Under the pieces are notes generated by a model. The model saw only the letters and a program-made list of their open reading frames with translations. It did no database searches and was not told the origin of the DNA. Below are positions 1 through 64,000 of a stretch of 64,000 bases of DNA, one piece after another. Location: contig JAJYNW010000006.1 in NCBI GenBank assembly GCA_021786105.1, positions 7,012-71,011 on the forward strand. The letters run 5' to 3'. The position numbers were made by a program, and so were the translations under genes. Numbering within the stretch: the stretch's first letter is position 1; every line of letters starts with the position of its first letter. The DNA comes from a bacterium. GTDB lineage: Bacteria; Patescibacteriota; Microgenomatia; Daviesbacterales; UBA10151.

Positions 1-25
1 TCGGTCAGGGGTTTTGGGTACATGA

Positions 26-1201
26 TTAAAGATTAGGGTTTAACAGTTTAAGCTTGGGTAGCTTTACTTCAACAGTAGTGCCCTTATTTTCTTTAGATCT
101 GATGTTAATGATACCGCGGTGCTGGGCTACAATATTTTTGGCTAAAAAGAGTCCCACCCCCATGCCTTCTCCGCTGTGATTTCCGCCCCGGTAAAACATT
201 TGGCAAACTCTCGGCAGGTCTTTTTTAGATATCCCTTTACCCTGATCCTTAACCTGGCAAATCACATAACCGGATTTATGTTTCAGGGAGATGACGATAC
301 TTTTATCCAAAGGAGAAAATTTGGCGGCATTGTCCAGCAAATTAAGAATTGTTTGCAGTAATTTATTGTAGTCACCGATAATCCTATCGTGGCCGGGCAT
401 TAATTTGTTTTCCATTAAAATTTTATTATGAGGACGGATAAAGCGAAAATCTAAGAGTGCCTTGTCTACGATCTCTTTTAAATAACATTCCTCCCAGACA
501 TAGCGAAATTTGCCGGTTCTAATTCGGTCTATTTCCAGTAGCTCATTAACCAGCTGGCCCAGTCTGTAGCTTTCCCAGGACAATTCTTCAATCCACCTTG
601 ATTCAGGAGTATTAGTTTCTGCCAGTTTAGAATAGAGGAGCTGGGTATAGCCGTTGATGGTGGTCAATGGCGTTTTTAGCTCATGGGCAGCCATGGAAAT
701 AAACAGATCCCTGGTTTCCATGGCCTTTTGGGCTTGGAATTGGAGTTGGGCTTTGCGGATGGTTAATACAACCAGGGGGGCAAACAGTTTCAACATATCC
801 TTCTCTTTTTCCGAAAAAAATTTATTCTTCAAAGACATAAAGGAAATTACCCCGATAGGTTTGATACGGTCGGATAGAGGTAGGATGATAACCGAATGGA
901 TCTTTGTTTCTTTGATTTCCGGGTGATGCCGGAATATCTGTTTGGCGTTTAAAATAACCGGTTCCCGTGCCTTTAGAGCCCGGTACATAAAATCCCTTTT
1001 GCGTGGTTTAATTTTACAAAAAACCGGTGCAGAAGCGTAAGCTTTTTTCAATTCTTTATTATCAAGCAATAAAATTGAGCCAAAATCTGTCTGGGTAAGT
1101 TTAATCCCTTCTTCCACAATCTGCCTGTAGGTATCCGGCAAGCTTAAAGGCGACAAGAATTTGAGTCCTGATTGGTAAATTGCTTCCAGGGTATTGTCCA
1201 C
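26..1201 (-). CDS. Sensor histidine kinase with an N-terminal GAF-like region followed by HisKA and HATPase_c domains
   Basis: H-box 'AAHELKTPLTTINGYTQLL'. C-terminal ATPase motifs 'LLDNAAKFSP', 'DQGKGISKKDL', 'GVGLFLAKNIV'. Paralog of 16817..17977 with a similar N-terminus. Confidence 0.85.
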   Translation of the reverse strand: MDNTLEAIYQSGLKFLSPLSLPDTYRQIVEEGIKLTQTDFGSILLLDNKELKKAYASAPVFCKIKPRKRDFMYRALKAREPVILNAKQIFRHHPEIKETKIHSVIILPLSDRIKPIGVISFMSLKNKFFSEKEKDMLKLFAPLVVLTIRKAQLQFQAQKAMETRDLFISMAAHELKTPLTTINGYTQLLYSKLAETNTPESRWIEELSWESYRLGQLVNELLEIDRIRTGKFRYVWEECYLKEIVDKALLDFRFIRPHNKILMENKLMPGHDRIIGDYNKLLQTILNLLDNAAKFSPLDKSIVISLKHKSGYVICQVKDQGKGISKKDLPRVCQMFYRGGNHSGEGMGVGLFLAKNIVAQHRGIINIRSKENKGTTVEVKLPKLKLLNPNL

Positions 1202-1333
1202 AGTCTATTTTCCGATTAAGACTACTATATATTTATATGGATTTCAGTGGATAATCTAACAATATTCATTTAGGACTTGTAGAAAGTCTGTTTTTTGTTA
1301 TGTTACTATACTATGAGATTCGCTGAAGGCGAA

Positions 1334-2382
1334 ATGATGCCAGCCATAATTTCTGTTGGTATGGCAACAGGGGATAGACTTGTTACAAACACCGATGTTG
1401 ATGTTTGCCTGGGGAAAAAAATTGGGTTCACGAATAGAGTAATGAATGGGGTTGGTATTGAACAAAGATTTTGGGTAAAAGAGGGGCAGGCAACTTCTGA
1501 TTTATGTGTTGGAGCGCTTCGACAGGCAATAGATTCCGCTGGAATAGTGTCTGCTGATATCACCAGCTTGCTTGTAGCTACATCTTCTCCTGATATGCAG
1601 GCAGTCTCTACGGCCGCAGTAATTCAAAAGAAACTGGCTTTGTCTAACCGGATTCTTGCAAGTAATAATAGTGATGCTTGTCCGGGGTTTATTTTTGGGT
1701 TACATAGGGCTTTTACAGGTTTAACAAGTCCTCTTGGAGAAAAAGGTTATTATGGAGTAATTGGCGGGGAAGTAATGAGCCCGGTAATAGGTAAAGATGA
1801 TGAGTTTTCTCATGAAAAGAGAAGAAGAGAATCGATTGCTATTCTAGTCGGAGATGCTGCAGGTGCAGTAATTGCTAAAATGGTTACTCCGGATAAAGAA
1901 GCACCAACAAATATGGGTTTTGCTTTTGGAGCAGACGGGGAATATGCAGACGAATTGGGGGTTGAGGCGGGAGGAAGTAAATTACCGATAAATTTAACAG
2001 TCGTTCAGGAGGGAAGGCTTATCTTCATATGGACGGAAAGGCAATATTTAAGCAGGCCGTAAGAAGGATGTCAGAGGTGGCAAAAGAGGCTTTAGCCAGG
2101 GCAGAGGTTCCGATAGAAGAAATTGATTTTTTTGTACCACACCAGGCAAACGGAAAAATAATTAAAGCGGTAGCAGAAAGTTTAGGAGTTGCGATGGAAA
2201 AAGTAATTGTTATCATCAATAAGTACGGAAATACTTTATCTTCATCGATCCCAATTGCTTTATGCGAAGCTGTTAATAGCGGAAAAATTCGCCGTAATCA
2301 TATGATTGCTACGGCTTCTTTCGGAGCAGGGATAGCATTTGGTGCTGCAGTCCTTCCTATGGTGGGTTTACCTAAATCTTAA
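1334..2382 (+). CDS. fabH: 3-oxoacyl-ACP synthase III (FabH), split by an apparent +1 frameshift near 2008-2031
   Basis: ORFs 1295..2062 and 2029..2382 together give a full FabH. The N-terminal part has the active-site Cys context 'DACPGF'. The C-terminal part has 'HQANGKII', 'GNTLSSSIPIAL', 'ASFGAGIAFGAAV'. The frames join at '..VVQEG / KAYLHMDGKAIFK..'. Confidence 0.8.
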
Positions 2383-3529
2383 AACCTAAAACCTCGTAAA
2401 ACTTTTTTAATTCCTTCTTTTGTTTTGCCAGCTCAAGTAAAAAATCCAAGGCTTTGGGAGTGTTTAAATTTTGGTCCATGATTTTTGTAAATTGTTGAGT
2501 ATTACGCTCCAGGGTCTCACCTTTTGAGGCTAAAGCTTTTTCAACGGCCTCGACATTTTTTTGAGCTTGGATTAAGTCTTGTTCTTTATATTCCCAGGAT
2601 TTATCCCAGTGGTGGGAAAGCAGTAACCAGCTGATAGCATTAGGTGAATATTTTTTCAACAAATCAGAAACCATCACTAAATTTCCTTTTGATTTGGACA
2701 TTTTTTCACCCCGGTAATAAACTGTGCCGGTATGAAGCCAATATTTAGCAAAAGGAATCTTCCCGGTGGCTCCTTCTGATTGAGCAATTTCATCTTCGTG
2801 ATGAGGAAAGATTAAATCAATGCCGCCTCCGTGAATATCGATCTGTCCCCCTAAGGTGGCAATGCTCATGGCAGAGCATTCCAGGTGCCAGCCTGGTCTG
2901 CCCGGCCCAAACGGAGAATTAAAAGAGGGGATGTGTCTTGGTTGGTCAGGCGTTTGCGCCCGCCATAAAGTAATATCCAAAGGATTCCTTTTCTCAATGC
3001 AGGCCAAATCTTCCTCAAACTCCTGGGCCACCTTAAACATTTTATTTTTATTAAACTTTGATAATTTGCCAAATCCTTTATCCCGGGAAATATCTAAATA
3101 AACACTGCCGTTTTTTCGGTAAGCCAGGCCTTTGTCCAAAAGTTTTTGGATTAGGTCTATCATGGGGGAAATTTGCTCGGAAGCTTTTAGGTAATAGGTA
3201 GGAGGAGCCCAGTTTAAGGCGGCCATATCTTCTAAAAACTTATCAGTCCAATATTTTGCTAATTCTTGCCAAGGGATATTTTGCTCCCTGGCTCTTTCCA
3301 AAATATCCTTATCGCGGTCATTTATATCAGTAACGTTTTGGGTGTAAGTTACCTTATACCCTTGAAATTTTAAGTACCTGATCAAGGCGTCAAAAGAGAT
3401 GTAAGTGAAGGCGTGGCCTAAGTGAGTGGTGTCGTAAGGAGTAATTCCGCAGACATAAATAGTGACTCTTTTATCCTGCAATGGTTTAAAATCTTCCTGT
3501 TTGTCGCTTAAGGAATTAAAAATCTTCAT
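2372..3529 (-). CDS. cysS: Cysteinyl-tRNA synthetase (compact form)
   Basis: HIGH-type motif 'HLGHAFTY'; KMSKS motif 'GEKMSKSKGN'; 'WHLECSAMS' typical of CysRS. Confidence 0.9.
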   Translation of the reverse strand: MKIFNSLSDKQEDFKPLQDKRVTIYVCGITPYDTTHLGHAFTYISFDALIRYLKFQGYKVTYTQNVTDINDRDKDILERAREQNIPWQELAKYWTDKFLEDMAALNWAPPTYYLKASEQISPMIDLIQKLLDKGLAYRKNGSVYLDISRDKGFGKLSKFNKNKMFKVAQEFEEDLACIEKRNPLDITLWRAQTPDQPRHIPSFNSPFGPGRPGWHLECSAMSIATLGGQIDIHGGGIDLIFPHHEDEIAQSEGATGKIPFAKYWLHTGTVYYRGEKMSKSKGNLVMVSDLLKKYSPNAISWLLLSHHWDKSWEYKEQDLIQAQKNVEAVEKALASKGETLERNTQQFTKIMDQNLNTPKALDFLLELAKQKKELKKFYEVLGFKI

Positions 3530-3613
3530 AAAACTTGGAAACTAAGGGAAGTATACCAAAGTTTGAGTATTAAGTAAGGAAAACTCCCTGCCCCAAGGGG
3601 CAGGGAACAAAAT

Positions 3614-3934
3614 TTAGGCAGTCTGAGTTAACTCAGTCAGGATCCTTTTGTAGTAAGATCCAATTTGGTCTAGCTCAATTTTGCCGCCTGCAGCCAAAGC
3701 TACCGCATTATTCATGGCATTACACATGAACATATATTTGGAAGGTGAAACGATCCGGTCAGTAAAAATACTTTGTCCAACTGCCGGTTTGGTTTCTGAT
3801 GTTTCTTTTTCTACACAAAAACCCTGTCCATCCAAAATCTTGTGGGAATACCAAACTTTGGCATCGCCATTGACCTGTTTCTCGTTCCTGTAGAACTTTG
3901 ACCTGTGTAATTGACAGTAATGTACTACTTGCAT
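3614..3934 (-). CDS. Hypothetical protein. Start chosen at MQVVHY, which is preceded by an AGGAGGTG Shine-Dalgarno.
   Basis: ORF 3614..4015. Internal Met at 3934 has a strong RBS (plus-strand 'cacctcc' at 3941-3947). No recognisable domain. Confidence 0.45.
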   Translation of the reverse strand: MQVVHYCQLHRSKFYRNEKQVNGDAKVWYSHKILDGQGFCVEKETSETKPAVGQSIFTDRIVSPSKYMFMCNAMNNAVALAAGGKIELDQIGSYYKRILTELTQTA

Positions 3935-4282
3935 TTTTTCACCTCCTTTTTTTGAAAAGTAACTCTTTAACTTGTAGCAGATCCCAAAGGACGGTGTTGT
4001 TATTGTTGTAAACAAAAATAGTACGCGGAATTAAAGGCACCAAAGAGTCGGTGAAAAGTGGCTCTTTTAAACTCTTTTTCCTAAATCTTCGTCTCTGAAA
4101 ACTTTTGCTAAAAAAACTCATGCCCAAACCTCTCTTTTAAAATTTGCAGGCAAATTCTACTCCAAATAAAACCCGAAGTCAATACAAAAGATTGGATGCT
4201 TTCTTACTTATTTCTGGCTTAACTTTAACAATAATCCGGTAAGAAGATTTTACAATGGGAACGTATAGGAGGGTAAGTTCAT

Positions 4283-4972
4283 TTGGTTAATGCCAGAAAA
4301 TTCCGGTGGAAAAATTTGATTCTATTTGTTCTACTGGCTGTCCTGGCAGTTTCAACGAGTTACAGAAGTTCTCCGCTAAATCTCTCTGCACAGATGACTT
4401 CTTCTCCTTCAGCTGTTTTAGACACTAATACCAAAGCCTCAGGTTTGAGGGTGGTACTTAATTCTTTGAATAAACAACATGTCGATCTGGCGGCGGAGGC
4501 CATGCGGGATGGGTATGATGGGTTTGGCAGCGAGGCTTTTAAAGCTTCAACTCACACTCTGGATAATAATAGCGTGGCAATGGCTAACTTGATGGGATCG
4601 TTATACGGGACTGATACCAGTAATAAATTTTTGGAGGTTTGGAGAAAGCATATTGATTCTTATATGAACTATACTCTGGCAATAAAAAACAATGACGGGT
4701 CGGAAAGGAGCCGGGCCATGTCAGATTTAAGCAATCAGGCTGAGCAATTGGCAAGTCTATTAAGTGCTGTCAATCCGGATATACAAAAAGATGCTGTTAA
4801 ACAAATGATGGTTGAGCGCGCTCAGTTGATGTTGGCGGTGATTAATGCCCGGGCGGCAGGAGATTGGCAGGCATCATACGATATGCAGGATGCTGCCTAT
4901 AATCAAATCGGGCAATTTGCTGATGGATTGGCGGCAGTTATTGTCAGGCAATTCCCCGAAAAATTCCAGTAA
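4283..4972 (+). CDS. Secreted or membrane-anchored hypothetical protein (N-terminal signal/TM 'LILFVLLAVLAVS')
   Basis: 229-aa ORF with a hydrophobic N-terminus. No recognisable catalytic motif. Confidence 0.5.
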   Translation: MVNARKFRWKNLILFVLLAVLAVSTSYRSSPLNLSAQMTSSPSAVLDTNTKASGLRVVLNSLNKQHVDLAAEAMRDGYDGFGSEAFKASTHTLDNNSVAMANLMGSLYGTDTSNKFLEVWRKHIDSYMNYTLAIKNNDGSERSRAMSDLSNQAEQLASLLSAVNPDIQKDAVKQMMVERAQLMLAVINARAAGDWQASYDMQDAAYNQIGQFADGLAAVIVRQFPEKFQ

Positions 4973-4993
4973 AGAGGATCTCTTTTTTGTAAA

Positions 4994-5048
4994 GTGATCC
5001 CAACGATACATTGCACAGACTGAATGAGTTTTTTAGTTTATTCTTATT
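4994..5048. repeat. Left copy of a ~55-bp imperfect direct repeat (gtgatccc..cacagactga.tga..ttattctt) bounding a 1.6-kb AT-rich segment
   Basis: Aligns at ~80% identity with 6600..6652. The two copies flank ORF 5101..6210 and a 530-bp non-coding stretch. Confidence 0.6.
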
Positions 5049-5100
5049 TTGGATTAAAAGATGCATAAGTATGCGTATCAGAAAGTTTATCTCAAATGAG

Positions 5101-6210
5101 TTATTCTTGTTGACTAAATTCTTGAGTAATGCGTTTTTTGACTTCATCTGTTGCTTGTTCCATAGTCTCAAAAGTTTGTTGAGTAACTTCTCCTGTTTGT
5201 GGTTTCATAAATACAACGTCAACAGGTTTTTCTGGTTCGATAGAAGATAATTCTTCGAGTGTAATTTGATTTTGATCTAGCCTTATATCTGAAACAAGAG
5301 AACATTGAAAAAATCCAGTTTGGTCATTAGTAACAATAATTCCTATATTCGCTACGCTTGGGCCAAATAACATTGCGTCTCCTGCTCCTAATAAATCGAA
5401 ACCTCGTACTGTGCCAAGTTCTACAGTTTTCTTTTTTGCTTCACGATCTTCTCTTAAATACCTAACTCTGGTCCCCACTTGTAATTGATTCCATCGTTGC
5501 CATTCTTCTTCAGAAGATGGATCTAGGCTAGCAAAATCTGCTTCTTCTCCATCAATATCAAAAGCGATATATGTTTTCCCTTCATGTTCAATTCTTCTTA
5601 TGCTTGGTTTGTCTCTTACCTGATCTTCTAAACCACCTGCGGGCATAAAAGGTTTTCCCATTATCCTTTGTACTCTAAAAACAGTACTTAGCGGTATTGG
5701 TCTTTGTGCTCCTTCAGTTAGATCAATTGACTCTCTAATCTCTCTAGTCATCCACAATAAGCCATCTGCCAACGTTCTCAAATCTTCATCCATTAAGTTT
5801 CCTTGATATGCTTTAATTTCTTCCGGAATGGGCACTGCATTAAATGATTCTTGTATCCTTTTATAATGTGCACTAGTATCTTCATCGCTATGGTCTCCAT
5901 TCCAGTATGGACGCCATATATCGGAATGTACCTTACCCCAACGTATCCAAGGCTCTAATAAACGATCTGCCTCGCTTACAGTTTGGACATCGAATAATCT
6001 GTTAACAAAGGATTGTACCCATATAGCCCGCCTTCTGCCGACTCCGCTGTATTGATTTGGGTCTGCAAACTGCATATTCCACAGATTATATCCGTGCTTA
6101 AATTCATCAGTTTCATAGTATCTTTTCAGGAATTGGCGAGTAGATCCTCCAAGAGGTCTATCTAAATTAGGATCATGGTCAAATTTTGGGCCCGTGTCTC
6201 TATCTAACAT
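5101..6210 (-). CDS. Hypothetical protein in an AT-rich island, no recognisable domain
   Basis: 369-aa ORF. Codon usage and base composition are visibly more AT-rich than neighbouring genes. It lies between the direct repeats. Confidence 0.55.
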   Translation of the reverse strand: MLDRDTGPKFDHDPNLDRPLGGSTRQFLKRYYETDEFKHGYNLWNMQFADPNQYSGVGRRRAIWVQSFVNRLFDVQTVSEADRLLEPWIRWGKVHSDIWRPYWNGDHSDEDTSAHYKRIQESFNAVPIPEEIKAYQGNLMDEDLRTLADGLLWMTREIRESIDLTEGAQRPIPLSTVFRVQRIMGKPFMPAGGLEDQVRDKPSIRRIEHEGKTYIAFDIDGEEADFASLDPSSEEEWQRWNQLQVGTRVRYLREDREAKKKTVELGTVRGFDLLGAGDAMLFGPSVANIGIIVTNDQTGFFQCSLVSDIRLDQNQITLEELSSIEPEKPVDVVFMKPQTGEVTQQTFETMEQATDEVKKRITQEFSQQE

Positions 6211-6310
6211 ATTCTGTGTACATGGAGCAGGTTTTGACTGCTGTTATTATATCTAATTTAAGATTATTTGCATTATTTATTTGAAAAGAGGCAGGAGGTG
6301 GTGATGGTAA

Positions 6311-6481
6311 ATGTTGCCATTGGATGTAATCAGAAAATATTATTCTAATGCATCAGATGAGGAATTAAAAGGAATACAAGAATTTGTTTACCTTTTATCT
6401 TGCGGAATAATGCAGTATTTTTATGGATCTGATTGGGAAAAGGATATTATTGATTCAGATTTTGAAAATAAGAAAGATTGA
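6311..6481 (+). CDS. Small ORF (56 aa), acidic hypothetical protein with an upstream AGGAGGTGG
   Basis: Below the ORF-track length cut-off. 'aggaggtgg' at 6290-6298 precedes the ATG. Lies inside the island between the direct repeats. Confidence 0.25.
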   Translation: MLPLDVIRKYYSNASDEELKGIQEFVYLLSCGIMQYFYGSDWEKDIIDSDFENKKD

Positions 6482-6599
6482 CAGAACAATCCAATCATGA
6501 GTTCGAATCCTGCTCGGTCTCTTGTTTATAGGCTCAAAAATAAGGGATTTTTAACAAAATCTCGAGGCTAAATTTGTGCCAAAACACTAATATCATTCT

Positions 6600-6652
6600 G
6601 TGATCCCGATGATATCTTACACAGACTGAGTGAATTTTTCAAATTATTCTTG
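6600..6652. repeat. Right copy of the ~55-bp direct repeat (see 4994..5048)
   Basis: Same core: gtgatcccgatgatatcttacacagactgagtgaatttttcaaattattcttg. Confidence 0.6.
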
Positions 6653-6745
6653 TCTGACGGTCTAAACTCTGAATATACCTATCTCTTTTGCTTAAGAAAT
6701 GTACAATAAAGTACAGCAACTATTTTTATGCTAACATGAGAGCTA

Positions 6746-7303
6746 ATGGTTATTTTCATCGATGAATCAGGCATCCACAAGCAAACAGGTCATTCTACAG
6801 GAGCAGTTGTATATGTTGAGGTCAATAACTTTGAAAAGTTTGATAATAAGCTTAAAAAGATAGAGGAGGATTTAAAAATTAGTTACTTCCATTGGGCGGA
6901 AGAACGATGGTTTATGAAAAATAAATTTCTTTCTCGAATTTTCGATCTTGATTTTACTGTTAAGGTGGCTGTATTTGAAAATCCGGTAAAACCAGATTCT
7001 CTGCTTGAGATTGTATTCCAGCACCTTATTACAGAAAAAACCATCAAAAGTATTTATATCGACGGAGAAAAACCGAAATGGTACGAACATAAACTCAAGA
7101 AAGTATTACGAGATAAAGGTATAGGGCTTAAGAAATTGCGGACAGTAAGAAGTAAATCTGAAGTTGGTATTCAGCTTGCCGATGCTTTAGCAAGCTTAAT
7201 CAGATATTATCATGATAATCCGCAAGAAAAGGATGCTAAAAAGTGGTTTAGTAAGTTGAAAAAAGAGAAAAAGCTGGCTTTCGAACTGTTGGTTAATCAA
7301 TGA
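6746..7303 (+). CDS. DUF3800-family protein (N-terminal 'IFIDESG' motif); paralog of 62801..63373
   Basis: N-terminus 'MVIFIDESGIHKQ' matches the DUF3800 signature as I recall it. About 55% aa identity and ~80% DNA identity at the 5' end with 62801..63373. Confidence 0.6.
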   Translation: MVIFIDESGIHKQTGHSTGAVVYVEVNNFEKFDNKLKKIEEDLKISYFHWAEERWFMKNKFLSRIFDLDFTVKVAVFENPVKPDSLLEIVFQHLITEKTIKSIYIDGEKPKWYEHKLKKVLRDKGIGLKKLRTVRSKSEVGIQLADALASLIRYYHDNPQEKDAKKWFSKLKKEKKLAFELLVNQ

Positions 7304-7333
7304 ACAAGTTCTTGTCTTTGCCAATAAAAAACC

Positions 7334-7357
7334 CCACCTAAAGGTGGGGTCAGTTAG
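7334..7357. terminator. GC-rich hairpin ccccacc-taaa-ggtgggg with an A-tract 5' on the plus strand (T-tract on the minus strand)
   Basis: Perfect 7-bp stem immediately after the DUF3800 gene. The U-tract is on the minus-strand side, so it may terminate minus-strand readthrough or act bidirectionally. Confidence 0.5.
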
Positions 7358-7471
7358 TCAGCTAGTTCTTTCGAACTTTTCCCAGCCTGGGAATTTGTCG
7401 CTGATAACTTGTTATAAACGTATACTACCACAAGTACCCTTAAAATACAATCCCAATTCTAGCTTTAAAAA

Positions 7472-7573
7472 ATCGATCCCTGTGGCCAAGATGAATCATT
7501 TTTTACAATGTCAACATTCGCTCCCTAAAAGTAAGGTATTTTTACCCCGAGGACCATTCGGTGAAATTATTAT
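7472..7573. repeat. Copy 1 of a ~110-nt intergenic repeat (tcgatccctgtggc..acattcgc.ccctaaaagtaagg..cattcggt.aa..tatta)
   Basis: ~80% identity with 41716..41848 (copy 2). Copy 2 has an extra 31-nt insertion. The listed ORF 7344..7601 is probably not coding. Confidence 0.65.
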
Positions 7574-7578
7574 ACAGC

Positions 7579-8313
7579 TTAAAGGTATTTTAAATCAATA
7601 ATTTTGAAGGTAGAAAGTATATGTTCAAACATTTCCTGATCTCTTGCGTTATTCGAAATAGTAAAAATTACTCCATCTTTTGTGAAGTAGACTATGTCTA
7701 TTGGTGAGCCTACTGTTTCTGCACTGATTTTCTTAGCATCCAAACCATCCACTTTTAAATTTACCCAGCTATTAGAAATTGGGCTACTAAAAGACATTGA
7801 GAGTTGATCGTTCTGAGGCCATTGTTTGGGATCTACCTCTGAAAGTTGTTTATTTTTAGCAATTTTGATTGTGATTGATGGAATTATGTCGTTGAGTAAA
7901 CCATTATCTTTATTCTGAGCTTCTCCTAAGTAGATAGTCGCTGGGTCTTGGTAAATTAATTTTCCGTATGTTGTATAAGCTGTCCATATACTTGGAACTT
8001 CAACCTCAAAAACAGGATAACCTAAATGAAAAACTTTATATTGATATTTAATATAAGTACTTGAAGTGCTATCTTTAGGTAATGTTGTAGGGCTAATTTG
8101 GGGTGAGTATATAGTTTGTTTAACTTGAGACGATTCTTGATTTTTTTGAGTTCCTAGGTAATATGCACCTCCAGCTATAACGATCAAAAATATCACTACT
8201 CCTACTATCAAGGGAATAAAACCTTTCTGATTTGTTACTGGCGAATTATCAATTTTTGCTTTTGGGATTTCTTTAATAGCAGTTACCTGTGGTTTAGATA
8301 TATATGATTCCAT
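7579..8313 (-). CDS. Membrane-anchored hypothetical protein (single TM 'FIPLIVGVVIFLIVIAGGAYYLG')
   Basis: 244-aa ORF with an N-terminal TM helix. No recognisable domain. Confidence 0.5.
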   Translation of the reverse strand: MESYISKPQVTAIKEIPKAKIDNSPVTNQKGFIPLIVGVVIFLIVIAGGAYYLGTQKNQESSQVKQTIYSPQISPTTLPKDSTSSTYIKYQYKVFHLGYPVFEVEVPSIWTAYTTYGKLIYQDPATIYLGEAQNKDNGLLNDIIPSITIKIAKNKQLSEVDPKQWPQNDQLSMSFSSPISNSWVNLKVDGLDAKKISAETVGSPIDIVYFTKDGVIFTISNNARDQEMFEHILSTFKIIDLKYL

Positions 8314-8404
8314 ACTAGATTAGTATTTCAAAAATCAATCAATAACGCAACTGACCTCAATTATTGTTAACTTCTTTCATCTATTTTTAACTATTATTAA
8401 CTAG

Positions 8405-8477
8405 TGAGCCGGCAGGGGATCGAACCCTGGACCAAGAGCTTAAAAGGCTCCTGCTCTACCGCTGAGCTACCGGCCCA
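8405..8477 (-). tRNA. tRNA-Lys (anticodon UUU)
   Basis: Reverse complement folds as a 73-nt cloverleaf: GGGCCGG-TA-GCTC..GAGC-A-GGAGC-CTTTTAA-GCTCT-TGGTC-CAGGG-TTCGATC-CCCTG-CCGGCTC-A. Anticodon loop is CTTTTAA. Confidence 0.9.
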
Positions 8478-8518
8478 AACCTAATCTGTTTAATCTACTT
8501 TATCTTGCGTCCGGCATT

Positions 8519-8650
8519 ATAGTCGCTTCGTGACTACTCCTGCTCTTCCTGGGATAACCCTGATTTTAACTCATCCGCTGATCGCGGATCAGTATGTAGT
8601 TATCCCGTTAAAGTAAGGTTGCTTACTTTAACCCGCTGAGCTACCGGCCC
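8519..8650 (-). ncRNA. tRNA-Lys-associated structured element A: the first 19 nt of the tRNA-Lys(UUU) 5' end fused to a conserved multi-hairpin sequence
   Basis: Minus-strand reading: GGGCCGGTAGCTCAGCGGG + hairpin AAGTAAG/CTTACTT + GGGATAAC..GTTATCCC + ATCCGC-GATCA-GCGGAT + GAGCAGGAG + hairpin TAGTC..GACTA. A homologous element lies at 44200..44346 with compensatory stem changes. Confidence 0.5.
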
Positions 8651-8813
8651 TCGTCTAAGCACGGTTTATGTTTTCGCTTCAATGAATTGAAGCTTCAACT
8701 TTCACCGGCTTCTCCTCTCAAAATTGCTTCTCAATTTTGGAAAACACAGAAAATCAATCCTGAGTTTAATCAGTATTGTACTAAATTTGCTTTAATTTTG
8801 CTAATATGATCTC

Positions 8814-9776
8814 ATGGTTTTGGGGTTGAATTGGATTGATCTGGTGGTTATTGGGGTGCTTATCCTTTTTGCTTTAGAGGCAGTGGGTAGACCGTTGGTT
8901 TTGGAAAGTCTGGATTTTATCAGCTTTCTTTTGTCTTTCTTTTTCTCCTTTCGGGCTTACAATTTCCCGGCTAAATTTTTTGAAACTCAGTTCCATATTC
9001 CCCACGGATTAAGTTTAGTTTTTGGTTTTATGCTGGTTTGGTTTTTATCTGAAGCTATTTTTTTTCTGCTGGTTAGAATATTCCTGCCAAAAATCCCTAA
9101 GATCAATATTCCCGGGATTAATACTTTATCAATCATTCCGGCACTGCTGCGGGGGCTGATATTTATTGCAATAGCTTTGGTTTTAGTGTCTACTTTTCCC
9201 ATCCAGCCCAATATAAAAAAGAGTGTTTTGGATTCAAAATTAGGCAGCCAAATTCTTAAAGTTTCCTATAACCTGGAAGCTCCGGTTAAACAAGTTTTCG
9301 GCGGTGCGGCTAATGATTCATTAACCTTTTTGACAATTAAACCGAAAACCGACGAGCGGGTGAATTTAGGTTTTCATACTGACCAATTCTCTATCGACGA
9401 GCAATCGGAAAATCTAATGATAGATTTAGTTAACCGGGAAAGAGTCAGCCGGGGGTTAAAAGCTTTGTCGCTTGACGGACGGTTAAGGGAAGTGGGGCGG
9501 GGCCACAGTGCCGACATGCTTAAAAGAGGTTATTTTTCTCATTATTCGCCGGAAGGTTTAACTGTTGCTGACCGGGTAACTAATGCCGGAATTGATTTTC
9601 TAATAGTAGGAGAGAATTTGGCTTATGCTCCTAATGTGGAGCTGGCTCATCAGGGGTTGATGAATTCAGAAGGGCACCGGGCCAATATTTTATCTGCTGA
9701 TTTTAGTAAGATTGGGATAGGTGTTATGGATGGAGGGGTATACGGAAGGATGTTTACCCAAGTATTTAGTAACTGA
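8814..9776 (+). CDS. CvpA-like membrane domain fused to a C-terminal CAP/SCP (PR-1-like) domain
   Basis: N-terminal multi-TM region resembles CvpA. C-terminus has CAP-domain motifs 'GHSADML', 'GENLAY', 'HRANIL..FSKIGIGV'. Confidence 0.55.
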   Translation: MVLGLNWIDLVVIGVLILFALEAVGRPLVLESLDFISFLLSFFFSFRAYNFPAKFFETQFHIPHGLSLVFGFMLVWFLSEAIFFLLVRIFLPKIPKINIPGINTLSIIPALLRGLIFIAIALVLVSTFPIQPNIKKSVLDSKLGSQILKVSYNLEAPVKQVFGGAANDSLTFLTIKPKTDERVNLGFHTDQFSIDEQSENLMIDLVNRERVSRGLKALSLDGRLREVGRGHSADMLKRGYFSHYSPEGLTVADRVTNAGIDFLIVGENLAYAPNVELAHQGLMNSEGHRANILSADFSKIGIGVMDGGVYGRMFTQVFSN

Positions 9777-10360
9777 TGTGGTCTAACAGCAAATTATTAG
9801 CTATTGCTAGTTTTTTAATCGTTATTACTGGTTTTAGCTTTTTGTGGTTTGGACTGAATCAAGCCCCGCCGGTACAACCGTCCCCACTGCCTATTCCTGT
9901 TGTCCAAAATTCTCCTGTTGCCAGCAGTTCAGCCCAGCTTGGAATTACCGGCGAACGAATTGTAGTTTCTCGGGTAGTAGATGGGGATACGATTGAGCTG
10001 GTAGACGGCAAGACTGTGCGTTTTGTGGGAATGGATACGCCGGAAACAGTTGATCCGCGCCGGCCGGTTGGCTGTTTTGGCAAGGAGGCTTCCAATGAAA
10101 CTAAGAGTTTATTATCCGGTAAAGAAGTGATTCTGCAAAAGGATGTATCAGAGACGGATAAGTATAAAAGGTTACTCCGTTATGTTTTTCTGCCTTTGGA
10201 AAACGGCCAGATTCTTTTTATGAATGATTATTTGGTGCGGGAAGGGTTTGCAAAAGTTAAAGCTTATCCTCCGGATACAAAATATAATGAACAATTCAAG
10301 CAGGCGGAAAAAGAGGCCAGGGAAAACAACAGAGGATTATGGGGAAAGTGCGGAAATTAG
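9776..10360 (+). CDS. Secreted thermonuclease (staphylococcal nuclease, SNase-fold) homolog
   Basis: 'VVDGDTIELVDGKTVRFVGMDTPET' is the classic SNase motif. N-terminal TM/signal present. Confidence 0.8.
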   Translation: MWSNSKLLAIASFLIVITGFSFLWFGLNQAPPVQPSPLPIPVVQNSPVASSSAQLGITGERIVVSRVVDGDTIELVDGKTVRFVGMDTPETVDPRRPVGCFGKEASNETKSLLSGKEVILQKDVSETDKYKRLLRYVFLPLENGQILFMNDYLVREGFAKVKAYPPDTKYNEQFKQAEKEARENNRGLWGKCGN

Positions 10361-10403
10361 CTTGCGGTTTCGCTTTTTAACCTTGTGATACACTATTATT
10401 AAC

Positions 10404-10889
10404 ATGAAAAAATTTATTATTCAGACTGTGCTTTTAATTTTAGTTATTGCAATCGCTTTTTTTGTATATCGGGCCAATCCTAGTGTTTCCAATTTGCCTT
10501 TTGTGCCGGCGGCGACAGTTTTTAGGGAAGTGCAGATTAATAACGCAAAATTAAAGGTGGAGGTGGCAGATACGGCCGAAAAAAGGAGCCAGGGTTTGGG
10601 AGGAAGACAAAGTTTAGGCCAGGATGAGGGTATGCTGTTTGTCTTTCCATCTCCTGGTACACATGCATTTTGGATGAAGGGCTTAACTTTCCCCTTGGAC
10701 TTTATTTGGATCAGAGGAGGTAAGGTGATTGATTTGACTCCAAATGTGCCGCCTCCTGCTTCCGGACAACCGGATTCAACTTTACCGATTTATCAACCGA
10801 AGCAGGATGTGGATAAAGTGTTGGAAGTAAATGGGGGAACGATTCAAAGATTAAATATTAAGGTGGGAGATATGATTAAAACTCAATAA
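10404..10889 (+). CDS. DUF192 (COG1430) family secreted protein
   Basis: 'KRSQGLGGRQSLGQDEGMLFVFPSPGTHAFWMKGLTFPLDFIWI' matches the DUF192 pattern. Confidence 0.65.
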   Translation: MKKFIIQTVLLILVIAIAFFVYRANPSVSNLPFVPAATVFREVQINNAKLKVEVADTAEKRSQGLGGRQSLGQDEGMLFVFPSPGTHAFWMKGLTFPLDFIWIRGGKVIDLTPNVPPPASGQPDSTLPIYQPKQDVDKVLEVNGGTIQRLNIKVGDMIKTQ

Positions 10890-12424
10890 TGATTGAAATT
10901 CTGCCTATCAGATTACTAACTCCGGAGGATGCCCGGATATTCGGCAGCCTCAACGTGGCTTTGGCAAAGCTGTCAAGGTTCGGACTTGCTGTCGGAAACG
11001 GAATAGTAATTACCCCTCCGCAATTTAAGCTAAGAGTGGTTTTGGAGCATTTTGACTTTGGGACAAAAGAGGTTTTTGAGCAAACCCTGACTCTTGTCAA
11101 AAAAGAAATAAATTCGATTCCACTGCCAGAGGTTTTAATCAAAGAAACCGGTAAACAGCAACAATTTTTATTAAATGGAGAAAGGATTAAGTCGGTTAAG
11201 GGTTTATGGTTGGTTTTGCTGCATGTTTGGTTTGAGCAGATTAAAGGCCGGCTTTGGGACAGCGGTTTTTATCAAAGTATTACAGAAGATTTAGATCCGC
11301 AGGCGGTAATTTTTGTTAAAAAACTGGAAAGTTTAGGGTTTGCTCACTTTGATCCTTTGCAGGATGATGTGGAGATTTCAGTCAATCATGGGAAATTACA
11401 CCCAAACGACCAAAAGAAAATATTTGATATGGTTCAGCTGGCCAATAAAAAATTGTTTATTCCTCACCGGTATGAATGGATTTTAGACGGAGGCGTAAAG
11501 TTGGTGGGTGTAAAGCCTTATGCTTTTCCCGCTATCATTCCTGATTCTTTTTCTGTCATTGCGAGGAGCGGAGCAACGAAGCAATCTTCAACGGAGCGGG
11601 AGGATTGCCACGCTATCGCTCGCGATGACAAAAAAATTTCTGCTGTTAAAGTTTTTTTTGAATTATCTAAGGGATTTGCCGCTCAAGAAAATATTGACGG
11701 AATATACCTGGATTCGGGAAAAATCTTTGATTTAAACAAACCCCGGGAATCATTTGAGGAGTTGGTTTTGAAACTGGTGGGGTCTGCCAATGATTTCCCC
11801 GGTTCCCCCATACTTTTTAAACTGGCTGACAAATCAGAAGGCATGGGTAAAGTGCGCGGAACTTTACGGTTGCTTCACCAAAGCAGTCTGTTTGAACCGC
11901 TGACGGAGGCTTTAGATTTTGTCCGTCACAAAAAGGGATTTACCAATATCCATATAGTTATTCCTTTTGTCAGAGGAGTGAATGAGTTGTTGCAAATCAA
12001 AAGGGAGCTGGCGGTTAAGAAATTGGCCCGGAAAAATTCTTTGGGACTTTGGATGGAGGTAAGTACACCGGAAAATATCGTGAATCTGGAGGATTATTTA
12101 TTGGCCGGGATTGACGGGGTAGTTTTAAACTTGGATGAACTAATTTCTTACCTGAATGGTTTTAATTCAGCGGAAGGGGAATTGGCTTTTTATAAACAAG
12201 AGGTGGAAGGGTTATTAAAGTTTTTGGAAGACGGGATCAGGTTGCTGCATAAATCAAAAATCCCTTTTATAGCTTATGGCAGTTTAGCCCTTTATCCAAA
12301 AGTGTTGGAATTTTTGGTGGAAAAAGGAGTTTGGGGGATTGTGGTGGAAAGGTATGATGCCCACTCGGCCAAGGATTTATTAAATCAAACCGAAAGAAGA
12401 ATAGTTTTAAGAAAAACGGAATAA
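10889..12424 (+). CDS. PEP-utilising-enzyme-like protein (pyruvate-phosphate-dikinase / PEP-synthase-related TIM-barrel domain); assignment tentative
   Basis: C-terminal region 'IVIPFVRGVNELLQIKRELAV..LGLWMEVSTPENIVNLEDYLLAGIDGVVLNLDELISYL' resembles the PEP-utilising TIM-barrel domain. No clear phospho-His motif was found. Confidence 0.4.
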   Translation: MIEILPIRLLTPEDARIFGSLNVALAKLSRFGLAVGNGIVITPPQFKLRVVLEHFDFGTKEVFEQTLTLVKKEINSIPLPEVLIKETGKQQQFLLNGERIKSVKGLWLVLLHVWFEQIKGRLWDSGFYQSITEDLDPQAVIFVKKLESLGFAHFDPLQDDVEISVNHGKLHPNDQKKIFDMVQLANKKLFIPHRYEWILDGGVKLVGVKPYAFPAIIPDSFSVIARSGATKQSSTEREDCHAIARDDKKISAVKVFFELSKGFAAQENIDGIYLDSGKIFDLNKPRESFEELVLKLVGSANDFPGSPILFKLADKSEGMGKVRGTLRLLHQSSLFEPLTEALDFVRHKKGFTNIHIVIPFVRGVNELLQIKRELAVKKLARKNSLGLWMEVSTPENIVNLEDYLLAGIDGVVLNLDELISYLNGFNSAEGELAFYKQEVEGLLKFLEDGIRLLHKSKIPFIAYGSLALYPKVLEFLVEKGVWGIVVERYDAHSAKDLLNQTERRIVLRKTE

Positions 12425-13081
12425 TAAGATGTATTCCCCTTTGGGGTTTTTGAGGGTTTCCAGCCATTTTGATATTAATTTTGATTCTACGCTTTGGTGG
12501 ATTTTGGTTAACTCATGGGCTAAAACTATTTCAATATCCCCAAAAACTTGTCTTATATCCTCTAAAGTTCTTAACAATTTGTGGGGTGAAATAAAAAATA
12601 TATAAGTAGCTTTTAGATTCCCATTATGCTCGCGGTCGAGAATGTTTTGGAAAAGATTGATTCTGTGCCCTGGTTTTTCTGAGGGGTAGCCTAAGAATAT
12701 GAATTTATCTGGTGGCAAGCCAGATAGGGTGAGGGCTGTAATAACAGAAGAAGGGCCAGGTAAGGAATCAACCTGGATGTCTTGTTGTAAGCATTCCCTG
12801 ACTAATTTATAACCAGGATCAGAAATTAAGGGAGTGCCGGCATCAGAAACTAAGGCCAGATTTTCTTCTGCTTTTAGTCTGTCTATTATGGAAGGAAAAA
12901 CTTTCGCTTCATTGTAGTCGTTTAAAATGATTAAGGGTTTTTGGATATGATAGTGGTTTAATAACAGTGAAGTCCTTCTGGTGTCTTCACAAATTATTCC
13001 GTCAACTGACTCAAGGGTTTCCAAAGCCCTTAAAGTAATATCTTTTAAATTGCCAATCGGTGTTGGTACAATGAATAACAT
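12407..13081 (-). CDS. rsmI: 16S rRNA (cytidine1402-2'-O)-methyltransferase RsmI
   Basis: 'LFIVPTPIGNLKDITLRALETLESVDGIICEDTRRT' is the tetrapyrrole-methylase-fold RsmI signature. Start chosen at the Met preceding this motif. Confidence 0.85.
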   Translation of the reverse strand: MLFIVPTPIGNLKDITLRALETLESVDGIICEDTRRTSLLLNHYHIQKPLIILNDYNEAKVFPSIIDRLKAEENLALVSDAGTPLISDPGYKLVRECLQQDIQVDSLPGPSSVITALTLSGLPPDKFIFLGYPSEKPGHRINLFQNILDREHNGNLKATYIFFISPHKLLRTLEDIRQVFGDIEIVLAHELTKIHQSVESKLISKWLETLKNPKGEYILLFRFS

Positions 13082-13688
13082 GCTTGAAAGCATAGCAAAT
13101 TGGGTGATAAATGTCATCTCGACCATGGGTTATCCTGGCATTGTCCTAACTATGGCCATTGAGTCGGCTTTAATTCCTCTTCCTTCGGAAATCATTATGC
13201 CTTTTTCCGGTTTTTTAGCATCTGTCGGTAAATTTGATTTGAATCTGGTAGCTTTAATGGGAGCTATTGGTAATGTAACCGGATCCTTGGTGGCTTATGG
13301 TATTGGTTACTATGGCCATGAAAAATTAGTCAGGAGGTTTATCAGGAAATTTGGGAAATGGATTCTGGTTTCGGAAAAGGAACTGGATGAGACTGAGAAA
13401 TTACTCAATAAATATAATGGTTTAGTAGTTTTAGGGAGTAGGGTAATTCCGGGAGTCAGGACGGTAATTTCTTTGCCCTGTGGGTTTGCGAAGCTTCCTT
13501 TAGGCAGGTTTATTGCGTTAACATTTATTGGCTCATTGATTTGGTCATACCTATTGGCTTGGATTGGGTTTACTTTGGGCCAAAACTGGCAGGCCCTTGG
13601 TCCGTACTTTCATAAACTGGATGCAGTAATAGTGGTGTTAATTATTGGTGCAATCGGCTTCTATATTTACCACAAAATTAAGAAATAA
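13071..13688 (+). CDS. dedA: DedA-family membrane protein
   Basis: '..VLGSRVIPGVRTVISLPCGFAKLPLGRFIALTFIGSLIWSYLLAWIG' is the typical DedA/SNARE-associated core. Its start is divergent from rsmI and nearly overlaps it. Confidence 0.8.
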   Translation: MNNMLESIANWVINVISTMGYPGIVLTMAIESALIPLPSEIIMPFSGFLASVGKFDLNLVALMGAIGNVTGSLVAYGIGYYGHEKLVRRFIRKFGKWILVSEKELDETEKLLNKYNGLVVLGSRVIPGVRTVISLPCGFAKLPLGRFIALTFIGSLIWSYLLAWIGFTLGQNWQALGPYFHKLDAVIVVLIIGAIGFYIYHKIKK

Positions 13689-13782
13689 ATTTATCTTTTA
13701 GAATTCTTACTAACTTCTTACTTTATTGTTATTTTTTAGATATAGAGTGATGTTGATAATAAATATTGACAAGGAGGAAGAT

Positions 13783-13989
13783 ATGACTCAAACTAAAATT
13801 AAAGGACTTAAAATGGATAAAGCAAAGATAATGAAGGATTTATTTGGGGGTTTAAAAACTTCTGCAGAACCTTTTAAGCTAGAAGGAAATACGGTTAGTA
13901 AAGAAAAATTTAGAGAGTTAGCTGGAGAAGTAAAAGAAATATTGAAAGATGAAGAATGTGAACGGAGCTCCTCCTTATTCTCAGTTTGA
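13783..13989 (+). CDS. Small protein (68 aa) immediately upstream of the PIN-domain gene; possible cognate antitoxin
   Basis: AAGGAGG Shine-Dalgarno 6 nt before the ATG. Its stop abuts the PIN reading frame. No HTH was recognised, so the antitoxin call rests only on gene order. Confidence 0.4.
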   Translation: MTQTKIKGLKMDKAKIMKDLFGGLKTSAEPFKLEGNTVSKEKFRELAGEVKEILKDEECERSSSLFSV

Positions 13990-13990
13990 T

Positions 13991-14505
13991 TTTATTGAAC
14001 TGTATCATATTTTTTTAGATACCAATGTTTTTATTGATGCATCAAAAACCCGGATCCGTTCTTAGATCTTTTTGATTATTTAAAACAAAAAGATAATTTA
14101 ATACTTACTACTAGCAGCGTTGCGCTGGAGTTTTTAAGAGGCAGTAGATCTGTAAAAGAATTCGAGAAGAAGAAAAACTTCATGCTTAGTCTCATGAATT
14201 ACAGTATTTATACTATACCTAAAGATGCAGAAGATTGCGCTTTAGAGCTTGCATTAGTTTATCAGTTAGCTGGCGGTAATATTGATATTACAGATTTTTA
14301 TCTTGCTGCATTACTGAAGAATTTTAAATTAGGTAGAAAGATTTTAGTAATAAGCAAAGATCACAGAGCTTTCCCTACAAGTATTTATGATAGAAAAGAA
14401 ACTTTTATAGTAGAAAACGAAACCGACGTACAAGTCTTTGGATTTTATAGTTTTAATGAAAACAAATACCAAAAGGTTCTTGATAAGATAATTGTAGTGA
14501 AATGA
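13991..14505 (+). pseudogene. PIN-domain (VapC-like) toxin gene with no ATG start and a frameshift at an A5C3 homopolymer (~14041-14052)
   Basis: Frame 2 encodes '..IFLDTNVFIDASK', the PIN N-terminal Asp motif, then stops at 14063. Frame 1 (ORF 14182..14505 extended upstream) continues 'NPDPFLDLFDYLKQKDNLILTTSSVALEFL..DITDFYLAALL', giving the 2nd and 3rd acidic PIN residues. Confidence 0.6.
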
Positions 14506-14514
14506 TATTACAAA

Positions 14515-15132
14515 TTATTGAAACCTGCGGATCACACCGACGCATTTGCCCTGGATTTTGACATCAGTGGCATAAATGGGGGACATGGCGGCATTGGCTG
14601 GTTCTAATCTGATCCGGTCTTTTTCCTTGAAAAATCTTTTTAAGGTGGCTAAGCCATTATCCAAAAGCGCCACCACGATATCGCCATCCCGGGCAGTATT
14701 TTGTTCTTCAATGATGACATAATCACCGTCCAAAATCCCATCTTCAATCATAGAGTTGCCTTTAACCTGCAAAACATAAGAACGCTTTTTGCCGGAAATC
14801 ATATTGGGAGCAACTTTAACAGTGGCATCAGGATCAGTAAAAGGCAGAATTGGTGAACCGGCGGCAATAAAGCCCAGAACCGGCAGTTCAATCCCTTTCA
14901 AAGAAGAAGAGATTTTTTGGTCTAAAACTTCAATGCCCCGGACTGCCCCTTCAAATCTTTTAATCACGCCTTTTTGGGCTAAAGCCTGCAGGTGTTCGTG
15001 AACCGTAGCCAAGGAGGAAACGCCAATGGCTTCGGCAATTTCTCCTAAGGTAGGCGAGTAGCTGTATTTATCAATGTATTGCTTGATAAAATCCAGGATT
15101 TGCTTTTGGCGGCGGTAAAGGGTTATTGGCAT
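14515..15132 (-). CDS. lexA: LexA repressor (wHTH plus S24 peptidase)
   Basis: 'QKQILDFIKQYIDKYSYSPTLGEIAEAIGVSSLATVHEHL' is the DNA-binding domain. 'VKGNSMIEDGI' carries the catalytic Ser and a Lys follows downstream. The autocleavage region is present. Confidence 0.9.
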   Translation of the reverse strand: MPITLYRRQKQILDFIKQYIDKYSYSPTLGEIAEAIGVSSLATVHEHLQALAQKGVIKRFEGAVRGIEVLDQKISSSLKGIELPVLGFIAAGSPILPFTDPDATVKVAPNMISGKKRSYVLQVKGNSMIEDGILDGDYVIIEEQNTARDGDIVVALLDNGLATLKRFFKEKDRIRLEPANAAMSPIYATDVKIQGKCVGVIRRFQ

Positions 15133-15548
15133 ATAATCAAATTACCAAGAAAACCCGAAGGTGTCAATACTGCAGTTTAAGGTCTGTGCCCGATGATGAG
15201 GTTGCTAAGAAGCAAATTGTTGGTGTTTTTCTTGGAAACTTTGGAAATATCCAGTTTTGGCTCATCAATGGGAGCTGTCCAAAGGGTAAATAAGGCACCG
15301 AAGATTGAATCCTCAAAGATTTGTTTAATTTTAGGACTAAGTTTGACCCTGCTCATCTGCTCTTACTCAGTTGAAGGGTAGGTCCAAGAAATTTTAGGCA
15401 GATATATATTTAAATTTTGATCTCCTGGTTATTCTTGGTAATCTCTGGCAGGAAATCCTATCAGGTATTTTCCTACCCTCAAACCTGAGCTTGAACGTAT
15501 TCTAAACTTTGAAAATAAGAAGAAGAATAAAATAATGTAATAATTATG

Positions 15549-16820
15549 TCAGAACATATATTGGTGGTTGCGGGAGTGCAGCAGGGCAGGGATCATTTTT
15601 GAATCAAGGTGATTGATTTTATCAATCAGGCTAAAGTCTTTTGGATCGGAAAATGGGATCTGTATGCGTTCCCCGATATCTTTATTCCAGAATCTGAACC
15701 ATCTTTTTTCCGGCATGCCCAGGCTGGCAAATAAATGCGGGAAAAATTTATCTCCGATGATGTATATAACATCATCCCGGATTTCCTGAACTTGCGGGGA
15801 AAGTAAATTATGGTGACCGGAATCTAGAAGATGGAATTCTTCCTTCACGATCTCCCTTTGTATGCGATCAAGCTTTATTTCTCCCCTATCGTCAAGTTCC
15901 AGTATTAACCAGGCATTTTGCCGGGCGCTTTCAGTGGCTGTATAAAGGGTGCCAAAGCTTATAGGGTAATCTGCCATTTTCTGAAGCGCTTCCTCGGTTA
16001 CTTCTATATTCATATCTTGATCCAGCCATTGACCGATTTCTTTCGGTGTGGCATCCGGAGGTAACTTCGATCTTTTACTTAACCTGCGGGCTTCTGATTT
16101 GGCATCGGTCAGCAGCGCATAAACAGTGACATTCTTTGGATTCTCGGAACAAAGATGTTTTATGAGAGTGAAGCCCCGGTTGGATCCTAAGTAAGAATAA
16201 CCGTTTGATGTTCTTGAGGTAACATCTGAAACGCCGGAAGCGGTCATGGCGGGGAAATCAAGTGCCGTAATGCCAATATGGTTTCTGTCTATGGTCGGCA
16301 TCAGACTGCCTGGTTGCATTCCGTTTTTGGCTATTTCAACGGCCGGGAATCCAACATTGGTGATGATGTCAAAATCATCAGGAGACCACCTGCCCAGTTC
16401 TTTGGATTCTACCAGATTAGATCCTTCTGCTGTCCGGATCATATTGATAAAAAGCAGCCGGTAATAAACGAGCACTTGCCGAGAGTTTCTTGAACCGGGA
16501 TAGGGTACAATCCAGTCTTGATTATCGACTTCTTCCATAGATGGTTCCATAAGAGCGTAGATAAAATTGTTCATGAACTGATTTAAGGTATCGGTTTTTC
16601 CCCAGGCTGGGGCGCCGATAGAAACAACAAAGTTCATTTTTCCGCGGGGAGGTGTTTGGACCCGGTTAAAGAGATCCTGAAAGAGTTCGGTAAATTGCGG
16701 GTCAGATCTTCCTTCCTTATTAGTAAAAGGTTTCAAGTAGTTCAGGATTTCTGCTCCCGGAGACATATCCCATATAGCATACATGGCCGGTGTTTGCTCC
16801 GGGCGGAAGCCATAGTTCAT
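15549..16820 (-). CDS. P-loop NTPase or kinase-like protein of unknown function (Walker A 'GAPAWGKTD')
   Basis: 423-aa ORF with 'VVSIGAPAWGKTDTL'. Its 3' end overlaps by 4 nt the start of the upstream histidine kinase, so they are co-operonic. Confidence 0.5.
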   Translation of the reverse strand: MNYGFRPEQTPAMYAIWDMSPGAEILNYLKPFTNKEGRSDPQFTELFQDLFNRVQTPPRGKMNFVVSIGAPAWGKTDTLNQFMNNFIYALMEPSMEEVDNQDWIVPYPGSRNSRQVLVYYRLLFINMIRTAEGSNLVESKELGRWSPDDFDIITNVGFPAVEIAKNGMQPGSLMPTIDRNHIGITALDFPAMTASGVSDVTSRTSNGYSYLGSNRGFTLIKHLCSENPKNVTVYALLTDAKSEARRLSKRSKLPPDATPKEIGQWLDQDMNIEVTEEALQKMADYPISFGTLYTATESARQNAWLILELDDRGEIKLDRIQREIVKEEFHLLDSGHHNLLSPQVQEIRDDVIYIIGDKFFPHLFASLGMPEKRWFRFWNKDIGERIQIPFSDPKDFSLIDKINHLDSKMIPALLHSRNHQYMF

Positions 16821-17977
16821 ATTTTTGCTTTTGCTAATTGTACTTCTACCAAAGTTCCTTTGCCAGGATGTGATTTAATTTTAATTGAGCCTCGGTGTTT
16901 TTCAATAATACTTTTACACAAGAATAATCCCAGCCCCATTCCTTTAGAGGTGTCGTCCTCCTTTTTGTAGTAGCCTTCAAAGACCTTTGGTAAATCTTTT
17001 TTGCTAATTCCTTTACCCTGATCAATAACCCGCAAAACATAATTATGAGGTTTGGAGTCCAGGCGGATGGTGATCTGGGTATCCGGTGAGGAAAATTTAG
17101 CCGCATTCTCCAAAAGATTGTTAAGAACTTGTAATAGTTTGTCAAAATCCCCAATAATTTTATCATTTGGATTGTTAAGGAGATCTTCAAATATAATTTT
17201 TCTGTCCGGGTAGTTTAATTTAATTTTTTGAATTGCCATGTAGATAATTTCTTTCAAAGAACATTCCCTAAAAACGTACTGCAGTTCTCCTGACTTAATA
17301 CGCTCGATTTCCAAAAGTTCTTTAATTAAAAGAGTCAGATGATAACTTTCCGCATGCAGAAATTTAATCCATTTTGCTTCTGTGTTATTTCTTCCACTGC
17401 TTTTGGTATTTAGAAGCTGAGTGTAGCCAAAAATAGTGGCTACAGGGGTACGTAGCTCGTGTGCTGCCAAAGAAATAAACAAATCTCTGTTTTTCAAAGC
17501 TTTCCTTGTCTCATCATAAAGCTGCGTCTTTCTGATTGCCATAGAGGCCATGGAGGCAAACAGGCTTAAGATTTTTAGCTTATCATTATTAAAATGCTTC
17601 TCTTTACATGATAATACAGTTAAGACTCCAATAGACTTCTTGTGGTATGACAAAGGAATAATCATGGTAGATTTCATCCCTGCAGCTTCTAGCTGGGGAT
17701 GAATTTTAACCATCTTTTCTATTTTAGTGATTAAAGGTTTATGGCTTGTATAAGCTTGATATACAAAACCTTTTTTACGTTGTTTAAAAGAATATAAGAC
17801 AGCAGATGTAGCATATACTCTTTTAAGCTTTTTTCCTTGCTTTAAGAATATAGAAGCATCATCAGCCTGCACTAATTTTTTGGCCTCTTTGCCTACTATT
17901 GCATAAGTTTCCTCCGGGGTTAGCGGTTCCAGAAGCTTTAATCCTGATTTATAGATTTCCTCAAGAATATTTTCCAT
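16817..17977 (-). CDS. Sensor histidine kinase with GAF-like, HisKA and HATPase_c domains; paralog of 26..1201
   Basis: H-box 'AAHELRTPVATIFGYTQLL'; 'LLENAAKFSSPD'; 'DQGKGISKKDL'. Start chosen at 'MENILEEIYKSGL', which is homologous to 'MDNTLEAIYQSGL' of the other copy. Confidence 0.85.
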   Translation of the reverse strand: MENILEEIYKSGLKLLEPLTPEETYAIVGKEAKKLVQADDASIFLKQGKKLKRVYATSAVLYSFKQRKKGFVYQAYTSHKPLITKIEKMVKIHPQLEAAGMKSTMIIPLSYHKKSIGVLTVLSCKEKHFNNDKLKILSLFASMASMAIRKTQLYDETRKALKNRDLFISLAAHELRTPVATIFGYTQLLNTKSSGRNNTEAKWIKFLHAESYHLTLLIKELLEIERIKSGELQYVFRECSLKEIIYMAIQKIKLNYPDRKIIFEDLLNNPNDKIIGDFDKLLQVLNNLLENAAKFSSPDTQITIRLDSKPHNYVLRVIDQGKGISKKDLPKVFEGYYKKEDDTSKGMGLGLFLCKSIIEKHRGSIKIKSHPGKGTLVEVQLAKAKI

Positions 17978-18139
17978 GGAGTGCTCGCTGAAGGAATAAT
18001 AATAACAGGTCTTGAGGTTATTGCAATACAAAAACCTAATCTTCTTACATATTTCTTACTGAATTCTTATAGGATTTTGTAGTATCTCTCTTTATTGTTG
18101 TTTCATAAGGAACCTAGCCCAAGTGGTTAGGTTTTTATT

Positions 18140-18934
18140 ATGCCGGAAGGCGAACTAAGAGAATTACCAAAGTTAGGGATTGATTTTGATGGGACGATGG
18201 TGAATGTCATCGGTCCTTTTGTGCTTTGGTTGCGGTCAACTTATCCCAATAAGTTTACTAAAGCCCAGTATTTAAATAAAAATCCTGATGCCTCAGACCA
18301 GAAACAGCGTGATTACTCGGAGGTCAGGAGAGTTTTCATGACGGATCCTAAACGCATACCGGACCTGTCTTTTTACCGGGGAGTTTTGCAAGCTCTGCCG
18401 TTATTGAAGAGAGATTTCTCCGAAATCTATATCAATTCTTTAAGGTGGACGGACCCGGATCCCGAAAAAGACCAAGAATCTTCCATAAGAGGACTTTTAA
18501 GAGAGAATCATAGCTCTGAATATATCTCGGGAATTCTTTTAAGGAAAACCAGGGATGACAGAAAATGGGAGGTTAAGCTGGAGAATACACAAGAGTTCGG
18601 TATCAGCTATATGGTGGAAGATGATTCAAAGATAGCGCTGCGTCTTGCAAAATACCTGGAAGGAATTGTTTTGATTAGGAGACCCTGGAATAAACACGAA
18701 CCTAATAATCCGGGCTATGACCTTGCTAACCGCGAAAATTTAATAATATGCAGGGGGCTTTGGGATTTTGCGATGGGGGTTTATTTAGCCGGTTCTGTGG
18801 AAGAGTTTTTTGTAGAACATGCAGAAGGTTTAAAAGATCCCGTAAATCTTTATACTGTTTACCAGGCGCCGGTTCCCGCAGAAACGTGGATATCCCTCAC
18901 CGTATCCAGAGAGTTAGTTTCCTCATCTTCTTAG
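18140..18934 (+). CDS. Hypothetical protein with a possible HAD-like 'IDFDGTM' motif
   Basis: 'LGIDFDGTMVNVIG' resembles HAD motif I (DxDGT). The rest is unrecognised. Confidence 0.35.
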   Translation: MPEGELRELPKLGIDFDGTMVNVIGPFVLWLRSTYPNKFTKAQYLNKNPDASDQKQRDYSEVRRVFMTDPKRIPDLSFYRGVLQALPLLKRDFSEIYINSLRWTDPDPEKDQESSIRGLLRENHSSEYISGILLRKTRDDRKWEVKLENTQEFGISYMVEDDSKIALRLAKYLEGIVLIRRPWNKHEPNNPGYDLANRENLIICRGLWDFAMGVYLAGSVEEFFVEHAEGLKDPVNLYTVYQAPVPAETWISLTVSRELVSSSS

Positions 18935-18993
18935 TTTAGATATCTTGTAGTATTAATCAATTTTTTGTTACATGAATTGTTAAAAACAAAGGG

Positions 18994-19022
18994 TTGACAA
19001 GATCTAAAAAAGGGCTTATAAA
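18994..19022 (+). promoter_or_regulatory. Sigma-70-like promoter TTGACA-N17-TATAAA upstream of the first TasA/SipW locus
   Basis: ttgaca at 18994-18999 and tataaa at 19017-19022 with exact 17-nt spacing. Shares 'TTGACAAGA' with the element upstream of the second locus at 35008. Confidence 0.45.
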
Positions 19023-19104
19023 AGAAATTGTAAGGTTTTTTTGAATTTTTCCTGCCCCGATATCAATGAATTCTCAATCTTTAAATATTAATAATCAAAA
19101 TTAT

Positions 19105-19133
19105 TCAGACCAGCTGTTTAGAGCTGGTTTTTT
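19105..19133 (+). terminator. Terminator-like hairpin (ccagct-gtttag-agctgg + T6) inside the 5' leader of the TasA-like gene; possible attenuator
   Basis: 6-bp stem followed by TTTTTT, located between the candidate promoter and the RBS of 19177. Confidence 0.35.
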
Positions 19134-19176
19134 ATTGGAAAAAACATTTAAATTCTAGGGAAAGGGGGTGAAAAAA

Positions 19177-19767
19177 ATGGGAAAAATAATTTCAGGTTTA
19201 TTAGGTTTGGTAATGGTAGTGGCAGTAGTTTCCGGCACAGCTTATGCTGTATTTTCAGATCAAGTACAAGTAAGTGGTGTAACTTTGTCTACCGGTAATG
19301 CTGATTTACAAATTTGGGATGGAGATGGATGGCAAGAGAGTCTGTCATCAGCACTATTTACCGGTAACACTTACCCGGGTTGGCAGCAAGGTCAATATTT
19401 TGCTTTGCAAAATAATAGCGCTTCAAACATCGGATTGGATGTTACCGCTAGATTGACCAGTGCACCGTCCGGTAACTGGGGATTGCTCAGCCCGATAGTC
19501 CAGGTAGCAGTGGTTCAGTATGATAGTCAAGCTGCTGCATTGGCTGCTGTTGCCGCCAACAACCCCGGTCTTGGTGGAGTAGATGCTAGTACAGGATGGC
19601 AGACTTTAGCCGCATGGAATGCAAGTCCGATAGCTATTAGTACTAATTTGTTGAAGGGTGCACAGGGTGATTTTGTGATTTGGGGAAAGATTCCCTCAGA
19701 TGCAGGTAACTCTATTGCAAACCAGTCGCTTACGACTGATTGGGTGTTAATCGGTACTCAGCATTAA
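19177..19767 (+). CDS. TasA/camelysin-like secreted protein with a SipW-cognate-type signal peptide ('..SGTAYAVFSDQ')
   Basis: N-terminal TM followed by 'GTAYAVFSD' resembles the TasA/CalY signal region 'GGGTFAYFSD'. Encoded next to a SipW-type peptidase. RBS 'aaaggggg'. Confidence 0.65.
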   Translation: MGKIISGLLGLVMVVAVVSGTAYAVFSDQVQVSGVTLSTGNADLQIWDGDGWQESLSSALFTGNTYPGWQQGQYFALQNNSASNIGLDVTARLTSAPSGNWGLLSPIVQVAVVQYDSQAAALAAVAANNPGLGGVDASTGWQTLAAWNASPIAISTNLLKGAQGDFVIWGKIPSDAGNSIANQSLTTDWVLIGTQH

Positions 19768-19833
19768 TAAAGGTTTGAGTGCTTACTGATGGCATAAGGC
19801 AACTTGTGCTGTCAGATAAGGATTTAACTTTTT

Positions 19834-21861
19834 ATGAAGAAAACTTTAAAAAAGATTAATTTAGTATGGAAGAAAGTTGAAAAACCTGCAAAAATTGCCG
19901 GGAAGATTTTAGAGTGGGGAGTTTTTGCTGTTTTGGTTTTAATCTTTACCGTAGTGTTATCACCGCTTCTGCCGACTAAAAAATATGTTTCTACTTATAT
20001 TGTGTCTTCCGGTTCAATGGAGCCAACAATCAAAACCGGCTCAATCGCTTTTATTCAGCCGATAAAAGCAGATCAGGTTAAAGAAGGAGATATTGTTACT
20101 TTTACCCAACCAACAGATTCGACAAAAATTATCCTGCACCGGATTTTTAAAGCAGAAAACCAGAATGGAAATTTAAGTTTTCAAACCAAGGGTGACTATA
20201 ATAATGGCCCGGATATGTGGAACGTCCCTTCCACTTTAATGCAGGGGAAATATATTGCAGCCGTTCCTTATTTAGGGTATCCGGCCATGCTAATGAAAAC
20301 TCCAAAAGGTTTTGCTATAATAGTCGGCATTCCTGCCCTGCTCCTGCTCTTCCTGCAAATTAAAAAAATAAAGGAGGGTATTGAAGAAGAAGTCCAGAAA
20401 AGAACTGAGAGAGCTTTAAAGAAAGCAAAGCCTGTTAAAACTGACCTTTTAAGTATTTTGATGGCGGTAACCTTACTTTCTATACTTACTGGTTACAGCA
20501 GTATGAAATCAGTATCAGCTCTTTTTGTGTCTAAGGTAATGGTCAGCGGAGTTTCCATTTCCGTTAAGGATTTTGTGCCTCCGCCGGTCCCAGCCTTACT
20601 TTTGCCAGAGAATAATTCCAGCAGAAACACTAATGGGATGGTGATGGATTGGACTGATGTTTCTGATTATAAAGATATGCACAATCCGGTTTATTATATT
20701 TACCAAAGCGCTTACGATCCAGATTTTAAATCTGTTGCTTATACTTCCGCGCATCTTGCTGTTTCCCAAATTCCCGCTCCAGGAACTCCTAATGGAATTT
20801 ATTATTGGCATGTTAAGGCTTGCGACTCCATCGATAATTGTTCGGCCTGGTCAGATGCATGGAAGGTAACTGTGGACAATACTCCTGCACCTTCACTTAC
20901 CCCCACAGCTACACCAAGTGCTACCCCAACTCCAACACCTTCCCCCACACCATCCCCTTCTCCTAGCGTGGTTATCAATGAAGTGATGTGGATGGGGTCG
21001 ACTAAATCTGTGGCTGATGAATGGCTGGAGCTTCGTAATATGACTGATCATGAAATTGATCTTTCTAGCTGGCAAATTGAAAATGCAGTTTCCGGAGAGG
21101 GTGGCCATTTAGAAATTCCTGCACATAAAGTTATTCCGGCAAATGGATATTTCCTAATTTCCAACTACGAAGATGATGAGACTCATTCAGCTTTAAATGG
21201 GAGTTTACATATAGATTACCAGACAACAAGCATAAATTTTGAAAATGATTATAGGGAAAATGGGGCTTTGATTCTTAAAGACAAAGATAAAAATGTGATA
21301 GATTCAACCCCGGATCCAGTTTCTGGTAATTGGCCGGTGGGAAATGATGCTGGTTCAACCGGTTTGCATCAGTCCATGGAAAGAAATAATATTCCCGGAG
21401 ATGGGAGGTTGGTCAGTAGTTGGCATGCCTGCACTGATTCAGCTTGCCAAAGCACGGATTACTGGACTGTGAGTGGGGATAATTATGGAACTCCCAGGGC
21501 TTTAAATCATTCTGACAATGATCCAAGTACGACACCAACACCAACTCCTACTCCCACGCCCGCCCCAACACCAACTCCGACACCATCGACAACAATCAAT
21601 CCGGTTCCTGAATCGTCACCGTCAGCAAATTTAGGTTCCTCATCCGAGCCGGAACCTGAAGCATCTTTATCTCCGGCTCCTTCGTCTGCTCCTGAACCAA
21701 GCATGACACCGGTTCCTTCAGCGAGTCCGTCACCAACGCCGTCAGCAGAACCTGCCTCGAGTCCGGAGCCCTCTCCCACCCCTTCACCGTCACCTGTAAC
21801 TGGATCTGTTTCAACTCCGGAGCCATCGCCGTCTGCAACTCCTGCCCCCAAACGAAAATGA
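19834..21861 (+). CDS. SipW-type signal peptidase I (S26) fused to a lamin-tail domain (LTD) and Pro/Thr/Ser-rich low-complexity regions
   Basis: 'YIVSSGSMEPTIKTGSIAFIQP' is peptidase box B with the catalytic Ser, and 'ILHRIF' carries a His. LTD: 'VVINEVMWMGS..DEWLELRNMTDHEIDLSSWQIEN..IPANGYFLIS'. PT-rich linkers at 20884-20960 and 21520-21850. Confidence 0.7.
   Translation: MKKTLKKINLVWKKVEKPAKIAGKILEWGVFAVLVLIFTVVLSPLLPTKKYVSTYIVSSGSMEPTIKTGSIAFIQPIKADQVKEGDIVTFTQPTDSTKIILHRIFKAENQNGNLSFQTKGDYNNGPDMWNVPSTLMQGKYIAAVPYLGYPAMLMKTPKGFAIIVGIPALLLLFLQIKKIKEGIEEEVQKRTERALKKAKPVKTDLLSILMAVTLLSILTGYSSMKSVSALFVSKVMVSGVSISVKDFVPPPVPALLLPENNSSRNTNGMVMDWTDVSDYKDMHNPVYYIYQSAYDPDFKSVAYTSAHLAVSQIPAPGTPNGIYYWHVKACDSIDNCSAWSDAWKVTVDNTPAPSLTPTATPSATPTPTPSPTPSPSPSVVINEVMWMGSTKSVADEWLELRNMTDHEIDLSSWQIENAVSGEGGHLEIPAHKVIPANGYFLISNYEDDETHSALNGSLHIDYQTTSINFENDYRENGALILKDKDKNVIDSTPDPVSGNWPVGNDAGSTGLHQSMERNNIPGDGRLVSSWHACTDSACQSTDYWTVSGDNYGTPRALNHSDNDPSTTPTPTPTPTPAPTPTPTPSTTINPVPESSPSANLGSSSEPEPEASLSPAPSSAPEPSMTPVPSASPSPTPSAEPASSPEPSPTPSPSPVTGSVSTPEPSPSATPAPKRK
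21520..21850. repeat. Low-complexity coding repeat (TPTPTP / SPEPS) forming the C-terminal tail of 19834..21861
   Basis: Runs of ACn CCn codons. The minus-strand ORFs 21507..21851 and 21596..22039 are shadow ORFs of this repeat. Confidence 0.7.
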
Positions 21862-22976
21862 AAAAAATACTTAAAGTTTTAATATTGGTTTTGATAGGTT
21901 TTTCCTTTTTTCCGGCTTTGGCAAGGGCAGCAGACTTGAATATCGATTGCAATTCTTCTGACTGCACCAAAACCGGGCTGGAACCTATTTTCAGTACTGC
22001 TCTTGATGGAGTCTGGCATCCTGGAAGGATTATTACCAAGACGATTAATTTGAAAAATTCGGGAGCAGATACTAGTGAAATGGCTATTAAGGGAACAAGG
22101 GTGGGTGAGGCTGGTGCTTTAGAGCAAGTGATGAATGTCAGTTTGTCGGCGCCGGAAGGGCCGGTAATCTGGGCCGGCAGTTTGGCTGATTTTTATGCCC
22201 AGGACGTAATCAGGATGGGTGTTTTTGAGCCGGGTAAGGATTTGGATTATAACTTTACAGTCGGTATGGACTACGGGGCGGGTAACGATTACCAGAATTT
22301 GCAGGCAACTATGGATCTTTCCGTAGGTTTTTGGACTGAACCACCTTCCAGCCCCACTCCGTCTCCGGCCTCAACTTCCAACGGCAACGGGAGTAGAGAT
22401 GTATTGGGGGCAGGAGTCAGTGCTCCTTCTTGTAATGATGCCAAGCCGGCAACTCCTAATCTACTTTCAGCTGTAGTTACCGGTCCGAACCAGGTTACTT
22501 TAAACTGGTCTAAAGCTGATGGTAGTGTCAGCTATTACCTGGTGGCTTATGGGCTGGAATCCGGGAAGATGCTTTATGGCAATCCTAATGTGGGGGGTGC
22601 AGATACCACTTCTTATACGGTTAATGATTTATCCGGCGGAACAACTTATTATTTTAAAGTCAGGGCCGGTAACGGTTGCACCCCGGGAGAGCTTTCCAAC
22701 GAATTATCAGCCACCCCAGGAGGCCAGGCAGTAACCGGTACTCCGGCAGGCTTTTTGCCGGGTGTTTTAGGAGTGACAAACGAAGAAGCAGTGCCTTCGT
22801 CAGAGCCGGAGAGTTCCCAATCAGGTATTTTAGGTGCTGAAACATCACCAAAACCGAAAGAGGCTGTAATAGTGGGAGGTTTTATGGGTAAACTGGGTTG
22901 GTTTGTTTTAGGACCTGTGGCATTATTTGTTTTTCTTTTCGGACGCAAGCTTTTAGGTAAAAGATTTCCGTTTTAG
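21858..22976 (+). CDS. Secreted TasA-like domain protein with a fibronectin-III-like domain and a C-terminal TM anchor; paralog of 37028..37687
   Basis: Sec signal '..ALARAADL'. N-terminal domain aligns with 37028 ('AADLNIDCNSSDC..LKNSGADTSEMAIKG' vs 'AADLEISCSGSDK..LKNDSGADQVISVQG'). FN3-like 'VTLNWSKADGSVSYYLVAYG..TTYYFKVRAGN'. C-terminal TM 'WFVLGPVALFVFLFG'. Confidence 0.6.
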   Translation: MKKILKVLILVLIGFSFFPALARAADLNIDCNSSDCTKTGLEPIFSTALDGVWHPGRIITKTINLKNSGADTSEMAIKGTRVGEAGALEQVMNVSLSAPEGPVIWAGSLADFYAQDVIRMGVFEPGKDLDYNFTVGMDYGAGNDYQNLQATMDLSVGFWTEPPSSPTPSPASTSNGNGSRDVLGAGVSAPSCNDAKPATPNLLSAVVTGPNQVTLNWSKADGSVSYYLVAYGLESGKMLYGNPNVGGADTTSYTVNDLSGGTTYYFKVRAGNGCTPGELSNELSATPGGQAVTGTPAGFLPGVLGVTNEEAVPSSEPESSQSGILGAETSPKPKEAVIVGGFMGKLGWFVLGPVALFVFLFGRKLLGKRFPF

Positions 22977-23042
22977 CTACTGTATTTTCGGGTCTTCTTC
23001 GTGTTAAAATTGGCATTAACGATACAATGTTTAAATCGTTTA

Positions 23043-23124
23043 TGTCATCCTGAGCGAGCGAAGTGAGCCGAAGGGACTCTGTCATGTTTCGAGATTGCTT
23101 CGTCACTTCGTTTCTCGCAATGAC
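23043..23124. repeat. MITE-like inverted-repeat element E1 (TGTCATCC..GAGCGAGCGAAGTGAGCCGAAGG .. CTTCGTCACTTCGTTTCTCGC..AATGAC) in the uvrB upstream region
   Basis: ~82 bp with imperfect ~25-bp terminal inverted arms. The same terminal motif is seen at 56354..56421. The core 'cctgagcgaRcgaagtgagYcgaagg' recurs at 41783..41813. Confidence 0.55.
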
Positions 23125-23132
23125 TGGAAAAT

Positions 23133-25106
23133 ATGGCAAATTTCAAAATTATTTCCGATTTTAAGCCTACCGGCGATCAGCCGCAGGCAATAGACAAGCT
23201 GGCAACTGGCATTAATGCCGGAAAAGAAAACCAGGTTCTGTTAGGTGTAACCGGTTCCGGTAAAACCTTTTCCATGGCTAATGTTATTCAAAAAGTACAA
23301 AGGCCGACTTTAATTATTTCCCACAATAAAACTTTGGCCGGACAACTGGCCCAAGAATTTAGATCCATTTTTCCCAACAATGCCGTGGAATATTTTGTGT
23401 CTTATTACGATTATTATCAACCGGAGGCGTATATTCCCCAATCCGATACTTACATTGAGAAGGAAACGCAAATTAATGAGGAAATTGAAAAATTAAGGCT
23501 GTCAACTACTGCCTCTTTGTTGAGTCGCCGGGATGTCGTGGTGGTGGCCTCGGTTTCCTGCATCTATAACTTGGGTTCTCCCGTCGAATACGGCCAGGCG
23601 ATTTTGGAAATCGGCCGCGGTATGAAGGCCGGTATGCAGCAGGTAATGAAAATCCTGCAAAAGATGTATTATGACCGGAATGATATTGAGTTCAAGCGGG
23701 GTACTTACCGGGTCCGCGGTGATACTTTGGATATTTTTCCTTCTTATATGGATCAAGGTTACAGGTTACAGTTTTTAGGTGACAGAGTAGAAAAAATAAG
23801 CCAACTGGAAGTTGTAACAGGAAATACTACGGAAACACAAGGCACGCAGACTGTTTATCCAGCTAAGCATTACATTACTCCGGAGCAAAGGATTGTGCCC
23901 GGGATAAAACAAATTGAGATTGATTTGGAAAACCGGCTTAAGCAGCTAAAATCCAGCGGAAAGTTAGTGGAAGCGCAAAGGTTAGAACAAAGGACTCATT
24001 ATGATTTGGAAATGATCCGGCAGTTTGGTTATTGTAACGGAATTGAGAATTACTCGCGCTATTTTGACGGCCGGGAGCCGGGCGACGCACCATTTACCTT
24101 AATGGATTACTTTCCCAAGGATTTCCTGCTGATTGTTGATGAGTCACACATTACCATTCCGCAAATTAGGGGGATGTATAATGGAGACCGTTCCCGTAAA
24201 GAAACTTTGATTGATTTTGGTTTCCGGCTGCCGTCGGCTTTGGATAACCGGCCGCTTAAGTTCGACGAATTCCAACGAAGAATTAACCAGGTTGTTTATG
24301 TGTCCGCCACGCCGGATGAGTACGAATTGTCGTTGACTGGTCAAGACGGAGTGGTCGAGCAATTGGTCAGGCCCACCGGGATTTTGGATCCGGAAATTTC
24401 TGTGAGACCAATTCAGGGACAAATTGAGGATTTGATTGGGGAAATTAAAATCCGGGTGGAAAAGGGTGAGCGGACTTTGGTGACCACTTTAACCAAAAGG
24501 ACAGCAGAAGATTTAGCAGAATATATGCATGATAAAGGAATTAAAGTGCACTATCTTCATTCTGATGTGGCCACTTTGGAAAGAGGAGATATTTTGCAGT
24601 CGTTACGGCTGGGGGAGTATGACGTGATTGTGGGAATTAACCTTTTGCGGGAAGGATTGGATTTGCCGGAAGTTTCTTTGGTGGCTATTTTGGATGCGGA
24701 TAAGGAAGGATTTTTAAGATCGAGAACTTCTTTAATTCAGACCATGGGACGGGCTGCAAGGCATGTTAAAGGGCAGGTAATCATGTATGCGGATAATGTG
24801 ACCAAGTCCATGAAAGCAGCCATGGATGAGGTAGAAAGAAGAAGGAAATATCAGCAGGAATATAACAAAAAACATAACATTACCCCCAAAAGTATTGAAA
24901 AAGCTTTGCGGGAAAGATTGATTGAAAAAGTAGAGGAGTTGGAGGAAGAATTAGGTAAAAAAGATTTGACCATTGATGATATTCCGGTAAAAGAACGGAA
25001 AAAGATGCTGGAAAACCTGGAGGCTCAAATGAAGCAAGCAGCAGAAATTTTGGACTTTGAAGAAGCAGCCAGAATAAGGGATCAAATTAAAGAACTGACC
25101 ATCTAA
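23133..25106 (+). CDS. uvrB: Excinuclease ABC subunit B
   Basis: 'GVTGSGKTFSMANVIQKVQRPTLIISHNKTLAGQL', 'YYDYYQPEAYIPQSDTYIEKE', helicase motifs, C-terminal UVR domain. Confidence 0.95.
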   Translation: MANFKIISDFKPTGDQPQAIDKLATGINAGKENQVLLGVTGSGKTFSMANVIQKVQRPTLIISHNKTLAGQLAQEFRSIFPNNAVEYFVSYYDYYQPEAYIPQSDTYIEKETQINEEIEKLRLSTTASLLSRRDVVVVASVSCIYNLGSPVEYGQAILEIGRGMKAGMQQVMKILQKMYYDRNDIEFKRGTYRVRGDTLDIFPSYMDQGYRLQFLGDRVEKISQLEVVTGNTTETQGTQTVYPAKHYITPEQRIVPGIKQIEIDLENRLKQLKSSGKLVEAQRLEQRTHYDLEMIRQFGYCNGIENYSRYFDGREPGDAPFTLMDYFPKDFLLIVDESHITIPQIRGMYNGDRSRKETLIDFGFRLPSALDNRPLKFDEFQRRINQVVYVSATPDEYELSLTGQDGVVEQLVRPTGILDPEISVRPIQGQIEDLIGEIKIRVEKGERTLVTTLTKRTAEDLAEYMHDKGIKVHYLHSDVATLERGDILQSLRLGEYDVIVGINLLREGLDLPEVSLVAILDADKEGFLRSRTSLIQTMGRAARHVKGQVIMYADNVTKSMKAAMDEVERRRKYQQEYNKKHNITPKSIEKALRERLIEKVEELEEELGKKDLTIDDIPVKERKKMLENLEAQMKQAAEILDFEEAARIRDQIKELTI

Positions 25107-25181
25107 CCCCTTTAAAAGTCTTGCAAAATAGTTTAAAATAGGTGCTTACTTTTCGGGAAAAATTCGTCCCCAAAATTTTTT

Positions 25182-28121
25182 ATGGCTATAGATAAGATTA
25201 CTATTAAAGGTGCTCGTGAGCATAATTTAAAAAATATTGACTTGGAAATTCCTAAAAACAAGCTGGTGGTTTTGGTGGGCATTTCCGGTTCAGGTAAATC
25301 TTCTTTAGCTTTTGATACATTGTATGCGGAAGGCCAAAGGCGGTATGTGGAATCTTTATCTTCCTATGCCCGGCAATTTTTAGGCGTAATGGATAAGCCG
25401 GATGTGGATATGATTGAAGGCTTGTCTCCGGCCATTTCCATTGATCAAAAAGGCGTTTCTCACAACCCCCGTTCTACAGTTGGTACTACCACGGAGATCT
25501 ATGATTATATGAGGCTATTGTTTGCCCGGGTTGGTCACCCCCATTGTCCGGTTTGCGGCCGGGAAGTTTCCAAAATGTCAGTGGAACAGATTGCAGAAAA
25601 GGTGACGCAACTTCGTCATCCTGAACTCGTTTCAGGATCTGATAAAGAGATTCCGAAACAAGTTCGGAATGACAAAAGAGGTCGGAGGATAATGATTTTG
25701 GCTCCGGTGGTTAAAGACCGAAAAGGGGAATATAGCCAAATGTTTGAGGATTTTAGGAAAAAAGGATTTTCCAAAGTTAGGGTTGACGGGCAAGTCAGGG
25801 ATTTATCAGATGATTTTGTTTTGATTAAAACTAATAAACATACGATTGATTTGGTGATAGATCGGTTAGTTCTGGATACAAAAAGTGCACAAGATCAAAC
25901 TTTGTACTCAAGATTATCCCAAAGTATTGAAACAGCGCTCAAATTTGGTGAAGGAGCCGTGATTGTTTCTGATGTTTTGGATGCTGCTTTGGAATTCCCT
26001 CCAAATCCCAAGAAAATGGAAGATCATCTTTATTCAGAAAGGTTTGCTTGTCCGGTAGACAATATTTCTCTGCCGGAAATTGAACCAAGATTATTGTCTT
26101 TTAATTCTCCGCATGGCGCTTGCCCGAAATGTTTAGGCTTGGGAACGCTTTTAGAGATAGATGAAACCACTATTTTAAATCCGATTTTATCAATTGCTGA
26201 AGGCGGAATATTGCCCTGGTCAAAACTGGTTACCAACGACACCTGGTTTACCAGGCTGATTGAGGCGGTCGGAAAAAAATATGGCTTTGATGTGAATACC
26301 AGATTGGGAAATTTGACAGCTGAAGCCTGGCAAGTTTTGCTTCACGGGGCTCCAGACGAAGAATTTAAGGTGGAAGGCAGGAACAGGCAAGGCAAGTGGA
26401 CGCATTTTTACTCAGAATTTACCGGGCTGGTGATTTACCTAAAAGAAAGATACGAAACCTCGGAATCGGATTTTGTCAAAGCAGAAATTGAAAAGTACAT
26501 GGTGAAAGAAACCTGCCCGAAGTGTAAGGGCGCCAGGTTAAAAGATGAGGCTTTATCAATCACTATTAATGAATTAAATATTGCCGAGGTAACCAGTCAG
26601 TCGATCATTCAGACTTTGGAGTGGATAAAAACCATTAAACTCTCCGACAGGGAAGCTCAAATTGCCGCCCCGATTTTGAAAGAAATTATTTCCCGGCTGC
26701 AGTTTTTAGTTGATGTCGGTTTGGATTATTTAACTTTGGATCGGGCTGCCATGACTTTGGCAGGCGGTGAGTCGCAAAGGATTAGACTGGCTTCCCAAAT
26801 CGGGTCCGGGTTATCCGGAGTTTTATATGTTTTGGACGAACCGTCAATTGGTTTGCACCAGCGAGACAATTCAAGGCTGATTGAGACGTTAAAAAAACTC
26901 AAGAATCTGGGTAATACGGTGGTTGTTAATGAGCATGACGGAGAAACTATGGAAGCGGCTGATATGCTGATTGAGATTGGACCGGGAGCCGGAGAGCACG
27001 GAGGTAATATTGTTTTTGCTGGTACCCCGGATGAAATGAAAAAAAGTTCAGTTTCTTTGACCGGACAATATTTGTCAGGCAGGAAAAAAGTTGAAGTAGC
27101 AGATGATCTAAAACGAGCACCGGTGGAAATGGGTCATCTTAAAGTGCTGGGTGCAGCTGAGCATAATCTGAAAAATATTGATGTCTCTTTCCCTCTGGGG
27201 AAGTTCGTTACTGTGACTGGTGTATCCGGTTCCGGCAAGTCAACTTTGATTCACGATATTTTATATAAAGCTATGGCGCAAAAGATTTACCGGTCCCGGG
27301 AAAGGGCAGGTTTGCATAAGAGGATTGAGGGGACGGAATACATAGATAAGGTAGTTTTGGTAGATCAATCGCCAATTGGCCGGACTCCCCGTTCAAATCC
27401 AGCTACCTACACCGGAGCTTTTACCCACATCAGGGAATTATTTGCTCAATCTCCTGAGGCTAAAATCAGAGGCTATGGCCCGGGCCGGTTTTCTTTTAAT
27501 GTGAAAGGCGGCAGGTGTGAGGTTTGCGAGGGAGAAGGACAGCTGAAGATTGAAATGCAGTTTTTGCCGGATGTGTATGTGACTTGTGAGTCGTGTAACG
27601 GAGCCAGGTACAACCGGGAAGCTTTAGAGATTCGTTTTAAAGATAAAAATATCTCCGAGGTACTAAATATGACCGTGGAAGAGAGCCTGAGATTTTTTGA
27701 AAATATTCCTCAAATTAAAAATAAGCTGCAGGTGTTGTTTGATGTGGGCTTGGGCTACATTAAACTGGGTCAGCCGGCGCCCACTCTTTCCGGAGGTGAA
27801 GCCCAAAGGATTAAGCTTTCTTCGGAATTATCCAAAAGAGCAACCGGCCGAACTCTCTATATTCTGGATGAGCCCACTACAGGATTGCATTTTGCTGATA
27901 TTGAAAGGCTGTTGAATATTTTAAGGAAGCTGGTTAATTTTGGTAACACAGTGGTTATCATTGAACATAATCTGGATGTGATTAAAAATACAGATTGGAT
28001 AATAGATTTAGGGCCGGAAGGCGGGGATAAAGGCGGGCAAATTATTGCTGAAGGTACTCCGGCTCAGCTTTGTAAAATCAAGGATTCTTATACCGGCCAA
28101 TACCTGGCAAAGATGTTGTAA
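25182..28121 (+). CDS. uvrA: Excinuclease ABC subunit A
   Basis: Two ABC ATPase modules ('GISGSGKSSLAFDTLYAEGQRRYVESLS', 'GVSGSGKSTLIHD'), zinc-finger Cys clusters, 979 aa. Confidence 0.95.
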   Translation: MAIDKITIKGAREHNLKNIDLEIPKNKLVVLVGISGSGKSSLAFDTLYAEGQRRYVESLSSYARQFLGVMDKPDVDMIEGLSPAISIDQKGVSHNPRSTVGTTTEIYDYMRLLFARVGHPHCPVCGREVSKMSVEQIAEKVTQLRHPELVSGSDKEIPKQVRNDKRGRRIMILAPVVKDRKGEYSQMFEDFRKKGFSKVRVDGQVRDLSDDFVLIKTNKHTIDLVIDRLVLDTKSAQDQTLYSRLSQSIETALKFGEGAVIVSDVLDAALEFPPNPKKMEDHLYSERFACPVDNISLPEIEPRLLSFNSPHGACPKCLGLGTLLEIDETTILNPILSIAEGGILPWSKLVTNDTWFTRLIEAVGKKYGFDVNTRLGNLTAEAWQVLLHGAPDEEFKVEGRNRQGKWTHFYSEFTGLVIYLKERYETSESDFVKAEIEKYMVKETCPKCKGARLKDEALSITINELNIAEVTSQSIIQTLEWIKTIKLSDREAQIAAPILKEIISRLQFLVDVGLDYLTLDRAAMTLAGGESQRIRLASQIGSGLSGVLYVLDEPSIGLHQRDNSRLIETLKKLKNLGNTVVVNEHDGETMEAADMLIEIGPGAGEHGGNIVFAGTPDEMKKSSVSLTGQYLSGRKKVEVADDLKRAPVEMGHLKVLGAAEHNLKNIDVSFPLGKFVTVTGVSGSGKSTLIHDILYKAMAQKIYRSRERAGLHKRIEGTEYIDKVVLVDQSPIGRTPRSNPATYTGAFTHIRELFAQSPEAKIRGYGPGRFSFNVKGGRCEVCEGEGQLKIEMQFLPDVYVTCESCNGARYNREALEIRFKDKNISEVLNMTVEESLRFFENIPQIKNKLQVLFDVGLGYIKLGQPAPTLSGGEAQRIKLSSELSKRATGRTLYILDEPTTGLHFADIERLLNILRKLVNFGNTVVIIEHNLDVIKNTDWIIDLGPEGGDKGGQIIAEGTPAQLCKIKDSYTGQYLAKML

Positions 28122-28145
28122 AGAGATTTTTGCTACAATGAAATA

Positions 28146-30062
28146 ATGGTTAAAAGAGTTTTAGTGCTAATCGTCTTCCTGTTCTGCCTCATCTTGCCGC
28201 AAAAAGTGTCTGCTGCAGAGCTTCCAACTGGTAAGGCTGGATTTGCTACTGCTTATGATGTTTTGTACGACGTGGATGACAGCGGAATAACCGCTGTTAC
28301 TGAAAAAATCACCCTCAAAAATTTAACTTCGGAATACTATGCCAATCAATTTAAATTAACCATTGGAGCCACCCAAATTTCCGATATTAATGCTTCTGAT
28401 CCTGGCGGACCGTTGGAGGTGACTCAACAGCAACAGGCCACCACCACTACTATCGGAGTGAAATTCAACCAGCAGGTAGCAGGATTAGGGAAGAGCCTGT
28501 CTTGGACTATCTCGTTTAAATCCAAGGATTTTGCGGAAAAATCCGGTAAGGTTTGGGAAATCAGAACCCCGAAAATTTCTTCCACCTCAAATATGGAATC
28601 CTACAACCTGACTTTATCTGTACCGCAGAGCTTCGGTGAGCCTTCTTTAATCAGCCCGCTTCCCAAGAGCCAAACCATTTCTATGGGTAAAATATTTTTG
28701 ACTTTTGATAAAAGCCAGCTGGAATCTTCCGGCATCTCTGCCAATTTTGGTGCAAATCAGCTGTTTGATTTTGACCTGACATATCACCTAAAAAATGACA
28801 ATTGGATGCCGATTCTGACTAGTGTGGCCTTGCCTCCTGATACGTCTTTTCAGGATGTGATTTACCAAAGAATTGAGCCTAAGCCGCTTAATGTGACGGT
28901 GGATAATGACGGTAATTATTTAGCTTGGTTTTGGTTAAACCGCGGCCAGAAAACGGATGTAAAAGTTTTTGGCTCGGCAAAGCTTTATACAAATTCTAAA
29001 GTAAAACATCCTTTTTTGGATGACACCTTACGGAGGAAATATACTGAATCTGCTAAATACTGGGAAAAGGATAACCCGCAAATTTTGGCTAAATTAAATG
29101 AAATTCTGGGCAGTAACCCGGCGGTGGATACGGAAACTAAAGCTAAGCTGATTTTTCAGTTTGTGGTGGATTACTTAAGATACGACCCCTCGAGATTGAA
29201 AGACAGTAACACGGAAAGGTTGGGCGCTGTGACAGCTTTGGCCAACCCAAATTCGGCAGTCTGTATGGAGTTTACTGATTTATTTATTGCGCTGGCCCGG
29301 GCAGCCGGCATACCGAGCCGGGAATTGGATGGGTACGCTTATACTGCCAATTCCACCTTGCGGCCACTTTCTTTGACCAAGGATATTCTTCATACCTGGC
29401 CGGAGTATTGGGATGACAGACGCGGCTGGGTTATGGTAGATCCAACCTGGGCCAATACTACCGGCGGAGTTGATTATTTTAGCAAATTAGATTTAAATCA
29501 CTTTGTTTTTGCAGTAAAAGGTTTTTCCTCTACCGATCCTATCCCGGCTGGTTCTTACAAATCCGGTGATCAGGATTCCCATGATGTGAAAGTGACTTTA
29601 TCCGAGAATGATTTTTTAGGTAAACCGCAGATTGATGTTCAAATTGATATCCCAAATCCGATGCTGTCCGGTCTTCCCGGAGTAATAAAATTAAAAGTTA
29701 CCAATACCGGTAATGCCGTTTATCCGTCAGCCCCATTGGCTGTAAAGGCTGATAAGCTCTTAATACTTGATTCAGCGGACCAAAGTTCCGGTTTAATCCC
29801 GCCTTTTGGTACAGCCGAGTTTAGTTTTAATACCCGGACTAAATCCCTATTTGATACTTACAATGACCAAATTTCCGTGACTGTCGGCGGACAGAAATTT
29901 ACCAAAGACATTGTAGTCAAACCCTTAATATTATTCCAGGGAACACCATTTATAATAGCTTCGGTTGGAGTATTGATGGTGCTAATTTACATATCAGTTT
30001 TAGGCGTCCACATCCATCAGAAAAGGAAGGCCAAGGGTAAGAAAAAGCACGTTAGAAAGTAG
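28146..30062 (+). CDS. Secreted transglutaminase-like domain protein with a C-terminal TM anchor
   Basis: Signal peptide. Transglutaminase core 'CMEFTDLFIALARAAGIPSRELDGYAY'. C-terminal TM 'FIIASVGVLMVLIYISVLGV' plus a basic tail. Confidence 0.65.
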   Translation: MVKRVLVLIVFLFCLILPQKVSAAELPTGKAGFATAYDVLYDVDDSGITAVTEKITLKNLTSEYYANQFKLTIGATQISDINASDPGGPLEVTQQQQATTTTIGVKFNQQVAGLGKSLSWTISFKSKDFAEKSGKVWEIRTPKISSTSNMESYNLTLSVPQSFGEPSLISPLPKSQTISMGKIFLTFDKSQLESSGISANFGANQLFDFDLTYHLKNDNWMPILTSVALPPDTSFQDVIYQRIEPKPLNVTVDNDGNYLAWFWLNRGQKTDVKVFGSAKLYTNSKVKHPFLDDTLRRKYTESAKYWEKDNPQILAKLNEILGSNPAVDTETKAKLIFQFVVDYLRYDPSRLKDSNTERLGAVTALANPNSAVCMEFTDLFIALARAAGIPSRELDGYAYTANSTLRPLSLTKDILHTWPEYWDDRRGWVMVDPTWANTTGGVDYFSKLDLNHFVFAVKGFSSTDPIPAGSYKSGDQDSHDVKVTLSENDFLGKPQIDVQIDIPNPMLSGLPGVIKLKVTNTGNAVYPSAPLAVKADKLLILDSADQSSGLIPPFGTAEFSFNTRTKSLFDTYNDQISVTVGGQKFTKDIVVKPLILFQGTPFIIASVGVLMVLIYISVLGVHIHQKRKAKGKKKHVRK

Positions 30063-30069
30063 CAGGCGG

Positions 30070-31437
30070 ATGAGGTATACTACGCGTCCTATGATACCTG
30101 TCTTCATTGATAGATCCCAAATCCCGCACCAACCTGGTGTTTATATTTACAAAGATAACCGCGGGAGAATTTTATATGTCGGAAAAGCGATAGATTTATA
30201 CCACCGGGTGGCATCTTACTTTCACGCTTCGAGTCAGGAGGAGAGTCCCAAAACAAAAGCTTTGGTGGAACGGATAGCAGGAGTGAAAACTATTGTGGTG
30301 GAATCAGAATTGGAGGCCCTGATTTTAGAGGCTAACCTGATCCAGAAATATCTACCGCCGTTTAATATCAGGCTGACGGATGAGAATGATTATTTATATA
30401 TTGCCGTAACTGACGAAGATTTCCCCAAAATTATCACTGCTAGAAAAAAAGACCTGCCTGCCGGCAGGCAAGGTCTTGGTAAGGAAAAAAAGTATTGGGG
30501 CCCTTTCCCTTCCAGTCGGACTGTTAGGGAAACTTTGAAATCTCTGAGGAGAGTCTTCCCCTGGTGTTCGAATTTCCAATCCCGGTTTGTCGATTCAAAA
30601 CCAAACCGGGATCGGAAACGTAGGCCGTGTTTTTACTACCATATTGGCTTGTGTCCGGGCGTGTGTGCCGGATTGGTGACTAAGGAAGACTACGCTAAGA
30701 TTATCAGCAGATTCTCAAAATTTATGGATGGGAAAAAAGAGGAATTGGTTTCCCAACTGACTAAGGAAATGTTGTCAGCGTCTGAGAACCGCCGGTTTGA
30801 AGAAGCTGCCAAAATCAAAAAAATCCTGGGGGGAATTGTTTACATGACTCAACCCAACCGAACCAAACTTTATTTGGAAAACCCGAATTTTTTAGAAGAT
30901 GAAAGACGGTTGGCTCTGGAGGAACTTAAAAAAGAATTAAGCTTGGAAAAGTTGCCGCGTAGGGTTGAAGGATATGATATTTCCAATATTTCCGGTCAGG
31001 AAGCCACAGGATCCATGGTAGTTTTGACCCACGGCGAGATTGATAAATCCCAATACAGGAAATTTAAAATCAATATTTCGGGTAAACCGAATGATGTGGG
31101 GATGCATCGGGAGATGATGAGAAGAAGGTTGCGGCATAAAGAATGGCCAATGCCTGATTTAATTCTAATTGACGGAGGTCGGGGGCAAGTGCGGGGAGTT
31201 TGCTCAGAACTGCAATCTGTTAACTGCCGAATACCAATTTTTGGTTTGGCTAAGCGGATGGAATGGCTATATCCGCCAGAGGGTGAGATTTTGAAATTAT
31301 CAAAAAAAAGCCCGGCCCTAAAATTATTGCAAAAGCTGCGGGACGAGGCTCACCGGTTTGCCGTCACTTACCACCGGAAATTACATGGTAGAATATTATT
31401 AGGTATCCCTTCGACAAGCTTAGGGAATATTCGGTGA
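30070..31437 (+). CDS. uvrC: Excinuclease ABC subunit C (short form)
   Basis: GIY-YIG motif 'PGVYIYKDNRGRILYVGKAIDLYHRVASYF'. UvrC homology region 'VEGYDISNISGQEATGSMVV'. 455 aa, shorter than the canonical ~600 aa. Confidence 0.8.
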   Translation: MRYTTRPMIPVFIDRSQIPHQPGVYIYKDNRGRILYVGKAIDLYHRVASYFHASSQEESPKTKALVERIAGVKTIVVESELEALILEANLIQKYLPPFNIRLTDENDYLYIAVTDEDFPKIITARKKDLPAGRQGLGKEKKYWGPFPSSRTVRETLKSLRRVFPWCSNFQSRFVDSKPNRDRKRRPCFYYHIGLCPGVCAGLVTKEDYAKIISRFSKFMDGKKEELVSQLTKEMLSASENRRFEEAAKIKKILGGIVYMTQPNRTKLYLENPNFLEDERRLALEELKKELSLEKLPRRVEGYDISNISGQEATGSMVVLTHGEIDKSQYRKFKINISGKPNDVGMHREMMRRRLRHKEWPMPDLILIDGGRGQVRGVCSELQSVNCRIPIFGLAKRMEWLYPPEGEILKLSKKSPALKLLQKLRDEAHRFAVTYHRKLHGRILLGIPSTSLGNIR

Positions 31438-31865
31438 GCAAAGTCGAACCGTTACCTCCAAACATGAGGACTATGCTCCGTTATTTTTTAATTAATTTGG
31501 TTTCCTTGTGGTTGGCTACCAGATTAATCCCGGGTTTGACTTATACCGGTGGAGCAAAAAGCTTGATTTTGGGCGGCTTGGCGTTTATGGCGATTAATTT
31601 CCTGCTGGTGCCGCTTTTAAAGATTTTATTTCTGCCGCTTAATCTGTTAACCTTGGGGTTGTTTGCCTGGATTACTAATGTTTTGGCCTTGTTTGCTTTG
31701 ACCACAATAGTGTCTGATTTCCGGCTGACGCCTTACACCTTTGCCGGATTAAATTACAATGGTTTTATATTGCCGGCGTATGATTTGTCGCCCTTTTTGG
31801 TGGCGGTAGTTGCTTCTTTTATAATTGGGATTATTACCCACTTCCTCCAGTGGCTCAGTCATTAA
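31434..31865 (+). CDS. DUF360 / phage-holin-4-like small membrane protein
   Basis: Four hydrophobic segments. 'LINLVSLWLATRLIPGLTY..LVPLLKILFLPLNLLTLGLFAWITNVLALFAL' matches the duplicated DUF360 pattern. Confidence 0.5.
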   Translation: MSKVEPLPPNMRTMLRYFLINLVSLWLATRLIPGLTYTGGAKSLILGGLAFMAINFLLVPLLKILFLPLNLLTLGLFAWITNVLALFALTTIVSDFRLTPYTFAGLNYNGFILPAYDLSPFLVAVVASFIIGIITHFLQWLSH

Positions 31866-31888
31866 GGTTTGGTGTATAATGCTAAGGC

Positions 31889-32104
31889 ATGAAGCCGGTA
31901 ATTTCTGTTATTCAAATTATTTTAGGGATTCTCTTGATAGTGGTTATAATACTGCAGCAAAAAGGCGCCGGTTTGGGATCGAGCTTTGGCGGGGATCTGT
32001 CTTTTTACCGGACTAAAAGGGGAGCTGAAAAGCTGTTGTTTTATGCCACTATTGTCATTGCCGTGGCTTTTATACTGTCTTCTTTGGCCGGGTTGGTGCT
32101 TTAG
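31889..32104 (+). CDS. secG: Preprotein translocase subunit SecG
   Basis: 71 aa. 'ILQQKGAGLGSSFGG' plus a second TM, which is the typical SecG shape. Confidence 0.75.
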   Translation: MKPVISVIQIILGILLIVVIILQQKGAGLGSSFGGDLSFYRTKRGAEKLLFYATIVIAVAFILSSLAGLVL

Positions 32105-32107
32105 ATT

Positions 32108-33490
32108 ATGAATTTAAAACCTTTCAGGTTGTTCTTGCTGATTATTTTTGAATATCTGAAAAGGAATAAGATTTGGGTAATTGGCGGGATAGCTTTTTTA
32201 ACAGCTTTAGTAATTCTGCAGGTTAAATTTAACCTTCTTCATTCGCAAAATTCGATTAGGGTCGGTTTAATAGGCACTTTTCAGGAGCACGATTTGCCGG
32301 AAGAACTGACAAAATTGGTTTCGGCTTCCTTAGTGGAGGCCAGCAGTGACGGTAAGCTAAGGTCTAATTTGGTGAAAGGGTGGGAGGTTAATAATGATGC
32401 CACCCAGTTTAAATTCAAATTAAAAGATGATCTTCGCTGGTCTGATAATACCCCAATAAAAACCACTGATTTGGAATTTGCCATTCCCAATACCAATGTC
32501 TCGTATCCTGATGATAAAACGATTCAGTTCAATTTAAAGGAGTCCTATTCGCCACTACCTTCGCTGCTGATTAAACCTGTCTTTAAAAAAGGAACGTTGA
32601 TAGGAACCGGTCCGTATCGGATAACAAAGGTAGAAAAAAGCCGGATTTTTATTACCAAGATTACTTTGCAGTCTGACGATCCTAATTTGCCCCGGGTCTA
32701 CATTCGTTTCTACCCCAATGAAAAAGTGGCCGTTACCGGTTTTAGTTTAGGTGAAGTTGAGGTCCTTATGGGTCTTAATGACCCAAAATTGATGCCCCAA
32801 AGTTCTTTAATTGATGTCAAACAAAAGACGGATTATTCGAAAATCGTCACGATCTTTTTTCAGACCGGCGATACACTCCTCCGGAACCGGTCGCTGCGCC
32901 AGGCTTTGTCTTACCAAATTCCTCAGATTTCCGGTGAAGAGGTGGCTGACAATCCTTATCCGCCGAATTCCTGGGTTTATAACAGTGATTCTAAAAAATA
33001 CCTTTCCAATCCGGAGGAAGCCCAGTCAGCGCTGGAAAGAGCTAAGTCGCAGGTTACGGATGATCAGTTGCATTCGGAGTTAGTGCTGACGGCAACTCCA
33101 AATCTGGAAGAAGTGGGAAAAATTGTTACTGAGTCCTGGAGGAAATTAGGATTTGATGCTAAACTGCGGATTGAATCCGGTATGCCGCAAAACTTTCAGG
33201 CGCTTTTGATTACCCAAAGTATTCCGGCAGATCCTGATCAGTACTTTCTATGGCATGCAAGTCAAACCAAGACTAATCTGACGAAGTACGATTCAAAAAG
33301 AGCGGATAAGGATTTGGAAGACGGCAGAAAAATTATTACAGAAGATGACAGGCGTACTAAATACTTTGATTTTCAAAAAACCCTTCTGGAAGATGCTCCG
33401 GCCGCTTTCCTGTATTTCCCCAAATATAATATTGTTTATTTAAAGAAGATCGGTCCGCTGCTGGGTAAACTGTTATCAAAAGAGGGATAG
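32108..33490 (+). CDS. Membrane-anchored extracellular solute-binding-like protein (SBP family 5 / OppA-like; tentative)
   Basis: N-terminal TM. Overall length and scattered motifs ('TGPYRITK', 'ADPDQYFLWHAS') resemble SBP_bac_5. No ABC transporter partner genes are adjacent. Confidence 0.4.
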   Translation: MNLKPFRLFLLIIFEYLKRNKIWVIGGIAFLTALVILQVKFNLLHSQNSIRVGLIGTFQEHDLPEELTKLVSASLVEASSDGKLRSNLVKGWEVNNDATQFKFKLKDDLRWSDNTPIKTTDLEFAIPNTNVSYPDDKTIQFNLKESYSPLPSLLIKPVFKKGTLIGTGPYRITKVEKSRIFITKITLQSDDPNLPRVYIRFYPNEKVAVTGFSLGEVEVLMGLNDPKLMPQSSLIDVKQKTDYSKIVTIFFQTGDTLLRNRSLRQALSYQIPQISGEEVADNPYPPNSWVYNSDSKKYLSNPEEAQSALERAKSQVTDDQLHSELVLTATPNLEEVGKIVTESWRKLGFDAKLRIESGMPQNFQALLITQSIPADPDQYFLWHASQTKTNLTKYDSKRADKDLEDGRKIITEDDRRTKYFDFQKTLLEDAPAAFLYFPKYNIVYLKKIGPLLGKLLSKEG

Positions 33491-34837
33491 TATTGTGCCG
33501 ATTCCGGCAGCAGCCATCAAACCGGTAATGATCCAGCCCAAAAATGAAATAGCTGGATGGTTAATCCGGTCGCCCATTAATTTTTTGCTGCTGCTTAATA
33601 ACACTATTAAAGCTAAAATTACCGGAGCAATTAAACCGTTAACTACGGCAGAATAGATCAAAGTTTTAATAGCATCTAAACCAATAAAATTAAGTGCGAG
33701 ACCGACTGCCATAGAAATAATAATGACTCCGTAAAAGGCATTGGCTTCTTTAAGTTGGTGGTGAAGACCGTATTGCCAACCCAGGCTTTCTGATAAGCAG
33801 TATGAGGCTGCACCGGCCAAAACAGGTACTGCCAAAAGCCCGGTGCCAATAATTCCCAATGTAAAAAGCAGGTAGGTATAGTCTCCGGCAATCGGGCGCA
33901 AGGCAGCAGCGGCATCGGCCGCGGTGGTGATATTGGTAATGCCGTGACTATAAAGAGTGGCGGCGCAGGCGGCAATGATAAAAAACATCACCAGATTTGA
34001 TAAAAACATTCCTGACCAGACATCGATCCTCATTTTTTTGACATCTTCATCAGAGCAGCCTTTTCTAAGTTCCAATGTGTCTTTGCCTTTTTTGATATCT
34101 TCTTCTACCTCCTGGGATGTTTGCCAGAAGAAGAGGTACGGCGATATGGTGGTACCTAATATGGCGCAGACTAAGATGATTTGATTTTTGGAAAAGGTAA
34201 TAGCGGGTATAACTGCGTGGGAAAGCAAGTGCCCCCAATTAATATTTACCATAAAAGCAGAAAGGACATAGGATAAAAGAATTAAAGCCAGCCATTTTAA
34301 GTATTTGGCATATTTTTCATACGGGGTAAATATTTGTAAGCCTAAACTAAAGGCGGTAAATATAAAAACCAACAGCCCGAAATTAATATTAGGAAACAAC
34401 AGCTGGGTGGCTTTGGCCATGGCGCCTAAGTCTGCGCCGATGTTTAAAGTGTTGGCTATTAATAATAATATTGTAGAAAGGTACAGAATCCATTTGGGAA
34501 AGTGGTCCCGGATATTGCCGGCCAGCCCTTGGCCTGTCACCAGACCGATTCTGGCACACATTTCTTGAACTATGGCCATTAAAGGGAAAGTCAGAGGGGC
34601 GAGCCACAGGAGCTGAAATCCGAATTGGGCTCCGGTTTGTGAATAGGTAGCAATTCCTGATGGGTCGTCATCAGAAGCACCGGTGGTTAGACCGGGTCCC
34701 AAATTATCCCAATATTCTTTGCCTTTTTTGACATGTTTTTGGTTTTTAATCGTTGAACCAACAAGCTGAGATAAGCTAATAGCATGTCCCAAAAAAATTG
34801 CCGGCGATTCAACTAATCTTTCCAGTTTTCTCTCCAT
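33476..34837 (-). CDS. mntH: NRAMP-family divalent metal (Mn/Fe) transporter
   Basis: 'GPGLTTGASDDDPSGIATYSQTGAQFGFQLLW' is the NRAMP TM1 motif. About 11 predicted TM helices. Confidence 0.8.
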   Translation of the reverse strand: MERKLERLVESPAIFLGHAISLSQLVGSTIKNQKHVKKGKEYWDNLGPGLTTGASDDDPSGIATYSQTGAQFGFQLLWLAPLTFPLMAIVQEMCARIGLVTGQGLAGNIRDHFPKWILYLSTILLLIANTLNIGADLGAMAKATQLLFPNINFGLLVFIFTAFSLGLQIFTPYEKYAKYLKWLALILLSYVLSAFMVNINWGHLLSHAVIPAITFSKNQIILVCAILGTTISPYLFFWQTSQEVEEDIKKGKDTLELRKGCSDEDVKKMRIDVWSGMFLSNLVMFFIIAACAATLYSHGITNITTAADAAAALRPIAGDYTYLLFTLGIIGTGLLAVPVLAGAASYCLSESLGWQYGLHHQLKEANAFYGVIIISMAVGLALNFIGLDAIKTLIYSAVVNGLIAPVILALIVLLSSSKKLMGDRINHPAISFLGWIITGLMAAAGIGTILSLF

Positions 34838-34884
34838 AGGATTCCCTCCTTAGATTAATCCAGCTGAGTTTTCCTTTAAAAAAC

Positions 34885-34924
34885 GAGCGTAGGAAGAAAG
34901 TGGTTATTCGTTTCTTCTACGCTC
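34885..34924. promoter_or_regulatory. Long imperfect hairpin (gagcgtaggaagaaa..gtttcttctacgctc) in the divergent mntH / locus-2 intergenic region
   Basis: ~15-bp stem. Sits between the divergently transcribed Mn transporter and the TasA/SipW locus. Possible operator or structured leader. Confidence 0.3.
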
Positions 34925-35007
34925 TAACAAGTTAAGTGTAGTCCTCGCTTTTAGGGGTTGTCAAGACTGTAAAATGTAAAGCTAAAAGTGGAAATAGATT
35001 TTGGCAA

Positions 35008-35040
35008 TTGACAAGAGTACTCCTTTTGTTTTTAAATAAG
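35008..35040 (+). promoter_or_regulatory. Candidate promoter (TTGACAAGA..) upstream of the second TasA/SipW locus
   Basis: TTGACA at 35008-35013, shared 'TTGACAAGA' with 18994. The -10 is weak (tttaaat). Confidence 0.3.
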
Positions 35041-35147
35041 CCTCTGAGGTAAAAACATACACCTGCGGAAATAATATTCTTTCTGCCCCAAATTAATGCT
35101 CATACTTCTGTCCGTATGGTTTACCCGCTCAGAAAGGAGGTGAACAT

Positions 35148-35705
35148 ATGAGAAGAATTCTTTTAGCCACTGTAATCGCCACTGCTTCTCTTTCGGTAGC
35201 TGTGATGACAACTTGGGCTGCCTGGACTTCGTCTGTAACAGTCAGTAATAACGTTATTACTACAGGCAGTGTTAGCTTGCAAGTTTCTCTTACTGGTAAC
35301 AGTAATGATTATGGATCATCTGTATCCTCAAGCACAGCGATATCCGGTTTAATGCCTACCAATACAAGCAGTAAAGGTACGACATTCTATGTAAAAAACA
35401 ACAGCTCAACCGGGGTTAATTTTAACCTGGGAGCTGTAGGATCAGCTGTTATTTCTGGGAGTCCTGCACCTGCCGATTTAACCAGTCTGCAGATATCAAT
35501 TGTCCCGAGTGGAAGCTCAGCTTCAACAATTGATGCTAACTATCATACATTGTCTGCATGGGGATCCAGTCAGACTTTGGGTACTTTGAGTTCAGGAGCA
35601 AGCCAACCATATGATATATATGCCAAGCTTGCTACCACCGCAGCCGATGATTGGCAAGGAAGACAAGTAACCTTTGCCGTTACGGTTACCGGTTCACAGA
35701 TCTAG
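35148..35705 (+). CDS. TasA-like secreted protein with a SipW-cognate-type signal ('..TTWAAWTSS')
   Basis: AGGAGGTG RBS. N-terminal TM followed by 'TWAAWTSSVTVSNNVITTG'. Composition resembles 19177 ('VKNNSSTGVNFNLGAVG'). Confidence 0.55.
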   Translation: MRRILLATVIATASLSVAVMTTWAAWTSSVTVSNNVITTGSVSLQVSLTGNSNDYGSSVSSSTAISGLMPTNTSSKGTTFYVKNNSSTGVNFNLGAVGSAVISGSPAPADLTSLQISIVPSGSSASTIDANYHTLSAWGSSQTLGTLSSGASQPYDIYAKLATTAADDWQGRQVTFAVTVTGSQI

Positions 35706-35775
35706 AATTTTTCTAGTCTTTTTGGGAGTCAAAGGGACGCCTTTGGCTCCTTGTAAAGGTTAGAAGTTTAATTAT

Positions 35776-36330
35776 ATGAAGTTGATTTGGCCAAAACATA
35801 CAATTTTGTTTACTTTTAAAGTATTAATTTTTTGCCTGGCGGTTTTTATGGCCATATTGTCAGCGTTGGTGTATTTGCCTTTGAAAACACCGCTTAAAAT
35901 GTTTGTAGTTTTATCCGGCAGTATGAACCCGGTAATTCCGGCCGGTTCGATTGTAATGGTTGAGCGTGAGCCGGTCTCGATTCAAAAGGGAGAGGTGATC
36001 ACTTTTATCCATCCAAATAAACCACTGGAGTTTGTTACCCACAGAGTTATTAATGTTGAGAGTCAAGGAAATACAGCTGTTTATCAAACAAAGGGAGATG
36101 CTAATAATATTCCGGATCAGTGGGTGGTAAAAAAAGAGGCTGTTTGGGGTAAAGCCACTTTTGTGGTGCCATTTTTGGGTTATCTAATCAACTTTGCCAA
36201 AACTAAGTTGGGGGTAGTGTTGATAATAGCGTTACCGCTGTTTTTAATAGCTGCCAGCGAAATGACAGTAATTGTTAAAGAAATTAAACGCCTTAGGCAG
36301 GCAAAGATTAAACTGCCGCAACTGGACTAA
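35776..36330 (+). CDS. SipW-type signal peptidase I (standalone, 184 aa)
   Basis: 'VVLSGSMNPVIPAGSIVMV' is box B with the catalytic Ser. 'VTHRVI' carries a His. N- and C-terminal TM helices. Confidence 0.8.
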   Translation: MKLIWPKHTILFTFKVLIFCLAVFMAILSALVYLPLKTPLKMFVVLSGSMNPVIPAGSIVMVEREPVSIQKGEVITFIHPNKPLEFVTHRVINVESQGNTAVYQTKGDANNIPDQWVVKKEAVWGKATFVVPFLGYLINFAKTKLGVVLIIALPLFLIAASEMTVIVKEIKRLRQAKIKLPQLD

Positions 36331-37031
36331 TGAAAAAAAATAAATCCTTATTTTTAGCAATAATTTTGATTTTGAGTTTTAACGTGCTGATGCTGGTGCC
36401 AACTACCCGGGCGCTTTTTACAGACAGTATCCAAGTGACAAATAACAATATTTCTACCGGCACCTGGCCGGCACCTACGCCAACCCCAACCGCAACTCCG
36501 GCTCCCACACCAACACCTACCCCGGCACCAACTGCTACACCAACCCCTGCTCCTACTGCCACTCCGGCACCGACGACGACTCCTAACCCGAATGCGGTTG
36601 ATACCAGAATTGATCCTGCTACTGCCACTGCTTCAGCTAGTCAGAACTTTACTGTTAATTTAGTAGTCAGTAACGCCCAAGATACGGGAGGATTCCAGAC
36701 AACTATTTCTTATGACCCAAACAAAGTAACTTTTGTCAGCGCAGCTTTGGGTCCATTCCTTACCAGTACCGGTAGAGCTCTTTATGGGACATTTGGGCCA
36801 ATGGTAGATTCTACAGCCGGGACTGTAACCTATGGAGCTAATACCCTCGGCCTTGCTCCGCTTGGACCTAATGGTGAAGGAACTATTGCCAGCTTTACCT
36901 TTACAACTAAATCAGTCGGCCAAAGCAGCTTGAATATTACTGATATGGAGGTTGACCGCCGTTTAGATACAGGTTCGGGTTCAATCCAGCCTAACGGCCA
37001 AATAACAGGAGGAACCGTCACTGCCCAGTGA
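36330..37031 (+). CDS. Secreted cohesin-like domain protein with a SipW-cognate signal ('..TTRALFTDS') and a PT-rich linker
   Basis: 'TRALFTDSIQVTNNNISTG' signal-type motif. PT linker 36470-36600. Cohesin-like 'QNFTVNLVVSNAQDTGGFQTTISYDPNKVTFVSAALGPF'. Confidence 0.55.
   Translation: MKKNKSLFLAIILILSFNVLMLVPTTRALFTDSIQVTNNNISTGTWPAPTPTPTATPAPTPTPTPAPTATPTPAPTATPAPTTTPNPNAVDTRIDPATATASASQNFTVNLVVSNAQDTGGFQTTISYDPNKVTFVSAALGPFLTSTGRALYGTFGPMVDSTAGTVTYGANTLGLAPLGPNGEGTIASFTFTTKSVGQSSLNITDMEVDRRLDTGSGSIQPNGQITGGTVTAQ
36470..36600. repeat. PT-linker coding repeat (PAPTPTPTATPAPTPTPTPAPTATPTPAPTATP)
   Basis: The minus-strand ORF 36308..36628 (GVGVAVGAGV...) is its shadow. Confidence 0.7.
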
Positions 37032-37687
37032 AACTTACTTTGAAGTTATTCGTTATAACTATAATGCTGGTTTTTACTCCTTTGCTACTAACAGGCTTAG
37101 TCAAAGCCGCGGATTTGGAAATTAGTTGTTCCGGTTCAGACAAAGATTGTTCAAAATCAACTGATGCTTCCTTGTTTAGCGCAACTGACGGGTTGTGGTT
37201 TCCCGGAAAAACTGTTTCCAAAATTATCTCTTTAAAAAATGACAGCGGGGCAGATCAAGTAATATCCGTCCAGGGGATCCGAAGAGGCAGAAGAGACGGC
37301 TTGGGGAATGTGTTATACCTGACTTTTGCCAACAACCAAACCAGTCAGATTGTTTGGCAGGGCACTTTAACCAGGCTTGATGCTAATAAATTAATTAATC
37401 TGGGTAGTCTTGCAGCTGGGGATAGCCTGGAAGTAAAGACGTCTTTAGGGATGTTAAAAACTGCCTCTGCTGACTTCGAAAACCAAAAAACTACCTTTGA
37501 TCTGACTTTTAATTTCCGAAGTGACAGCGAAAAAAATAACAAGACTGAAGAGAGAAAGAATGAGGGCCGGGTTTTGGGGCAATCAACTGAGGCGACCCCA
37601 GAGTCTTCCTGGATTTCAAAAATATTTACAGCCATTCATGGATTTTTCTCAAGAATTTTCAGTGTCTTTAATGTCTTTGCCCGGTGA
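37028..37687 (+). CDS. Secreted TasA-like domain protein; paralog of the N-terminal domain of 21858..22976
   Basis: Sec signal '..LVKAADL'. Motif-by-motif alignment with 21858 ('DGLWFPGKTVSKIISLKNDSGADQVISVQG'). Confidence 0.55.
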   Translation: MKLTLKLFVITIMLVFTPLLLTGLVKAADLEISCSGSDKDCSKSTDASLFSATDGLWFPGKTVSKIISLKNDSGADQVISVQGIRRGRRDGLGNVLYLTFANNQTSQIVWQGTLTRLDANKLINLGSLAAGDSLEVKTSLGMLKTASADFENQKTTFDLTFNFRSDSEKNNKTEERKNEGRVLGQSTEATPESSWISKIFTAIHGFFSRIFSVFNVFAR

Positions 37688-37735
37688 CAGCCTGAATTGA
37701 CATATGCAAGTTACCTATAGTAAACTTTAGAACTT

Positions 37736-38941
37736 ATGTCTATAGAATCTAAATTAAATAAGATAGAAAAACTTCTCCCGGTTAGTCGCAAGGGTGGAAT
37801 AAATATAGTTGGTGGAGTATTAATTACTGGTACGGCCTTGTTGATTGCTGCAAATCCGGATGCTGCAGCAGCATTTTTTGCTAAATTGAGTTCCCCGAGT
37901 GCAGTTTCCAGTATTCCTGCCGTTCCTACCCCAGGATTAGGAGCAATGACTGTTTACCAGGTTGAAAATGCCAACCCCACCAATCTTCTTGTTACATCAA
38001 TTATTACGGATACTGTGAGCTTTAAAACAGTCATAACTAATACTATTCCTGCATGCAGTACTTCCCAGATCCATCTTAGAGATATTAATCAAGTTTCCAG
38101 TCCTTTTAACGGAGCAATGACTGTTAGCGCGGATCAACCCATGAATGCAAGAATTGTCGGTTATGATTATCCGCCCGGGGTTGTGGTTACTACGACAATA
38201 AATCAGCAAGTACAAGCGGTAGATTTTAACGGAGACGGAAAAATAACCAATGCGGATATCCAACCTCCAGCTACCCGTTGGGGAATTGACGAATGTAATA
38301 CTGCTTATGCTTCGCAATATGATATCAGAAACGCAAATGGTGAAAAATATCCTGACGGCAAAATGAAAACTGGAGATATCCAAGCAGTATCCACCATGTG
38401 GGGTATGACCTACACCCTGCCCATCACTAATACGGCTCAGGCAGCGGCTTTAAAGCGGCCTTTGGCAATGGCGCCACAAGTGGATTTAAAACTTCAACCG
38501 TCAGATATTACTGTTTTGCCTGGAGGGACTTTCACCGTTAGCATTGAAGCGGATAATGTGACTGATCTGGCTGGATTTGAGGCTACACTGAAATATGACC
38601 CTGCGAAATTACAAATGACGGGTACTCTGTTAGGTAAGACAAGCCGACCCATGAAGCAACTAAGCCGTCCAACAGAAGACGGCAACGGTATTGTGGTAGA
38701 AGGTCATAGTCAGGGGATGCTTCCGGCGGGAGATAATGGCAATGTTGTTTTGGAAACCTTTTCTTTTAAGGCAGGAGGAGCGGGTAGTATTGATTTAACA
38801 CTGAGCGGTGCAGAAGTAAACTCACGCCTTAATGGCGGAATGGGTATTAGGTCTATAACTAATGCCAAGGTTTTAATTTCTGACCTTTTGCACAGGCTCT
38901 ATTTGCCTGGGGTATTCCGCTTATCGCCCTCGAAGCCTTAA
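37736..38941 (+). CDS. Cell-surface protein with a dockerin-like Ca-binding repeat and a cohesin-like domain
   Basis: 'VDFNGDGKITNADIQ' is a dockerin-type repeat. 'FTVSIEADNVTDLAGFEATLKYDPAKLQM' is a cohesin-like signature. N-terminal TM. Confidence 0.5.
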   Translation: MSIESKLNKIEKLLPVSRKGGINIVGGVLITGTALLIAANPDAAAAFFAKLSSPSAVSSIPAVPTPGLGAMTVYQVENANPTNLLVTSIITDTVSFKTVITNTIPACSTSQIHLRDINQVSSPFNGAMTVSADQPMNARIVGYDYPPGVVVTTTINQQVQAVDFNGDGKITNADIQPPATRWGIDECNTAYASQYDIRNANGEKYPDGKMKTGDIQAVSTMWGMTYTLPITNTAQAAALKRPLAMAPQVDLKLQPSDITVLPGGTFTVSIEADNVTDLAGFEATLKYDPAKLQMTGTLLGKTSRPMKQLSRPTEDGNGIVVEGHSQGMLPAGDNGNVVLETFSFKAGGAGSIDLTLSGAEVNSRLNGGMGIRSITNAKVLISDLLHRLYLPGVFRLSPSKP

Positions 38942-39000
38942 GTTGAACTAGTAAAGATCCTCTTTAACTCTTTGAGAGAAACTCAGGTATAATCAGACTT

Positions 39001-40413
39001 ATGAGATTAAGAAAGACTAAAATTATTTGTACTATTGGCCCGGCTTCCTGGGATAAATTAGAGCAGCTGATGCAAAATGGCATGGATTTGGCCCGGTTAA
39101 ATTTCTCTCACGGTACTCATGAGGAGAAGAAAGAACAAATAGTCAATATCAGAAAGCTTTCCCAAAAATTAAACAAACACGTAGCCGTCATTGCTGATCT
39201 GCAGGGACCTAAACTAAGACTGGGGACTTTTGAAGGAGAGAAAAGTATTACCCAAGGAGAGATTGTTCATTTGGCCTTAAATCCGGTGGCCGGGGAAATT
39301 CCTATTCAGTTTGATCTTTCCACTTACGTAAAAAAAGGACAGCGGATATTTTTGAACGATGGCTTGGTAGAATTAAAGGTAAGTAAACTTAAAGGAAAAA
39401 TTATCGAGGCAGTTGCACAAAATAACGGTTGGGTGGCTGCTAATAAAGGAGTAAATATTCCTGATACTTCATTAGGTAAAGACACTTTTACCGAGAAGGA
39501 TTATGCAGACGCGGAGTTTGCCCTAAAAGAAGGGGTGGATTTTTTAGCGATGTCTTTTGTGCAAAGGGCACAGGATTTGGATGCTTTGAAGGATTTGATC
39601 AAAAAACACAAAAGCAAAGCTAAAGTTATTGCCAAAATTGAGAAAAAAGAAGCAGCCGAAAACCTAAAAGACATTATTCTGGCCTCAGATGGGGTTATGG
39701 TAGCCAGAGGTGATTTAGCAATTGAAACTTCCGCGGCCAAAGTGCCGATTCTTCAGCAAGAAATAATTTCCCTGGCCCGTCAATTACGAAAACCAGTGAT
39801 CATCGCTACCCAAATGTTGGAGTCGATGGTTGGCAATCCCCGGCCTACCCGGGCCGAAGCGTCTGATGTGGCATATGCGGTTTTTAATCAAGTGGATGCG
39901 GTAATGCTGTCTGCAGAATCGGCTATCGGAAAATACCCGGTGGAAGCAGCAGCTACAATGCAGGATATTATTTTTTCCGTAGAAGAGAACCCTGATCTTG
40001 TACACTCTCTCAACATTGGATGGGAGAATTTGGATAAAGAAGAATTGCAGTTAAATGCTCTTGTTTCTTCTGCAGCTTCACTTGCTCGTAATATTCAATC
40101 TCCGCTTATTGCTGCGGCTACTGAAACAGGCAAGACTGCCCGCTATGTTTCTGCTTTCCGTCCCAACGCTGTGATTGTGGCAGCCGTTGCTGATGAAACG
40201 ATCCGAAACCAGCTGATGCTGATTTGGGGAGTACATCCTTTAATTGTGGAGCTTTCTCCTTCCAGTGATATTTATTTAAAAAGAATTATTGAAACAATTA
40301 AGAAAAAAAGGTTGGCAGAAAAGGGCAGCAAAATAGTGATGATTACCGGTTCAATTACCGGAGTCAGCGGAGCTACGGATACTGTTAAAATAGGCCGGAT
40401 TTGTGGAATTTAA
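39001..40413 (+). CDS. pyk: Pyruvate kinase
   Basis: 'KTKIICTIGPASWDKLEQLMQNGMDLARLNFSHG', 'MVARGDLAIE', 'ATQMLESM'. Confidence 0.95.
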   Translation: MRLRKTKIICTIGPASWDKLEQLMQNGMDLARLNFSHGTHEEKKEQIVNIRKLSQKLNKHVAVIADLQGPKLRLGTFEGEKSITQGEIVHLALNPVAGEIPIQFDLSTYVKKGQRIFLNDGLVELKVSKLKGKIIEAVAQNNGWVAANKGVNIPDTSLGKDTFTEKDYADAEFALKEGVDFLAMSFVQRAQDLDALKDLIKKHKSKAKVIAKIEKKEAAENLKDIILASDGVMVARGDLAIETSAAKVPILQQEIISLARQLRKPVIIATQMLESMVGNPRPTRAEASDVAYAVFNQVDAVMLSAESAIGKYPVEAAATMQDIIFSVEENPDLVHSLNIGWENLDKEELQLNALVSSAASLARNIQSPLIAAATETGKTARYVSAFRPNAVIVAAVADETIRNQLMLIWGVHPLIVELSPSSDIYLKRIIETIKKKRLAEKGSKIVMITGSITGVSGATDTVKIGRICGI

Positions 40414-40437
40414 AACCTCAACTAGGAACCTGGCTGA

Positions 40438-40563
40438 TGGTTTTATCATTTAAGCTCTTCGGAGCTAATGAATTTGGTGTACGTTTCTTCTCTGCCTTTT
40501 TTGGAATACTCATATTAATAACTGTCTATTTTAGCAAGAAGTATTTCGACAGACTTAGGTGAT
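40438..40563 (+). pseudogene. 41-codon remnant of a GT39/GT83 (ArnT/PMT-like) glycosyltransferase N-terminus
   Basis: 'MVLSFKLFGANEFGVRFFSAFFGILILITVYFSKKYFDRLR*' matches the first TM and loop of ArnT-family proteins (e.g. 'LFGDSEFALRLPSALAG'). The rest of the gene is absent; a Fic gene follows on the opposite strand. Confidence 0.5.
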
Positions 40564-40633
40564 CCAGTGGGTTTTCCGAGGAAGTAAATAATTTATCTGC
40601 ATTATCAAATTCTTGCACTTTTCCATTCATTGC

Positions 40634-41668
40634 TTATTTTTCCTTTAAGATATAGTAAGTCGCTTTGCCTTTACCTTTTCTGCTAATTAAGTCTAGCTCT
40701 ATTAATTTCTTAAAATCCAGTGCTCTGGTTGCTTTTGCCCGTTTAGCTAGTTTTGCATAATCACGGTCAGCAATAAATCCTTTTTCTTTTATAAATTCAA
40801 GGATTTTCAGATGGTATGGCTTAAGTTGAGTTTGGGGATTGATTCCAACATCCGGCAAGATTTTTTGGACTCTTAAAAGTTCATCGATAATTCCTTCGGT
40901 AAAGTACTCAAGCCATGACGTAAAATCAATCTTATCTATTAGTTCATAATAGTTCCCAAATTCACCAACTGTTTGAAAATATTTAGTAACATTTTTATTG
41001 TAGTAATTCTCAAAGCTAAACAAATTAAAGGTATTAAGTCCCATTTCGGCAAGTAATACTTTTGTAGCAAGACGAGTTGTTCTACCATTCCCATCCATAA
41101 AAGGATGAATAATTACAAGTTGCTTATGAAAGATAGCGGCTAAAATAAGTGGATCAACGGTATCTCTATTTGTATTTACAAATTTAACTAATTCTTCAAT
41201 CAAGGTCTTAACATCTTTTGCGTCCGGGGGTAAATAAATAACTTTTCTAGTTCGTGGGTCATTAACCACGACAGGTTTCCATCTTAGCTTTCCGGATTCA
41301 AATTTAGGTAGTAACCCTTCAGTAATTTGTTTTTGAATCTTTAGGATAAGATCAAGTGAAAGTCTAACCTTATTTTCATCAAGCTTTTTGTTTAAGTCTT
41401 GTAATGCTTGGTTATAGTTTAAAACCTCTTTTTCGCTATCTCTAATATGAGCAGGTTTTGATTTGAGGATTTTTTTAACCTCAGTTAAAGGAAGAGGATT
41501 GCCTTCAATACTGGTTGAGGCATATGTTGAAACTGCCCTTGCTGTTTTTTCTAACTCTACTAAGACAACATGGGGAAATCTTCTGTTATTTAATTCATTA
41601 ACCAAAGAATTAATTCTTTTTATATTTGCGAGGAGTTGATCTGTGATTATATATTTCTGATTAAACAT
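40634..41668 (-). CDS. fic: Fic/Doc-family protein (probable AMPylase) with a C-terminal wHTH-like region
   Basis: Canonical Fic motif 'HPFMDGNGRTTRL'. Confidence 0.9.
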   Translation of the reverse strand: MFNQKYIITDQLLANIKRINSLVNELNNRRFPHVVLVELEKTARAVSTYASTSIEGNPLPLTEVKKILKSKPAHIRDSEKEVLNYNQALQDLNKKLDENKVRLSLDLILKIQKQITEGLLPKFESGKLRWKPVVVNDPRTRKVIYLPPDAKDVKTLIEELVKFVNTNRDTVDPLILAAIFHKQLVIIHPFMDGNGRTTRLATKVLLAEMGLNTFNLFSFENYYNKNVTKYFQTVGEFGNYYELIDKIDFTSWLEYFTEGIIDELLRVQKILPDVGINPQTQLKPYHLKILEFIKEKGFIADRDYAKLAKRAKATRALDFKKLIELDLISRKGKGKATYYILKEK

Positions 41669-41715
41669 CTAGACGTATTATAGACGATTATTAGACGATT
41701 CGCAATGAGTAAAAC

Positions 41716-41848
41716 TTCGATCCCTGTGGCAAAGACGGTCATCTGTTACCAGTGCCGACATTCGCCCCCTAAAAGTAAGGACTTGTCCTGAGCGAACGAA
41801 GTGAGTCGAAGGATACTTTCACCGCAAGAATCATTCGGTAAAAGTATT
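41716..41848. repeat. Copy 2 of the ~110-nt intergenic repeat, carrying a 31-nt insertion (41783..41813) homologous to the E1 core
   Basis: tcgatccctgtggcaaag..acattcgccccctaaaagtaagg[acttgtcctgagcgaacgaagtgagtcgaagga]tactttcaccgcaagaatcattcggtaaaag aligns with 7472..7573 minus the insertion. The ORF track's 41801..42058 begins inside the insertion. Confidence 0.65.
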
Positions 41849-42294
41849 ATATATACTTGGTGTGTAGTACGTTATGTCAAGCATCGTAATTTTTTAATAA
41901 GGTATGAATGTATGAAAAATAAAAATTATTTAGCTCGATTTGCAAATGCCAGTTCCATTGCCTCATTTATGTTAGGTATTGTTATTGGGAAACTTGGCTG
42001 GAGCAGCAATGCAATAAAGGCTGATCTCCAAAATAAAAATCCAGAGTGTTTTCCGTAAAATACGCGGTATAAATAACTAAGCTTTGATTAGACCGTTATA
42101 TCAATCTAATCCCAGTCTGTTTTTAGCACTATCTGGTGAGCTATCTGTACCAATTTTCGAACTTGTATGATGGAATGATAGTTCTTTATCAGAAGCTTAT
42201 TCAACTATTCCCAAGCGTAGAAAAAGAAGGTTTTAGGGTTTTCTATATAATCAATTTATAGTAGGATGGGGGTTGCAGAAAACCGCCAAATGAA

Positions 42295-43338
42295 CTAATT
42301 ACTTGTAGGTGGATATTCCCAGCAAGAAGGTTGCCCATCTGGAACAGCAACCCACTTCTGCCATTTTGGAGATTTCTTTGCTTGATCCAATTCTTTCCGG
42401 GCTCTTTCTTCTAGTGCTGCCGGAGAGGATCCGTGTTCAACCCTTCGGACAGTCTCATTATATAGAGCTGTTTCTAGTAAAGTTTCACTATCTGCTGCTT
42501 CTCTTGGAATACTAGCACTGTAAAACTCAAGATTGGTCTGTTTTTGCTCTGTCCAACCGCTAAGAAAATGTTCACCTGGGTAGCCAACAGAAACCGAGGA
42601 TATGCATAATTCCTTTCTATCGTTTCCGGAATCTTGTTCTACATTAACTACTGTAATCCGCAAAGCGGTACTGTTTATAGCAGGTTCATATCTTTGTGTT
42701 TCTGGATGGCCGGGTGTGTAGTCACCAGAACCAATATTAAGTCTGCCTTCTACTTTAGGAACATACTGCATTCTCACACTAGGGTACTGATAAAATAGCT
42801 CCAACCCACCCATATCATGTGTCCAGTTATATGCATAATTTTGGTGCGTATAACAAGCTTTTTTACCTGCAATAAAAGTTCGTCCTGCCGCTCTTCTAAT
42901 TTCACCTCTGCCTCCCCATATTGTATCCTTGATATATTGCAACCTTTCCGCTACTCTAAATACTTCTAAGATACCATCCGTTTCTTTTCTTATTAATTCT
43001 TGTTGTTCTTCTTGTAGTTTTATTGCTTCTTGACGCCTCAATTTTTCTGATTTTGCAAATGCCTCTGCTGCGGCTGCCGCTTCTGCTGCTTTCATATTCT
43101 CTAGATCAAGCGCTTTCTGTTGATCTGCCGCTAGCCGTCCATCAACAACTGAATTAATTTTATCTGCAAAATTCTCTAATCCCGGTGGAGGTTGTCCAAA
43201 TGTTGGTTGACTTGTTATTAGAGTAGGATTTTTTGATGGTTCAGTTATTCCGAAAATTCTTCTTAAAAATCCAGGGAGACAACCTTGAGGTTCTTGAGGG
43301 GCAGTTATACCAGTTTGCTTAGGTGCTTCTGCTGACAT
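42295..43338 (-). CDS. Hypothetical protein (Pro-rich N-terminus, Ala/Glu coiled-coil, globular C-terminal domain)
   Basis: 347 aa, no recognisable motif. Lies in the Fic/tRNA-Lys island next to a 2H phosphoesterase. Confidence 0.5.
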   Translation of the reverse strand: MSAEAPKQTGITAPQEPQGCLPGFLRRIFGITEPSKNPTLITSQPTFGQPPPGLENFADKINSVVDGRLAADQQKALDLENMKAAEAAAAAEAFAKSEKLRRQEAIKLQEEQQELIRKETDGILEVFRVAERLQYIKDTIWGGRGEIRRAAGRTFIAGKKACYTHQNYAYNWTHDMGGLELFYQYPSVRMQYVPKVEGRLNIGSGDYTPGHPETQRYEPAINSTALRITVVNVEQDSGNDRKELCISSVSVGYPGEHFLSGWTEQKQTNLEFYSASIPREAADSETLLETALYNETVRRVEHGSSPAALEERARKELDQAKKSPKWQKWVAVPDGQPSCWEYPPTSN

Positions 43339-43379
43339 AACAGCTTGATTTTACCCCTCTAAACCAATAAAGTCAAAAT

Positions 43380-43952
43380 ATGAAGAATTTTAGCTCTTAT
43401 TTTATCGGAATCCCTCTACCACAAAAGTATCAACTGGATTTTGAAACTTTACAGGCCGATGTCTCTCAAATCAGTCCTTTATTTAAAACAACCCACCCTA
43501 AAACTCCCCACATTACTGTTTACTACTTAGATAAACTGCCTCAATCTTCCTTGCCAAAAATAGCAGAAGAAGTTAAGAAACACTTAGAAATACTAAAAGA
43601 AGCTAAATTAAAAGTAGGTGGTTTTGGGTATTTTGGTAAGGATAAACCAAGAATACTATTTGCAGATGTTAAATATCCACCGGAGTTACTGGAATTTAAT
43701 AAGTTAATTTCCGAAAGCTTATCTGTTTATTCAGCATATGATAGCAGCTTACCATTTCGTCCTCATGTTACAGTAGCCTGGGTAGGAGATCCTGATGCTC
43801 AATTAGCTTTTAAAGCTAATATGTCAGAATTAAGATCAATAGTTGAAAAAGTTAACTGGACATTTGATGTTACAGAAGTAGTTTTATATGGAGTTGATAC
43901 TACAAAAAAACCAGAGTACCACGAAAGATTAATAACTATTGAAGTTAGATAA
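43380..43952 (+). CDS. 2H phosphoesterase superfamily protein (LigT/ThpR-like 2'-5' RNA ligase / cyclic phosphodiesterase)
   Basis: Two H-x-T-x motifs: 'HITVYY' and 'HVTVAWV'. Confidence 0.65.
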   Translation: MKNFSSYFIGIPLPQKYQLDFETLQADVSQISPLFKTTHPKTPHITVYYLDKLPQSSLPKIAEEVKKHLEILKEAKLKVGGFGYFGKDKPRILFADVKYPPELLEFNKLISESLSVYSAYDSSLPFRPHVTVAWVGDPDAQLAFKANMSELRSIVEKVNWTFDVTEVVLYGVDTTKKPEYHERLITIEVR

Positions 43953-44107
43953 ATAACCTTATTTTACTGTTTGGGTTTCGAACTATTTTATGCCTAAGAA
44001 AAAGAAGAAATTAACTGACATATTATTAACGAACCAGCACTATAACAGCAAAATTAAATCCAGCAGTTGAATTTTTGAAAACCTATAATCCAACTCTGGA
44101 CAAACTG

Positions 44108-44180
44108 TGAGCCGGGTGGGGCTCGAACCCACGACCGAAGGATTAAGAGTCCTTTGCTCTACCAACTGAGCTACCGGCCC
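44108..44180 (-). tRNA. tRNA-Lys (anticodon CUU)
   Basis: Reverse complement: GGGCCGG-TA-GCTC-AGTTGGTA-GAGC-A-AAGGA-CTCTTAA-TCCTT-CGGTC-GTGGG-TTCGAGC-CCCAC-CCGGCTC-A. Confidence 0.9.
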
Positions 44181-44199
44181 ATACAATCATTATCTATCA

Positions 44200-44346
44200 A
44201 TTGTTAAACGTACTTCCTGCAAAAAACCTTCGGCCTTGCTCTTCCTGGGATGACAATTATTTTAAGCTATCCGCTGATCGCGGATTAATTTGTAGTTATC
44301 CCGTTTAAGCCGGTTTACGGCTTTAACCCAACTGAGCTACCGGCCC
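44200..44346 (-). ncRNA. tRNA-Lys-associated structured element B (first 19 nt of tRNA-Lys(CUU) plus conserved hairpins); homolog of 8519..8650
   Basis: Minus-strand reading: GGGCCGGTAGCTCAGTTGGG + hairpin AAGCCG/CGGCTT + GGGATAAC..GTCATCCC + ATCCGC-GATCA-GCGGAT + GAGCAAGG.... Stem 1 differs from element A by fully compensatory changes. Confidence 0.5.
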
Positions 44347-44450
44347 AAGGTTTATATTCTACCAATTTACGCACTAAAGCGCTACTTTGGCGATAATGTA
44401 ATTTATATACCGCTGAGCTTGTTTGTTTATGATATTCCCAATAAATTGCA

Positions 44451-44927
44451 TTGTCAGGTCCTCTATGTTATATTAGGCCAAATCTGCCCGCAATAAAGAA
44501 TATGGCAGTCGAATGGGATCATGGTAGAAAATCTATTGATGGTAAGGTAGTGTTCAGTGTTCAACATAATTCTGTACTACATCTTGTTTCATTTCCACAA
44601 GCAGTTAAAGAAGAACAAATAAGAGATCTTGTTCAGGAAAGAAAATTACGAGGAGTAACTCCAGATGAATGGGTGGATTTTCTCGCCGATCAAAGATTAG
44701 AAAAAGCTGATTGTGATATTGCCTTAATGTTCACTGGACAATGGGATGATTCTGAGGCCCGTTTTCCGGCTACTATGGTGTACAGGACTCATACCAGGGA
44801 AATGGAGATGGTTTCCAATTGGTTACGAGTATATTGGGAGCCGGGATATGCTTTTCTCTTTGCCGAAGAATCTCCTGAGCACCATCGAGTAAGGAGAATC
44901 ATAGACTCCTCGGAATGGGCAAGATAA
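44451..44927 (+). CDS. Hypothetical protein
   Basis: 158-aa ORF, no motif recognised. Confidence 0.4.
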   Translation: MSGPLCYIRPNLPAIKNMAVEWDHGRKSIDGKVVFSVQHNSVLHLVSFPQAVKEEQIRDLVQERKLRGVTPDEWVDFLADQRLEKADCDIALMFTGQWDDSEARFPATMVYRTHTREMEMVSNWLRVYWEPGYAFLFAEESPEHHRVRRIIDSSEWAR

Positions 44928-44975
44928 TTATTTATTTTAAACCTCTAAGATACAGAATATGCTAGACTGGCTTTA

Positions 44976-45650
44976 ATGGTCTATTTTATTCTTTTCCTAG
45001 TTGAGCTAGTTTTTCTCTTCCTTTTATCCCGACAGCTGGTTCAATCACTGGCTCGTGCAATTTATAAAATATCCAAGAGCCACCGGGTAGTGGTGCATAC
45101 TTTAGCCATTTTGTTTTTACCAGGCACGATTATTCATGAGCTGGCCCATCTGTTATTTGCCGGCGTGATGCTGGTACCAGTGGGGGAAATGAATGTGCTG
45201 CCAGAGATTGAAGGTGATGGGGTTAAATTGGGCAGTGTCCAAATAGCCAAAACTGATCCTTTCAGAAGAATGATTATTGGGGTAGCACCAGTGCTTTTGG
45301 GGATGATTTTAATTTTTTCTATTTTTCTTTTGGTAAAATTAGGCGTCTCACCTTGGTGGCAGGCGGCTCTTGCTTTATATTTTCTTTTTGAAATTGGTAA
45401 TACCATGTTCTCTTCTAAAAAAGATATTGAAGGCAGTGTTCTGTTTGTAATCCTAATTTTAACTCTAGCATTGGTAATCACAATAGCCTTATATTTTCTA
45501 AATCCGAATATCCTGCAAAACTTCTGGTTGTATTTAAATCAGCTAAATCTTGATTTTGCAGCAAATTTTTTTAAACAAGCCTCTATTTATCTAATAATAC
45601 CGGCTGCTTTAGATTTACTGATGATTTTACTGACTAAGCTTGCTACTTGA
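44976..45650 (+). CDS. Polytopic membrane protein with an HExxH motif ('IIHELAHLLFAG'); possible intramembrane metalloprotease
   Basis: Five to six hydrophobic segments. HELAH sits in a predicted TM helix, as in site-2-protease-like enzymes. Tentative. Confidence 0.35.
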   Translation: MVYFILFLVELVFLFLLSRQLVQSLARAIYKISKSHRVVVHTLAILFLPGTIIHELAHLLFAGVMLVPVGEMNVLPEIEGDGVKLGSVQIAKTDPFRRMIIGVAPVLLGMILIFSIFLLVKLGVSPWWQAALALYFLFEIGNTMFSSKKDIEGSVLFVILILTLALVITIALYFLNPNILQNFWLYLNQLNLDFAANFFKQASIYLIIPAALDLLMILLTKLAT

Positions 45651-45724
45651 GGCTCATAGTGGTATGATATGCAGACTGCTTATGAACCGCCATGAGGGGC
45701 GGTTTTTTGGTGAGAAAGAAATTT

Positions 45725-47512
45725 ATGACTGATATTAGAAATGTAGCCATTATCGCCCACGTTGATCACGGCAAAACTACTCTGGTAGATGCCTTGCTTC
45801 GCCAATCCAAAACCAAGCTGGGAAAACAGTTTACCGATAATTCCGAGCTAATAATGGATTCTAATGATTTGGAAAAAGAACGTGGAATCACCATTTTCTC
45901 CAAAAACGCCTCCGTTAACTGGAAAAATACCAAGATCAATATTATTGATACCCCGGGTCATGCTGATTTTGGCGGGGAAGTGGAACGGGTCTTAAAAATG
46001 GCTGACGGGTGTTTGCTTTTGATTGATGCTAAAGAAGGCCCAATGCCTCAAACCAGATTCGTCTTAAAGAAAGCTTTAGAGATGAAACATAAGATTGTTG
46101 TAGTTATTAACAAAATTGACAAACCTGATGCGAGGATAAATTATGTTATCAATAAAACTTTTGATCTATTTTTGGAACTTGGTGCTGATGAAGAAGCTGC
46201 CTATTTTCCGACTATTTACTCTTCCGGAAAACACGGAAAAGCAGGTCTTGAAACTGATCTTTCCAAGATGGATGATATCTCACCGGTTTTTGATGCCATT
46301 TTGGAACATATTCCGGCACCTGTTGATGACATAAATAAACCATTGCAGGTGTTAATTACCAACACAATTTATGACAATTTTAAAGGCAGGATTGCAACCG
46401 GCCGGGTTTATAGCGGCACCGTCAAAGCCGGGCAGGAAATCGCCCACATCAACCGGGATGGCCTAATAAAGAAATTCAGACTAACTTCCTTAATGGGATT
46501 TGAGGGTTTGGAACGGGTGGATATTACCGAAGCGCACGCCGGTGACATTATTGCTCTCTCCGGAATTCCTGATATTACCATTGGCGAAACCATTGCCGAT
46601 CCAGTTAATTCAATCGCTTTGCCGGTTTTAGATATTGAGGAATCAACTGTTAGGATGAGATTTGGAGTTAACACTTCCCCTTTTGCCGGTCTTGAAGGTG
46701 AGTTTAAAACCGCCAGACAGATCCGGGAAAGGTTATATAAGGCTGCTGAGGCTGATGTGGCTTTAAAGGTAGAAGACGGGCCATCAGGCGACCAAATTGT
46801 CAGCGGCCGGGGAGAGCTGCATTTGGCAATTTTAATTGAAAGATTAAGGCGGGAAGGTTATGAATTTGAAGTGGGTAAGCCCCAGGTGATTGAGAAAATG
46901 GAAAACGGCAAGTTAATGACACCATATGAGAAGGTAGCGATTGAGGTGCCGGAGGAATTATCCGGATCGGTTATGCAAAAAATGGGACTCAGGCACGCCG
47001 AGCTTTTGGACATGAACACTGAGCAGGGGGTAGTGTTTTTGGAATTTTTGGTTGCCACCAAAGAATTTTTTGGTTACAGGTCCCAATTTATTACAGACAC
47101 TAAAGGTTTGGGCATTATCAGCAGCTCCTTTTTTGAATACAGGCCTGATTCCGGCCAAAAGTTTGAGAGGGCCCAAGGTTCATTAGTGGTTCATGAATCA
47201 GGAAATACCAAGTTATATGCTTTAATCGGAGCCCAGGATAGAGGAACTTTGTTTGTAGGACCGGGAGTAAATGTTTACAAAGGGCAGGTTATTGGTGCAA
47301 ACAGCAGAGGAGACGATATTAAGATTAATGTTTGCAAAGAAAAGCAGCAAACTAATCACAGATCTTCGGGTGAAGGAACTTCAGAGCATTTTAATACTCC
47401 AAAGCTGATGAGCTTGGAAAATGCCATTGAATATATTGATGATACAGAATTGGTAGAAATCACCCCCAAAAATATCAGAATTAGGAAAATTGATCTAAGC
47501 GCTAAAGTTTAG
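45725..47512 (+). CDS. typA: Translational GTPase TypA/BipA
   Basis: 'IRNVAIIAHVDHGKTTLVDALL', 'DTPGHADFGGEVERVL', 'NKIDKPDAR'. EF-G-like domain order. Confidence 0.9.
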   Translation: MTDIRNVAIIAHVDHGKTTLVDALLRQSKTKLGKQFTDNSELIMDSNDLEKERGITIFSKNASVNWKNTKINIIDTPGHADFGGEVERVLKMADGCLLLIDAKEGPMPQTRFVLKKALEMKHKIVVVINKIDKPDARINYVINKTFDLFLELGADEEAAYFPTIYSSGKHGKAGLETDLSKMDDISPVFDAILEHIPAPVDDINKPLQVLITNTIYDNFKGRIATGRVYSGTVKAGQEIAHINRDGLIKKFRLTSLMGFEGLERVDITEAHAGDIIALSGIPDITIGETIADPVNSIALPVLDIEESTVRMRFGVNTSPFAGLEGEFKTARQIRERLYKAAEADVALKVEDGPSGDQIVSGRGELHLAILIERLRREGYEFEVGKPQVIEKMENGKLMTPYEKVAIEVPEELSGSVMQKMGLRHAELLDMNTEQGVVFLEFLVATKEFFGYRSQFITDTKGLGIISSSFFEYRPDSGQKFERAQGSLVVHESGNTKLYALIGAQDRGTLFVGPGVNVYKGQVIGANSRGDDIKINVCKEKQQTNHRSSGEGTSEHFNTPKLMSLENAIEYIDDTELVEITPKNIRIRKIDLSAKV

Positions 47513-47541
47513 CCTGTAACCTTCCAGGTTGAGGCACGAAT

Positions 47542-47826
47542 TTAGTCCTTGTCTTGGTGTTCCAATTCATCTTTGTGGATTTCTTCATCAATTCCTAACT
47601 CACCTGGATGATCTTCGTCCTGGTTCTCATACAAACCTGCTTCATGGGCATCATCTAAAGTGTCATCATCTGATTCCGGGTCCGGGGTTGAACCGCTGGT
47701 AGTTTGCTCTCCGGTTTTAATATCTTCCGGAACCGCCTTCTCATGTTTTTGCTGATCAGGCTCAAGCCTTTTAGTTCTTCTGGTCTTAAAATAGATAATC
47801 GTTCTTTGATCTTTTCTTTTGGGCAT
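47542..47826 (-). CDS. Small, highly acidic hypothetical protein
   Basis: 94-aa ORF, Asp/Glu-rich C-terminus. Weak support. Confidence 0.3.
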   Translation of the reverse strand: MPKRKDQRTIIYFKTRRTKRLEPDQQKHEKAVPEDIKTGEQTTSGSTPDPESDDDTLDDAHEAGLYENQDEDHPGELGIDEEIHKDELEHQDKD

Positions 47827-47900
47827 GTTTACAATCTATATCAGGAATATATCTATTGCAACAAAATAGGGCATTAAATTGGTAAGAAAATATTGTGCTG

Positions 47901-47973
47901 CGCCCCTGGAAGGATTTGCACCCTCGACCCTTTCGTCCGAAGCGAAATGCTCTATCTGCTGAGCTACAGGGGC
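47901..47973 (-). tRNA. tRNA-Arg-like (anticodon UCG) with an atypical T-loop (TGCAAAT)
   Basis: Reverse complement: GCCCCTG-TA-GCTC-AGCAGATA-GAGC-A-TTTCG-CTTCGGA-CGAAA-GGGTC-GAGGG-TGCAAAT-CCTTC-CAGGGGC-G. Position 55 is G rather than U. A 10-bp palindrome lies at 47975-48005 just 5' of it. Confidence 0.6.
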
Positions 47974-48076
47974 TTGAATGTCTAAACGACATTCAAGCCG
48001 GTCAATATCTTTTTATCGACGAAGTCGAAATATAATCATTGTTTGACCGACACGCCGTCTAGATAGCTATATTCTA

Positions 48077-48895
48077 TCATCTTAGGAGTTCCAATGCCCC
48101 GTAAAGACCGGCATCATCATCCAGCGAGCATTTAGTAATCAGGGGAGCCTGGGGAAAGACGGTTAAGAATCGATTTAAATAGCCTTGAACTTTTTCTAAA
48201 GGGATAGACCGGGAGACACTGCCGCCCAAAATAAAAATATCCGGTGACCAATGAACTGCTACGTTAGTCAAACCAATTGCCAAATATTTTGCTATTTCAT
48301 CCCAAATTTGCGGATCAGTAATATTTTCCCCCTTTTGCCCATATATTTTCTCCAAATACGATCCGCCAACATAAGATTCCCAATGGCCTTTGCCGCCACA
48401 AGTGCAAAGGTTGCCTTCCGGCACAATAATTTGGTGTCCTGGTTCAAAGCCTAAAGAGTTTTTATCGATTTTCCCCGCCACAATTCTGACTCCGCCAATG
48501 CCGGTGCCAATGTTAATAAAAGCTACGATACCTTTTCCTTGTCCGGTGCCTTTGGCGGCTTCACCTAAGCCTTCGATGGCTGTATCATTTTCCAGGTAAG
48601 CTTGACAACCAAATGCTTTTTCCAGTTCCAGCTTTAGTGGTTTACCCGCCCAACTTGAAGCGTGGGCACTTTTAGCCAAGGCTGTTTTTTCGTGGTTCAG
48701 AACTCCGGCGATGCCTCCTGCAACGCCTTCAATTTTTTCGCCCCCTGAAAGTTCCCCGGTTATTTTTTTTAGTGTTAGGACGCCTTGACCAAAATCATCT
48801 GGCTTCGAAACTATTTTTGATTCCTTGATGGTTTCTCCGTCCGGAGAAACACCCAACCTCATATTGGTCCCGCCAATATCAAATACAAAATACAT
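48077..48895 (-). CDS. glk: ROK-family glucokinase
   Basis: 'MYFVFDIGGTNMRLGV' at the N-terminus. Zinc motif 'CTCGGKGHWESY'. Confidence 0.85.
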   Translation of the reverse strand: MYFVFDIGGTNMRLGVSPDGETIKESKIVSKPDDFGQGVLTLKKITGELSGGEKIEGVAGGIAGVLNHEKTALAKSAHASSWAGKPLKLELEKAFGCQAYLENDTAIEGLGEAAKGTGQGKGIVAFINIGTGIGGVRIVAGKIDKNSLGFEPGHQIIVPEGNLCTCGGKGHWESYVGGSYLEKIYGQKGENITDPQIWDEIAKYLAIGLTNVAVHWSPDIFILGGSVSRSIPLEKVQGYLNRFLTVFPQAPLITKCSLDDDAGLYGALELLR

Positions 48896-49018
48896 ATTTT
48901 GATTCTAGCATACCATAAAAAATCTATCACCCATCTCTTACTGGATTTTAATTCAATCCTAAAATTGCCGGAGTAAGATTTAAGCGTAAAGGATGAAAAA
49001 TGAGGTAAGGAGGTGAGA

Positions 49019-49219
49019 ATGAATATGATTAAGAAAGGCTTGATTGCGGTAGGCAGCTTGATAACTGCATTTGCATTGACTTTAGGCGTGGCGATGGCTC
49101 AATCACCCTCACCAACGGAAAGCCCAACTATATCACCGAGCCCAACAACAACAGTAAGTCCAACAGCGTCACCTACTGTGCCAACTGGTGCTCCTGCAAC
49201 AGGTATGGGTGGACAGTAA
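49019..49219 (+). CDS. Small secreted Pro/Thr/Ser-rich peptide (signal peptide plus PT-rich tail)
   Basis: TAAGGAGG RBS. Signal 'LIAVGSLITAFALTLGVAMAQ'. It lies immediately upstream of a sortase gene. No LPXTG and no C-terminal TM. Confidence 0.5.
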   Translation: MNMIKKGLIAVGSLITAFALTLGVAMAQSPSPTESPTISPSPTTTVSPTASPTVPTGAPATGMGGQ

Positions 49220-49283
49220 ACCCGTAGGGTGGTAAAATGGCAGGCGTTTTTCGTTCTACGGACACGCCTGCCAGAAATAAGCT

Positions 49284-49928
49284 ATGAAAAAACTGTCCAA
49301 TATCCTGGTTATAATAGTTTTTGCTTTGGTGGGGGTCCTGCTTGGTTTGAGATTTATTCCTCAAGCCCGTCAGGTAAATCAAAGCCAAAGTACGGTCCCA
49401 GTGGTTTCCACCAGTGTTCCGCAGCCGGTCCAAGACCAAAACAAGCCGGAACCTGCCGTAAAAGCCGTAGAAGTAAAACCAGCTGCTGAGCCTCAAACTT
49501 TATCCATTCCTAAATTAGGAGTTAATGCCGCTGTTGAATCCGTAGGACAAGACAGATCCGGTAGGATGGATGTGCCAACGGGGGTAGATAATGTCGGCTG
49601 GTATAGCTTAGGGTACAAGCCTGGAGAAAAAGGAAATGCGGTAATAGACGGACACCTAGATGCAGTAACCGGTGCTCCGGCAGTATTTTATTATCTGGAC
49701 CGGTTGCAGCCTGGTGATCAAGTGATTGTGACTGATAAGAACGGTAAGGACTTAACTTTTGAAGTGACCGTGTCGCAATCATATCCTTTTGATCAGGTTC
49801 CTTTGCAGGAAATCTTTGGGTCCAACGACAAATCAAGGCTCAATTTAATAACTTGTACGGGTGTTTGGAATAGCGGGGCCAGGAATTATTCAAACAGGTT
49901 AGTGGTTTATGCAGAACTAAAAAGCTAA
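49284..49928 (+). CDS. Sortase-family transpeptidase
   Basis: N-terminal TM. Catalytic His 'IDGHLD', Cys 'LNLITCTG', Arg 'RLVVYA'. Confidence 0.85.
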   Translation: MKKLSNILVIIVFALVGVLLGLRFIPQARQVNQSQSTVPVVSTSVPQPVQDQNKPEPAVKAVEVKPAAEPQTLSIPKLGVNAAVESVGQDRSGRMDVPTGVDNVGWYSLGYKPGEKGNAVIDGHLDAVTGAPAVFYYLDRLQPGDQVIVTDKNGKDLTFEVTVSQSYPFDQVPLQEIFGSNDKSRLNLITCTGVWNSGARNYSNRLVVYAELKS

Positions 49929-49980
49929 GGGATTTAGTTTACTTCTTTACACAATCTTTCCCATAAATTATATTTAGGTC

Positions 49981-50997
49981 ATGAAACTTGGTTATATAGG
50001 TTTGGGCAGAATGGGGAAGAATATGGTTTTAAATCTTTTGGGAAAGGGAATTGAAGTGGTGGCTTGGAACAGGTCTCCCCAACCTCGGGAAGAGTTGAAA
50101 AAAGAAGCTGCAGGATTAAAAAGCGGTTCGGAAAATTTGGAAGTTGCTGAGAGTTTGGATGAATTAGTATCAATATTAAGAAATCAAGATCGCCACGTCG
50201 CTGACACTCTCCCGCTTAGCGGGACTATAGCTCGCGATGACAATATTGTAATTTGGTTGATGGTCACTGCCGGGCCGGCAGTTGATGAAGTTATTAATCA
50301 GCTGGCGGAAAAGCTGGATAAAGGTGATTTAGTAATAGACGGCGGTAATTCCCTTTATACAGATACTTTAAGACGAAACGAAATATTAACTAAAAAAGGC
50401 ATTCATTTCATGGATGCCGGTACTTCCGGCGGAGTAGAAGGCGCAAGAGATGGTGCGTGTATTATGGTAGGCGGGGCTCCGGAGGATTATAAGTTGGTAG
50501 AGCCTGTTTTGAAGGCAGCTGCCAAGCCTGATGCTTATGCTTATTTGGGCCCAGTGGGAGCAGGTCACTTTGCCAAAACTATTCACAATGGGATTGAATA
50601 CGGCATGATGGAAGCAATTGGTGAGGGGGCGGCAATATTGAAAAGTTCTCCTTTTCCATACGATTTGCGGGAAGTTTTTCGGATTTATAACAACAGCTCG
50701 ATTATTGAATCGAGATTAGTCGGTTGGACTCTAGCAGAATTGAAGAATGATCCTAAGCTGGAAAACATTTCTTCTGTAATAGGTTCAGGAGGCGGCGCAG
50801 GTAAAACTAAAGGTGAGGGCCACTGGACTGTGGAGCTGGCTAAGAGTTTAGAGGTGGATGTGCCCGTGATTGAAGCTTCTGTGGCAGTCCGGGATAATTC
50901 TGATCAAGATAAAGAGGATTCTCCCAATGGTTTTAGGAATAAAGTAGTAGCCGCCATGCGCTGGCAGTTTGGGCGCCACCCAGTTAAAAAGCATTAA
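49981..50997 (+). CDS. gnd: 6-phosphogluconate dehydrogenase (decarboxylating), short Gnd/YqeC-like form
   Basis: 'MKLGYIGLGRMGKNMVLNLL' is the NAD(P)-binding Rossmann motif. 'GDLVIDGGNS', 'GTSGGVEGA'. Confidence 0.8.
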   Translation: MKLGYIGLGRMGKNMVLNLLGKGIEVVAWNRSPQPREELKKEAAGLKSGSENLEVAESLDELVSILRNQDRHVADTLPLSGTIARDDNIVIWLMVTAGPAVDEVINQLAEKLDKGDLVIDGGNSLYTDTLRRNEILTKKGIHFMDAGTSGGVEGARDGACIMVGGAPEDYKLVEPVLKAAAKPDAYAYLGPVGAGHFAKTIHNGIEYGMMEAIGEGAAILKSSPFPYDLREVFRIYNNSSIIESRLVGWTLAELKNDPKLENISSVIGSGGGAGKTKGEGHWTVELAKSLEVDVPVIEASVAVRDNSDQDKEDSPNGFRNKVVAAMRWQFGRHPVKKH

Positions 50998-51800
50998 TAC
51001 AATATCCTACCTCGGAGGTAGGAGTGAGGTTACACCTAGGGTTTTAGGTAATTTTCAATCTTCCCCATCAATTAATAAATGCTTTACCGTTTCTAAGCTC
51101 TGTGCGTATTCTACCTGGTCTAACACAAATTGTTCATATTTCTTTTTAGTTTTGAACAAAGATAAGATGATATCATTTGTACAAACCCTGTCTATTTGTA
51201 AGCCAATATAAGCTAGGTAGGATGACCAAGAATAATCTTTTAGGTTTTTAACCAAAAACGATGCAATTGGATTTAAATGAATATATCGAGAAACATGAAT
51301 AAGTTGCGTATCAGATTCTATTCTTACAGCTTTAAATTGCCCTTGTAAGAGCGGACCTATTCTATTGTGTTTTGCATTAAAAAATTTTGTATAACTATTT
51401 GAGATTTTATTGATAAACTCAGAAATACCATTTTCTTGGAGCTGTTTTATCAAGAAATGGTAATGATTTGGCATTAAGCAGTAACATAGAATCTCTACAA
51501 TCTTTTCATTCTTCTCAAATTTGAAATCCTTAAACCTATTTAGTTGGGAAAATTGTGGTTTAGGTCCTTGGAATTGGTAATAATAAATTGTTTCCAGGAA
51601 GCGATTGTAATCTCTTTTATCTGTAAAGATTGGCAGTTTTGCTACACCACGATTAAAAACATGATAGATTTGATCATTAACAAGTGGGGTTGTTCGATAG
51701 GGCATATAAATAAACTAAACTATATAAACCCCACGTGTCAATACATTTCTACCTCGGAGGTAGGAGTATAATGATACATAGGGTTTTGTGACTCTAAGCT
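50998..51800. mobile_element. IS200/IS605-family or RAYT-like element: a Y1 (HuH) transposase gene flanked by ~50-bp direct repeats, each with a CTACCTCGGAGGTAG hairpin
   Basis: Left flank 51003-51052 'cctacctcggaggtaggagtgaggttacacctagggtttt'. Right flank 51752-51800 'ctacctcggaggtaggagtataatgatacatagggtttt'. The transposase CDS lies between them. Confidence 0.65.
51055..51705 (-). CDS. tnpA: IS200-like Y1 (HuH) transposase / REP-associated tyrosine transposase
   Basis: 'YHVFNRGV', HuH motif 'LMPNHYHFLI', and 'SRYIHLNP' carrying the candidate catalytic Tyr. Typical Y1_Tnp architecture. Confidence 0.75.
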   Translation of the reverse strand: MPYRTTPLVNDQIYHVFNRGVAKLPIFTDKRDYNRFLETIYYYQFQGPKPQFSQLNRFKDFKFEKNEKIVEILCYCLMPNHYHFLIKQLQENGISEFINKISNSYTKFFNAKHNRIGPLLQGQFKAVRIESDTQLIHVSRYIHLNPIASFLVKNLKDYSWSSYLAYIGLQIDRVCTNDIILSLFKTKKKYEQFVLDQVEYAQSLETVKHLLIDGED

Positions 51801-51871
51801 TTTAGGATATACAATAGCGGAGCTTTATATCCTTACTTTCGGAGTTTTTTTATGCCACTGCTTACACCAGG

Positions 51872-52519
51872 TTACAAAAGTTTAGAGAGAATTTCGGTAT
51901 GGTTTGAAATTACCGGTGCATCATCAGGAATTCTCGGATCTTTATCTGCTAAATCCCGGCAAAAATAGATAAAGCTGCAACCAGCGCTTTTGACTGCCAG
52001 ATAATCGTTATAAGCATCGCCGACATAAACACAATCCTGTATAGGTAGTCCCATCAGCTTAGCGGTTAATAAAATCGGTTCCGGATCCGGTTTACCATGC
52101 TTATACATTTCCCAGGAAACCGTATTATCTTTTAACATTTGTAGGCCAAAAAGATGGTTGTAAATGGAAAGCGCAAAATCCCTGCGGGCGGAGGTACAAA
52201 CCCACACATTTACTCCATGTTCCTTAAGTTTTTTATAAGCATCTAAAAAATTTTCAAACAATCCGGCTGCGTGAGTATTTTTATTAACATATTCTTCTTT
52301 TGCTTGGACAAAACTTTTGCCGTGAGTAGCGAACTTTTCTCCCAGGATCATTTTGGCGGCTGTTTCGTTGGCCATGCCTTTTTGGTTCCGCAGAAAATCC
52401 TGGTTAATATCGATATCGTGGCTTTTGCCGGCTTCCTGCCAGCCTTGTTCATGGAGTTTGGTGGTGGAAATAATGGTTCCATCCAAATCATAAATCACAC
52501 CCTTTTTCTTGATGTCCAC
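51872..52519 (-). CDS. HAD-superfamily hydrolase (beta-phosphoglucomutase / phosphatase-like)
   Basis: Motif I 'VIYDLDGTII'. C-terminal 'YVGDAYNDYLAVKSAG' is motif IV. Confidence 0.8.
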   Translation of the reverse strand: MDIKKKGVIYDLDGTIISTTKLHEQGWQEAGKSHDIDINQDFLRNQKGMANETAAKMILGEKFATHGKSFVQAKEEYVNKNTHAAGLFENFLDAYKKLKEHGVNVWVCTSARRDFALSIYNHLFGLQMLKDNTVSWEMYKHGKPDPEPILLTAKLMGLPIQDCVYVGDAYNDYLAVKSAGCSFIYFCRDLADKDPRIPDDAPVISNHTEILSKLL

Positions 52520-52541
52520 ACACCATATAATATACTAAGCG

Positions 52542-52883
52542 ATGGATAATGACAAAACTCTCCTAAAAATAGTCAAAACTTGGAATATTAAAATGCAGCC
52601 GGAATACCGGGGTTTTAGGTGTGCCGATTGCCAAAGGTATTTGCACAAAGCCTGGCATCACTACTTAAATTACGGCGGTTTTAAAACTCCTGTCCACTTT
52701 TGTAATAACTGCCAGAAAAAATTTGGTTCAAAAACTGGAATTCTTAAAATTTTTACCTGTGATAAATGTGGCCGAAATATGTTTAAAACTTTTCATATTT
52801 GGACCAAAGAAGGTAAAAATTTAGTGGAAATCCATCTTTGTAAAGAGTGTTTTAACAAATCAAATCCGGCAAAAATCCATTGA
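52542..52883 (+). CDS. Cys-rich (zinc-ribbon-like) small protein
   Basis: Several CxxC pairs: 'CADCQ', 'CNNCQ', 'CDKCG', 'CKEC'. Confidence 0.35.
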   Translation: MDNDKTLLKIVKTWNIKMQPEYRGFRCADCQRYLHKAWHHYLNYGGFKTPVHFCNNCQKKFGSKTGILKIFTCDKCGRNMFKTFHIWTKEGKNLVEIHLCKECFNKSNPAKIH

Positions 52884-54314
52884 GGGTTCAAGCCATGTTC
52901 GGCCATCTTCTTTGATCAGTTTATTTGCTTCTTCTGGTCCCCAAGTTCCAGGTTTATATATGTAAGGGTTGTTTTTGTTTTCAGCGAGCGGATCAATAAA
53001 AGCCCATTGGGTTTCTACTTCCTCAGCGTCATTAAAAAAGGTTTGATCACCCTTCATGGCATCACTCAAAAGTCTTTCATAAGGATCAGGGATATAGTGG
53101 TTGTGCGGGTCAATCCGGTAACAATATTGCATATATTCAGGCTGTAATTTGGTTTCCAGGCCGGGAATTTTGGTGAGAATCTTTAAGACTATACCTTCGT
53201 TTGGCTGGATCCGGTAAATTAACACATTTGGTTCATCCCCTGAGTTTGATTTAATTAATCTATTCACAGGATTTTTAAAAATGATGGCTATTTCTGTAAC
53301 AGTTTGTTTTAATTTTTTACCGGCTCTGATATAGACCGGTACATTCTTAAAGCGCTCATTATTGATAAAGGTTTTTAAGGCATAAAATGTATCAGTATTT
53401 GAATCTGTTGCTACATTAACTTCCTTCTGATAACCTTCGTATTGGCCATAAACAATCTTTTGGGGTAAAGGGGTCAGGTTTTTTAGAATTTTAATTCTTT
53501 CTTTGGTTACGGCCTTACTGCTAAGCTCGCTTGGCGCGTCCATAGTGGCAAAAGCCAGCATCTGCAGCTGGTGATTTTGCCCTACGTCTTTTAAAGCGCC
53601 AACTTGATCATAGTAACCGCCTCGTTTGCCGATACCAAAATCCTCACTGGCTAGGATCTGGATATGGTCAATGTGATCTTTGTTAATCATGGGTTCAAAG
53701 ATGTCGTTGGCAAACCTGAAAGTTAAGATATTCTGCAGGGTTTCTTTCCCTAAATAATGATCCAGCCGGTAAATTTGATCTTCAGTAAAGTATTCCAAAA
53801 GCAGTTTATTAAGTTCCTGGGCTGATTTAAGATCGTGGCCGATTGGTTTTTCAATCATTAACCTGACCCAGCCGTCCTGCTGGATATTTAGCTTATTTTT
53901 TTGTAAATTTTCAAAAACTTGAATATAAAGTTCCGGATAGGTAGCCAAATAAAAGATTCGGTTTTTGCGGTCTAAAAGTTTCGTCAATCTTTCGTATAGG
54001 TTTTGATCGTTAATTTGGCCGTTTAAGTATTTAAGTCTTTTATAAAGTTTCTGGAAGACTTGTTCTTTTATTTCATGCTTGTGATGAATGTTTTCCAAGT
54101 GTAAAACTGAGTGAATGTAGTTTTTAAATTCCATTTCCGACATGGCAGTTCTGGCTATGCCGACAATAGTCATGTTGTCAGGTAAAATCCCTTTTTCCTC
54201 CATATCATAAAGGGCTGGGATGAGTTTAATTTGGGCTAAATTACTGGTGATACCGAAGATGGTTAAGGCAAAGGATTCCATTAATGTCCTACAACATACC
54301 ACTTTTTTTCTCAT
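52860..54314 (-). CDS. zwf: Glucose-6-phosphate 1-dehydrogenase
   Basis: Active-site signature 'RLDHYLGKE'. N-terminal NADP-binding 'IFGITSNLAQIKLIPALY'. Confidence 0.95.
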   Translation of the reverse strand: MRKKVVCCRTLMESFALTIFGITSNLAQIKLIPALYDMEEKGILPDNMTIVGIARTAMSEMEFKNYIHSVLHLENIHHKHEIKEQVFQKLYKRLKYLNGQINDQNLYERLTKLLDRKNRIFYLATYPELYIQVFENLQKNKLNIQQDGWVRLMIEKPIGHDLKSAQELNKLLLEYFTEDQIYRLDHYLGKETLQNILTFRFANDIFEPMINKDHIDHIQILASEDFGIGKRGGYYDQVGALKDVGQNHQLQMLAFATMDAPSELSSKAVTKERIKILKNLTPLPQKIVYGQYEGYQKEVNVATDSNTDTFYALKTFINNERFKNVPVYIRAGKKLKQTVTEIAIIFKNPVNRLIKSNSGDEPNVLIYRIQPNEGIVLKILTKIPGLETKLQPEYMQYCYRIDPHNHYIPDPYERLLSDAMKGDQTFFNDAEEVETQWAFIDPLAENKNNPYIYKPGTWGPEEANKLIKEDGRTWLEPSMDFCRI

Positions 54315-54343
54315 AAGTCATCTGATATGTTAGTATACTGTTA

Positions 54344-55360
54344 ATGGATAATTTAGACCCGAAAAATGTGCTTGGTTCAACAGAAATGCTGGCAGATCAA
54401 TGCAAACAAATATGGGAGGATGCAAAGAGTTTAGAGTTTCCGGATTCTTATAAAAATTGCCAGAATATTATCCTTTGCGGAATGGGTGGTTCTGCTTACG
54501 GAGGATATGTAGTTTCTTCGCTTTTTAAAGACAGTTTAAAGGCTTCAATTATTTCAAATAATGATTATGGTCTGCCGGCATTTGCCAATGAAAATTCCCT
54601 AATTTTCCTTTCCAGTTATTCCGGATCAACAGAGGAGGTTTTGTCTTGCGCCCAAAAAGCTCAGGAAAAGAATCTTAAAATCACCGGCACAACGAGCGGG
54701 GGAAAGTTGGGTGACCTCTTTAAAGATGAAGAAGCGCCTGGTTTAATATTTGATCCTAAATTTAACCCATCTGCTCAACCAAGATTAGGAACTGGGTATA
54801 TGGTTTTAGGCTCAATCGGACTGTTAAATAAATTAGGGGTAATTTCTGTTTCGGATGAAGAAGTCTCAAAGGCAATTTCTGAGCTTGAGGAAAATACTGA
54901 AGATATTAAGGCAAAAGCAAAATCCTTGGTGGAAAAGATTAAAGGTTTCATTCCGGTAATAATTTCAGCGGAATTTTTAGCTGGAAATGCCCACATCATG
55001 AGAAACCAGTTTAACGAGACCGCCAAAAGCTTTGCCGCTTATTCTCAGCTTCCGGAATTAAACCATCATTTGATGGAAGGATTAAAAAACCCGGCTGACC
55101 GGAAGTTATTAATGCTGTTTATTGCTTCGGATATGTATTCAGATAAATTAAAGAAAAGGCTGGAATTGACCAAGGATGTGGTCAATAAAAATAACGTAAA
55201 TTATGAAGAGTATGTAGCAGAAGGCAGCTCAAAACTTTCGCAAATGCTCAATGTTTTATCTTTTGGAGGATTCCTGACTTTATACCTGGCTTTCTTATAC
55301 GGTGAGGATCCAAGTTTGATTCCATGGGTGGATTATTTTAAGGAACAGTTGGCAAAATAG
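54344..55360 (+). CDS. Bifunctional phosphoglucose/phosphomannose isomerase (archaeal-type SIS-domain PGI/PMI)
   Basis: SIS motif 'IILCGMGGSAYGG'. ~340 aa, two SIS-like halves. Lies beside zwf and gnd. Confidence 0.6.
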   Translation: MDNLDPKNVLGSTEMLADQCKQIWEDAKSLEFPDSYKNCQNIILCGMGGSAYGGYVVSSLFKDSLKASIISNNDYGLPAFANENSLIFLSSYSGSTEEVLSCAQKAQEKNLKITGTTSGGKLGDLFKDEEAPGLIFDPKFNPSAQPRLGTGYMVLGSIGLLNKLGVISVSDEEVSKAISELEENTEDIKAKAKSLVEKIKGFIPVIISAEFLAGNAHIMRNQFNETAKSFAAYSQLPELNHHLMEGLKNPADRKLLMLFIASDMYSDKLKKRLELTKDVVNKNNVNYEEYVAEGSSKLSQMLNVLSFGGFLTLYLAFLYGEDPSLIPWVDYFKEQLAK

Positions 55361-56338
55361 TTAACGTTGGACAAATAGCACTGCCATGGGAAGACCTCTG
55401 CCGGGGCCTAGTTTGTAGCCGCCGTACCACAAAGCTGTGGAACCGCCCTCATCTAAATTCAAAGCCGAATCCATATTTAAAGCTTTCATAACCTGAGCCG
55501 ATTCACCCATCGTGGCATTGTGAACAAAACCAATATAAACCATATTGCCTTTGGCGGCAATGAATCCCCTAGGGCCTTTTTGGCCGAATTTTGGTTCATT
55601 AGGCGCTTCAGAATAAGCAATGTTACCTCCGGCAACTAAAAGCGGATAATTGGCAATAACGCTGTCTATTCCGGTATCCCGGCCCCACTCCAAACTGCGG
55701 CTGACAAACCTGGCCGAACCCGGGGAGAAAATGGCCGCCGGAATGGTGGAATAAACATTATTATCCGAATTAAAGTAATGCTTGTTTTTGTTCATCAGCA
55801 AAGTATCGAAGGAATTAGTCTTGCCGGCGCAGGAAGGATATTCAGCCGGGCAAAAGAAGGAGCCGTTAATGCCGGCCCAGGCTCCATTCCGGCTGACATA
55901 ATCCGCAAGAGGCAAAATCGGGCAATTATTGGCACAATCAGAATCTGAGGCCGTATCCACAATAACTTTTGTGGAATTCATATCAGCGGCAATAATGGAA
56001 ACCGGGAAGGTTTGGCCATCGGCACTGACGTTTTGATAGGAATAGCCTGAACCAGGAGGGTTATTGTTGGAAACCGGCTGAGGGGCAACGGAGGGTGTGG
56101 GTGTGGCAGTTGATTTAGGGGTGGGAATAGAGGTGGGAGCTGGAGTTGGCGTAGGTAATGAGGTGGGAGTGGTGGTAGGTGAGGGGGTAGAAGTTGGTTG
56201 AGTCACCAGGGAAGCCTGCTTTTTTGTAATATTGGTTATTTTGCCGTGGGTGGATTCATAAATTACCGCAGCTGAGATTACTGCAATTACGATAATTATG
56301 GTAACAGGAATAAATCCTTGTTGATTTAGGAATTTCAT
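55361..56338 (-). CDS. Secreted protein with a PT-linker and a C-terminal phosphodiester-glycosidase-like (DUF2233) domain; tentative
   Basis: N-terminal TM. PT-rich 'PTSTPSPTTTPTSLPTPTPAPTSIPTP'. 'WAGINGSFF' and 'NLDEGGSTALWYGG' resemble DUF2233 motifs. Confidence 0.45.
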   Translation of the reverse strand: MKFLNQQGFIPVTIIIVIAVISAAVIYESTHGKITNITKKQASLVTQPTSTPSPTTTPTSLPTPTPAPTSIPTPKSTATPTPSVAPQPVSNNNPPGSGYSYQNVSADGQTFPVSIIAADMNSTKVIVDTASDSDCANNCPILPLADYVSRNGAWAGINGSFFCPAEYPSCAGKTNSFDTLLMNKNKHYFNSDNNVYSTIPAAIFSPGSARFVSRSLEWGRDTGIDSVIANYPLLVAGGNIAYSEAPNEPKFGQKGPRGFIAAKGNMVYIGFVHNATMGESAQVMKALNMDSALNLDEGGSTALWYGGYKLGPGRGLPMAVLFVQR

Positions 56339-56353
56339 GGACGGTTTCCCCTT

Positions 56354-56421
56354 TGTCATCCCGATGAAAATCGGGATCCACATAATAATTATGTAGATTC
56401 CAGATCAAGTCTGGAATGACA
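56354..56421. repeat. MITE-like element E2 (TGTCATCC..nested hairpins..GGAATGACA) overlapping the 3' end of gmk
   Basis: Hairpins tcccgat-gaaa-atcggga, atccacataat/attatgtagat and ttccaga-tcaag-tctggaa. Termini match E1. The last ~10 gmk codons ('..SCHSRLDLEST') are read from the element. Confidence 0.5.
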
Positions 56422-57018
56422 GCTGGCTTTCGAATGGTGATTCTGTATAACTTCGGCAATTTGATCAACTGTTTCATCCAGTCTTCCGGGAACGTTTTCT
56501 ATCACAAAATCATAGCAATTCTGGTATTCCTGCCAAAACTCCCGATCTTCCTGCATTCTTTTCCTGATTTCCTCTTCAGTCAGCCCGCGTTTATTCAATC
56601 TGTCTAAAATCACGTTGTCATCAACCGTCAGATATATGACTAGAGTTCTTTTTAATAAATCCTCAGCTAATTCCGGTGGAAAAGAATTCTTAATAAATTG
56701 CCTGATTTGACCGGCCCGGGAAGGATCAATCCGCCAAATCAAATCCTGATCTAAACTATCGGTAATTTGTGCTTTTTCGGTACCGTATAAATTTCCACCG
56801 TATTCCACCCATTCAATAAAATCCCCTTTTTCGGCTTTTTGCTTAAAATCAGCCTTGGAAATAAAATTATAATCTACCCCGTTTGCTTCACCGTTTCTCA
56901 GTGTTCTGGAGGTGGTGGTAACTACTCTTTTGAACTGCGGAAAACGGGCCAAAAGCTTAGCCATAATGGTGTCCTTACCTGAAGCTGTTTTTCCGGTCAA
57001 TACGATTAGTTTGCTCAT
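56389..57018 (-). CDS. gmk: Guanylate kinase
   Basis: 'IVLTGKTASGKDTI' P-loop. 'TTTSRTLRNGEANGVDYNFIS', 'FIEWVEYGGNLYGT'. Confidence 0.8.
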   Translation of the reverse strand: MSKLIVLTGKTASGKDTIMAKLLARFPQFKRVVTTTSRTLRNGEANGVDYNFISKADFKQKAEKGDFIEWVEYGGNLYGTEKAQITDSLDQDLIWRIDPSRAGQIRQFIKNSFPPELAEDLLKRTLVIYLTVDDNVILDRLNKRGLTEEEIRKRMQEDREFWQEYQNCYDFVIENVPGRLDETVDQIAEVIQNHHSKASCHSRLDLEST

Positions 57019-57022
57019 GCGT

Positions 57023-57388
57023 TCAAACCGCTTCCTTGTCAAACGAAATTACTTTTTCCAGCGAGTGGTTTTTATAAATGATTTTGCGGTGTTTTTTAGG
57101 AAGAGTTAATCCGTGAATAATGGTGCCTAAAAGAACGCCCTTGGTAACAATATAGTCCATTACCCCCAATGATACAAAAAAAGAAACCAGCAGAATAATA
57201 GAAAAATATATCCAGTGGTGCAAATGAATAACTCTGCCAAATACTTTAATCCTTAGCACCGGGAAAACCTGGACCCTTTTGGTTTTAATATTAGGCATTT
57301 TTTTTCTGATTCTGGATGTAGGATGAGTTAAAGTTCTGGAGGCTAAGTATCCTAAGGCCGTGGCCGGTATGAGTGATAAGTATTCCAT
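57023..57388 (-). CDS. Small membrane hypothetical protein
   Basis: Two hydrophobic segments. Start uncertain (possibly the internal Met at 57298). Confidence 0.3.
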   Translation of the reverse strand: MEYLSLIPATALGYLASRTLTHPTSRIRKKMPNIKTKRVQVFPVLRIKVFGRVIHLHHWIYFSIILLVSFFVSLGVMDYIVTKGVLLGTIIHGLTLPKKHRKIIYKNHSLEKVISFDKEAV

Positions 57389-57679
57389 GTCTAACCAATT
57401 TCCATTGTATTAGAACCAGCCTGGAAATGCAAATATATCCATGATATAATCGTCGCATGAGCCAATTACAGGATATCCTAATTGCTCTGATAGCTATAGA
57501 GTTCCTCATTATTGCTTCCTGTATTTTGATTGTCACTTATTTTTTTGTAAAAACATTAAGATCTGTTTCTGAGACTTCCAAGAGTATAAACGAAAAGCTT
57601 CAAATGAAGTTTGTAGCTTTTATTCCGGCATTATTGGTAGCACTTATTGGCAGAATATTCAAAAAGAGGGGGTGATTTT

Positions 57680-57931
57680 ATGGCACAAGATGATAAGGGT
57701 AATGCTTTGGCAGCCGGAGTAGCCGGAGCAGTGATTGGTGCAGCTGCCGCAGCTGCAGCAATTGCTTTGGCAGATGAAAAAAATCGGAAAAAAGCAGAGC
57801 AAGTTTTGGCTGATTTACAAAAACAAGGCAATAAAGTTTTGAAAGAAATTTCTAAGAAAGCTTTGGAAATTAAAGATGCAGTTTCTAAAACATCTGAAGA
57901 AGCTCCAAAAAAAGCAGCGGCAAAGAAATAA
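57680..57931 (+). CDS. Small protein with a Gly/Ala-zipper TM segment and a Lys-rich helical tail (YtxH/DUF948-like shape)
   Basis: AGAGGGGGTG RBS. 'AAGVAGAVIGAAAAAAAIALA' followed by a charged, helix-prone tail. Confidence 0.4.
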   Translation: MAQDDKGNALAAGVAGAVIGAAAAAAAIALADEKNRKKAEQVLADLQKQGNKVLKEISKKALEIKDAVSKTSEEAPKKAAAKK

Positions 57932-57976
57932 AATTATTGCTTAAAAGTCCATAATTATGCTAGACTCCTGAACATT

Positions 57977-60346
57977 ATGGCGGTTGCACCGGAGAAAATA
58001 AAAGAGACACCTGTGGGTAAGAAAATAGTTAGTGATTTTGATGGTGTTTGGGTAGATAGAGGTCTAGCTAAAATAGGTACATATTTTAAAGAACAACTTG
58101 AAGAACGATTTGGCAAGAAGGCTGATTCAATACAAGATTTAAGCGTGATTCCGGATATGGATCACACCCCGATAAATCGCCCTGCTAGGGGTTTAAAGGG
58201 TAAAATTTCTTTCCTTCATCATTCAAGAAGAAAACCAACTGAGTTTGCGGGTATGCTTAAAGAAGAAGGTGAAAAAGGAGCGTGGATACATATTGCTTCG
58301 GGCAGGCCAGCCACCACGGAATATTATGGCGTCACCGTTGACCAAGCGGATCGAGCCGGAATCCCGTATGTAGATATTTCTCATACTCCTGTTACTTCTA
58401 AAAAAGATAAAGCAAATAGGATCAATAGTATTCTCAGTAAAGCGCATGTTATCGAATCGGTAAATACTGATGAAGTTTGGGAAGATGATCGAAAAAGTGC
58501 CAAAAGTTTTGCTGTCAGGTTCCCCGCCAAAGTTAAATATTTTGATTATGGTTATCCAATAGAGCCGGAATTTTTAGCCCAACATCCAAATTTGGAAGTT
58601 GTTTCTGTTAAAGAATTACGAAAAAGAAAGAAAGCAGAAAAATCAGCTCCTGGTGTTTCTGAAACAAGAAATGCCTGGATTCGGGAAAAAACTGCTGGTG
58701 GAATTCACAACTTTATGCTGTCTGTGCATAAATATACGCGCTGGCTTACCCCCACTCATCTAAATATTTTAGGGTTTATGGAGGTGGCTGCTGGAGCTGC
58801 CATTGCAGCTAGCCGTGATCCAAATGAACCTGGTGGTGAGAAAGTTAAAACTGCTGAAGCTGCCGTATTAATTGCTAAAGGTTCAATTTTAGACGCAGGC
58901 GATGGTTCCTTGGCTAGAATTATGGAAGCTGAGGATCCGAATAGCATTGATTCCAAAAGAGGGCCTTATTATGATGCTTTAAGCGATAGAGGCCAAGAGA
59001 AAGCCTTAGCCAAAAGTAGGGAAAAACAAGCTAATGAAAGAGGAGGATTGGTTGGTTCGCTAGGTAAAGTAGCCGCTTTTGGTACTGATATTACTAATCC
59101 ATTTACCAGTTTAACCAGAGCATTTGCGGAACATCGGGGTAAAGTAGTGCCAGAGAGCGGTAGGGGGATATTTGGTGCAGTAGGGACGCGGCCTGGCCGA
59201 GCATTAATTGGCGGTATTGCGACTTTATGGCCTGAGCCAAAGGGTATACCTTTGCAACTGACGGCTGATGTTTTAATGACAACTTCAAATCTAGTAACAA
59301 CTGTGGATCGTCTAAGAATAGCTTTTTCTAAAGAAGAAGGAACCTTATCAAAAGAAGCGAGAGATAATGCAAGAACTAGATTAACAGTTTTGGGGATTTC
59401 TACCGCTGTTTCTTTAGCTGATTCGTTGTTTACTTATTGGAGAATGCATAAGGATGATCCAAAGCCCCCGGAAATGAAGCCTGTAAGTAGCTTTACGTAT
59501 GTTAGGGTCCTAAACGCTATTGAACGATACTGTAGCGAAGAGGGTTTAGAGCATCGATTTGTAGGAGGAACAGTGACGGACTGGATTGGTCCACAAACAG
59601 AGTTTAACATTGACGTTTCCAAAAAAAGAGTAACCTTAAAAAAACCAAATGTTCCAGTTCCTGTAAGGTCAGACGGGAGCGTAAAAGATATTGACCTAAT
59701 TGTTTTCAATGCTAATGAAGAAAGAATGACAAGAGCAAGAGAAACGTTTGCCAGATGGAAAGTTGTATATGAAAACAGCGGAGTTATTATTCCGCAAATT
59801 TCTATAGAGGCAGCAAAACAGCCGGATGGAGAAAAACGCAGTCGGATTAAACAATTTGTAATTGCCTGGGAAATGGATAAGAAAGGAGCTCCTCATTTAG
59901 TTTTTGGAAAAGTAGATCAGGAAATAAAACGGGCTTCAATTGCGCCTTGGAAACTAGATACAGGCAATGGTACCAATCTAACTATTTTAAACCCAGTTGG
60001 ACAAGCACTTTGTTATGAGCTAAGGGTTCCTTCCGGCTATAAGCCAAAGGATCTAGAGGAAATCGGTACTTATAATGATTGGGTTATCCGATCACCCTAC
60101 AGCAAAATAGATCTTATTAATAATTTAGCTAATCAGACTATTGAGGAAGGGTTACGAAGAGGAGTTGATTACAATGAGATTTTCCGTGAATGGAGAAATT
60201 ATATTCACAATGTTTCCCATAATGTTGATACCTTAACTAATATCAAAAGGTCAATTATTGGTGTATATTGGAAAACTATCGGTACCCAGGTAGCTCATGG
60301 TAAAGTGCTGGGGCTTGCCAAATTTAGTGACAGATTAACAGGTTAA
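57977..60346 (+). CDS. Large hypothetical protein (789 aa) with a CDP-alcohol-phosphotransferase-like 'DAGDGSLAR..G..D..D' motif and a 'GSVKDIDLIVF' nucleotidyltransferase-like motif
   Basis: No confident family assignment. The motifs are noted from sequence only. Confidence 0.5.
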   Translation: MAVAPEKIKETPVGKKIVSDFDGVWVDRGLAKIGTYFKEQLEERFGKKADSIQDLSVIPDMDHTPINRPARGLKGKISFLHHSRRKPTEFAGMLKEEGEKGAWIHIASGRPATTEYYGVTVDQADRAGIPYVDISHTPVTSKKDKANRINSILSKAHVIESVNTDEVWEDDRKSAKSFAVRFPAKVKYFDYGYPIEPEFLAQHPNLEVVSVKELRKRKKAEKSAPGVSETRNAWIREKTAGGIHNFMLSVHKYTRWLTPTHLNILGFMEVAAGAAIAASRDPNEPGGEKVKTAEAAVLIAKGSILDAGDGSLARIMEAEDPNSIDSKRGPYYDALSDRGQEKALAKSREKQANERGGLVGSLGKVAAFGTDITNPFTSLTRAFAEHRGKVVPESGRGIFGAVGTRPGRALIGGIATLWPEPKGIPLQLTADVLMTTSNLVTTVDRLRIAFSKEEGTLSKEARDNARTRLTVLGISTAVSLADSLFTYWRMHKDDPKPPEMKPVSSFTYVRVLNAIERYCSEEGLEHRFVGGTVTDWIGPQTEFNIDVSKKRVTLKKPNVPVPVRSDGSVKDIDLIVFNANEERMTRARETFARWKVVYENSGVIIPQISIEAAKQPDGEKRSRIKQFVIAWEMDKKGAPHLVFGKVDQEIKRASIAPWKLDTGNGTNLTILNPVGQALCYELRVPSGYKPKDLEEIGTYNDWVIRSPYSKIDLINNLANQTIEEGLRRGVDYNEIFREWRNYIHNVSHNVDTLTNIKRSIIGVYWKTIGTQVAHGKVLGLAKFSDRLTG

Positions 60347-60417
60347 TAAACTTCAATTTATTTGTTATACTATCTAAAATAGTTGCAAATAGTATTAAAA
60401 ACTTTAAATTCCTGGAT

Positions 60418-61054
60418 GTGGTAACGGCCTTTTTTGTGGCAGTTTTAATCATTTCCAATATTGCCTCTTCCAAAATCACCCAAATCGGGCCAATGTCTTT
60501 GGATGGAGGTACCATTCTTTTTCCCTTAACTTATATTTTTGGCGATATTTTGACTGAGGTGTATGGTTTTAAAAAAGCCCGGAAAGTGATTTGGCTGGGG
60601 GTATTTGCCAATGTATTAATGGCTTTAACTTTTGCCATAGTCGGCCTTTTACCCTCGGCCCCGGATTGGCCTAACCAGGCCGCCTACCTGGTTATTTTAG
60701 GCATGACCCCCCCGAATCGTGCTGGCCAGCATTACGGCTTATTTTATGGGGGAATATTCTAATTCCGTAGTCTTATCCAAAATGAAAATTATTACAAAAG
60801 GCAAATGGTTATGGACCAGAACGATTGGTTCTACGGTGGTAGGGGAGCTGGTGGATTCCTTAATCTTTGTGACAATTGCTTTTTTGGGAGTTTTGCCTAC
60901 TGAGCTGATTATTCCGCTGATTATTTCCAATTATTTGTTTAAAACCGGGGTGGAAGTTTTATTTACCCCGATTACTTATAAAGTGGTGAATTTTTTGAAA
61001 AAAGCAGAACAGGAAGATTACTACGATATCAACGTGGCCTATACCCCGGTTTAA
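60418..61054 (+). CDS. yhhQ: YhhQ/DUF165-family (queuosine-precursor / vitamin-uptake-like) transporter, split by a frameshift in a C7 homopolymer (60707-60713)
   Basis: ORFs 60418..60762 and 60719..61054 together encode 'FPLTYIFGDILTEVYGFKKARKVIW..GMTP(P)RIVLASITAYFMGEYSNSVVL..'. Removing one C restores a single frame. Confidence 0.7.
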
Positions 61055-61117
61055 AATATCTTGTAAACTTTTTCAAAAGACCATAAAATTGGTTTAGGAG
61101 TCTGTAGCAATTAGATT

Positions 61118-61624
61118 GTGAAAAAAGCTGCCCAGGGATTTACTCTAACAGAACTTTTGGTAGTTCTGGCGATTGTGGTGATTTTTGTCGCCATAGTTTT
61201 AGTGGTTATTAATCCTTTTGAAGTTATGAAAAAAGGCCGGGATAGCACCAGGATGTCTGATTTGGATAATTTACAAAAAGCGATTATTGTGGCTTTGTCA
61301 AACTCTACAGATACAGCCGCCACGCTTTGTCATAATTCAGCCGTTCCTTGTACCGATTCATCCCTTAGCTTGGGAGCAAGAAATAATGATAGTACGGGGT
61401 GGGTTAAAGTTGACTTTACCGGGCAATTAACGCTAAGTATTTCTACTTTACCGGTTGATCCGATAAATAATCCGACTTACCACTATACTTATTATTCAGA
61501 TGGTGTAAGTTTTGAGTTAAATGCAGTATTGGAATCCAGTAAGCAGAGATTTACAATGGCGCAAGACGGGGGAGATAATAATAATGTTTATGAGGTGGGT
61601 ACAGATTTAGCTTTACTTCATTAA
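61118..61624 (+). CDS. Type IV pilin / pseudopilin-like protein (prepilin-type N-terminal cleavage and methylation motif)
   Basis: 'KKAAQGFTLTELLVVLAIVVIFVAIV' is a G^FTLxE class III signal. Confidence 0.85.
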   Translation: MKKAAQGFTLTELLVVLAIVVIFVAIVLVVINPFEVMKKGRDSTRMSDLDNLQKAIIVALSNSTDTAATLCHNSAVPCTDSSLSLGARNNDSTGWVKVDFTGQLTLSISTLPVDPINNPTYHYTYYSDGVSFELNAVLESSKQRFTMAQDGGDNNNVYEVGTDLALLH

Positions 61625-61683
61625 ATTTCTTTTCTTTTTGCCTTTTCTAGGCATGAAGGATTAGCTGATATAATATTTATTCT

Positions 61684-61980
61684 ATGGCCGCTAAATACCT
61701 GTTAATTTTTCAGCAGATGCTAAAAGAAAACGAAGAATTATTGTCCAATTTTAAATTGCTTCACGATAAATATGAGGCTGACCCAAATACTTATCAGGAC
61801 CAATACAACAAAGAAGGTGAGGCAATTTTAGAGCTTATTCAAAGATATGAAAATATGCTTACTTCCCATACTGAAAATTCCGGATATGGCAAATATGCTG
61901 TTAACTTATCAGATAAATTCCATTCTGCCGTAAAATCACTCTTCCCAAAAATAGATTTTATCGGAATTCAAAGGGGTTAA
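61684..61980 (+). CDS. Hypothetical protein
   Basis: 98-aa ORF, no motif recognised. Confidence 0.35.
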   Translation: MAAKYLLIFQQMLKENEELLSNFKLLHDKYEADPNTYQDQYNKEGEAILELIQRYENMLTSHTENSGYGKYAVNLSDKFHSAVKSLFPKIDFIGIQRG

Positions 61981-61997
61981 ATAAGCAAAATAATCAA

Positions 61998-62666
61998 ATG
62001 AATCGGCTACAACGGCGAAAGTATTTATTCCTGATGTCTTTTCTTTTCGCAGCTTTCATATTAACCACTATTCTTGTAATAAACGGATCATTTTTGCAGT
62101 TGGATCACTATATTGACCAAATGCTGCCATACTCTACAAACAATGGTTTGTATTATGCTTCAAGGTTTATTGCTAACCTTTATTTTCCGCTCCTGATTGC
62201 CGTAGCTGTCCTTTTGTGGAATTTTATACGGAAAAAACAGAAATTTGAGGTTTTAATGCTCCTGGTCAGCTTTTCAGGTTTAGTAGTTGTCGAGTTGTTA
62301 TTAAAACCGATTTTTCATATTCCATGCCCTTCTACCTATTATGCTAATGTTATAGCCGGGCAGGAGTTATTTAAGATACCATTATTACAACAAGCTGCGC
62401 TTTATGAAACTTGTTATCCTTCCGGGCACACTGCATTTTATGTCGTATCTTTTGGTTATTTAATATTTCCTGCCTATATTTTTATAAAGAGAACTTGGTT
62501 AAAACGCATTATTATTATACTGCTGGCACTGGTTATTTTGTTAGTTGGGCCTTCCCGTGTTTACCTGCACGTACATTGGTTGTCTGATGTAGTAGCGTCA
62601 TACTTCTTAGGTTTTGCAATACTAATCCTTTTGATAGTACTCCGTAAGAATTATATAAAAAGCTAA
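61998..62666 (+). CDS. PAP2-family membrane phosphatase
   Basis: 'YPSGHTAFY' and 'SRVYLHVHWLSDV' are PAP2 motifs II and III. Confidence 0.75.
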   Translation: MNRLQRRKYLFLMSFLFAAFILTTILVINGSFLQLDHYIDQMLPYSTNNGLYYASRFIANLYFPLLIAVAVLLWNFIRKKQKFEVLMLLVSFSGLVVVELLLKPIFHIPCPSTYYANVIAGQELFKIPLLQQAALYETCYPSGHTAFYVVSFGYLIFPAYIFIKRTWLKRIIIILLALVILLVGPSRVYLHVHWLSDVVASYFLGFAILILLIVLRKNYIKS

Positions 62667-62800
62667 CTATATTAAACTCATAAGGGTGGGTGGGCAGACT
62701 TTAGAGCGATTAGCTTGCAAGGTTTCCTTACTTCGTACCCAGCTACAGTCATTTGAGCCAATTTATATGATTCCTAACTATGATATAGTTTAGTTAATTT

Positions 62801-63373
62801 ATGGTTATCTTCATCGATGAATCTGGTACTCATAAGCAAGTAGATCATACTACCATAGCCTTAGTCTATGTAGAAATAGCCAATCTGGAAGAATTTGAGA
62901 AAGCAGTAGAAAAGATTGAGGAAAAGTTAAGTATCAAACACTTTCATTGGACAGATGAAAAATGGGAGAAAAGGGGAAAGTTTATTGAGCAAATTTTGAA
63001 ACTGGATTTTTTTGTTAAAGTAGCCATACTAAAAAACCCAATTAAACTTGCTGAAAGCCTAGAAGAAGCCTTAAGACATCTTGTGGTTGAAGAGAATATA
63101 AAGAAAATTATGCTTGATGGTAGAAAACCAAGATGGTATAACCAAAAGCTGAAAAAAGTATTAAGAGATAAGGGTGTATCTGTTAAAAAGATTGTTACTG
63201 TCAGAAAAGATGAATCTAGTCCTGGGATAAGAGTATCTGATTGTTTAGCAGGGTTAATTAGAAGTAATTACGATAATCCCGATTCACAAGCTTCTAGGTG
63301 GTATGACAGGATGAAAAATGCAGAGAAGATTAGACTTGAGATTACTACTTATCCACAAAAAAGCCTCGCTTAA
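62801..63373 (+). CDS. DUF3800-family protein; paralog of 6746..7303
   Basis: 'MVIFIDESGTHKQ'. Colinear with the first copy along its whole length. Confidence 0.6.
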   Translation: MVIFIDESGTHKQVDHTTIALVYVEIANLEEFEKAVEKIEEKLSIKHFHWTDEKWEKRGKFIEQILKLDFFVKVAILKNPIKLAESLEEALRHLVVEENIKKIMLDGRKPRWYNQKLKKVLRDKGVSVKKIVTVRKDESSPGIRVSDCLAGLIRSNYDNPDSQASRWYDRMKNAEKIRLEITTYPQKSLA

Positions 63374-63384
63374 AGCGAGGCCAG
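63361..63384. terminator. Hairpin gcctcgc-ttaaa-gcgaggc directly after the DUF3800 paralog, with an A-tract on the plus-strand 5' side
   Basis: Same geometry as the hairpin after the first DUF3800 copy (7334..7357). Confidence 0.45.
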
Positions 63385-63554
63385 TTGTACAGGTAGTACT
63401 AATTTCTTAGAACTCGGCGGCTCACCGTCCTTTGTCCCTGCCAACTTGTTGTAAATGTATTATATCACAATCTGTATTAAAAACTCATCTCAAAATCAAA
63501 ACACCCATAAACTAAGGTTTAATGAGAAAATAAGTCTGGTATAATTTTCCAAGA

Positions 63555-64000
63555 ATGAATAACACGTTTTATTTCTTAAGACATGGAGAAACAAGAAAAG
63601 ACAGAAATCTACCAATTAGTCAGTGGACACTTTCAGATAAGGGAAAGGAACAAGCTGAAAAGTTAGCCAGAGAGAAGATTTTTAATGATATAGATATCAT
63701 TTTCTCTTCCACAGAGGAAAAAGCTTTCCAAACTGCTAAACCCATTGCTGATTCTTTGGGAAAGGAAATAACTCAGTTGCAAGAGATTAGTGAACTAAAT
63801 AGAGATCAAGGAGGATTTATAGAGGATGAGGAATATGCGAAGGTTATAAAATACTGTTTAGAAAACTTGAATGGATCAATTCATAATTGGGAAACAGCAA
63901 CCCATGCCTTAGAAAGATTTTCAAGAAAAACTGAAGAATTGGATAAAGAGTATGAAAATCAGAAGATATTAGTGGTGGGACATGGCTTCACCATAAATTT
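63555..64000 (+). CDS. Histidine phosphatase (phosphoglycerate-mutase-like) family protein; 3' end truncated by the window edge
   Basis: 'FYFLRHGETRKD' is the RHG catalytic motif. A later 'VVGHGF' carries the second His. The ORF continues past position 64000. Confidence 0.7.
   Translation, partial: MNNTFYFLRHGETRKDRNLPISQWTLSDKGKEQAEKLAREKIFNDIDIIFSSTEEKAFQTAKPIADSLGKEITQLQEISELNRDQGGFIEDEEYAKVIKYCLENLNGSIHNWETATHALERFSRKTEELDKEYENQKILVVGHGFTIN

What the first reader, a model, noticed from the sequence alone, without database searches (positions are those of the whole stretch)
19105..22976. Locus 1 of a duplicated SipW-peptidase / TasA-like fibre module
Three consecutive genes encode a TasA/camelysin-like protein with a SipW-cognate signal (GTAYAVFSD), a SipW-type signal peptidase I, and a second TasA-like protein with FN3 and TM anchor. 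They are preceded by a sigma-70-like promoter and a leader hairpin. In Bacillus, SipW plus TasA build extracellular fibres; archaeal bundling pili are TasA-like. A comparable operon in a CPR-like genome suggests a dedicated surface-fibre or attachment system that, to my knowledge, has not been characterised in this lineage.
Basis: partly seen in the sequence, partly recalled or inferred. Interest (0 to 1): 0.75.

Follow-up and report, generated by a model that had tools for sequence, protein, structure and literature searches.

The report
TasA-type fibre operon with peptidase–tip fusion
A tiny uncultured (CPR/Patescibacteria) bacterium carries a conserved three-gene set that most likely builds a TasA-like surface fibre. 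Unusually, the dedicated signal peptidase is fused to the protein predicted to start and tip the fibre, and a third, membrane-anchored subunit lacks the linking strand and probably holds the fibre on the cell.

Summary
Bases 19177-22976 hold three co-directional genes in a Patescibacteria MAG.

- **B675:** residues 1-190 are an archaeal/ER-type (SipW/Sec11) signal peptidase (TIGR02228, 114.6 bits).
- **C372:** its N-terminal domain is homologous to A199 (hhalign 97.6%), followed by FN3 and a C-terminal membrane anchor.

- **Fusion:** B675 is the peptidase fused in frame, through a third membrane helix, to a substrate-like protein. That part has a SipW-type cleavage site and a donor-strand-like segment, followed by an Ig-like domain, a lamin-tail domain and a Pro/Thr-rich tail. 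It resembles TapA in logic.
- **No donor strand:** C372 lacks the donor strand.
- **Hairpin:** a covarying hairpin between genes A and B buries the B ribosome-binding site.

The A / fusion / C triad recurs in at least five other distinct metagenomic lineages. Two more loci hold the A gene and the fusion only.

My model, inferred and untested, is a polar fibre: cleaved tip, then A polymer, then membrane-anchored cap. TasA homologues in Patescibacteria were already noted in 2022, so this is a new variant of a known kind.

The parts
18994..19022 (+). Sigma-70-like promoter, TTGACA-17 nt-TATAAA
   Evidence: Read from the sequence. The scan tool omits it only because it requires T at position 6 of the -10 hexamer. 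A TTGACA -35 hexamer lies upstream of the A gene in 9 of 11 related leaders.
19107..19138 (+). Terminator-like leader hairpin (9-bp stem, 6-nt loop) followed by a T run, between the promoter and the ribosome-binding site
   Evidence: dG -13.3 kcal/mol, z -3.3. Comparable GC-containing hairpins with a T run sit 40-85 nt upstream of the A start codon in L005, L006, L057, L061 and L063. No Rfam match. A role in attenuation is inferred.
19177..19767 (+). Gene A (196 aa), predicted major fibre subunit. Signal peptide is residues 1-24 (...GTAYA|VF). The donor-strand segment VFSDQVQVSGVTLSTG is residues 25-40. The TasA-like jellyroll is residues 41-196.
   Evidence: In the model, residues 1-39 are unstructured (pLDDT <50) and the rest is a confident beta-sandwich. 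Profile alignment places TLSTGNADL on TasA residues 37-46.
19767..19835 (+). Conserved intercistronic RNA hairpin between gene A and gene B. Its 3' arm contains the AAGGA Shine-Dalgarno sequence of gene B (19819-19823).
   Evidence: dG -30.1 kcal/mol, z -8.0, 0 of 200 shuffles as stable. Every one of 10 related loci has such a hairpin. On 8 sequences, 20 pairs are predicted and 15 carry compensatory changes. 88.8% of cells are paired, against 75% in shuffles (0/500) and about 35% in slid controls. No Rfam match.
19834..20403 (+). Gene B, residues 1-190: SipW/archaeal/ER-type signal peptidase I, with TM1 at 28-46 and TM2 at 158-176
   Evidence: TIGR02228 114.6 bits; NF046067 104 bits (below its equivalog cut-off of 190); SEC11C/A are the best PDB sequences.
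20404..20574 (+). Gene B, residues 191-247: charged cytoplasmic linker, third hydrophobic segment (201-219), predicted SipW-type cleavage site SVSA229|LF, and donor-strand-like segment LFVSKVMVSGVSISVKDF
   Evidence: blastp similarity to the A199 N-terminus. This is the fourth-best hit of the signal+donor HMM in the six-frame window, E 0.019. It is conserved in all fused orthologues. The segment tracks the donor strand of the cognate A gene; 1 of 20,000 permutations reached the cognate score.
20575..21861 (+). Gene B, residues 248-675: PPP hinge, Ig-like domain (about 250-350), Pro/Thr linker, lamin-tail domain (373-491), further region and long Pro/Thr/Ser-rich tail. This is the predicted tip or adhesin part.
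   Evidence: LTD PF00932 50.5 bits. Orthologues carry Big_13, fn3 and LTD in varying numbers.
21858..22976 (+). Gene C (372 aa). It has an ordinary AxA signal (1-24) and a TasA-like jellyroll without a donor strand (25-~160, conserved Cys31/Cys36). VLG motifs follow. It ends with fn3 (200-285), a TM segment (342-360) and a basic tail. Predicted membrane-anchored fibre base or cap.
   Evidence: The A-family HMM matches only from position 43 on.
35148..38941 (+). Paralogous locus 2. It comprises A185, the stand-alone SipW B184, tip-like C233 (SipW signal + donor-like segment + Pro/Thr linker + cohesin), D219 (a homologue of the C372 jellyroll) and E401 (TM + dockerin-like + cohesin).
   Evidence: The B184 stop and the C233 start overlap (TAATG).

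Best explanation
The locus is an operon for a TasA-type surface fibre, assembled by donor-strand exchange, in a CPR bacterium.

**Shown**
- Gene A encodes a small secreted jellyroll protein of the TasA superfamily. Its SipW-type signal is followed directly by a segment equivalent to the TasA donor strand.
- Gene B starts with a Ser-His, SipW/Sec11-type signal peptidase.
- The same reading frame continues through a third membrane helix into a second SipW-type cleavage motif, then a donor-strand-like segment, then Ig-like and lamin-tail domains and a Pro/Thr-rich tail.
- Gene C encodes a homologue of the A jellyroll. It begins exactly after the donor-strand position and ends in FN3, a membrane helix and a basic tail.
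- The triad A / peptidase-fusion / C, and a covarying hairpin between A and B, are conserved in several divergent lineages.

**Inferred**
- The peptidase cuts its own C-terminal passenger, in cis or in trans, at SVSA|LF. The freed passenger has a strand but no groove. It acts like TapA by inserting its N-terminal strand into the first A subunit, and so becomes the distal tip or adhesin.
- Each A subunit is held at the membrane by its signal peptide until SipW frees its donor strand, which then enters the next subunit.
- C has a groove but no strand. It accepts the last strand, stops growth and ties the fibre to the membrane.
- The leader terminator-like hairpin and the A-B hairpin, which hides the gene B Shine-Dalgarno sequence, keep A in excess over B and C.
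For: **TasA relationship of A**
- The family profile hits AbpX and TasA first among PDB sequences.
- 50 of 147 family representatives match PF12389.

**Donor strand**
- A199 residues 25-34 fall where TasA residues 28-36 lie. TasA 28-38 is the donor strand, and TapA has a similar N-terminus that nucleates fibres (PMC9674648; PMC10151520).

**Peptidase type:**

**Fusion**
- Three hydrophobic segments are present in every fused orthologue, against two in the stand-alone B184.
- The xxA|xF...VSGVxxS motif is conserved.
- The same 675-aa ORF appears in four assemblies.
- Fused orthologues at 38-56% identity occur in L007, L008, L009, L057, L058, L061 and L063.
- In locus 2 the same two parts are separate genes that overlap by one base.
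- Tip and cognate A donor segments co-vary (63/126 identities; 1 of 20,000 permutations as high).

**Gene C**
- hhalign 97.6% with a 17-column gap at the donor segment.
- The HMM match starts at position 43 or later in C372, D219 and all five orthologues.
- Foldseek hits 5OF1 (probability 0.99) and 7UEG (probability 0.96).

**RNA elements:**
Against: - No experiment and no multimer model was available. Cleavage of the fusion, fibre formation and polarity are all inferences.
- A199 itself is below the Pfam and TIGRFAM cut-offs.
- Foldseek E-values are weak (1e-3 to 2e-2).
- The C372 model is only moderately confident in the N-terminal domain (pLDDT 65-87) and poor elsewhere.
- The internal signal/donor motif of B675 alone scores only E 0.019. 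Those of L009 and L063 are not significant by HMM.
- The conserved Cys-x4-Cys hairpin at the C372 N-terminus could permanently fill its own groove. In that case C would not join a fibre.
- L007 lacks a recognisable C-type gene next to the fusion.
Confidence: 0.6

Rival explanations
1. This is a plain Bacillus-style matrix system. SipW processes secreted TasA-like proteins that form loose extracellular fibres. The C-terminal part of B675 is never cleaved and is simply an adhesin displayed on the peptidase. C372 is an independent surface protein, not a fibre base.
For: The same TasA and SipW homology applies. Cleavage of the fusion is not shown. The Cys-stapled N-terminus of C372 could self-complement its groove.
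Against: A SipW-type -3/-1 cleavage motif and a donor-like segment are conserved exactly after TM3 in all fused orthologues. That segment co-varies with the cognate A donor strand. The C-type gene is strictly linked and translationally coupled to the fusion in 6 loci.
Confidence: 0.22
2. These are not fibres at all. A and C are monomeric jellyroll surface proteins, camelysin-like proteases or cell-envelope coat proteins, and they merely use a dedicated signal peptidase.
Against: The top structural matches are specifically donor-strand filaments. A conserved unstructured N-terminal segment equivalent to the TasA donor strand is present. A199 has no HExxH motif; its only histidine is the last residue. 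Strand-only and groove-only partners make sense only for strand exchange.
Confidence: 0.12
3. A-family proteins are precursors of ribosomally synthesised peptides with a SipW-like leader, as one JGI annotation says.
For: The JGI name for P0018 is 'predicted ribosomally synthesized peptide with SipW-like signal peptide'.
Against: The protein is a 150-residue, confidently folded beta-sandwich. The loci contain no modification enzymes.
Confidence: 0.02

Closest known systems
Bacillus subtilis tapA-sipW-tasA operon (TasA fibres; Bohning 2022 PMC9674648, Roske 2023 PMC10151520)
   Same: It has a dedicated SipW-type peptidase. Its major jellyroll subunit carries a donor strand that begins at the cleavage site. 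An accessory protein with a similar N-terminal strand but a different fold starts the fibre. The accessory gene and the peptidase gene are tightly coupled.
   Different: The gene order is A - peptidase - accessory. The accessory protein is fused to the peptidase and has no sequence similarity to TapA (Ig-like and lamin-tail domains instead). There is an extra, strand-less, membrane-anchored TasA-like subunit. Sequence identity to TasA is only about 15%.
Clostridium perfringens sipW-bsaABCRSD (BsaA polymers; PMC7395162, PMC11580942)
   Same: sipW is followed by several secreted TasA-like or accessory proteins in one operon.
   Different: That operon has no peptidase fusion and no reported anchored strand-less subunit. 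BsaA uses intermolecular isopeptide bonds, and the operon carries its own two-component system.
Archaeal bundling pili AbpA/AbpB and related TasA-like archaeal filaments (Wang 2022 PMC9245690; CanA/CanX, AbpX)
   Same: They share the TasA-superfamily jellyroll with donor-strand complementation. AbpB is proposed to be the strand-donating initiator with distal adhesin-like domains.
   Different: No dedicated peptidase gene is present in the archaeal ABP operon. Here the peptidase is not only present but fused to the initiator.
Chaperone-usher pili (Fim/Pap), analogy only
   Same: Both are polar, tip-first fibres built by donor-strand exchange. A special terminal subunit (PapH-like) ends growth and anchors the fibre. 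A hairpin after the major-subunit gene sets stoichiometry.
   Different: The proteins and machinery are unrelated, with no chaperone or usher here. The polarity of the incomplete subunits is reversed: the tip has only a strand and the base has only a groove.

Membership tests
TasA/camelysin superfamily (Pfam PF12389 Peptidase_M73) | HMM match above the gathering threshold | tested here: not met
   A199 scores 14.5 bits against a cut-off of 22.5, and only residues 6-50 match. However, 50 of 147 representatives of its family hit PF12389 at E<=0.01, and the homologues P0003, P0019 and P0020 carry a precomputed PF12389 hit.
TasA/camelysin superfamily (Pfam PF12389 Peptidase_M73) | Jellyroll fold closest to TasA | tested here: met
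TasA/camelysin superfamily (Pfam PF12389 Peptidase_M73) | N-terminal donor strand starting at the SipW cleavage site | tested here: met
   For A199, the profile alignment to TasA places residues 25-34 at TasA 28-36, and the segment is unstructured in the monomer model. C372 does NOT meet this feature: the HMM match starts at position 43.
TasA/camelysin superfamily (Pfam PF12389 Peptidase_M73) | Polymerises into fibres by donor-strand exchange | not testable with these tools
   This needs a multimer prediction (structure jobs were exhausted) or experiment.
SipW-dependent signal peptide (TIGR04088 cognate_SipW) | HMM match above the cut-off (19 bits) | tested here: inconclusive
   A199 scores 16.3 bits, just below the cut-off. 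Its paralogue A185 scores 22.2 bits, above it. A family-specific HMM gives A199 E 2e-27.
Archaeal/ER/SipW-type signal peptidase I (TIGR02228) | HMM match above the cut-off, and a Ser-His rather than Ser-Lys catalytic pattern | tested here: met
   114.6 bits against 51.85. The LepB model TIGR02227 scores 37.6 bits, below its cut-off of 47. Alignment to SEC11A/C shows SGSMEP, HR and KGDxN.
Bacillus SipW equivalog (NF046067) | Score above the equivalog cut-off (190 bits), about 190 aa, two membrane segments | tested here: not met
   104.3 bits. The protein is 675 aa with three membrane segments and a passenger. It is a SipW-type enzyme, not a SipW orthologue.
TapA/YqxM | Sequence homology to TapA | tested here: not met
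   No TapA/YqxM family appears among the NCBIfam or Pfam hits of B675. The passenger has LTD and Ig-like domains instead.
TapA/YqxM | SipW-type signal followed by a segment resembling the major subunit's donor strand, on a protein without the TasA fold | tested here: met
   This supports 'works like TapA', not membership of the family.

The most novel reading that the evidence does not exclude
A signal peptidase is fused to, and releases, its own substrate. That substrate is the strand-donating tip or initiator of a donor-strand-exchange pilus. A strand-less, membrane-anchored TasA-like subunit then caps and anchors the fibre. Together they would make a complete, self-contained, tip-to-base polar pilus machine of three genes. 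It would need no chaperone, usher, sortase or ATPase, and may be used by CPR epibionts to attach to hosts or surfaces.
Probability: 0.4. Interest if true: 0.78.

Novelty: new variant of a known kind. Interest (0 to 1): 0.6.

Why it matters
CPR/Patescibacteria are thought to live attached to other cells. Their known surface appendages are mostly type IV pili, and the way they attach is a central open question.

This locus gives a concrete, testable candidate for a second kind of appendage: a minimal three-gene TasA-type fibre with modular adhesin-like tips (lamin-tail domain here, cohesin in the paralogous locus).

For the TasA field, it offers natural 'dissected' subunits, one with a strand only and one with a groove only. 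It also offers a peptidase-initiator fusion. Both bear directly on how signal-peptide cleavage is coupled to donor-strand exchange, and on how such fibres are started, ended and anchored. These points are still unclear even in Bacillus.

Tried and rejected
- **phmmer of A199 against PDB sequences:** no hit at E<=10, so fold and profile methods were needed.
- **C372 against PDB sequences:** only FN3 hits.
- **Word-based homologue search with A199 alone:** it found 3 proteins. The alignment query found 23 and the exhaustive HMM search found 1492 representatives.
- **Genome-collection scan with the fusion alignment:** the patterns fell in the catalytic core. It returned mostly ordinary SipW genes from Bacilli, Clostridia, Actinomycetota and archaea, and only one more fusion, L009. 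The longer clostridial SipWs have charged cytoplasmic tails, not substrate fusions.
- **Rfam:** no match for the leader or for the A-B spacer.
- **Whole-leader fold:** not more stable than shuffles (z -0.12). Only the terminator-like hairpin stands out.
- **CTGCCCCRA motif shared by both leaders:** not enriched in the window (8 found, 7.8 expected).
- **Small leader ORF across the hairpin:** it lacks a Shine-Dalgarno sequence, so I discarded it.
- **Sortase in the window:** none by tblastn.
- **RiPP-precursor annotation:** rejected (see rival explanations).
- **Antisense ORFs in the Pro/Thr-rich part of B675:** 21507-21851 and 21596-22039 on the minus strand are composition artefacts.


Full report
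**1. What is there**

The window comes from a MAG that NCBI labels 'Patescibacteria group bacterium' (locus tags M1142_). The same gene set, with a 675-aa middle ORF, appears in four assemblies: two NCBI MAGs and two Logan assemblies of separate sequencing runs.

Three + strand genes fill 19177-22976:
- A: 196 aa from the ATG at 19177. The GTG at 19168 lies inside the Shine-Dalgarno sequence.
- B: 675 aa, 19834-21861.
- C: 372 aa, 21858-22976. It overlaps the stop codon of B by ATGA.

Upstream lie TTGACA-17-TATAAA (18994-19022) and a terminator-like hairpin at 19107-19130 followed by a T run. A second, paralogous locus lies at 35148-38941.

**2. Gene A is a TasA-superfamily subunit**

A199 alone is just under the curated thresholds: TIGR04088 16.3 bits against 19, and PF12389 14.5 bits against 22.5.

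Its family is large. A profile search found 1492 cluster representatives at E<=1e-3. Of the best 147, 50 match PF12389 at E<=0.01.

The family profile finds AbpX and TasA as the best PDB sequences (E 0.016). It aligns A-family 'TLSTGNADL' with TasA residues 37-46. The ten residues after the predicted cleavage site (GTAYA|VFSDQVQVSG) therefore occupy the place of TasA 28-36. TasA 28-38 is the donor strand, and deleting it abolishes fibres (PMC9674648).

A199 has no HExxH motif, so a protease role is unlikely.

**3. Gene B is a SipW-type peptidase fused to a TapA-like substrate**

Residues 1-190 match TIGR02228 (114.6 bits, cut-off 51.85) and the Bacillus SipW model (104 bits, below its equivalog cut-off). 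The LepB-type model stays below threshold. The best solved relatives are SEC11A/C, with SGSMEP, HR and KGDxN aligned.

The reading frame then continues. After TM2 come a charged linker and a third hydrophobic segment (201-219). Next comes '...SVSA229|LFVSKVMVSGVSISVKDF'. This resembles the signal and donor region of A199 (blastp). It is the fourth-best hit of a signal+donor HMM in a six-frame scan of the window, after A199, A185 and C233 (E 0.019; next best 0.23).

Downstream are a PPP hinge, an Ig-like domain, a Pro/Thr linker, a lamin-tail domain (50.5 bits) and a long Pro/Thr/Ser-rich tail.

The topology is consistent. The N-terminus is basic and cytoplasmic, the catalytic domain is outside, the linker is inside, and TM3 carries the passenger out to the side where the active site lies.

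**4. The fusion is conserved, not an assembly error**

Fused orthologues (38-56% identity) have the same three hydrophobic segments and the same xxA|xF...(V/A)S(G)xxxS motif. They occur in L007, L008 (identical to L060), L009, L057, L058 (same as L059), L061 and L063. Each lies directly after an A-family gene.

Their passengers differ in length (425 to 1171 aa) and in domain content (Big_13, fn3, LTD), as expected for adhesin-like tips.

In locus 2 the two parts are separate genes in the same order. SipW B184 is followed, with a one-base TAATG overlap, by C233, which has a SipW-type signal, a donor-like segment, a Pro/Thr linker and a cohesin domain. This is the logic of TapA. TapA carries an N-terminus like the TasA donor strand, nucleates fibres, and its gene is tightly coupled to sipW.

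The first 14 residues of each predicted mature tip are on average 50% identical to the donor segment of the A gene in the same locus. That sum of cognate identities was reached by 1 of 20,000 random re-pairings. In 6 of 9 loci no foreign A is more similar than the cognate one. This is what one expects if both strands must fit the same groove.

**5. Gene C is a strand-less, anchored TasA-like subunit**

The N-terminal domain of C372 and its locus-2 paralogue D219 (32% identity) is homologous to the A family. hhalign gives 97.6% (E 2.7e-12) with a 17-column gap at the donor segment. The A-family HMM matches C372 (E 9e-8) and D219 (E 7e-9) only from position 43 on.

The AlphaFold model is moderate in this domain and poor elsewhere. 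Its most probable Foldseek matches are TasA 5OF1 (probability 0.99) and AbpA 7UEG (probability 0.96).

C372 has an ordinary AxA signal (ALARA|ADL), a conserved Cys-x4-Cys pair, an fn3 domain, a C-terminal membrane helix and a basic tail.

C-type genes with the same features follow the fusion gene in L008, L057, L058, L061 and L063.

**6. RNA elements**

The 66-nt spacer between A and B folds into a long hairpin (dG -30.1 kcal/mol, z -8.0). Its 3' arm holds the gene B Shine-Dalgarno sequence.

All ten related loci have such a hairpin. On eight type-1 sequences, 15 of 20 pairs show compensatory changes. 88.8% of cells pair, against 75% in shuffles (0/500) and about 35% in slid controls. Rfam has no such family.

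It recurs, with different stem sequences, in five other leaders between a TTGACA promoter and the ribosome-binding site. In L005 the upstream gene is on the other strand, so there the hairpin cannot be that gene's terminator.

I infer that both elements keep the major subunit in excess and make expression conditional.

**7. Mechanism (inferred)**

The proposed sequence is:
1. Sec export of all three proteins.
2. The peptidase releases its own passenger at A229|L230.
3. The passenger's free N-terminal strand fills the groove of the first A subunit and becomes the distal tip.
4. Each newly exported A subunit is cut by SipW. This frees its strand, which enters the next subunit, so growth occurs at the membrane.
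5. C accepts the last strand. It cannot donate one, and it anchors the fibre.

Every strand and every groove is used in this scheme.

The main uncertainty is whether the Cys-stapled N-terminus of C occupies its own groove. I put about 0.75 on 'TasA-type fibre system' and about 0.4-0.45 on the full polar model.

**8. Novelty**

Wang et al. 2022 already listed Patescibacteria among the phyla with PF12389 homologues. NCBI already names A185 a SipW-dependent-signal protein. Literature searches found no study of such a system in CPR, and no description of a peptidase-substrate fusion or a strand-less anchored subunit.

I therefore rate it a new variant of a known kind.

Noticed in passing
window 22401-22409, 22764-22772, 22824-22832 (C372 residues 182-184, 303-305, 323-325); D219 (window 37028-37687); P0026, P0028; L057:16-1932: A conserved (V/I)LG(E/Q/A)x(T/S) motif lies 15-40 residues before a C-terminal hydrophobic segment and basic tail in all C-type proteins. 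It also occurs in an unrelated 638-aa surface protein next to a sortase gene in L057 (PF04203, 86.5 bits). It may be a CPR-specific sorting or processing signal. No sortase is encoded in this window.
   Followed up: partly
window 36330-37031 (C233) and 37736-38941 (E401): In locus 2 the predicted tip carries a cohesin domain. The last gene encodes an N-terminally membrane-anchored protein with a dockerin-like EF-hand segment and a cohesin. This hints at cohesin-dockerin docking on or between fibres.
   Followed up: partly
L008:8496-9494, L057:6880-8127, L058:3137-4084, L063:3095-4096, P0027: Many C-type proteins end in a multi-spanning hydrophobic module that starts with a conserved 'C-x-N-x-W-W-W-x-L' motif, instead of the FN3 + single helix of C372. 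No family was assigned; there was only a sub-threshold Acyl_transf_3 hit.
   Followed up: no
window 19051-19060 and 35082-35091; L005 leader: Both A-gene leaders share (C/T)CTGCCCC(G/A)A, and L005 has CTGCCCCAAA. The motif is not enriched in the window as a whole (8 found, 7.8 expected), so it may be chance.
   Followed up: yes
L009 (CAYTIP010000022.1): A contig labelled 'uncultured Gammaproteobacteria bacterium' carries the CPR-type A gene and the SipW-tip fusion next to the ribosomal protein genes L11, L1, L10 and L7/L12. The bin label is probably wrong, or the contig was mis-binned.
   Followed up: no
window 21507-21851 (-) and 21596-22039 (-); 36308-36628 (-): Long antisense ORFs lie opposite the Pro/Thr-rich linkers and translate to Gly/Val/Ala repeats. 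They are composition artefacts, not genes.
   Followed up: yes
window 14515-18934 and 23133-28121: The flanking genes are LexA, a 423-aa protein and a 264-aa protein without any family match, and a GAF-HisKA sensor kinase upstream, with UvrB and UvrA downstream. None of these is conserved next to the module in other lineages.
   Followed up: partly

What the first reader, a model, noticed from the sequence alone, without database searches (positions are those of the whole stretch)
19834..21861. Signal peptidase fused to a lamin-tail domain and Pro/Thr-rich tails
A SipW-type S26 peptidase domain (catalytic 'SGSMEPT') continues into ~480 extra residues. These hold an FN3-like stretch, an LTD ('VVINEV..EWLELRN..DLSSWQIEN') and about 110 residues of PT/SPE low complexity. 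I am not aware of signal peptidases fused to LTD modules. It could tether the processing enzyme to a surface polymer or to a host cell.
Basis: seen in the sequence. Interest (0 to 1): 0.55.

Follow-up and report, generated by a model that had tools for sequence, protein, structure and literature searches.

The report
Signal peptidase fused to its substrate
In this ultra-small (CPR/Patescibacteria) bacterium a SipW-type signal peptidase gene has merged with the neighbouring gene for one of its own secreted substrates, so one chain holds the enzyme, the substrate's signal peptide with an intact cleavage site, and a surface-binding (lamin-tail) module that the enzyme probably cuts free.

Summary
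ORF 19834..21861 (675 aa) has a SipW/ER-type signal peptidase domain (TIGR02228, 114.6 bits), an FN3-like domain, an LTD (Pfam, 50.5 bits) and a 120-aa Pro/Ser/Thr tail. It is not an assembly error: the identical protein lies on 10 independent contigs, and more than 100 diverged clusters share the architecture.

After the usual second membrane helix come a Lys-rich loop and a third, weaker hydrophobic segment. This is followed by xxA|xF(S/T)(S/D)..SG.(S/T)(I/F)S, the motif that follows SipW-dependent signal peptides.

In related genomes (L010, L008), and in a second cassette in this window (35148..38941), sipW and the cargo gene are separate, with overlapping stop and start. The cargo there begins with this same signal peptide.

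In 97 fusions P1 is Ala or Ser in 96/96 and P2' is Phe or Tyr in 91/97. The catalytic Ser/His/Asp residues are invariant.

Best reading: this is an enzyme-substrate fusion inside a TasA-like fibre cassette, cleaved at Ala229|Leu230 to release the FN3-LTD cargo. Cleavage is inferred, not shown. The LTD is only one of several alternative cargos.

Novelty: a new variant of a known kind. I found no description of it in the literature library.

The parts
19177..19767 (+). Upstream gene (196 aa from the ATG at 19177; the ORF lists from GTG 19168). A small secreted protein with a SipW-type signal peptide (..GTAYA|VFSDQVQVSGVTLSTG). Probably a TasA/camelysin-like fibre subunit.
   Evidence: TIGR04088 scores 16.3 bits and PF12389 14.5 bits, both below cutoff for this copy. 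Orthologues pass PF12389: P0123 26.3, L008 23.2, L010 35.9 bits against a cutoff of 22.5. A family profile against PDB gives AbpX x2 and TasA x2 as its top four hits, E 0.006-0.02. The AlphaFold model is weak (pLDDT 62.9) and the fold search is inconclusive.
19834..21861 (+). The fused gene: sipW::cargo, 675 aa.
19834..20418 (+). SipW/ER-type signal peptidase I domain (aa 1-195). It includes TM1 (aa 30-46, nt 19921-19971) and TM2 (aa 160-176, nt 20311-20361).
   Evidence: TIGR02228 scores 114.6 bits. Hydrophobicity scan. This is the same length as the standalone SipW genes of L010, L008 and window 35776..36330.
20008..20025 (+). Catalytic-serine motif SGSMEP (Ser61 = nt 20014-20016). The other catalytic residues are His102 (20137-20139), Asp121 (20194-20196) and Asp127 (20212-20214).
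   Evidence: Among fused proteins, Ser61 is 98/98, His102 98/98, Asp121 97/98 and Asp127 98/98. The 19 standalone SipW show the same conservation. The selection regex biases Ser61 but not His or Asp.
20362..20445 (+). Predicted cytoplasmic K/R-rich loop (aa 177-204, KKIKEGIEEEVQKRTERALKKAKPVKTD). It corresponds to the SipW C-terminal tail plus the n-region of the cargo's signal peptide.
   Evidence: 10 K+R against 6 D+E. Equivalent loops occur in 65 fusions. In split loci SipW ends in a K-rich tail and the cargo ORF starts with an overlapping ATG.
20446..20496 (+). Third hydrophobic segment (aa 205-221), read as the h-region of an internal SipW-type signal peptide.
   Evidence: An HMM built only from N-terminal signal peptides of standalone proteins places its best hit here in 142/163 peptidase proteins. 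This window's protein scores 9.2 bits at aa 205-247, against control maxima of 2.7 (reversed) and 4.4 (locally shuffled). The segment is less hydrophobic than TM1 and TM2 and resembles standalone signal peptides.
20497..20526 (+). c-region and predicted cleavage site SSMKSV-S-A229 | L230-F231 (the scissile bond falls between nt 20520 and 20521).
   Evidence: Column statistics over 97 fusions: P1 is Ala in 91/96 and Ser in 5/96; P3 is T/A/S/V in 82/92; P2' is Phe in 83/97 and Tyr in 8/97. TasA also has Phe at P2' and needs SipW (PMC10269814).
20521..20574 (+). Conserved N-terminal segment of the predicted mature cargo (LFVSKVMVSGVSISVKDF). It is similar to the mature N-terminus of the upstream protein (VFSDQVQVSGVTLSTGN). 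Possibly a donor strand.
   Evidence: Alignment A1 is gap-free across this motif for both fusions and standalone proteins; column statistics. The donor-strand role is inferred from TasA/TapA (PMC10151520).
20575..20883 (+). FN3-like beta-sandwich domain (aa ~248-350).
   Evidence: No Pfam hit. The model is well folded here, and the fold search returns tandem FN3 pairs at E ~5e-4. The same domain is present in the standalone homologues P0044, P0049, P0057 and P0062.
20950..21306 (+). Lamin tail domain (aa 373-491). It is preceded by a PT linker (aa 351-377) and followed by a conserved Cys-containing extension to about aa 564.
   Evidence: PF00932 scores 50.5 bits. The lamin A/C Ig-fold gives the top structural hits. 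The conserved columns W301, C304, W315 and the GTP motif appear in A3.
21499..21858 (+). C-terminal Pro/Ser/Thr/Glu-rich low-complexity tail (aa 556-675). It has no LPXTG motif or membrane anchor.
   Evidence: Composition 30% P, 23% S, 14% T.
21858..22976 (+). Downstream gene (372 aa), whose start overlaps the stop of the fusion. It has an ordinary AxA|ADL signal peptide, an N-terminal domain shared with cassette paralogues, an FN3 domain and a C-terminal membrane anchor.
   Evidence: fn3 scores 43.7 bits. Orthologues sit at the same position in L005, L008 and L010, and there is a paralogue at 37028..37687.
35148..38941 (+). Second, unfused cassette in the same window. It comprises a 185-aa protein with a SipW-type signal peptide (35148-35705), a standalone SipW (35776-36330), a cargo with a SipW-type signal peptide, PT linker and cohesin domain (36330-37031; TAATG overlap with sipW), a paralogue of the 372-aa gene (37028-37687), and a cohesin protein (37736-38941).
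   Evidence: Scores: TIGR04088 22.2 bits; TIGR02228 115.1 bits; cohesin 31.8 and 28.6 bits.
49284..49928 (+). Sortase (214 aa). In related genomes the sortase lies directly after the cassette.
   Evidence: PF04203 scores 86.5 bits. Sortase lies next to the cassette in L005, L008 and L010.

Best explanation
The gene is a natural fusion of sipW (an ER/archaeal-type signal peptidase I) with the gene that normally follows it, which encodes a SipW-dependent secreted protein.

Proposed sequence of events:
1. The chain inserts with its N-terminus in the cytoplasm. TM1 crosses the membrane and the catalytic domain sits on the outer face.
2. TM2 returns the chain to the cytoplasm, where the Lys-rich loop stays.
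3. The third, weaker hydrophobic segment acts as the cargo's signal peptide and exports the rest of the chain: a conserved N-terminal strand, an FN3-like domain, the LTD and the Pro/Ser/Thr tail.
4. A SipW-type active site then cuts between Ala229 and Leu230. The active site could be the one on the same chain, on another copy, or on the standalone paralogue at 35776..36330.
5. Cleavage leaves a three-helix membrane peptidase of about 229 aa and frees a cargo of about 446 aa.

The gene sits in a three-gene cassette: a TasA/camelysin-like subunit, the SipW::cargo fusion, and a membrane-anchored TasA-like/FN3 protein. This is a CPR counterpart of tapA-sipW-tasA.

The cargo keeps a TasA-like N-terminal strand but has no acceptor domain. 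The most likely role is therefore TapA-like: it donates that strand to the first fibre subunit, so the fibre carries a binding module (here the LTD; a cohesin in the second cassette).

What is shown and what is inferred:
- Shown: the architecture, the homology of the junction to cognate signal peptides, the split orthologues and paralogue, and the conservation of the site and catalytic residues.
- Inferred: export topology, cleavage, whether cleavage is in cis or in trans, and the fibre role.
For: 1. The gene is real and intact. The identical protein is on 10 independent contigs. There are 109 representatives at E<1e-30, and most of the top 150 have the extra segment plus a C-terminal extension.

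2. The junction is a cognate signal peptide.
- 65 fusions share a third hydrophobic segment followed by xAxF(S/T)(S/D)..G.(T/S)(F/I)S. This aligns without gaps to the N-termini of standalone LTD proteins and of the upstream neighbour.
- TIGR04088 passes its 19-bit cutoff on the internal segment of fusions P0072 (26.7), P0090 (23.9) and P0096 (22.3).
- An HMM built only from standalone N-termini hits this segment in 142/163 peptidase proteins. This window's protein scores 9.2 bits against control maxima of 2.7 and 4.4.

3. Split orthologues exist.
- The syntenic locus L010 reads TP_methylase - VTT - LexA ... UvrB - UvrA - transglutaminase. It has a 209-aa SipW and then the 452-aa LTD protein P0065, with an ATGA overlap.
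- L008 has a 194-aa SipW and then P0049 (signal peptide + FN3-like + LTD + tail), the same architecture as this cargo.
- A split paralogous cassette lies in this window.

4. The cleavage-site signature is retained in 97 diverged fusions: P1 Ala/Ser 96/96, P3 small in 82/92, P2' Phe/Tyr 91/97. P2' Phe is the feature of TasA that requires SipW (PMC10269814).

5. The catalytic Ser/His/Asp/Asp residues are invariant in fused forms.

6. The third segment is less hydrophobic than TM1 and TM2 (1.92 against 2.69 and 2.38; lower in 84/89 and 77/89). It matches the h-regions of standalone signal peptides (2.05).

7. There is no in-frame start codon with a ribosome-binding site before the third segment, so the cargo cannot be made separately.

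8. Cassette context is TasA-like. The TapA precedent for a strand-donating initiator comes from PMC10151520, and AbpB has been proposed as a strand-donating adhesin (PMC9245690).
Against: - Nothing here shows cleavage; all of it is sequence inference.
- This window's own junction is a diverged version of the motif (ALFVSK rather than AYFSD). It does not hit TIGR04088 and scores only 9.2 bits with my HMM.
- The residues after the site could be conserved for a structural role unrelated to cleavage.
- If the module is simply cut off, it is unclear what selective advantage keeps the fusion, which persists in clades of up to 18 diverged representatives. That persistence could instead argue for a tethered, uncleaved state.
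- The TasA-like nature of the neighbours is only weakly supported for this window's copies: PF12389 is below cutoff, PDB profile E-values are 0.006-0.02, and the fold search is inconclusive.
- The function of the LTD is unknown.
Confidence: 0.6

Rival explanations
1. Uncleaved tether. The third hydrophobic segment is a permanent membrane anchor. The FN3-LTD-PT module stays covalently attached to the peptidase on the cell surface, placing the enzyme next to a surface polymer, a fibre assembly site or a host cell.
For: The fusion is maintained over long divergence (pure fused clades of up to 18 representatives), which suggests a benefit from physical linkage. The topology puts the module outside the cell. 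No cleavage has been observed.
Against: P1 Ala/Ser is strictly retained (96/96) and P3 is small, although neither position would matter for a plain anchor. The segment is signal-peptide-like rather than anchor-like in hydrophobicity. The same module is a free secreted protein in split orthologues. An active SipW site on the same membrane surface, plus a second SipW in the genome, would be expected to cut such a site.
Confidence: 0.27
2. Artefact. Two adjacent genes (sipW and an LTD gene) were joined by an assembly or sequencing error, such as a lost stop codon or a frameshift.
For: In related genomes the two genes are separate, with overlapping stop and start, so a single-base error could mimic a fusion.
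Against: The identical 675-aa product comes from 10 contigs in independent assemblies. More than 100 diverged clusters and 19 GTDB species representatives carry the same in-frame architecture, with a conserved loop sequence.
Confidence: 0.02
3. The peptidase domain of the fused copy no longer works as a general signal peptidase. It serves only as a membrane-insertion or chaperone platform for its cargo, and the standalone SipW (35776..36330) does all the processing, including any cleavage of the fusion in trans.
For: The genome has a second, standalone SipW with its own substrates.
Against: The catalytic Ser/His/Asp/Asp are invariant in 98 fused proteins. The fused copy has its own adjacent SipW-type substrate (the 196-aa protein).
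Confidence: 0.08

Closest known systems
Bacillus subtilis tapA-sipW-tasA operon (SipW, the ER/archaeal-type signal peptidase dedicated to TasA and TapA)
   Same: - The same peptidase subfamily (TIGR02228; Ser-His-Asp type; N- and C-terminal membrane helices).
- Dedicated substrates encoded next to it, with the TIGR04088-type signal peptide and an aromatic P2' residue.
- A cassette holding a TasA/camelysin-like subunit plus an accessory protein that shares the N-terminal strand.
- Overlapping stop and start codons between cassette genes.
   Different: - Here the peptidase and one substrate are a single polypeptide.
- The protein falls below the Bacillus SipW equivalog cutoff (104 against 190 bits).
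- The accessory cargo carries FN3-like and LTD domains (or cohesin, Big_13 and others in relatives) rather than the TapA fold.
- The cassette includes a membrane-anchored TasA-like protein and, in relatives, a sortase.
- The host is a CPR/Microgenomates bacterium.
Standalone SipW plus LTD-protein gene pairs of other Microgenomates (for example locus L010 with P0065, and L008 with P0049)
   Same: Orthologous locus and gene order. The cargo architecture is the same (signal peptide, FN3-like or TasA-like domain, LTD, low-complexity tail). LTD regions are 45-55% identical.
   Different: These are two genes with an ATGA overlap instead of one ORF.
Archaeal bundling pili AbpA/AbpB and AbpX (the TasA superfamily in archaea)
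   Same: Donor-strand fibres built from small jelly-roll subunits. An accessory protein (AbpB) has been proposed to start the fibre by donating a strand and to carry distal adhesin domains (PMC9245690). AbpX is the best PDB sequence hit of the upstream neighbour's family profile.
   Different: The archaeal loci have no dedicated signal peptidase and no fusion. Similarity to this window's proteins is marginal.
Self-cleaving S24 peptidases (LexA, UmuD), which share MEROPS clan SF with the S26 signal peptidases
   Same: A related catalytic fold that cuts a site on its own chain (after Ala in LexA). This gives a precedent within the clan for intramolecular cleavage.
   Different: S24 enzymes use Ser-Lys, are soluble, and their cleavage is regulatory. 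Here the enzyme is a Ser-His membrane signal peptidase, and cleavage in cis is only a hypothesis.
Bacterial extracellular LTD proteins (for example the nuclease ExeM of Shewanella, PMC6085458)
   Same: The LTD appears as an extracellular accessory module of secreted or surface proteins.
   Different: No nuclease or other enzyme domain is attached to the LTD here. The LTD's ligand is unknown in both cases.

Membership tests
ER/archaeal-type signal peptidase I (S26B; TIGR02228, SipW-like) | Family HMM above the curated cutoff | tested here: met
   TIGR02228 scores 114.6 bits against a cutoff of 51.85, over aa 30-178. Pfam S26 scores 29.8 and S24 23.5 bits, both above cutoff.
ER/archaeal-type signal peptidase I (S26B; TIGR02228, SipW-like) | Catalytic Ser with His (not Lys) as the general base, plus conserved Asp residues | tested here: met
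   Ser61 (SGSMEP), His102 (LHR), Asp121 and Asp127 (KGDYNNGPD) are present and are 97-98/98 conserved in fused relatives. Assigning these as catalytic rests on published Sec11/SipW work, recalled from knowledge.
ER/archaeal-type signal peptidase I (S26B; TIGR02228, SipW-like) | Membrane helices at both ends of the catalytic domain | tested here: met
   TM1 is aa 30-46 and TM2 aa 160-176.
ER/archaeal-type signal peptidase I (S26B; TIGR02228, SipW-like) | Signal-peptide cleavage activity | not testable with these tools
   Needs expression and cleavage assays.
Bacillus SipW equivalog (NF046067) | Equivalog HMM above its cutoff | tested here: not met
   104.3 bits against a cutoff of 190. The protein belongs to the same subfamily but is not the Bacillus orthologue.
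Lamin tail domain (PF00932) | Pfam HMM above the gathering score | tested here: met
   50.5 bits against 34.3, aa 373-491, covering 2-104 of 109 model positions.
Lamin tail domain (PF00932) | Lamin-type Ig-like beta-sandwich fold | tested here: met
   Lamin A/C globular domains (6ghd, 1ifr, 3gef) are the best Foldseek hits of the cargo model, with target TM 0.62-0.65 and probability 1.00.
SipW-dependent-type signal peptide (TIGR04088), applied to the internal segment aa 195-250 | Family HMM above the 19-bit cutoff | tested here: inconclusive
   This window's segment gives no hit. The homologous segment of the fusions P0072, P0090 and P0096 passes (26.7, 23.9, 22.3 bits), and P0008 and P0063 fall just below. 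My HMM from standalone N-termini gives 9.2 bits here against control maxima of 2.7 and 4.4.
SipW-dependent-type signal peptide (TIGR04088), applied to the internal segment aa 195-250 | n-region / h-region / c-region layout with small residues at P1 and P3 and an aromatic residue at P2' | tested here: met
   K/R-rich loop, a 17-aa h-region, and the c-region SSMKSVSA. P3 is Val227, P1 Ala229, P2' Phe231.
SipW-dependent-type signal peptide (TIGR04088), applied to the internal segment aa 195-250 | Encoded next to a SipW-type peptidase | tested here: met
   It is fused to one here. In split orthologues and in the paralogous cassette it lies immediately downstream of one.
TasA/camelysin family (PF12389), applied to the upstream 196-aa neighbour | Family HMM above cutoff and a jelly-roll fold | tested here: inconclusive
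   This window's copy scores 14.5 bits against a cutoff of 22.5. Orthologues pass, but mostly over the N-terminal third. The top four PDB profile hits are AbpX and TasA at E 0.006-0.02. The model has pLDDT 62.9; AbpA ranks 5th and is not significant.
Fibronectin type III (PF00041), applied to aa ~248-350 | Pfam HMM hit | tested here: not met
   No hit at E<=0.1. There is only fold-level resemblance to tandem FN3 pairs, so the label 'FN3-like' is appropriate.

The most novel reading that the evidence does not exclude
This is a natural single-chain enzyme-substrate pair. A type I signal peptidase cleaves, in cis, a cognate signal peptide built into its own polypeptide. Cleavage releases a TapA-like 'primer' whose freed N-terminal strand starts a TasA-like fibre, which then carries an interchangeable binding head (LTD, cohesin, Big_13 and others). 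On this reading, the fibre is how these ultra-small, probably host-dependent bacteria attach to partners or surfaces. Repeated fusion and fission of sipW with different substrates would then be a general way in CPR to couple export, processing and fibre initiation one-to-one.
Probability: 0.2. Interest if true: 0.75.

Novelty: new variant of a known kind. Interest (0 to 1): 0.55.

Why it matters
Signal peptidases are normally separate enzymes that meet their substrates in the membrane. A widespread natural fusion of one to its own substrate offers several things:

1. A built-in enzyme-substrate complex. A catalytic-Ser mutant should trap the signal peptide on the enzyme, which would help structural work on how SipW/ER-type peptidases recognise sites that LepB cannot cut.
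2. A direct way to ask whether signal peptidase can act in cis.
3. Better annotation. Hundreds of CPR proteins labelled 'signal peptidase I' are really two-part precursors whose C-terminal halves are secreted surface proteins.
4. A view of CPR surface biology. Microgenomates carry TasA-like fibre cassettes with swappable binding heads and sortases. These are candidate attachment organelles in organisms whose cell-surface biology is almost unknown.

Tried and rejected
- TIGR04088 on this window's junction fragment gave no hit. I therefore relied on homologous fragments and on an HMM built from standalone N-termini with reversed and shuffled controls.
- AlphaFold plus Foldseek on the 196-aa neighbour gave a low-confidence model (pLDDT 62.9) with no significant hit. 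Its TasA-like status therefore stays provisional.
- The promoter and terminator scan of 18800-23300 returned counts equal to shuffled expectation, so it is uninformative.
- Separate translation of the cargo from an internal start is rejected. The first in-frame ATG (Met210) lies inside the hydrophobic segment and has no ribosome-binding site. The AAGGAGG at 20371-20377 encodes the conserved K-E-G and is not followed by a usable start.
- Assembly or frameshift artefact is rejected.
- Literature searches for SipW with LTD, LTD with Patescibacteria, SipW with CPR terms, and SipW with fusion, internal signal peptide or self-cleavage found nothing relevant. This library lacks most subscription-journal papers, so absence there is not proof of novelty.
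- I did not model aa 1-260 to see whether the site docks into the active site.
Full report
**Observation.** ORF 19834..21861 (+) encodes 675 aa.
- The N-terminal ~195 aa are an ER/archaeal-type signal peptidase I. TIGR02228 scores 114.6 bits (cutoff 51.85). The Bacillus SipW model scores 104 bits, below its 190-bit equivalog cutoff. Pfam S26 and S24 are both above cutoff.
- Residues 373-491 match the lamin tail domain (PF00932, 50.5 bits, cutoff 34.3).
- An AlphaFold model of aa 230-565 (21-sequence alignment, pLDDT 75.6) finds lamin A/C Ig-fold domains as its best PDB matches (TM 0.62-0.65), and also tandem FN3 pairs. The 'FN3-like' stretch is therefore supported at fold level only.
- The last 120 residues are 30% Pro, 23% Ser and 14% Thr.

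**Not an artefact.**
- The identical protein is encoded on 10 contigs from independent assemblies: two NCBI MAGs and several Logan assemblies.
- Dozens of diverged clusters combine S26 with LTD.
- An exhaustive phmmer search with aa 1-250 found 109 representatives at E<1e-30. Most of the best 150 are 230-1243 aa long and aligned through about aa 245.
- Among the 80 nearest SipW loci in GTDB species representatives, 19 are fused and 55 are standalone. The fused ones include Shapirobacteria, a complete Woesebacteria genome (CP011214.1), Dojkabacteria and Zambryskibacteria.

**The junction is the key feature.** The protein has three hydrophobic segments: aa 30-46, 160-176 and 205-221.
- The first two are the normal SipW helices. 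The Lys/Arg-rich loop (aa 177-204) and the third segment are additional.
- In all 65 fusions first examined, the third segment is followed by a motif of the form xxA-x-F-(S/T)-(S/D)...(S/N)G-x-(T/S)-(F/I)-S.
- Standalone LTD proteins from related organisms (P0044, P0049, P0052, P0057, P0059, P0061, P0062, P0074, P0075, P0092) carry the same motif right after their N-terminal signal peptide. So does the 196-aa protein encoded just upstream in this window (..GTAYAVFSDQVQVSGVTLSTG). The alignment is gap-free across it.
- This is the SipW-dependent-type signal peptide of NCBIfam TIGR04088. The internal segments of the fusions P0072, P0090 and P0096 pass its 19-bit cutoff (26.7, 23.9, 22.3 bits), and two more fall just below.
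- This window's own version is more diverged (SVSALFVSKVMVSGVSISVK) and does not hit TIGR04088.
- An HMM built only from ten standalone N-termini scores it 9.2 bits, exactly at aa 205-247. The best scores in 164 reversed and 164 locally shuffled controls were 2.7 and 4.4. In 142 of 163 peptidase-containing proteins the best hit of that HMM falls on the third segment.

**Split orthologues and a split paralogue.**
- Locus L010 comes from a 754-kb Microgenomates contig and is syntenic with this window: TP-methylase, VTT, LexA ... UvrB, UvrA, DUF2207/transglutaminase. Its gene order is a camelysin-like protein (PF12389, 35.9 bits), a 209-aa SipW, the 452-aa LTD protein P0065 starting at an ATGA overlap, a 414-aa protein, and a sortase.
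- Locus L008 has a 194-aa SipW followed by P0049, again with an ATGA overlap. P0049's architecture (signal peptide, FN3-like, LTD, low-complexity tail) is that of this window's C-terminal 446 residues.
- This window contains a second, unfused cassette:
  - 35148-35705, with TIGR04088 at 22.2 bits;
  - 35776-36330, a standalone SipW (TIGR02228, 115 bits);
  - 36330-37031, with a SipW-type signal peptide (TRA|LFTD), a PT linker and a cohesin domain, overlapping sipW at TAATG;
  - 37028-37687, a paralogue of the gene downstream of the fusion;
  - 37736-38941, a cohesin protein.

The fused gene is therefore sipW joined in frame to the substrate gene that normally follows it. The Lys-rich loop is the SipW cytoplasmic tail plus the n-region of the signal peptide.

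**Is the site still a cleavage site?**
- In 97 diverged fusions P1 is Ala in 91/96 and Ser in 5/96. P3 is Thr, Ala, Ser or Val in 82/92. P2' is Phe in 83/97 and Tyr in 8/97. For this window's protein the site reads V227-S-A229 | L230-F231.
- TasA likewise has Phe at P2' and depends on SipW because LepB handles such sites poorly (PMC10269814).
- The third segment is less hydrophobic than TM1 and TM2: mean 19-residue Kyte-Doolittle peak 1.92 against 2.69 and 2.38, lower in 84/89 and 77/89 (Wilcoxon p ~1e-15 and ~1e-11). It resembles the h-regions of standalone substrate signal peptides (2.05).
- The catalytic residues Ser61, His102, Asp121 and Asp127 are conserved in 97-98 of 98 fused proteins, as in standalone SipW.
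- There is no in-frame start codon with a ribosome-binding site ahead of the third segment, so the cargo can only be made as part of the fusion.

Together these points argue that the chain is exported through its internal signal peptide and cut after Ala229. No experiment shows this. Whether cleavage is in cis, in trans between copies, or by the paralogous SipW cannot be decided here.

**Context and likely role.**
- The fusion sits between a 196-aa protein with a SipW-type signal peptide and a 372-aa protein. The 372-aa protein has an ordinary AxA|ADL signal peptide, an FN3 domain (43.7 bits) and a C-terminal membrane anchor, and its start overlaps the fusion's stop.
- The same triad flanks fusions and split pairs elsewhere, often with a sortase. 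This window's sortase lies at 49284-49928.
- The small upstream protein family is probably TasA/camelysin-like. Orthologues pass PF12389, and a family profile's four best PDB hits are AbpX (twice) and TasA (twice) at E 0.006-0.02. However, this window's copy is below the Pfam cutoff, and its structural model was too weak to decide.
- The predicted mature cargo begins LFVSKVMVSGVSISVKDF, which resembles the neighbour's mature N-terminus VFSDQVQVSGVTLSTGN. It is followed by no TasA-like acceptor domain.
- In B. subtilis the N-terminal strand of TasA inserts into the next subunit, and TapA donates its N-terminus to start the filament (PMC10151520). A similar strand-donating, adhesin-bearing role was proposed for archaeal AbpB (PMC9245690).
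- By analogy, I propose the cargo is a TapA-like initiator or tip protein that equips the fibre with a binding head. This is inference with low to moderate confidence.
- The head varies: LTD alone, FN3-like plus LTD, a TasA-like domain plus LTD, Big_13 or further FN3 without LTD, a camelysin-like domain fused directly (Zambryskibacteria L045, L088), or cohesin in this window's second cassette. So the LTD is one of several cargos and not the defining partner. Its ligand is unknown.

**Evolution.** On a rough neighbour-joining tree of 182 SipW domains (108 fused, 74 standalone), at least 18 changes of state are needed, and purely fused clades reach 18 representatives. Fusion and fission therefore seem to have happened repeatedly, and the fused state can persist. 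The tree rests on a short domain and is only indicative.

**Comparison with what is known.**
- The closest system is tapA-sipW-tasA of Bacillus. It shares the peptidase subfamily, the cognate signal peptides with an aromatic P2', and a TasA-like cassette. It differs in the covalent fusion, the cargo domains, the membrane-anchored TasA-like partner and the CPR host. The protein does not reach the Bacillus SipW equivalog cutoff.
- The self-cleaving S24 peptidases (LexA; same MEROPS clan, from general knowledge) are a precedent for intramolecular cleavage by this fold.
- Literature searches for SipW with LTD, LTD with Patescibacteria, SipW with CPR terms, and SipW with fusion or internal signal peptide found nothing. 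Public databases simply label these proteins 'signal peptidase I'.

**Verdict.**
However, the extension is a fused substrate with its own signal peptide and cleavage site, not a tether for the enzyme.
- I rate it a new variant of a known kind.
- Interest is about 0.55. It is a neat, testable curiosity for protein-secretion and CPR surface biology, not an answer to a long-standing question.

Noticed in passing
window 35148..38941: A second, unfused SipW cassette. Its genes are a 185-aa protein with a SipW-type signal peptide, a standalone 184-aa SipW, a 233-aa cargo (SipW-type signal peptide + PT linker + cohesin domain), a 219-aa paralogue of the 372-aa gene, and a 401-aa protein with a cohesin domain and a weak dockerin hit. 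Cohesin/dockerin modules in a CPR bacterium are unusual in themselves.
   Followed up: partly
window 49284..49928: A sortase (Pfam 86.5 bits; nearest to class F at 142 bits, below the 166-bit cutoff). It lies far from both cassettes here, whereas in the related loci L005, L008 and L010 the sortase sits directly beside the cassette. No LPXTG-like motif was seen in the cassette proteins, so its substrates are unknown.
   Followed up: partly
L045, L084, L088 (Zambryskibacteria and unnamed MAGs), ORFs of 374-519 aa: SipW fused directly to a camelysin/TasA-like protein (internal ..TVSYFNDTE.S.GNLLNAGSLDFSV). The enzyme-substrate fusion principle therefore extends to the fibre subunit itself, and to the Parcubacteria side of the CPR.
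   Followed up: partly
window 15549..18934 compared with L010: Relative to the syntenic locus L010, this window has three extra genes between LexA and the cassette: a 423-aa protein with no family hit, a GAF-histidine kinase (404 aa) and a 264-aa protein with no hit.
   Followed up: no
window 20371..20377: A perfect Shine-Dalgarno-like AAGGAGG lies inside the loop-coding region, where it encodes the conserved K-E-G. No usable in-frame start follows it, so it is probably a by-product of the conserved peptide. An internal SD could cause translational pausing just before the signal peptide is made.
   Followed up: partly
window 40634..41668 (-): A Fic/DOC-family protein (Pfam 67.9 bits; motif HPFMDGNGRTTR), not related to the finding.
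   Followed up: no
window 28146..30062: A 638-aa protein with a signal peptide, a weak DUF2207-like N-terminal region, a transglutaminase-like core (60.9 bits) and a C-terminal membrane anchor. It is conserved at the same position in L010. A possible cross-linking enzyme near a fibre cassette.
   Followed up: no
L012, L013, L017, L020-L022, L034, L043 (genome contigs titles): Several MAG records titled 'uncultured Gammaproteobacteria' or 'Pseudomonadales' carry these CPR-type SipW fusions. The record taxonomy looks unreliable and should not be read as evidence for the fusion outside the CPR.
   Followed up: no
P0002, P0004, P0016, P0022, P0028 C-termini: Many longer fusions end in a conserved ~90-aa domain (..SF.V..IS.YSKL.YELSYD....G..G.VDLSG......L.LGTCS.GG.C.Y...VKN..LKI.L) that has no Pfam annotation. 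It is absent from this window's protein.
   Followed up: no

Follow-up and report, generated by a model that had tools for sequence, protein, structure and literature searches.

A five-gene cassette from an uncultivated member of the Patescibacteria that may encode a TasA-type donor-strand fibre with a dedicated signal peptidase

A five-gene cassette (locus 2) was analysed in a stretch of bacterial DNA of 64 kb, hereafter the window. Locus 2 probably encodes a TasA-type donor-strand fibre, a signal peptidase dedicated to it, and three further proteins with accessory roles, a reading to which we give a probability of about 55%. The host belongs to the Patescibacteria; it is Microgenomates/Daviesbacteria-like, uncultivated, and ultra-small. 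The Patescibacteria are tiny and mostly uncultivated, and many of them probably live on the surface of other cells. Apart from type IV pili, little is known of their means of attachment.

Results

All of the five open reading frames initially annotated in locus 2 (A, SipW, C, D, and E) were found on the + strand (Table 1). The genes are closely spaced: B and C overlap by 1 nt and C and D by 4 nt, while the two remaining junctions have gaps of 70 and 48 nt. The order A-SipW-C-D-E is identical in four more Microgenomates/Daviesbacteria-like genomes (L001, L003, L007, and L008/L009), and the flanks of the cassette are unrelated between these genomes. Locus 2 is one cassette of five real genes. 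The hairpin behind A has a minimum free energy of -28.5 kcal/mol (z -4.9) and was found between the subunit gene and sipW in all of the five modules. Its pairing across the five modules comprises 16 pairs with none broken and one GC<->UA compensatory pair, and a U-tract is absent 3' of the stem. The hairpin may be an intra-operon attenuator or a transcript stabiliser that sets an excess of the subunit.

Table 1. Positions of the features of locus 2 and of its paralogous module, locus 1, in the window
Feature	Position	Strand	Description
Gene A	35148-35705	+	185 aa, candidate major subunit
Hairpin between A and sipW	35718-35758	+	conserved RNA stem-loop
Gene B (SipW)	35776-36330	+	signal peptidase I, 184 aa
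Gene C	36330-37031	+	
C, residues 1-46	36330-36467	+	signal peptide, then 18-residue mature N-terminus
C, residues 47-233	36468-37031	+	Pro/Thr linker, then cohesin
C, cohesin	36618-36959	+	about aa 97-210
Gene D	37028-37687	+	219 aa
Gene E	37736-38941	+	401 aa
E, N-terminal membrane anchor	37796-37852	+	aa 21-39
E, duplicated calcium-loop/helix module	38189-38431	+	aa 152-232
E, cohesin	38468-38845	+	about aa 245-370
Locus 1, paralogous module	19168-22976	+	A', SipW fusion, D'
A'	19168-19767	+	TasA-like subunit of locus 1
SipW fused to strand + LTD protein	19834-21861	+	locus 1
D' with fn3 and C-terminal TM	21858-22976	+	locus 1; tail KD19 1.85

The gene order parallels that of locus 1, as the initial annotation had stated. 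Both loci have a TasA-like subunit, a SipW, and a D-type protein, and locus 2 is extended by two cohesin-domain proteins, C and E, which scored 31.8 and 28.6 bits on PF00963 (gathering score 24.1). The duplication and diversification that had been proposed for the two loci stood as paralogy. D and D', the protein at 21858, are 32% identical across 170 aa (E 8e-26), and the two SipW domains are 33% identical (E 3e-27); the pairwise match of A with A' is weak (E 0.003 only). A recent duplication, however, did not stand, for D' is 50% identical to the D' of another Patescibacteria genome and only 32% to the D of locus 2. Since locus-1-type and locus-2-type modules also occur separately in other genomes, the two loci are old paralogous lineages rather than recent duplicates.

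The locus-1 equivalent of C is fused to the C-terminus of the locus-1 SipW, which had been overlooked. There, an internal segment after the SipW domain, with the boundary between ..MKSVSA and LFVSKVMVSGVSISVKDF-PPPVP, resembles VFSDQVQVSGVTLSTGN of A'. The strand-plus-cargo layout was also found in L011 and L013, and its SipW-fused version in L010 and L012 as well as in locus 1.

The signal peptide of A scored 22.2 bits on TIGR04088, above the curated cut-off of 19, and the predicted cut falls between ..TTWA and AWTSSVTVSNNVITTG. The HMM of PF12389 (Peptidase_M73) gave no match in a search of A itself; of the 11 sequences in the A alignment it matched 6 at E<=1, the lowest E being 8.1e-7. Profile-profile comparison with hhalign against PF12389-annotated neighbours gave 98.6% (E 9e-16) for the A family and 97.8% (E 1e-12) for the D domain, and D against A gave 95.3% (E 2e-8); a comparison with smaller alignments reached 65% only. 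The predicted fold of A is a pilin-like beta-sandwich whose top matches include the TasA fibre, AbpA, FimA, and CsuA/B. Compared with solved TasA, the predicted models of A and D both have the beta-sandwich/jelly-roll fold, the D model being of medium confidence (pLDDT 66.5, four sequences). Residues 21-40 of A have a low pLDDT of 50-66, which fits a mobile strand and is not evidence for one. By profiles and predicted models, both A and the N-terminal domain of D are TasA/camelysin-superfamily beta-sandwiches. This agrees with the first description of both as TasA-like and of A as bearing a SipW-cognate signal.

B scored 115.1 bits on TIGR02228 (archaeal/ER-type signal peptidase I; cut-off 51.85). 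The motifs SGSM (S49), THRV (H89), and GDAN (D108) are readable in its translation, and it has N-terminal and C-terminal membrane segments. B is clearly an archaeal-type signal peptidase I, and its annotation as a standalone SipW holds. On the Bacillus SipW equivalog NF046067 it reached 114.2 bits, under the cut-off of 190. B is of the same peptidase type as Bacillus SipW without equivalog-level orthology.

D has a classical signal of the AXA type, cut between VKA and AD. Its TasA-fold domain covers about aa 27-165 with two conserved Cys. Behind it lie a charged linker, in which a VLGQST motif occurs, and a C-terminal amphipathic/hydrophobic helix (aa 195-218). The KD19 of this helix is 1.40, and in this subfamily it is amphipathic and not clearly transmembrane. 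Across the D family, a TM-like tail is present in 120/144 members; some members carry LPXTG and adjoin a sortase gene. The family is large (about 1100 clusters), unannotated, and has no database model. In four of the five other sampled genomes (L010, L011, L012, and L014), D-family genes lie directly after genes of a TasA-like protein and SipW or a SipW fusion; a SipW was not recognised in the fifth, L013.

C consists of a signal peptide, an 18-residue copy of the mature N-terminus of A (starting with LFTDSIQVTNNNISTGTW after an A residue), a Pro/Thr linker, and a cohesin; there is no TasA body. That C carries only the A-type N-terminal strand had escaped the initial annotation. The N-termini of A and C are identical in 12/23 positions by BLASTP (E 9e-6), and the A-family HMM matches C across profile positions 5-41. 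The strand is kept in 5/5 orthologs with a proline-rich linker directly after it. TIGR04088 is the sole family match there and spans the cleavage region; its 12.8 bits (E 0.099) are under the cut-off, and a search of D and E with the same model gave no match in either. As regards the reading of C as a SipW-cognate cohesin-like protein, the cohesin was confirmed and the signal proved weaker than described, though the N-terminus matches that of A. The C orthologs scored 33.2 and 36.8 bits on PF00963. In L001, the ortholog has a GDSL/SGNH-like insert between strand and cohesin, which is a weak Pfam match (E 0.0016).

The adaptor strands were compared with the subunit of their own operon as hand-registered ungapped 18-mers. 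The cognate BLOSUM sum was 132 against a permutation mean of 71, and 10/720 permutations reached 132. This operon-specific similarity fits strand donation, and it could equally well reflect a P'-side requirement of SipW cleavage. The locus might encode SipW-dependent secreted or surface proteins without a fibre, in which A and D would be camelysin-like envelope proteins, C an exported cohesin-fold protein, and the 18 residues a recognition element of the peptidase. We regard this as rather unlikely. The segment behind the cut is the donor strand in both solved members of the superfamily, TasA and AbpA; both A and D have homology to proteins of the PF12389 type, and the best structural neighbours of A are overwhelmingly donor-strand pilins. 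In addition, the body-less proteins made of strand, linker, and cargo (C, those of L011 and L013, and the SipW-fused versions) have an obvious role as strand donors, and a dedicated peptidase for such a protein is otherwise hard to explain.

The N-terminal anchor of E (KD19 1.93) is followed by a beta-rich domain with no family assignment, the calcium-loop module, and the cohesin. On PF00963 the scores of the E orthologs were low, at 16.9 and 17.9 bits. C and E share 31% identity between their cohesins (E 4e-15). The canonical EF-type loop DFNGDGKITNAD of E is the sole one found within the window, and 5/5 E orthologs contain two copies of the repeat D[VI]Q..(G)(R)[WYF]. Because the E of L008/L009 drops the cohesin and keeps the duplicated module, the module and the anchor are the constant part of E.

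The initial annotation had described E as a dockerin plus a cohesin and had suggested modular docking on the fibre or cell surface. The Pfam checks on the genes at 36330 and 37736 supported the cohesin in both proteins and not the dockerin in the latter. PF00404 (dockerin type I) gave 16.6 bits with the whole protein and 19.8 bits with the excised region, below the gathering score of 22.9. Its alignment covers profile positions 27-49 only, i.e. one of two repeats, and an E ortholog scored 13 bits. EF-hand and FG-GAP models scored weakly on the loop, below the dockerin model. A five-ortholog profile of the module found no dockerin among the best 60 PDB matches, and calmodulin EF-hands appeared at E about 1e-4. 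The dockerin identity was therefore rejected, and on these profiles 'duplicated EF-hand-like calcium-loop pair' is the more apt name for the module. Because it fails the dockerin test, a cohesin-dockerin pair is only hypothetical. The calcium ligands are also degenerate in the L001 ortholog, so an interaction between C and E is conjecture.

A cellulosome-like display, with the cohesins of C and E recruiting dockerin-bearing enzymes to a TasA-like scaffold, is very improbable. It would account for two Pfam-significant cohesins, for the match of the E cohesin to cellulosomal ScaB cohesins in the PDB (E 2.9e-5), and for the weak hydrolase-like insert of the L001 C ortholog. However, such a display calls for a multi-cohesin scaffoldin and dockerin-bearing enzymes. 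Locus 2 offers two cohesins only, its lone dockerin-like module fails the dockerin HMM, and no second calcium-loop or dockerin-like module lies within the window. A glycoside hydrolase is absent among the annotated neighbouring genes. The four other cassettes lack enzymes too, and no carbohydrate-active enzymes were found in the cassettes.

Discussion

The donor strand of TasA comprises residues 28-38, and the N-terminus of TapA resembles and complements it (PMC9674648, PMC10151520). For the probable donor-strand fibre of locus 2, we propose the following assembly. A and C would be cleaved by SipW behind an A-x-A-like site. The N-terminal strand of cut A would enter the next A subunit, as residues 28-38 do in TasA, and thereby build the fibre. 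Since C has no groove, it would be a strand donor only and would therefore nucleate or cap one fibre end in a TapA-like manner, placing its cohesin there; either end fits the evidence. D combines a TasA fold with a membrane helix at its C-terminus and lacks a SipW-type strand; it is likely a groove-only subunit that would take the last strand and tie the fibre to the cell. Membrane-anchored E is the likely partner of the C cohesin through its calcium-loop module, which would give a second anchoring route or a link from the fibre tip to the cell. Anchoring by both D and E is redundant. The hairpin would hold A in excess over the accessory proteins.

The opposite topology of the fibre was also considered. 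In it, C and E together anchor the fibre at the cell, running from the membrane through the E anchor and the calcium-loop module of E, bound to the C cohesin, to the C strand in the first A, and D either caps the distal end or is a surface protein apart from the fibre. TapA, to which C is analogous in function, has been described as a membrane-found anchoring and assembly protein (PMC10151520, PMC9674648), the N-terminal TM of E is clear, and the E of L008/L009 retains anchor and calcium-loop module without the cohesin. Nevertheless, this arrangement is unlikely. It does not explain why, in all of the related operons examined, a C-terminally anchored D-family protein comes after the SipW or adaptor gene although the majority of these operons have no E at all, and the adaptor cargos found elsewhere (LTD, fn3) look adhesin-like rather than anchor-like.

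Tentatively, the Patescibacteria may possess a widespread and undescribed TasA-derived pilus. Alongside shaft subunits and a dedicated SipW, it would have strand-only tip adaptors with interchangeable cargo (cohesin, lamin-tail, fn3, or hydrolase; sometimes fused to the peptidase), and C-terminally anchored TasA-fold proteins of the D family as terminators or anchors. For locus 2, this would mean that fibre tips are linked to cells by docking of the tip cohesin to E. Within the literature searched, the sole mention of TasA homologs in Patescibacteria is a survey count (PMC9245690). The search for SipW or TasA combined with cohesins found no such paper, nor was a description found there of a SipW/TasA operon with two cohesin proteins resembling adaptors for docking or anchoring. 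If the model is true, TasA-type donor-strand fibres would serve as a modular surface display in Patescibacteria with a defined anchor family, and strand-plus-cargo would be a simple route for attaching any domain to such a fibre. C would be a natural 'minimal TapA', a strand with no body, which bears on the debate on TapA function.

Locus 2 resembles tapA-sipW-tasA of Bacillus subtilis in that a SipW-type peptidase adjoins a TasA-superfamily subunit with a SipW-type signal (PMC9674648; PMC10151520). Both operons also encode a second SipW substrate, TapA in Bacillus and presumably C here, with a mature N-terminus like the donor strand of the subunit. In contrast, locus 2 places the subunit gene first, its peptidase scores 114 against the 190 bits of the equivalog, its host is a member of the Patescibacteria, and Bacillus has no counterpart of D or E. 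The cohesin is the only domain of C, with no folded domain beside the strand, and no domain is common to C and TapA; only the logic is.

AbpA of the archaeal bundling pili (AbpA/AbpB, Pyrobaculum calidifontis) is a TasA-related donor-strand jelly-roll pilin and a structural match of A and D, a relatedness detectable by fold only and not by sequence. The authors of that work proposed that the minor partner supplies the first strand and bears distal adhesive domains. Unlike locus 2, the ABP operon lacks a dedicated signal peptidase as well as cohesin and calcium-loop proteins.

With cellulosomal and non-cellulosomal cohesins, C and E share the Pfam domain, and E matches solved ScaB cohesins. Like adaptor scaffoldins, E also joins a cohesin to a pair of calcium loops. 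Unlike in cohesin-dockerin systems, its module is no demonstrable dockerin, enzymes and a multi-cohesin scaffoldin are absent, and one of the cohesins rides on a SipW-type signal and strand.

Finally, chaperone-usher pili (FimA, CsuA/B) supply top fold matches of A. The proposed logic is also the same, in that a special subunit comes first, shaft subunits make up the fibre, and the last subunit serves to end or anchor it. This likeness is one of fold and logic, with no detectable sequence homology; locus 2 has no chaperone or usher, and its host has no outer membrane. The strand-only adaptor C would be the reverse of the groove-only FimH of these pili.

Results

Locus 2 (35148-38941) comprises five genes in the order A-SipW-C-D-E, and this order is kept in four other genomes, where the neighbouring genes are unrelated every time. 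B and C overlap by 1 nt and C and D by 4 nt, and a strong Shine-Dalgarno sequence precedes A. The flanks are housekeeping genes, namely an Nramp transporter upstream on the opposite strand and pyruvate kinase downstream. Database proteins identical or nearly identical to those of the window carry names that put it in Patescibacteria, near Microgenomates/Daviesbacteria. Chance ORFs were ruled out by conservation and HMM scores. Recent horizontal transfer is not indicated, the GC content of 0.41-0.45 being similar to that of the neighbours. Consensus scans stayed at background for promoters (9 found, 9.2 expected) and terminators (4 found, 5.0 expected); TTGACA at 35008, where the initial annotation starts, lacks a convincing -10 box, and we do not claim it as a promoter. 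The A/sipW gap contains an RNA stem-loop (free energy -28.5 kcal/mol, z -4.9). It was found in 5/5 cassettes with 16/16 pairs retained, one of them with a GC<->UA exchange. Metagenome scans with the C and A alignments gave no matches. The DUF3800-II RNA motif (Rfam RF02961, gathering score 43.2 bits) occurs twice in the window, at 7348-7415 (-, 73.8 bits) and 63379-63452 (-, 55.5 bits).

Table. Genes and sequence elements of locus 2, and related loci in other genomes
Feature	Position	Strand	Description
Gene A	35148-35705	+	185 aa ORF
Gene B (SipW)	35776-36330	+	184 aa ORF
Gene C	36330-37031	+	233 aa ORF
Gene D	37028-37687	+	219 aa ORF
Gene E	37736-38941	+	401 aa ORF
A/sipW stem-loop	35718-35758		RNA
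[VI]LG[AEQ]x[TS] motif region, D	37550-37687		also in D-family proteins P0015-P0161
[VI]LG[AEQ]x[TS] motif region, D' (locus 1)	22780-22976
L001, Daviesbacteria STC_54 (GCA_028687915.1)			all five cassette genes, order kept
L003, JGI metagenome contig			all five cassette genes, order kept
L007 and L008/L009, two Logan assemblies			all five cassette genes, order kept
L010, D-family contig			M73 (PF12389 subunit), SipW fusion, D
L011, D-family contig			M73, M73, SipW, 853-aa protein, D
L012, D-family contig			A-like, SipW fusion, D
L013, D-family contig			subunit, 450-aa protein, D with LPXTG, sortase; no SipW recognised
L014, D-family contig			M73, SipW, TasA-like + lamin-tail (LTD) protein, D

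The SipW assignment of B is clear from TIGR02228 (115 bits, cut-off 51.85). The SipW-type signal of A exceeds the curated cut-off, and A has no direct Pfam match. D has a classical AXA signal and a pair of invariant cysteines; Pfam and NCBIfam models gave no match to it. PDB sequence searches with A and with D returned nothing useful. Profile-profile comparison with larger alignments matched the PF12389-annotated subunits both to the A family (98.6%, E 9e-16) and to the D domain (97.8%, E 1e-12), and D to A (95.3%, E 2e-8). Because of these matches, A and D are assigned at the profile level to the TasA/camelysin superfamily, as members missed by the Pfam model.

In TasA, residues 28-38, just past the SipW cut, form the donor strand, and the TapA N-terminus resembles this strand and is the proposed source of the first one (PMC9674648; PMC10151520). 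After its predicted cut, C begins with LFTDSIQVTNNNISTGTW, which a Pro/Thr linker follows directly, and then the cohesin. A begins with AWTSSVTVSNNVITTGSV; the two N-termini are identical at 12/23 positions (E 9e-6), and the match of the A-family HMM to C is confined to profile positions 5-41. This segment is conserved in 5/5 C orthologs. C is a strand that lacks a body. The shared N-terminus may instead be a SipW recognition element only. The adaptor strands are closer to the subunit of their own operon than to the subunits of other operons: the cognate BLOSUM sum is 132, the mean over permutations is 71, and 10/720 permutations of the hand-registered 18-mers reached the cognate sum. Equivalents of C, made of a strand, a proline-rich linker and cargo, stand alone in L011 and L013 and form a C-terminal extension of SipW in locus 1, L010 and L012. 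The C ortholog of L001 (9146-10417) has an insert of about 200 aa between the N-terminal strand and the cohesin, GDSL/SGNH-like by a weak Pfam match (E 0.0016), which suggests that a C-type adaptor can carry enzyme cargo.

The initial annotation had proposed cohesins in C and E and a dockerin in E. The cohesins were confirmed, both lying above the gathering score of 24.1 (31.8 bits for C, 28.6 bits for E), and they are 31% identical to each other (E 4e-15). The dockerin was not borne out: its gathering score is 22.9, and the model reached 16.6 bits on whole E and 19.8 bits once the region was excised, aligning one loop only. EF-hand and FG-GAP models scored weakly on the same loop, below the dockerin model. 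A profile of this calcium-loop region from five orthologs matched calmodulin EF-hands in the PDB (E about 1e-4); the match takes in the helix preceding the loop, and dockerin was absent among the best 60 matches. The conserved unit is a duplicated loop-helix, D[VI]Q..(G)(R)[WYF], with two copies in 5/5 orthologs. This unit has canonical calcium ligands in the window, L003 and L007; in L001 they are degenerate. The E ortholog of L008/L009 ends after the calcium-loop module, without a cohesin; a methyltransferase gene follows on the opposite strand, and therefore the contig is not truncated there. This 249-aa protein (L008 10637-11386, same in L009) has the clearest duplicated repeats, GQVTVRSVQAVAGRW and GIITVADVQTVAGRW. 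E also has an N-terminal transmembrane segment (Kyte-Doolittle 19-residue hydrophobicity 1.93). Between this anchor and the calcium-loop module, residues about 63-149 (37922-38182) form a beta-rich domain without a Pfam match. It is conserved in 5/5 orthologs, with N78, T87, T91, G126, A127, T129, A132 and the GY(D/N/T) at 142-144 invariant.

Word-indexed homolog searches badly under-sampled the families (9 matches for A, 3 for D), and a D-alignment scan of genome contigs gave only 3 loci because it depended on two exact peptide patterns. A full HMMER scan found 1098 clusters of D relatives at E<=1e-3 and 300 at E<=1e-10. Among 44 sampled members, 0/44 had a model for the N-domain, and the tails carried fn3 (20), LTD (4), DUF11 (3) or LPXTG (1). 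A TM-like tail was present in 120/144 full-length members. A strict [VI]LGxxT-type motif, [VI]LG[AEQ]x[TS], occurred in 53/144 tails against 2 in a control region; it comes after the last extracellular domain and ahead of the hydrophobic anchor at the C-terminus. It matches no database model and could be a processing or sorting signal. The motif stands just upstream of LPXTG in three members, and in many others it precedes the Cys-x-x-Cys-Trp-Trp start of a multi-pass tail.

Five D-family neighbourhoods were examined (L010-L014). TasA-like and SipW genes lie immediately upstream of the D-family gene in 4/5, and locus 1 has the same form. The D family is large, unannotated and tied to SipW operons. 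In L013 (742-1695 and 9057-9716), a sortase gene comes after one D-family gene that encodes LPKTG, with an exosortase (EpsH) gene a few kb upstream. The LPKTG protein, like P0124 and P0152, runs on into a second module headed by a signal peptide. A CAP-domain (PF00188) protein directly follows the D-family gene in two unrelated contigs (L011 7284-8150, L012 8626-9465) and is possibly another accessory gene conserved in operons of the locus-1 type.

Duplication and diversification had been read from locus 2 and locus 1 (19168-22976). Paralogy was upheld by the alignments of the SipW domains (33% identical, E 3e-27) and of D with the locus-1 gene at 21858, D' (32% over 170 aa, E 8e-26). Recent tandem duplication was rejected, since D' is 50% identical to the D' of L005, a Patescibacteria genome, and 32% to D of locus 2. 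A and its locus-1 counterpart A' are 23% identical, and each locus type is also found alone in other genomes. The loci are old paralogous lineages that lie 12 kb apart by happenstance. The locus-1 SipW (19834-21861) is fused to its own probable substrate: the peptidase domain is followed by a basic loop, a second hydrophobic segment and ..MKSVSA|LFVSKVMVSGVSISVKDF-PPPVP (about 20440-20570), with more domains beyond, one of them a lamin-tail domain, and a long Pro/Thr/Ser tail. SipW-substrate fusions also occur in L010 (318 aa) and L012 (994 aa).

Discussion

HMM scores, alignments, structure predictions and gene neighbourhoods were computed, and from them we infer an assembly scheme. SipW would cut A and C, and A would polymerise through donor-strand exchange. 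Able only to donate its strand, C would begin or cap one fibre end, presenting its cohesin there. D, with a predicted groove and membrane helix and no SipW-type strand, would take the last strand and tie the fibre to the cell. E, held by its N-terminal TM, is a candidate partner of the C cohesin via the calcium-loop module. The membrane anchor of E would also suit another topology, in which C and E may both sit at the fibre base. The A/sipW hairpin would hold A in excess.

TasA homologs in Patescibacteria appear in the literature searched only as a distribution count. No paper there deals with fibres of the TasA type in bacteria of the candidate phyla radiation, the four that mention both being about other subjects, and none links SipW or TasA with cohesins. 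Locus 2, whose assembly roles are all inferred, is best placed as a variant of the TasA/SipW donor-strand fibre operon.
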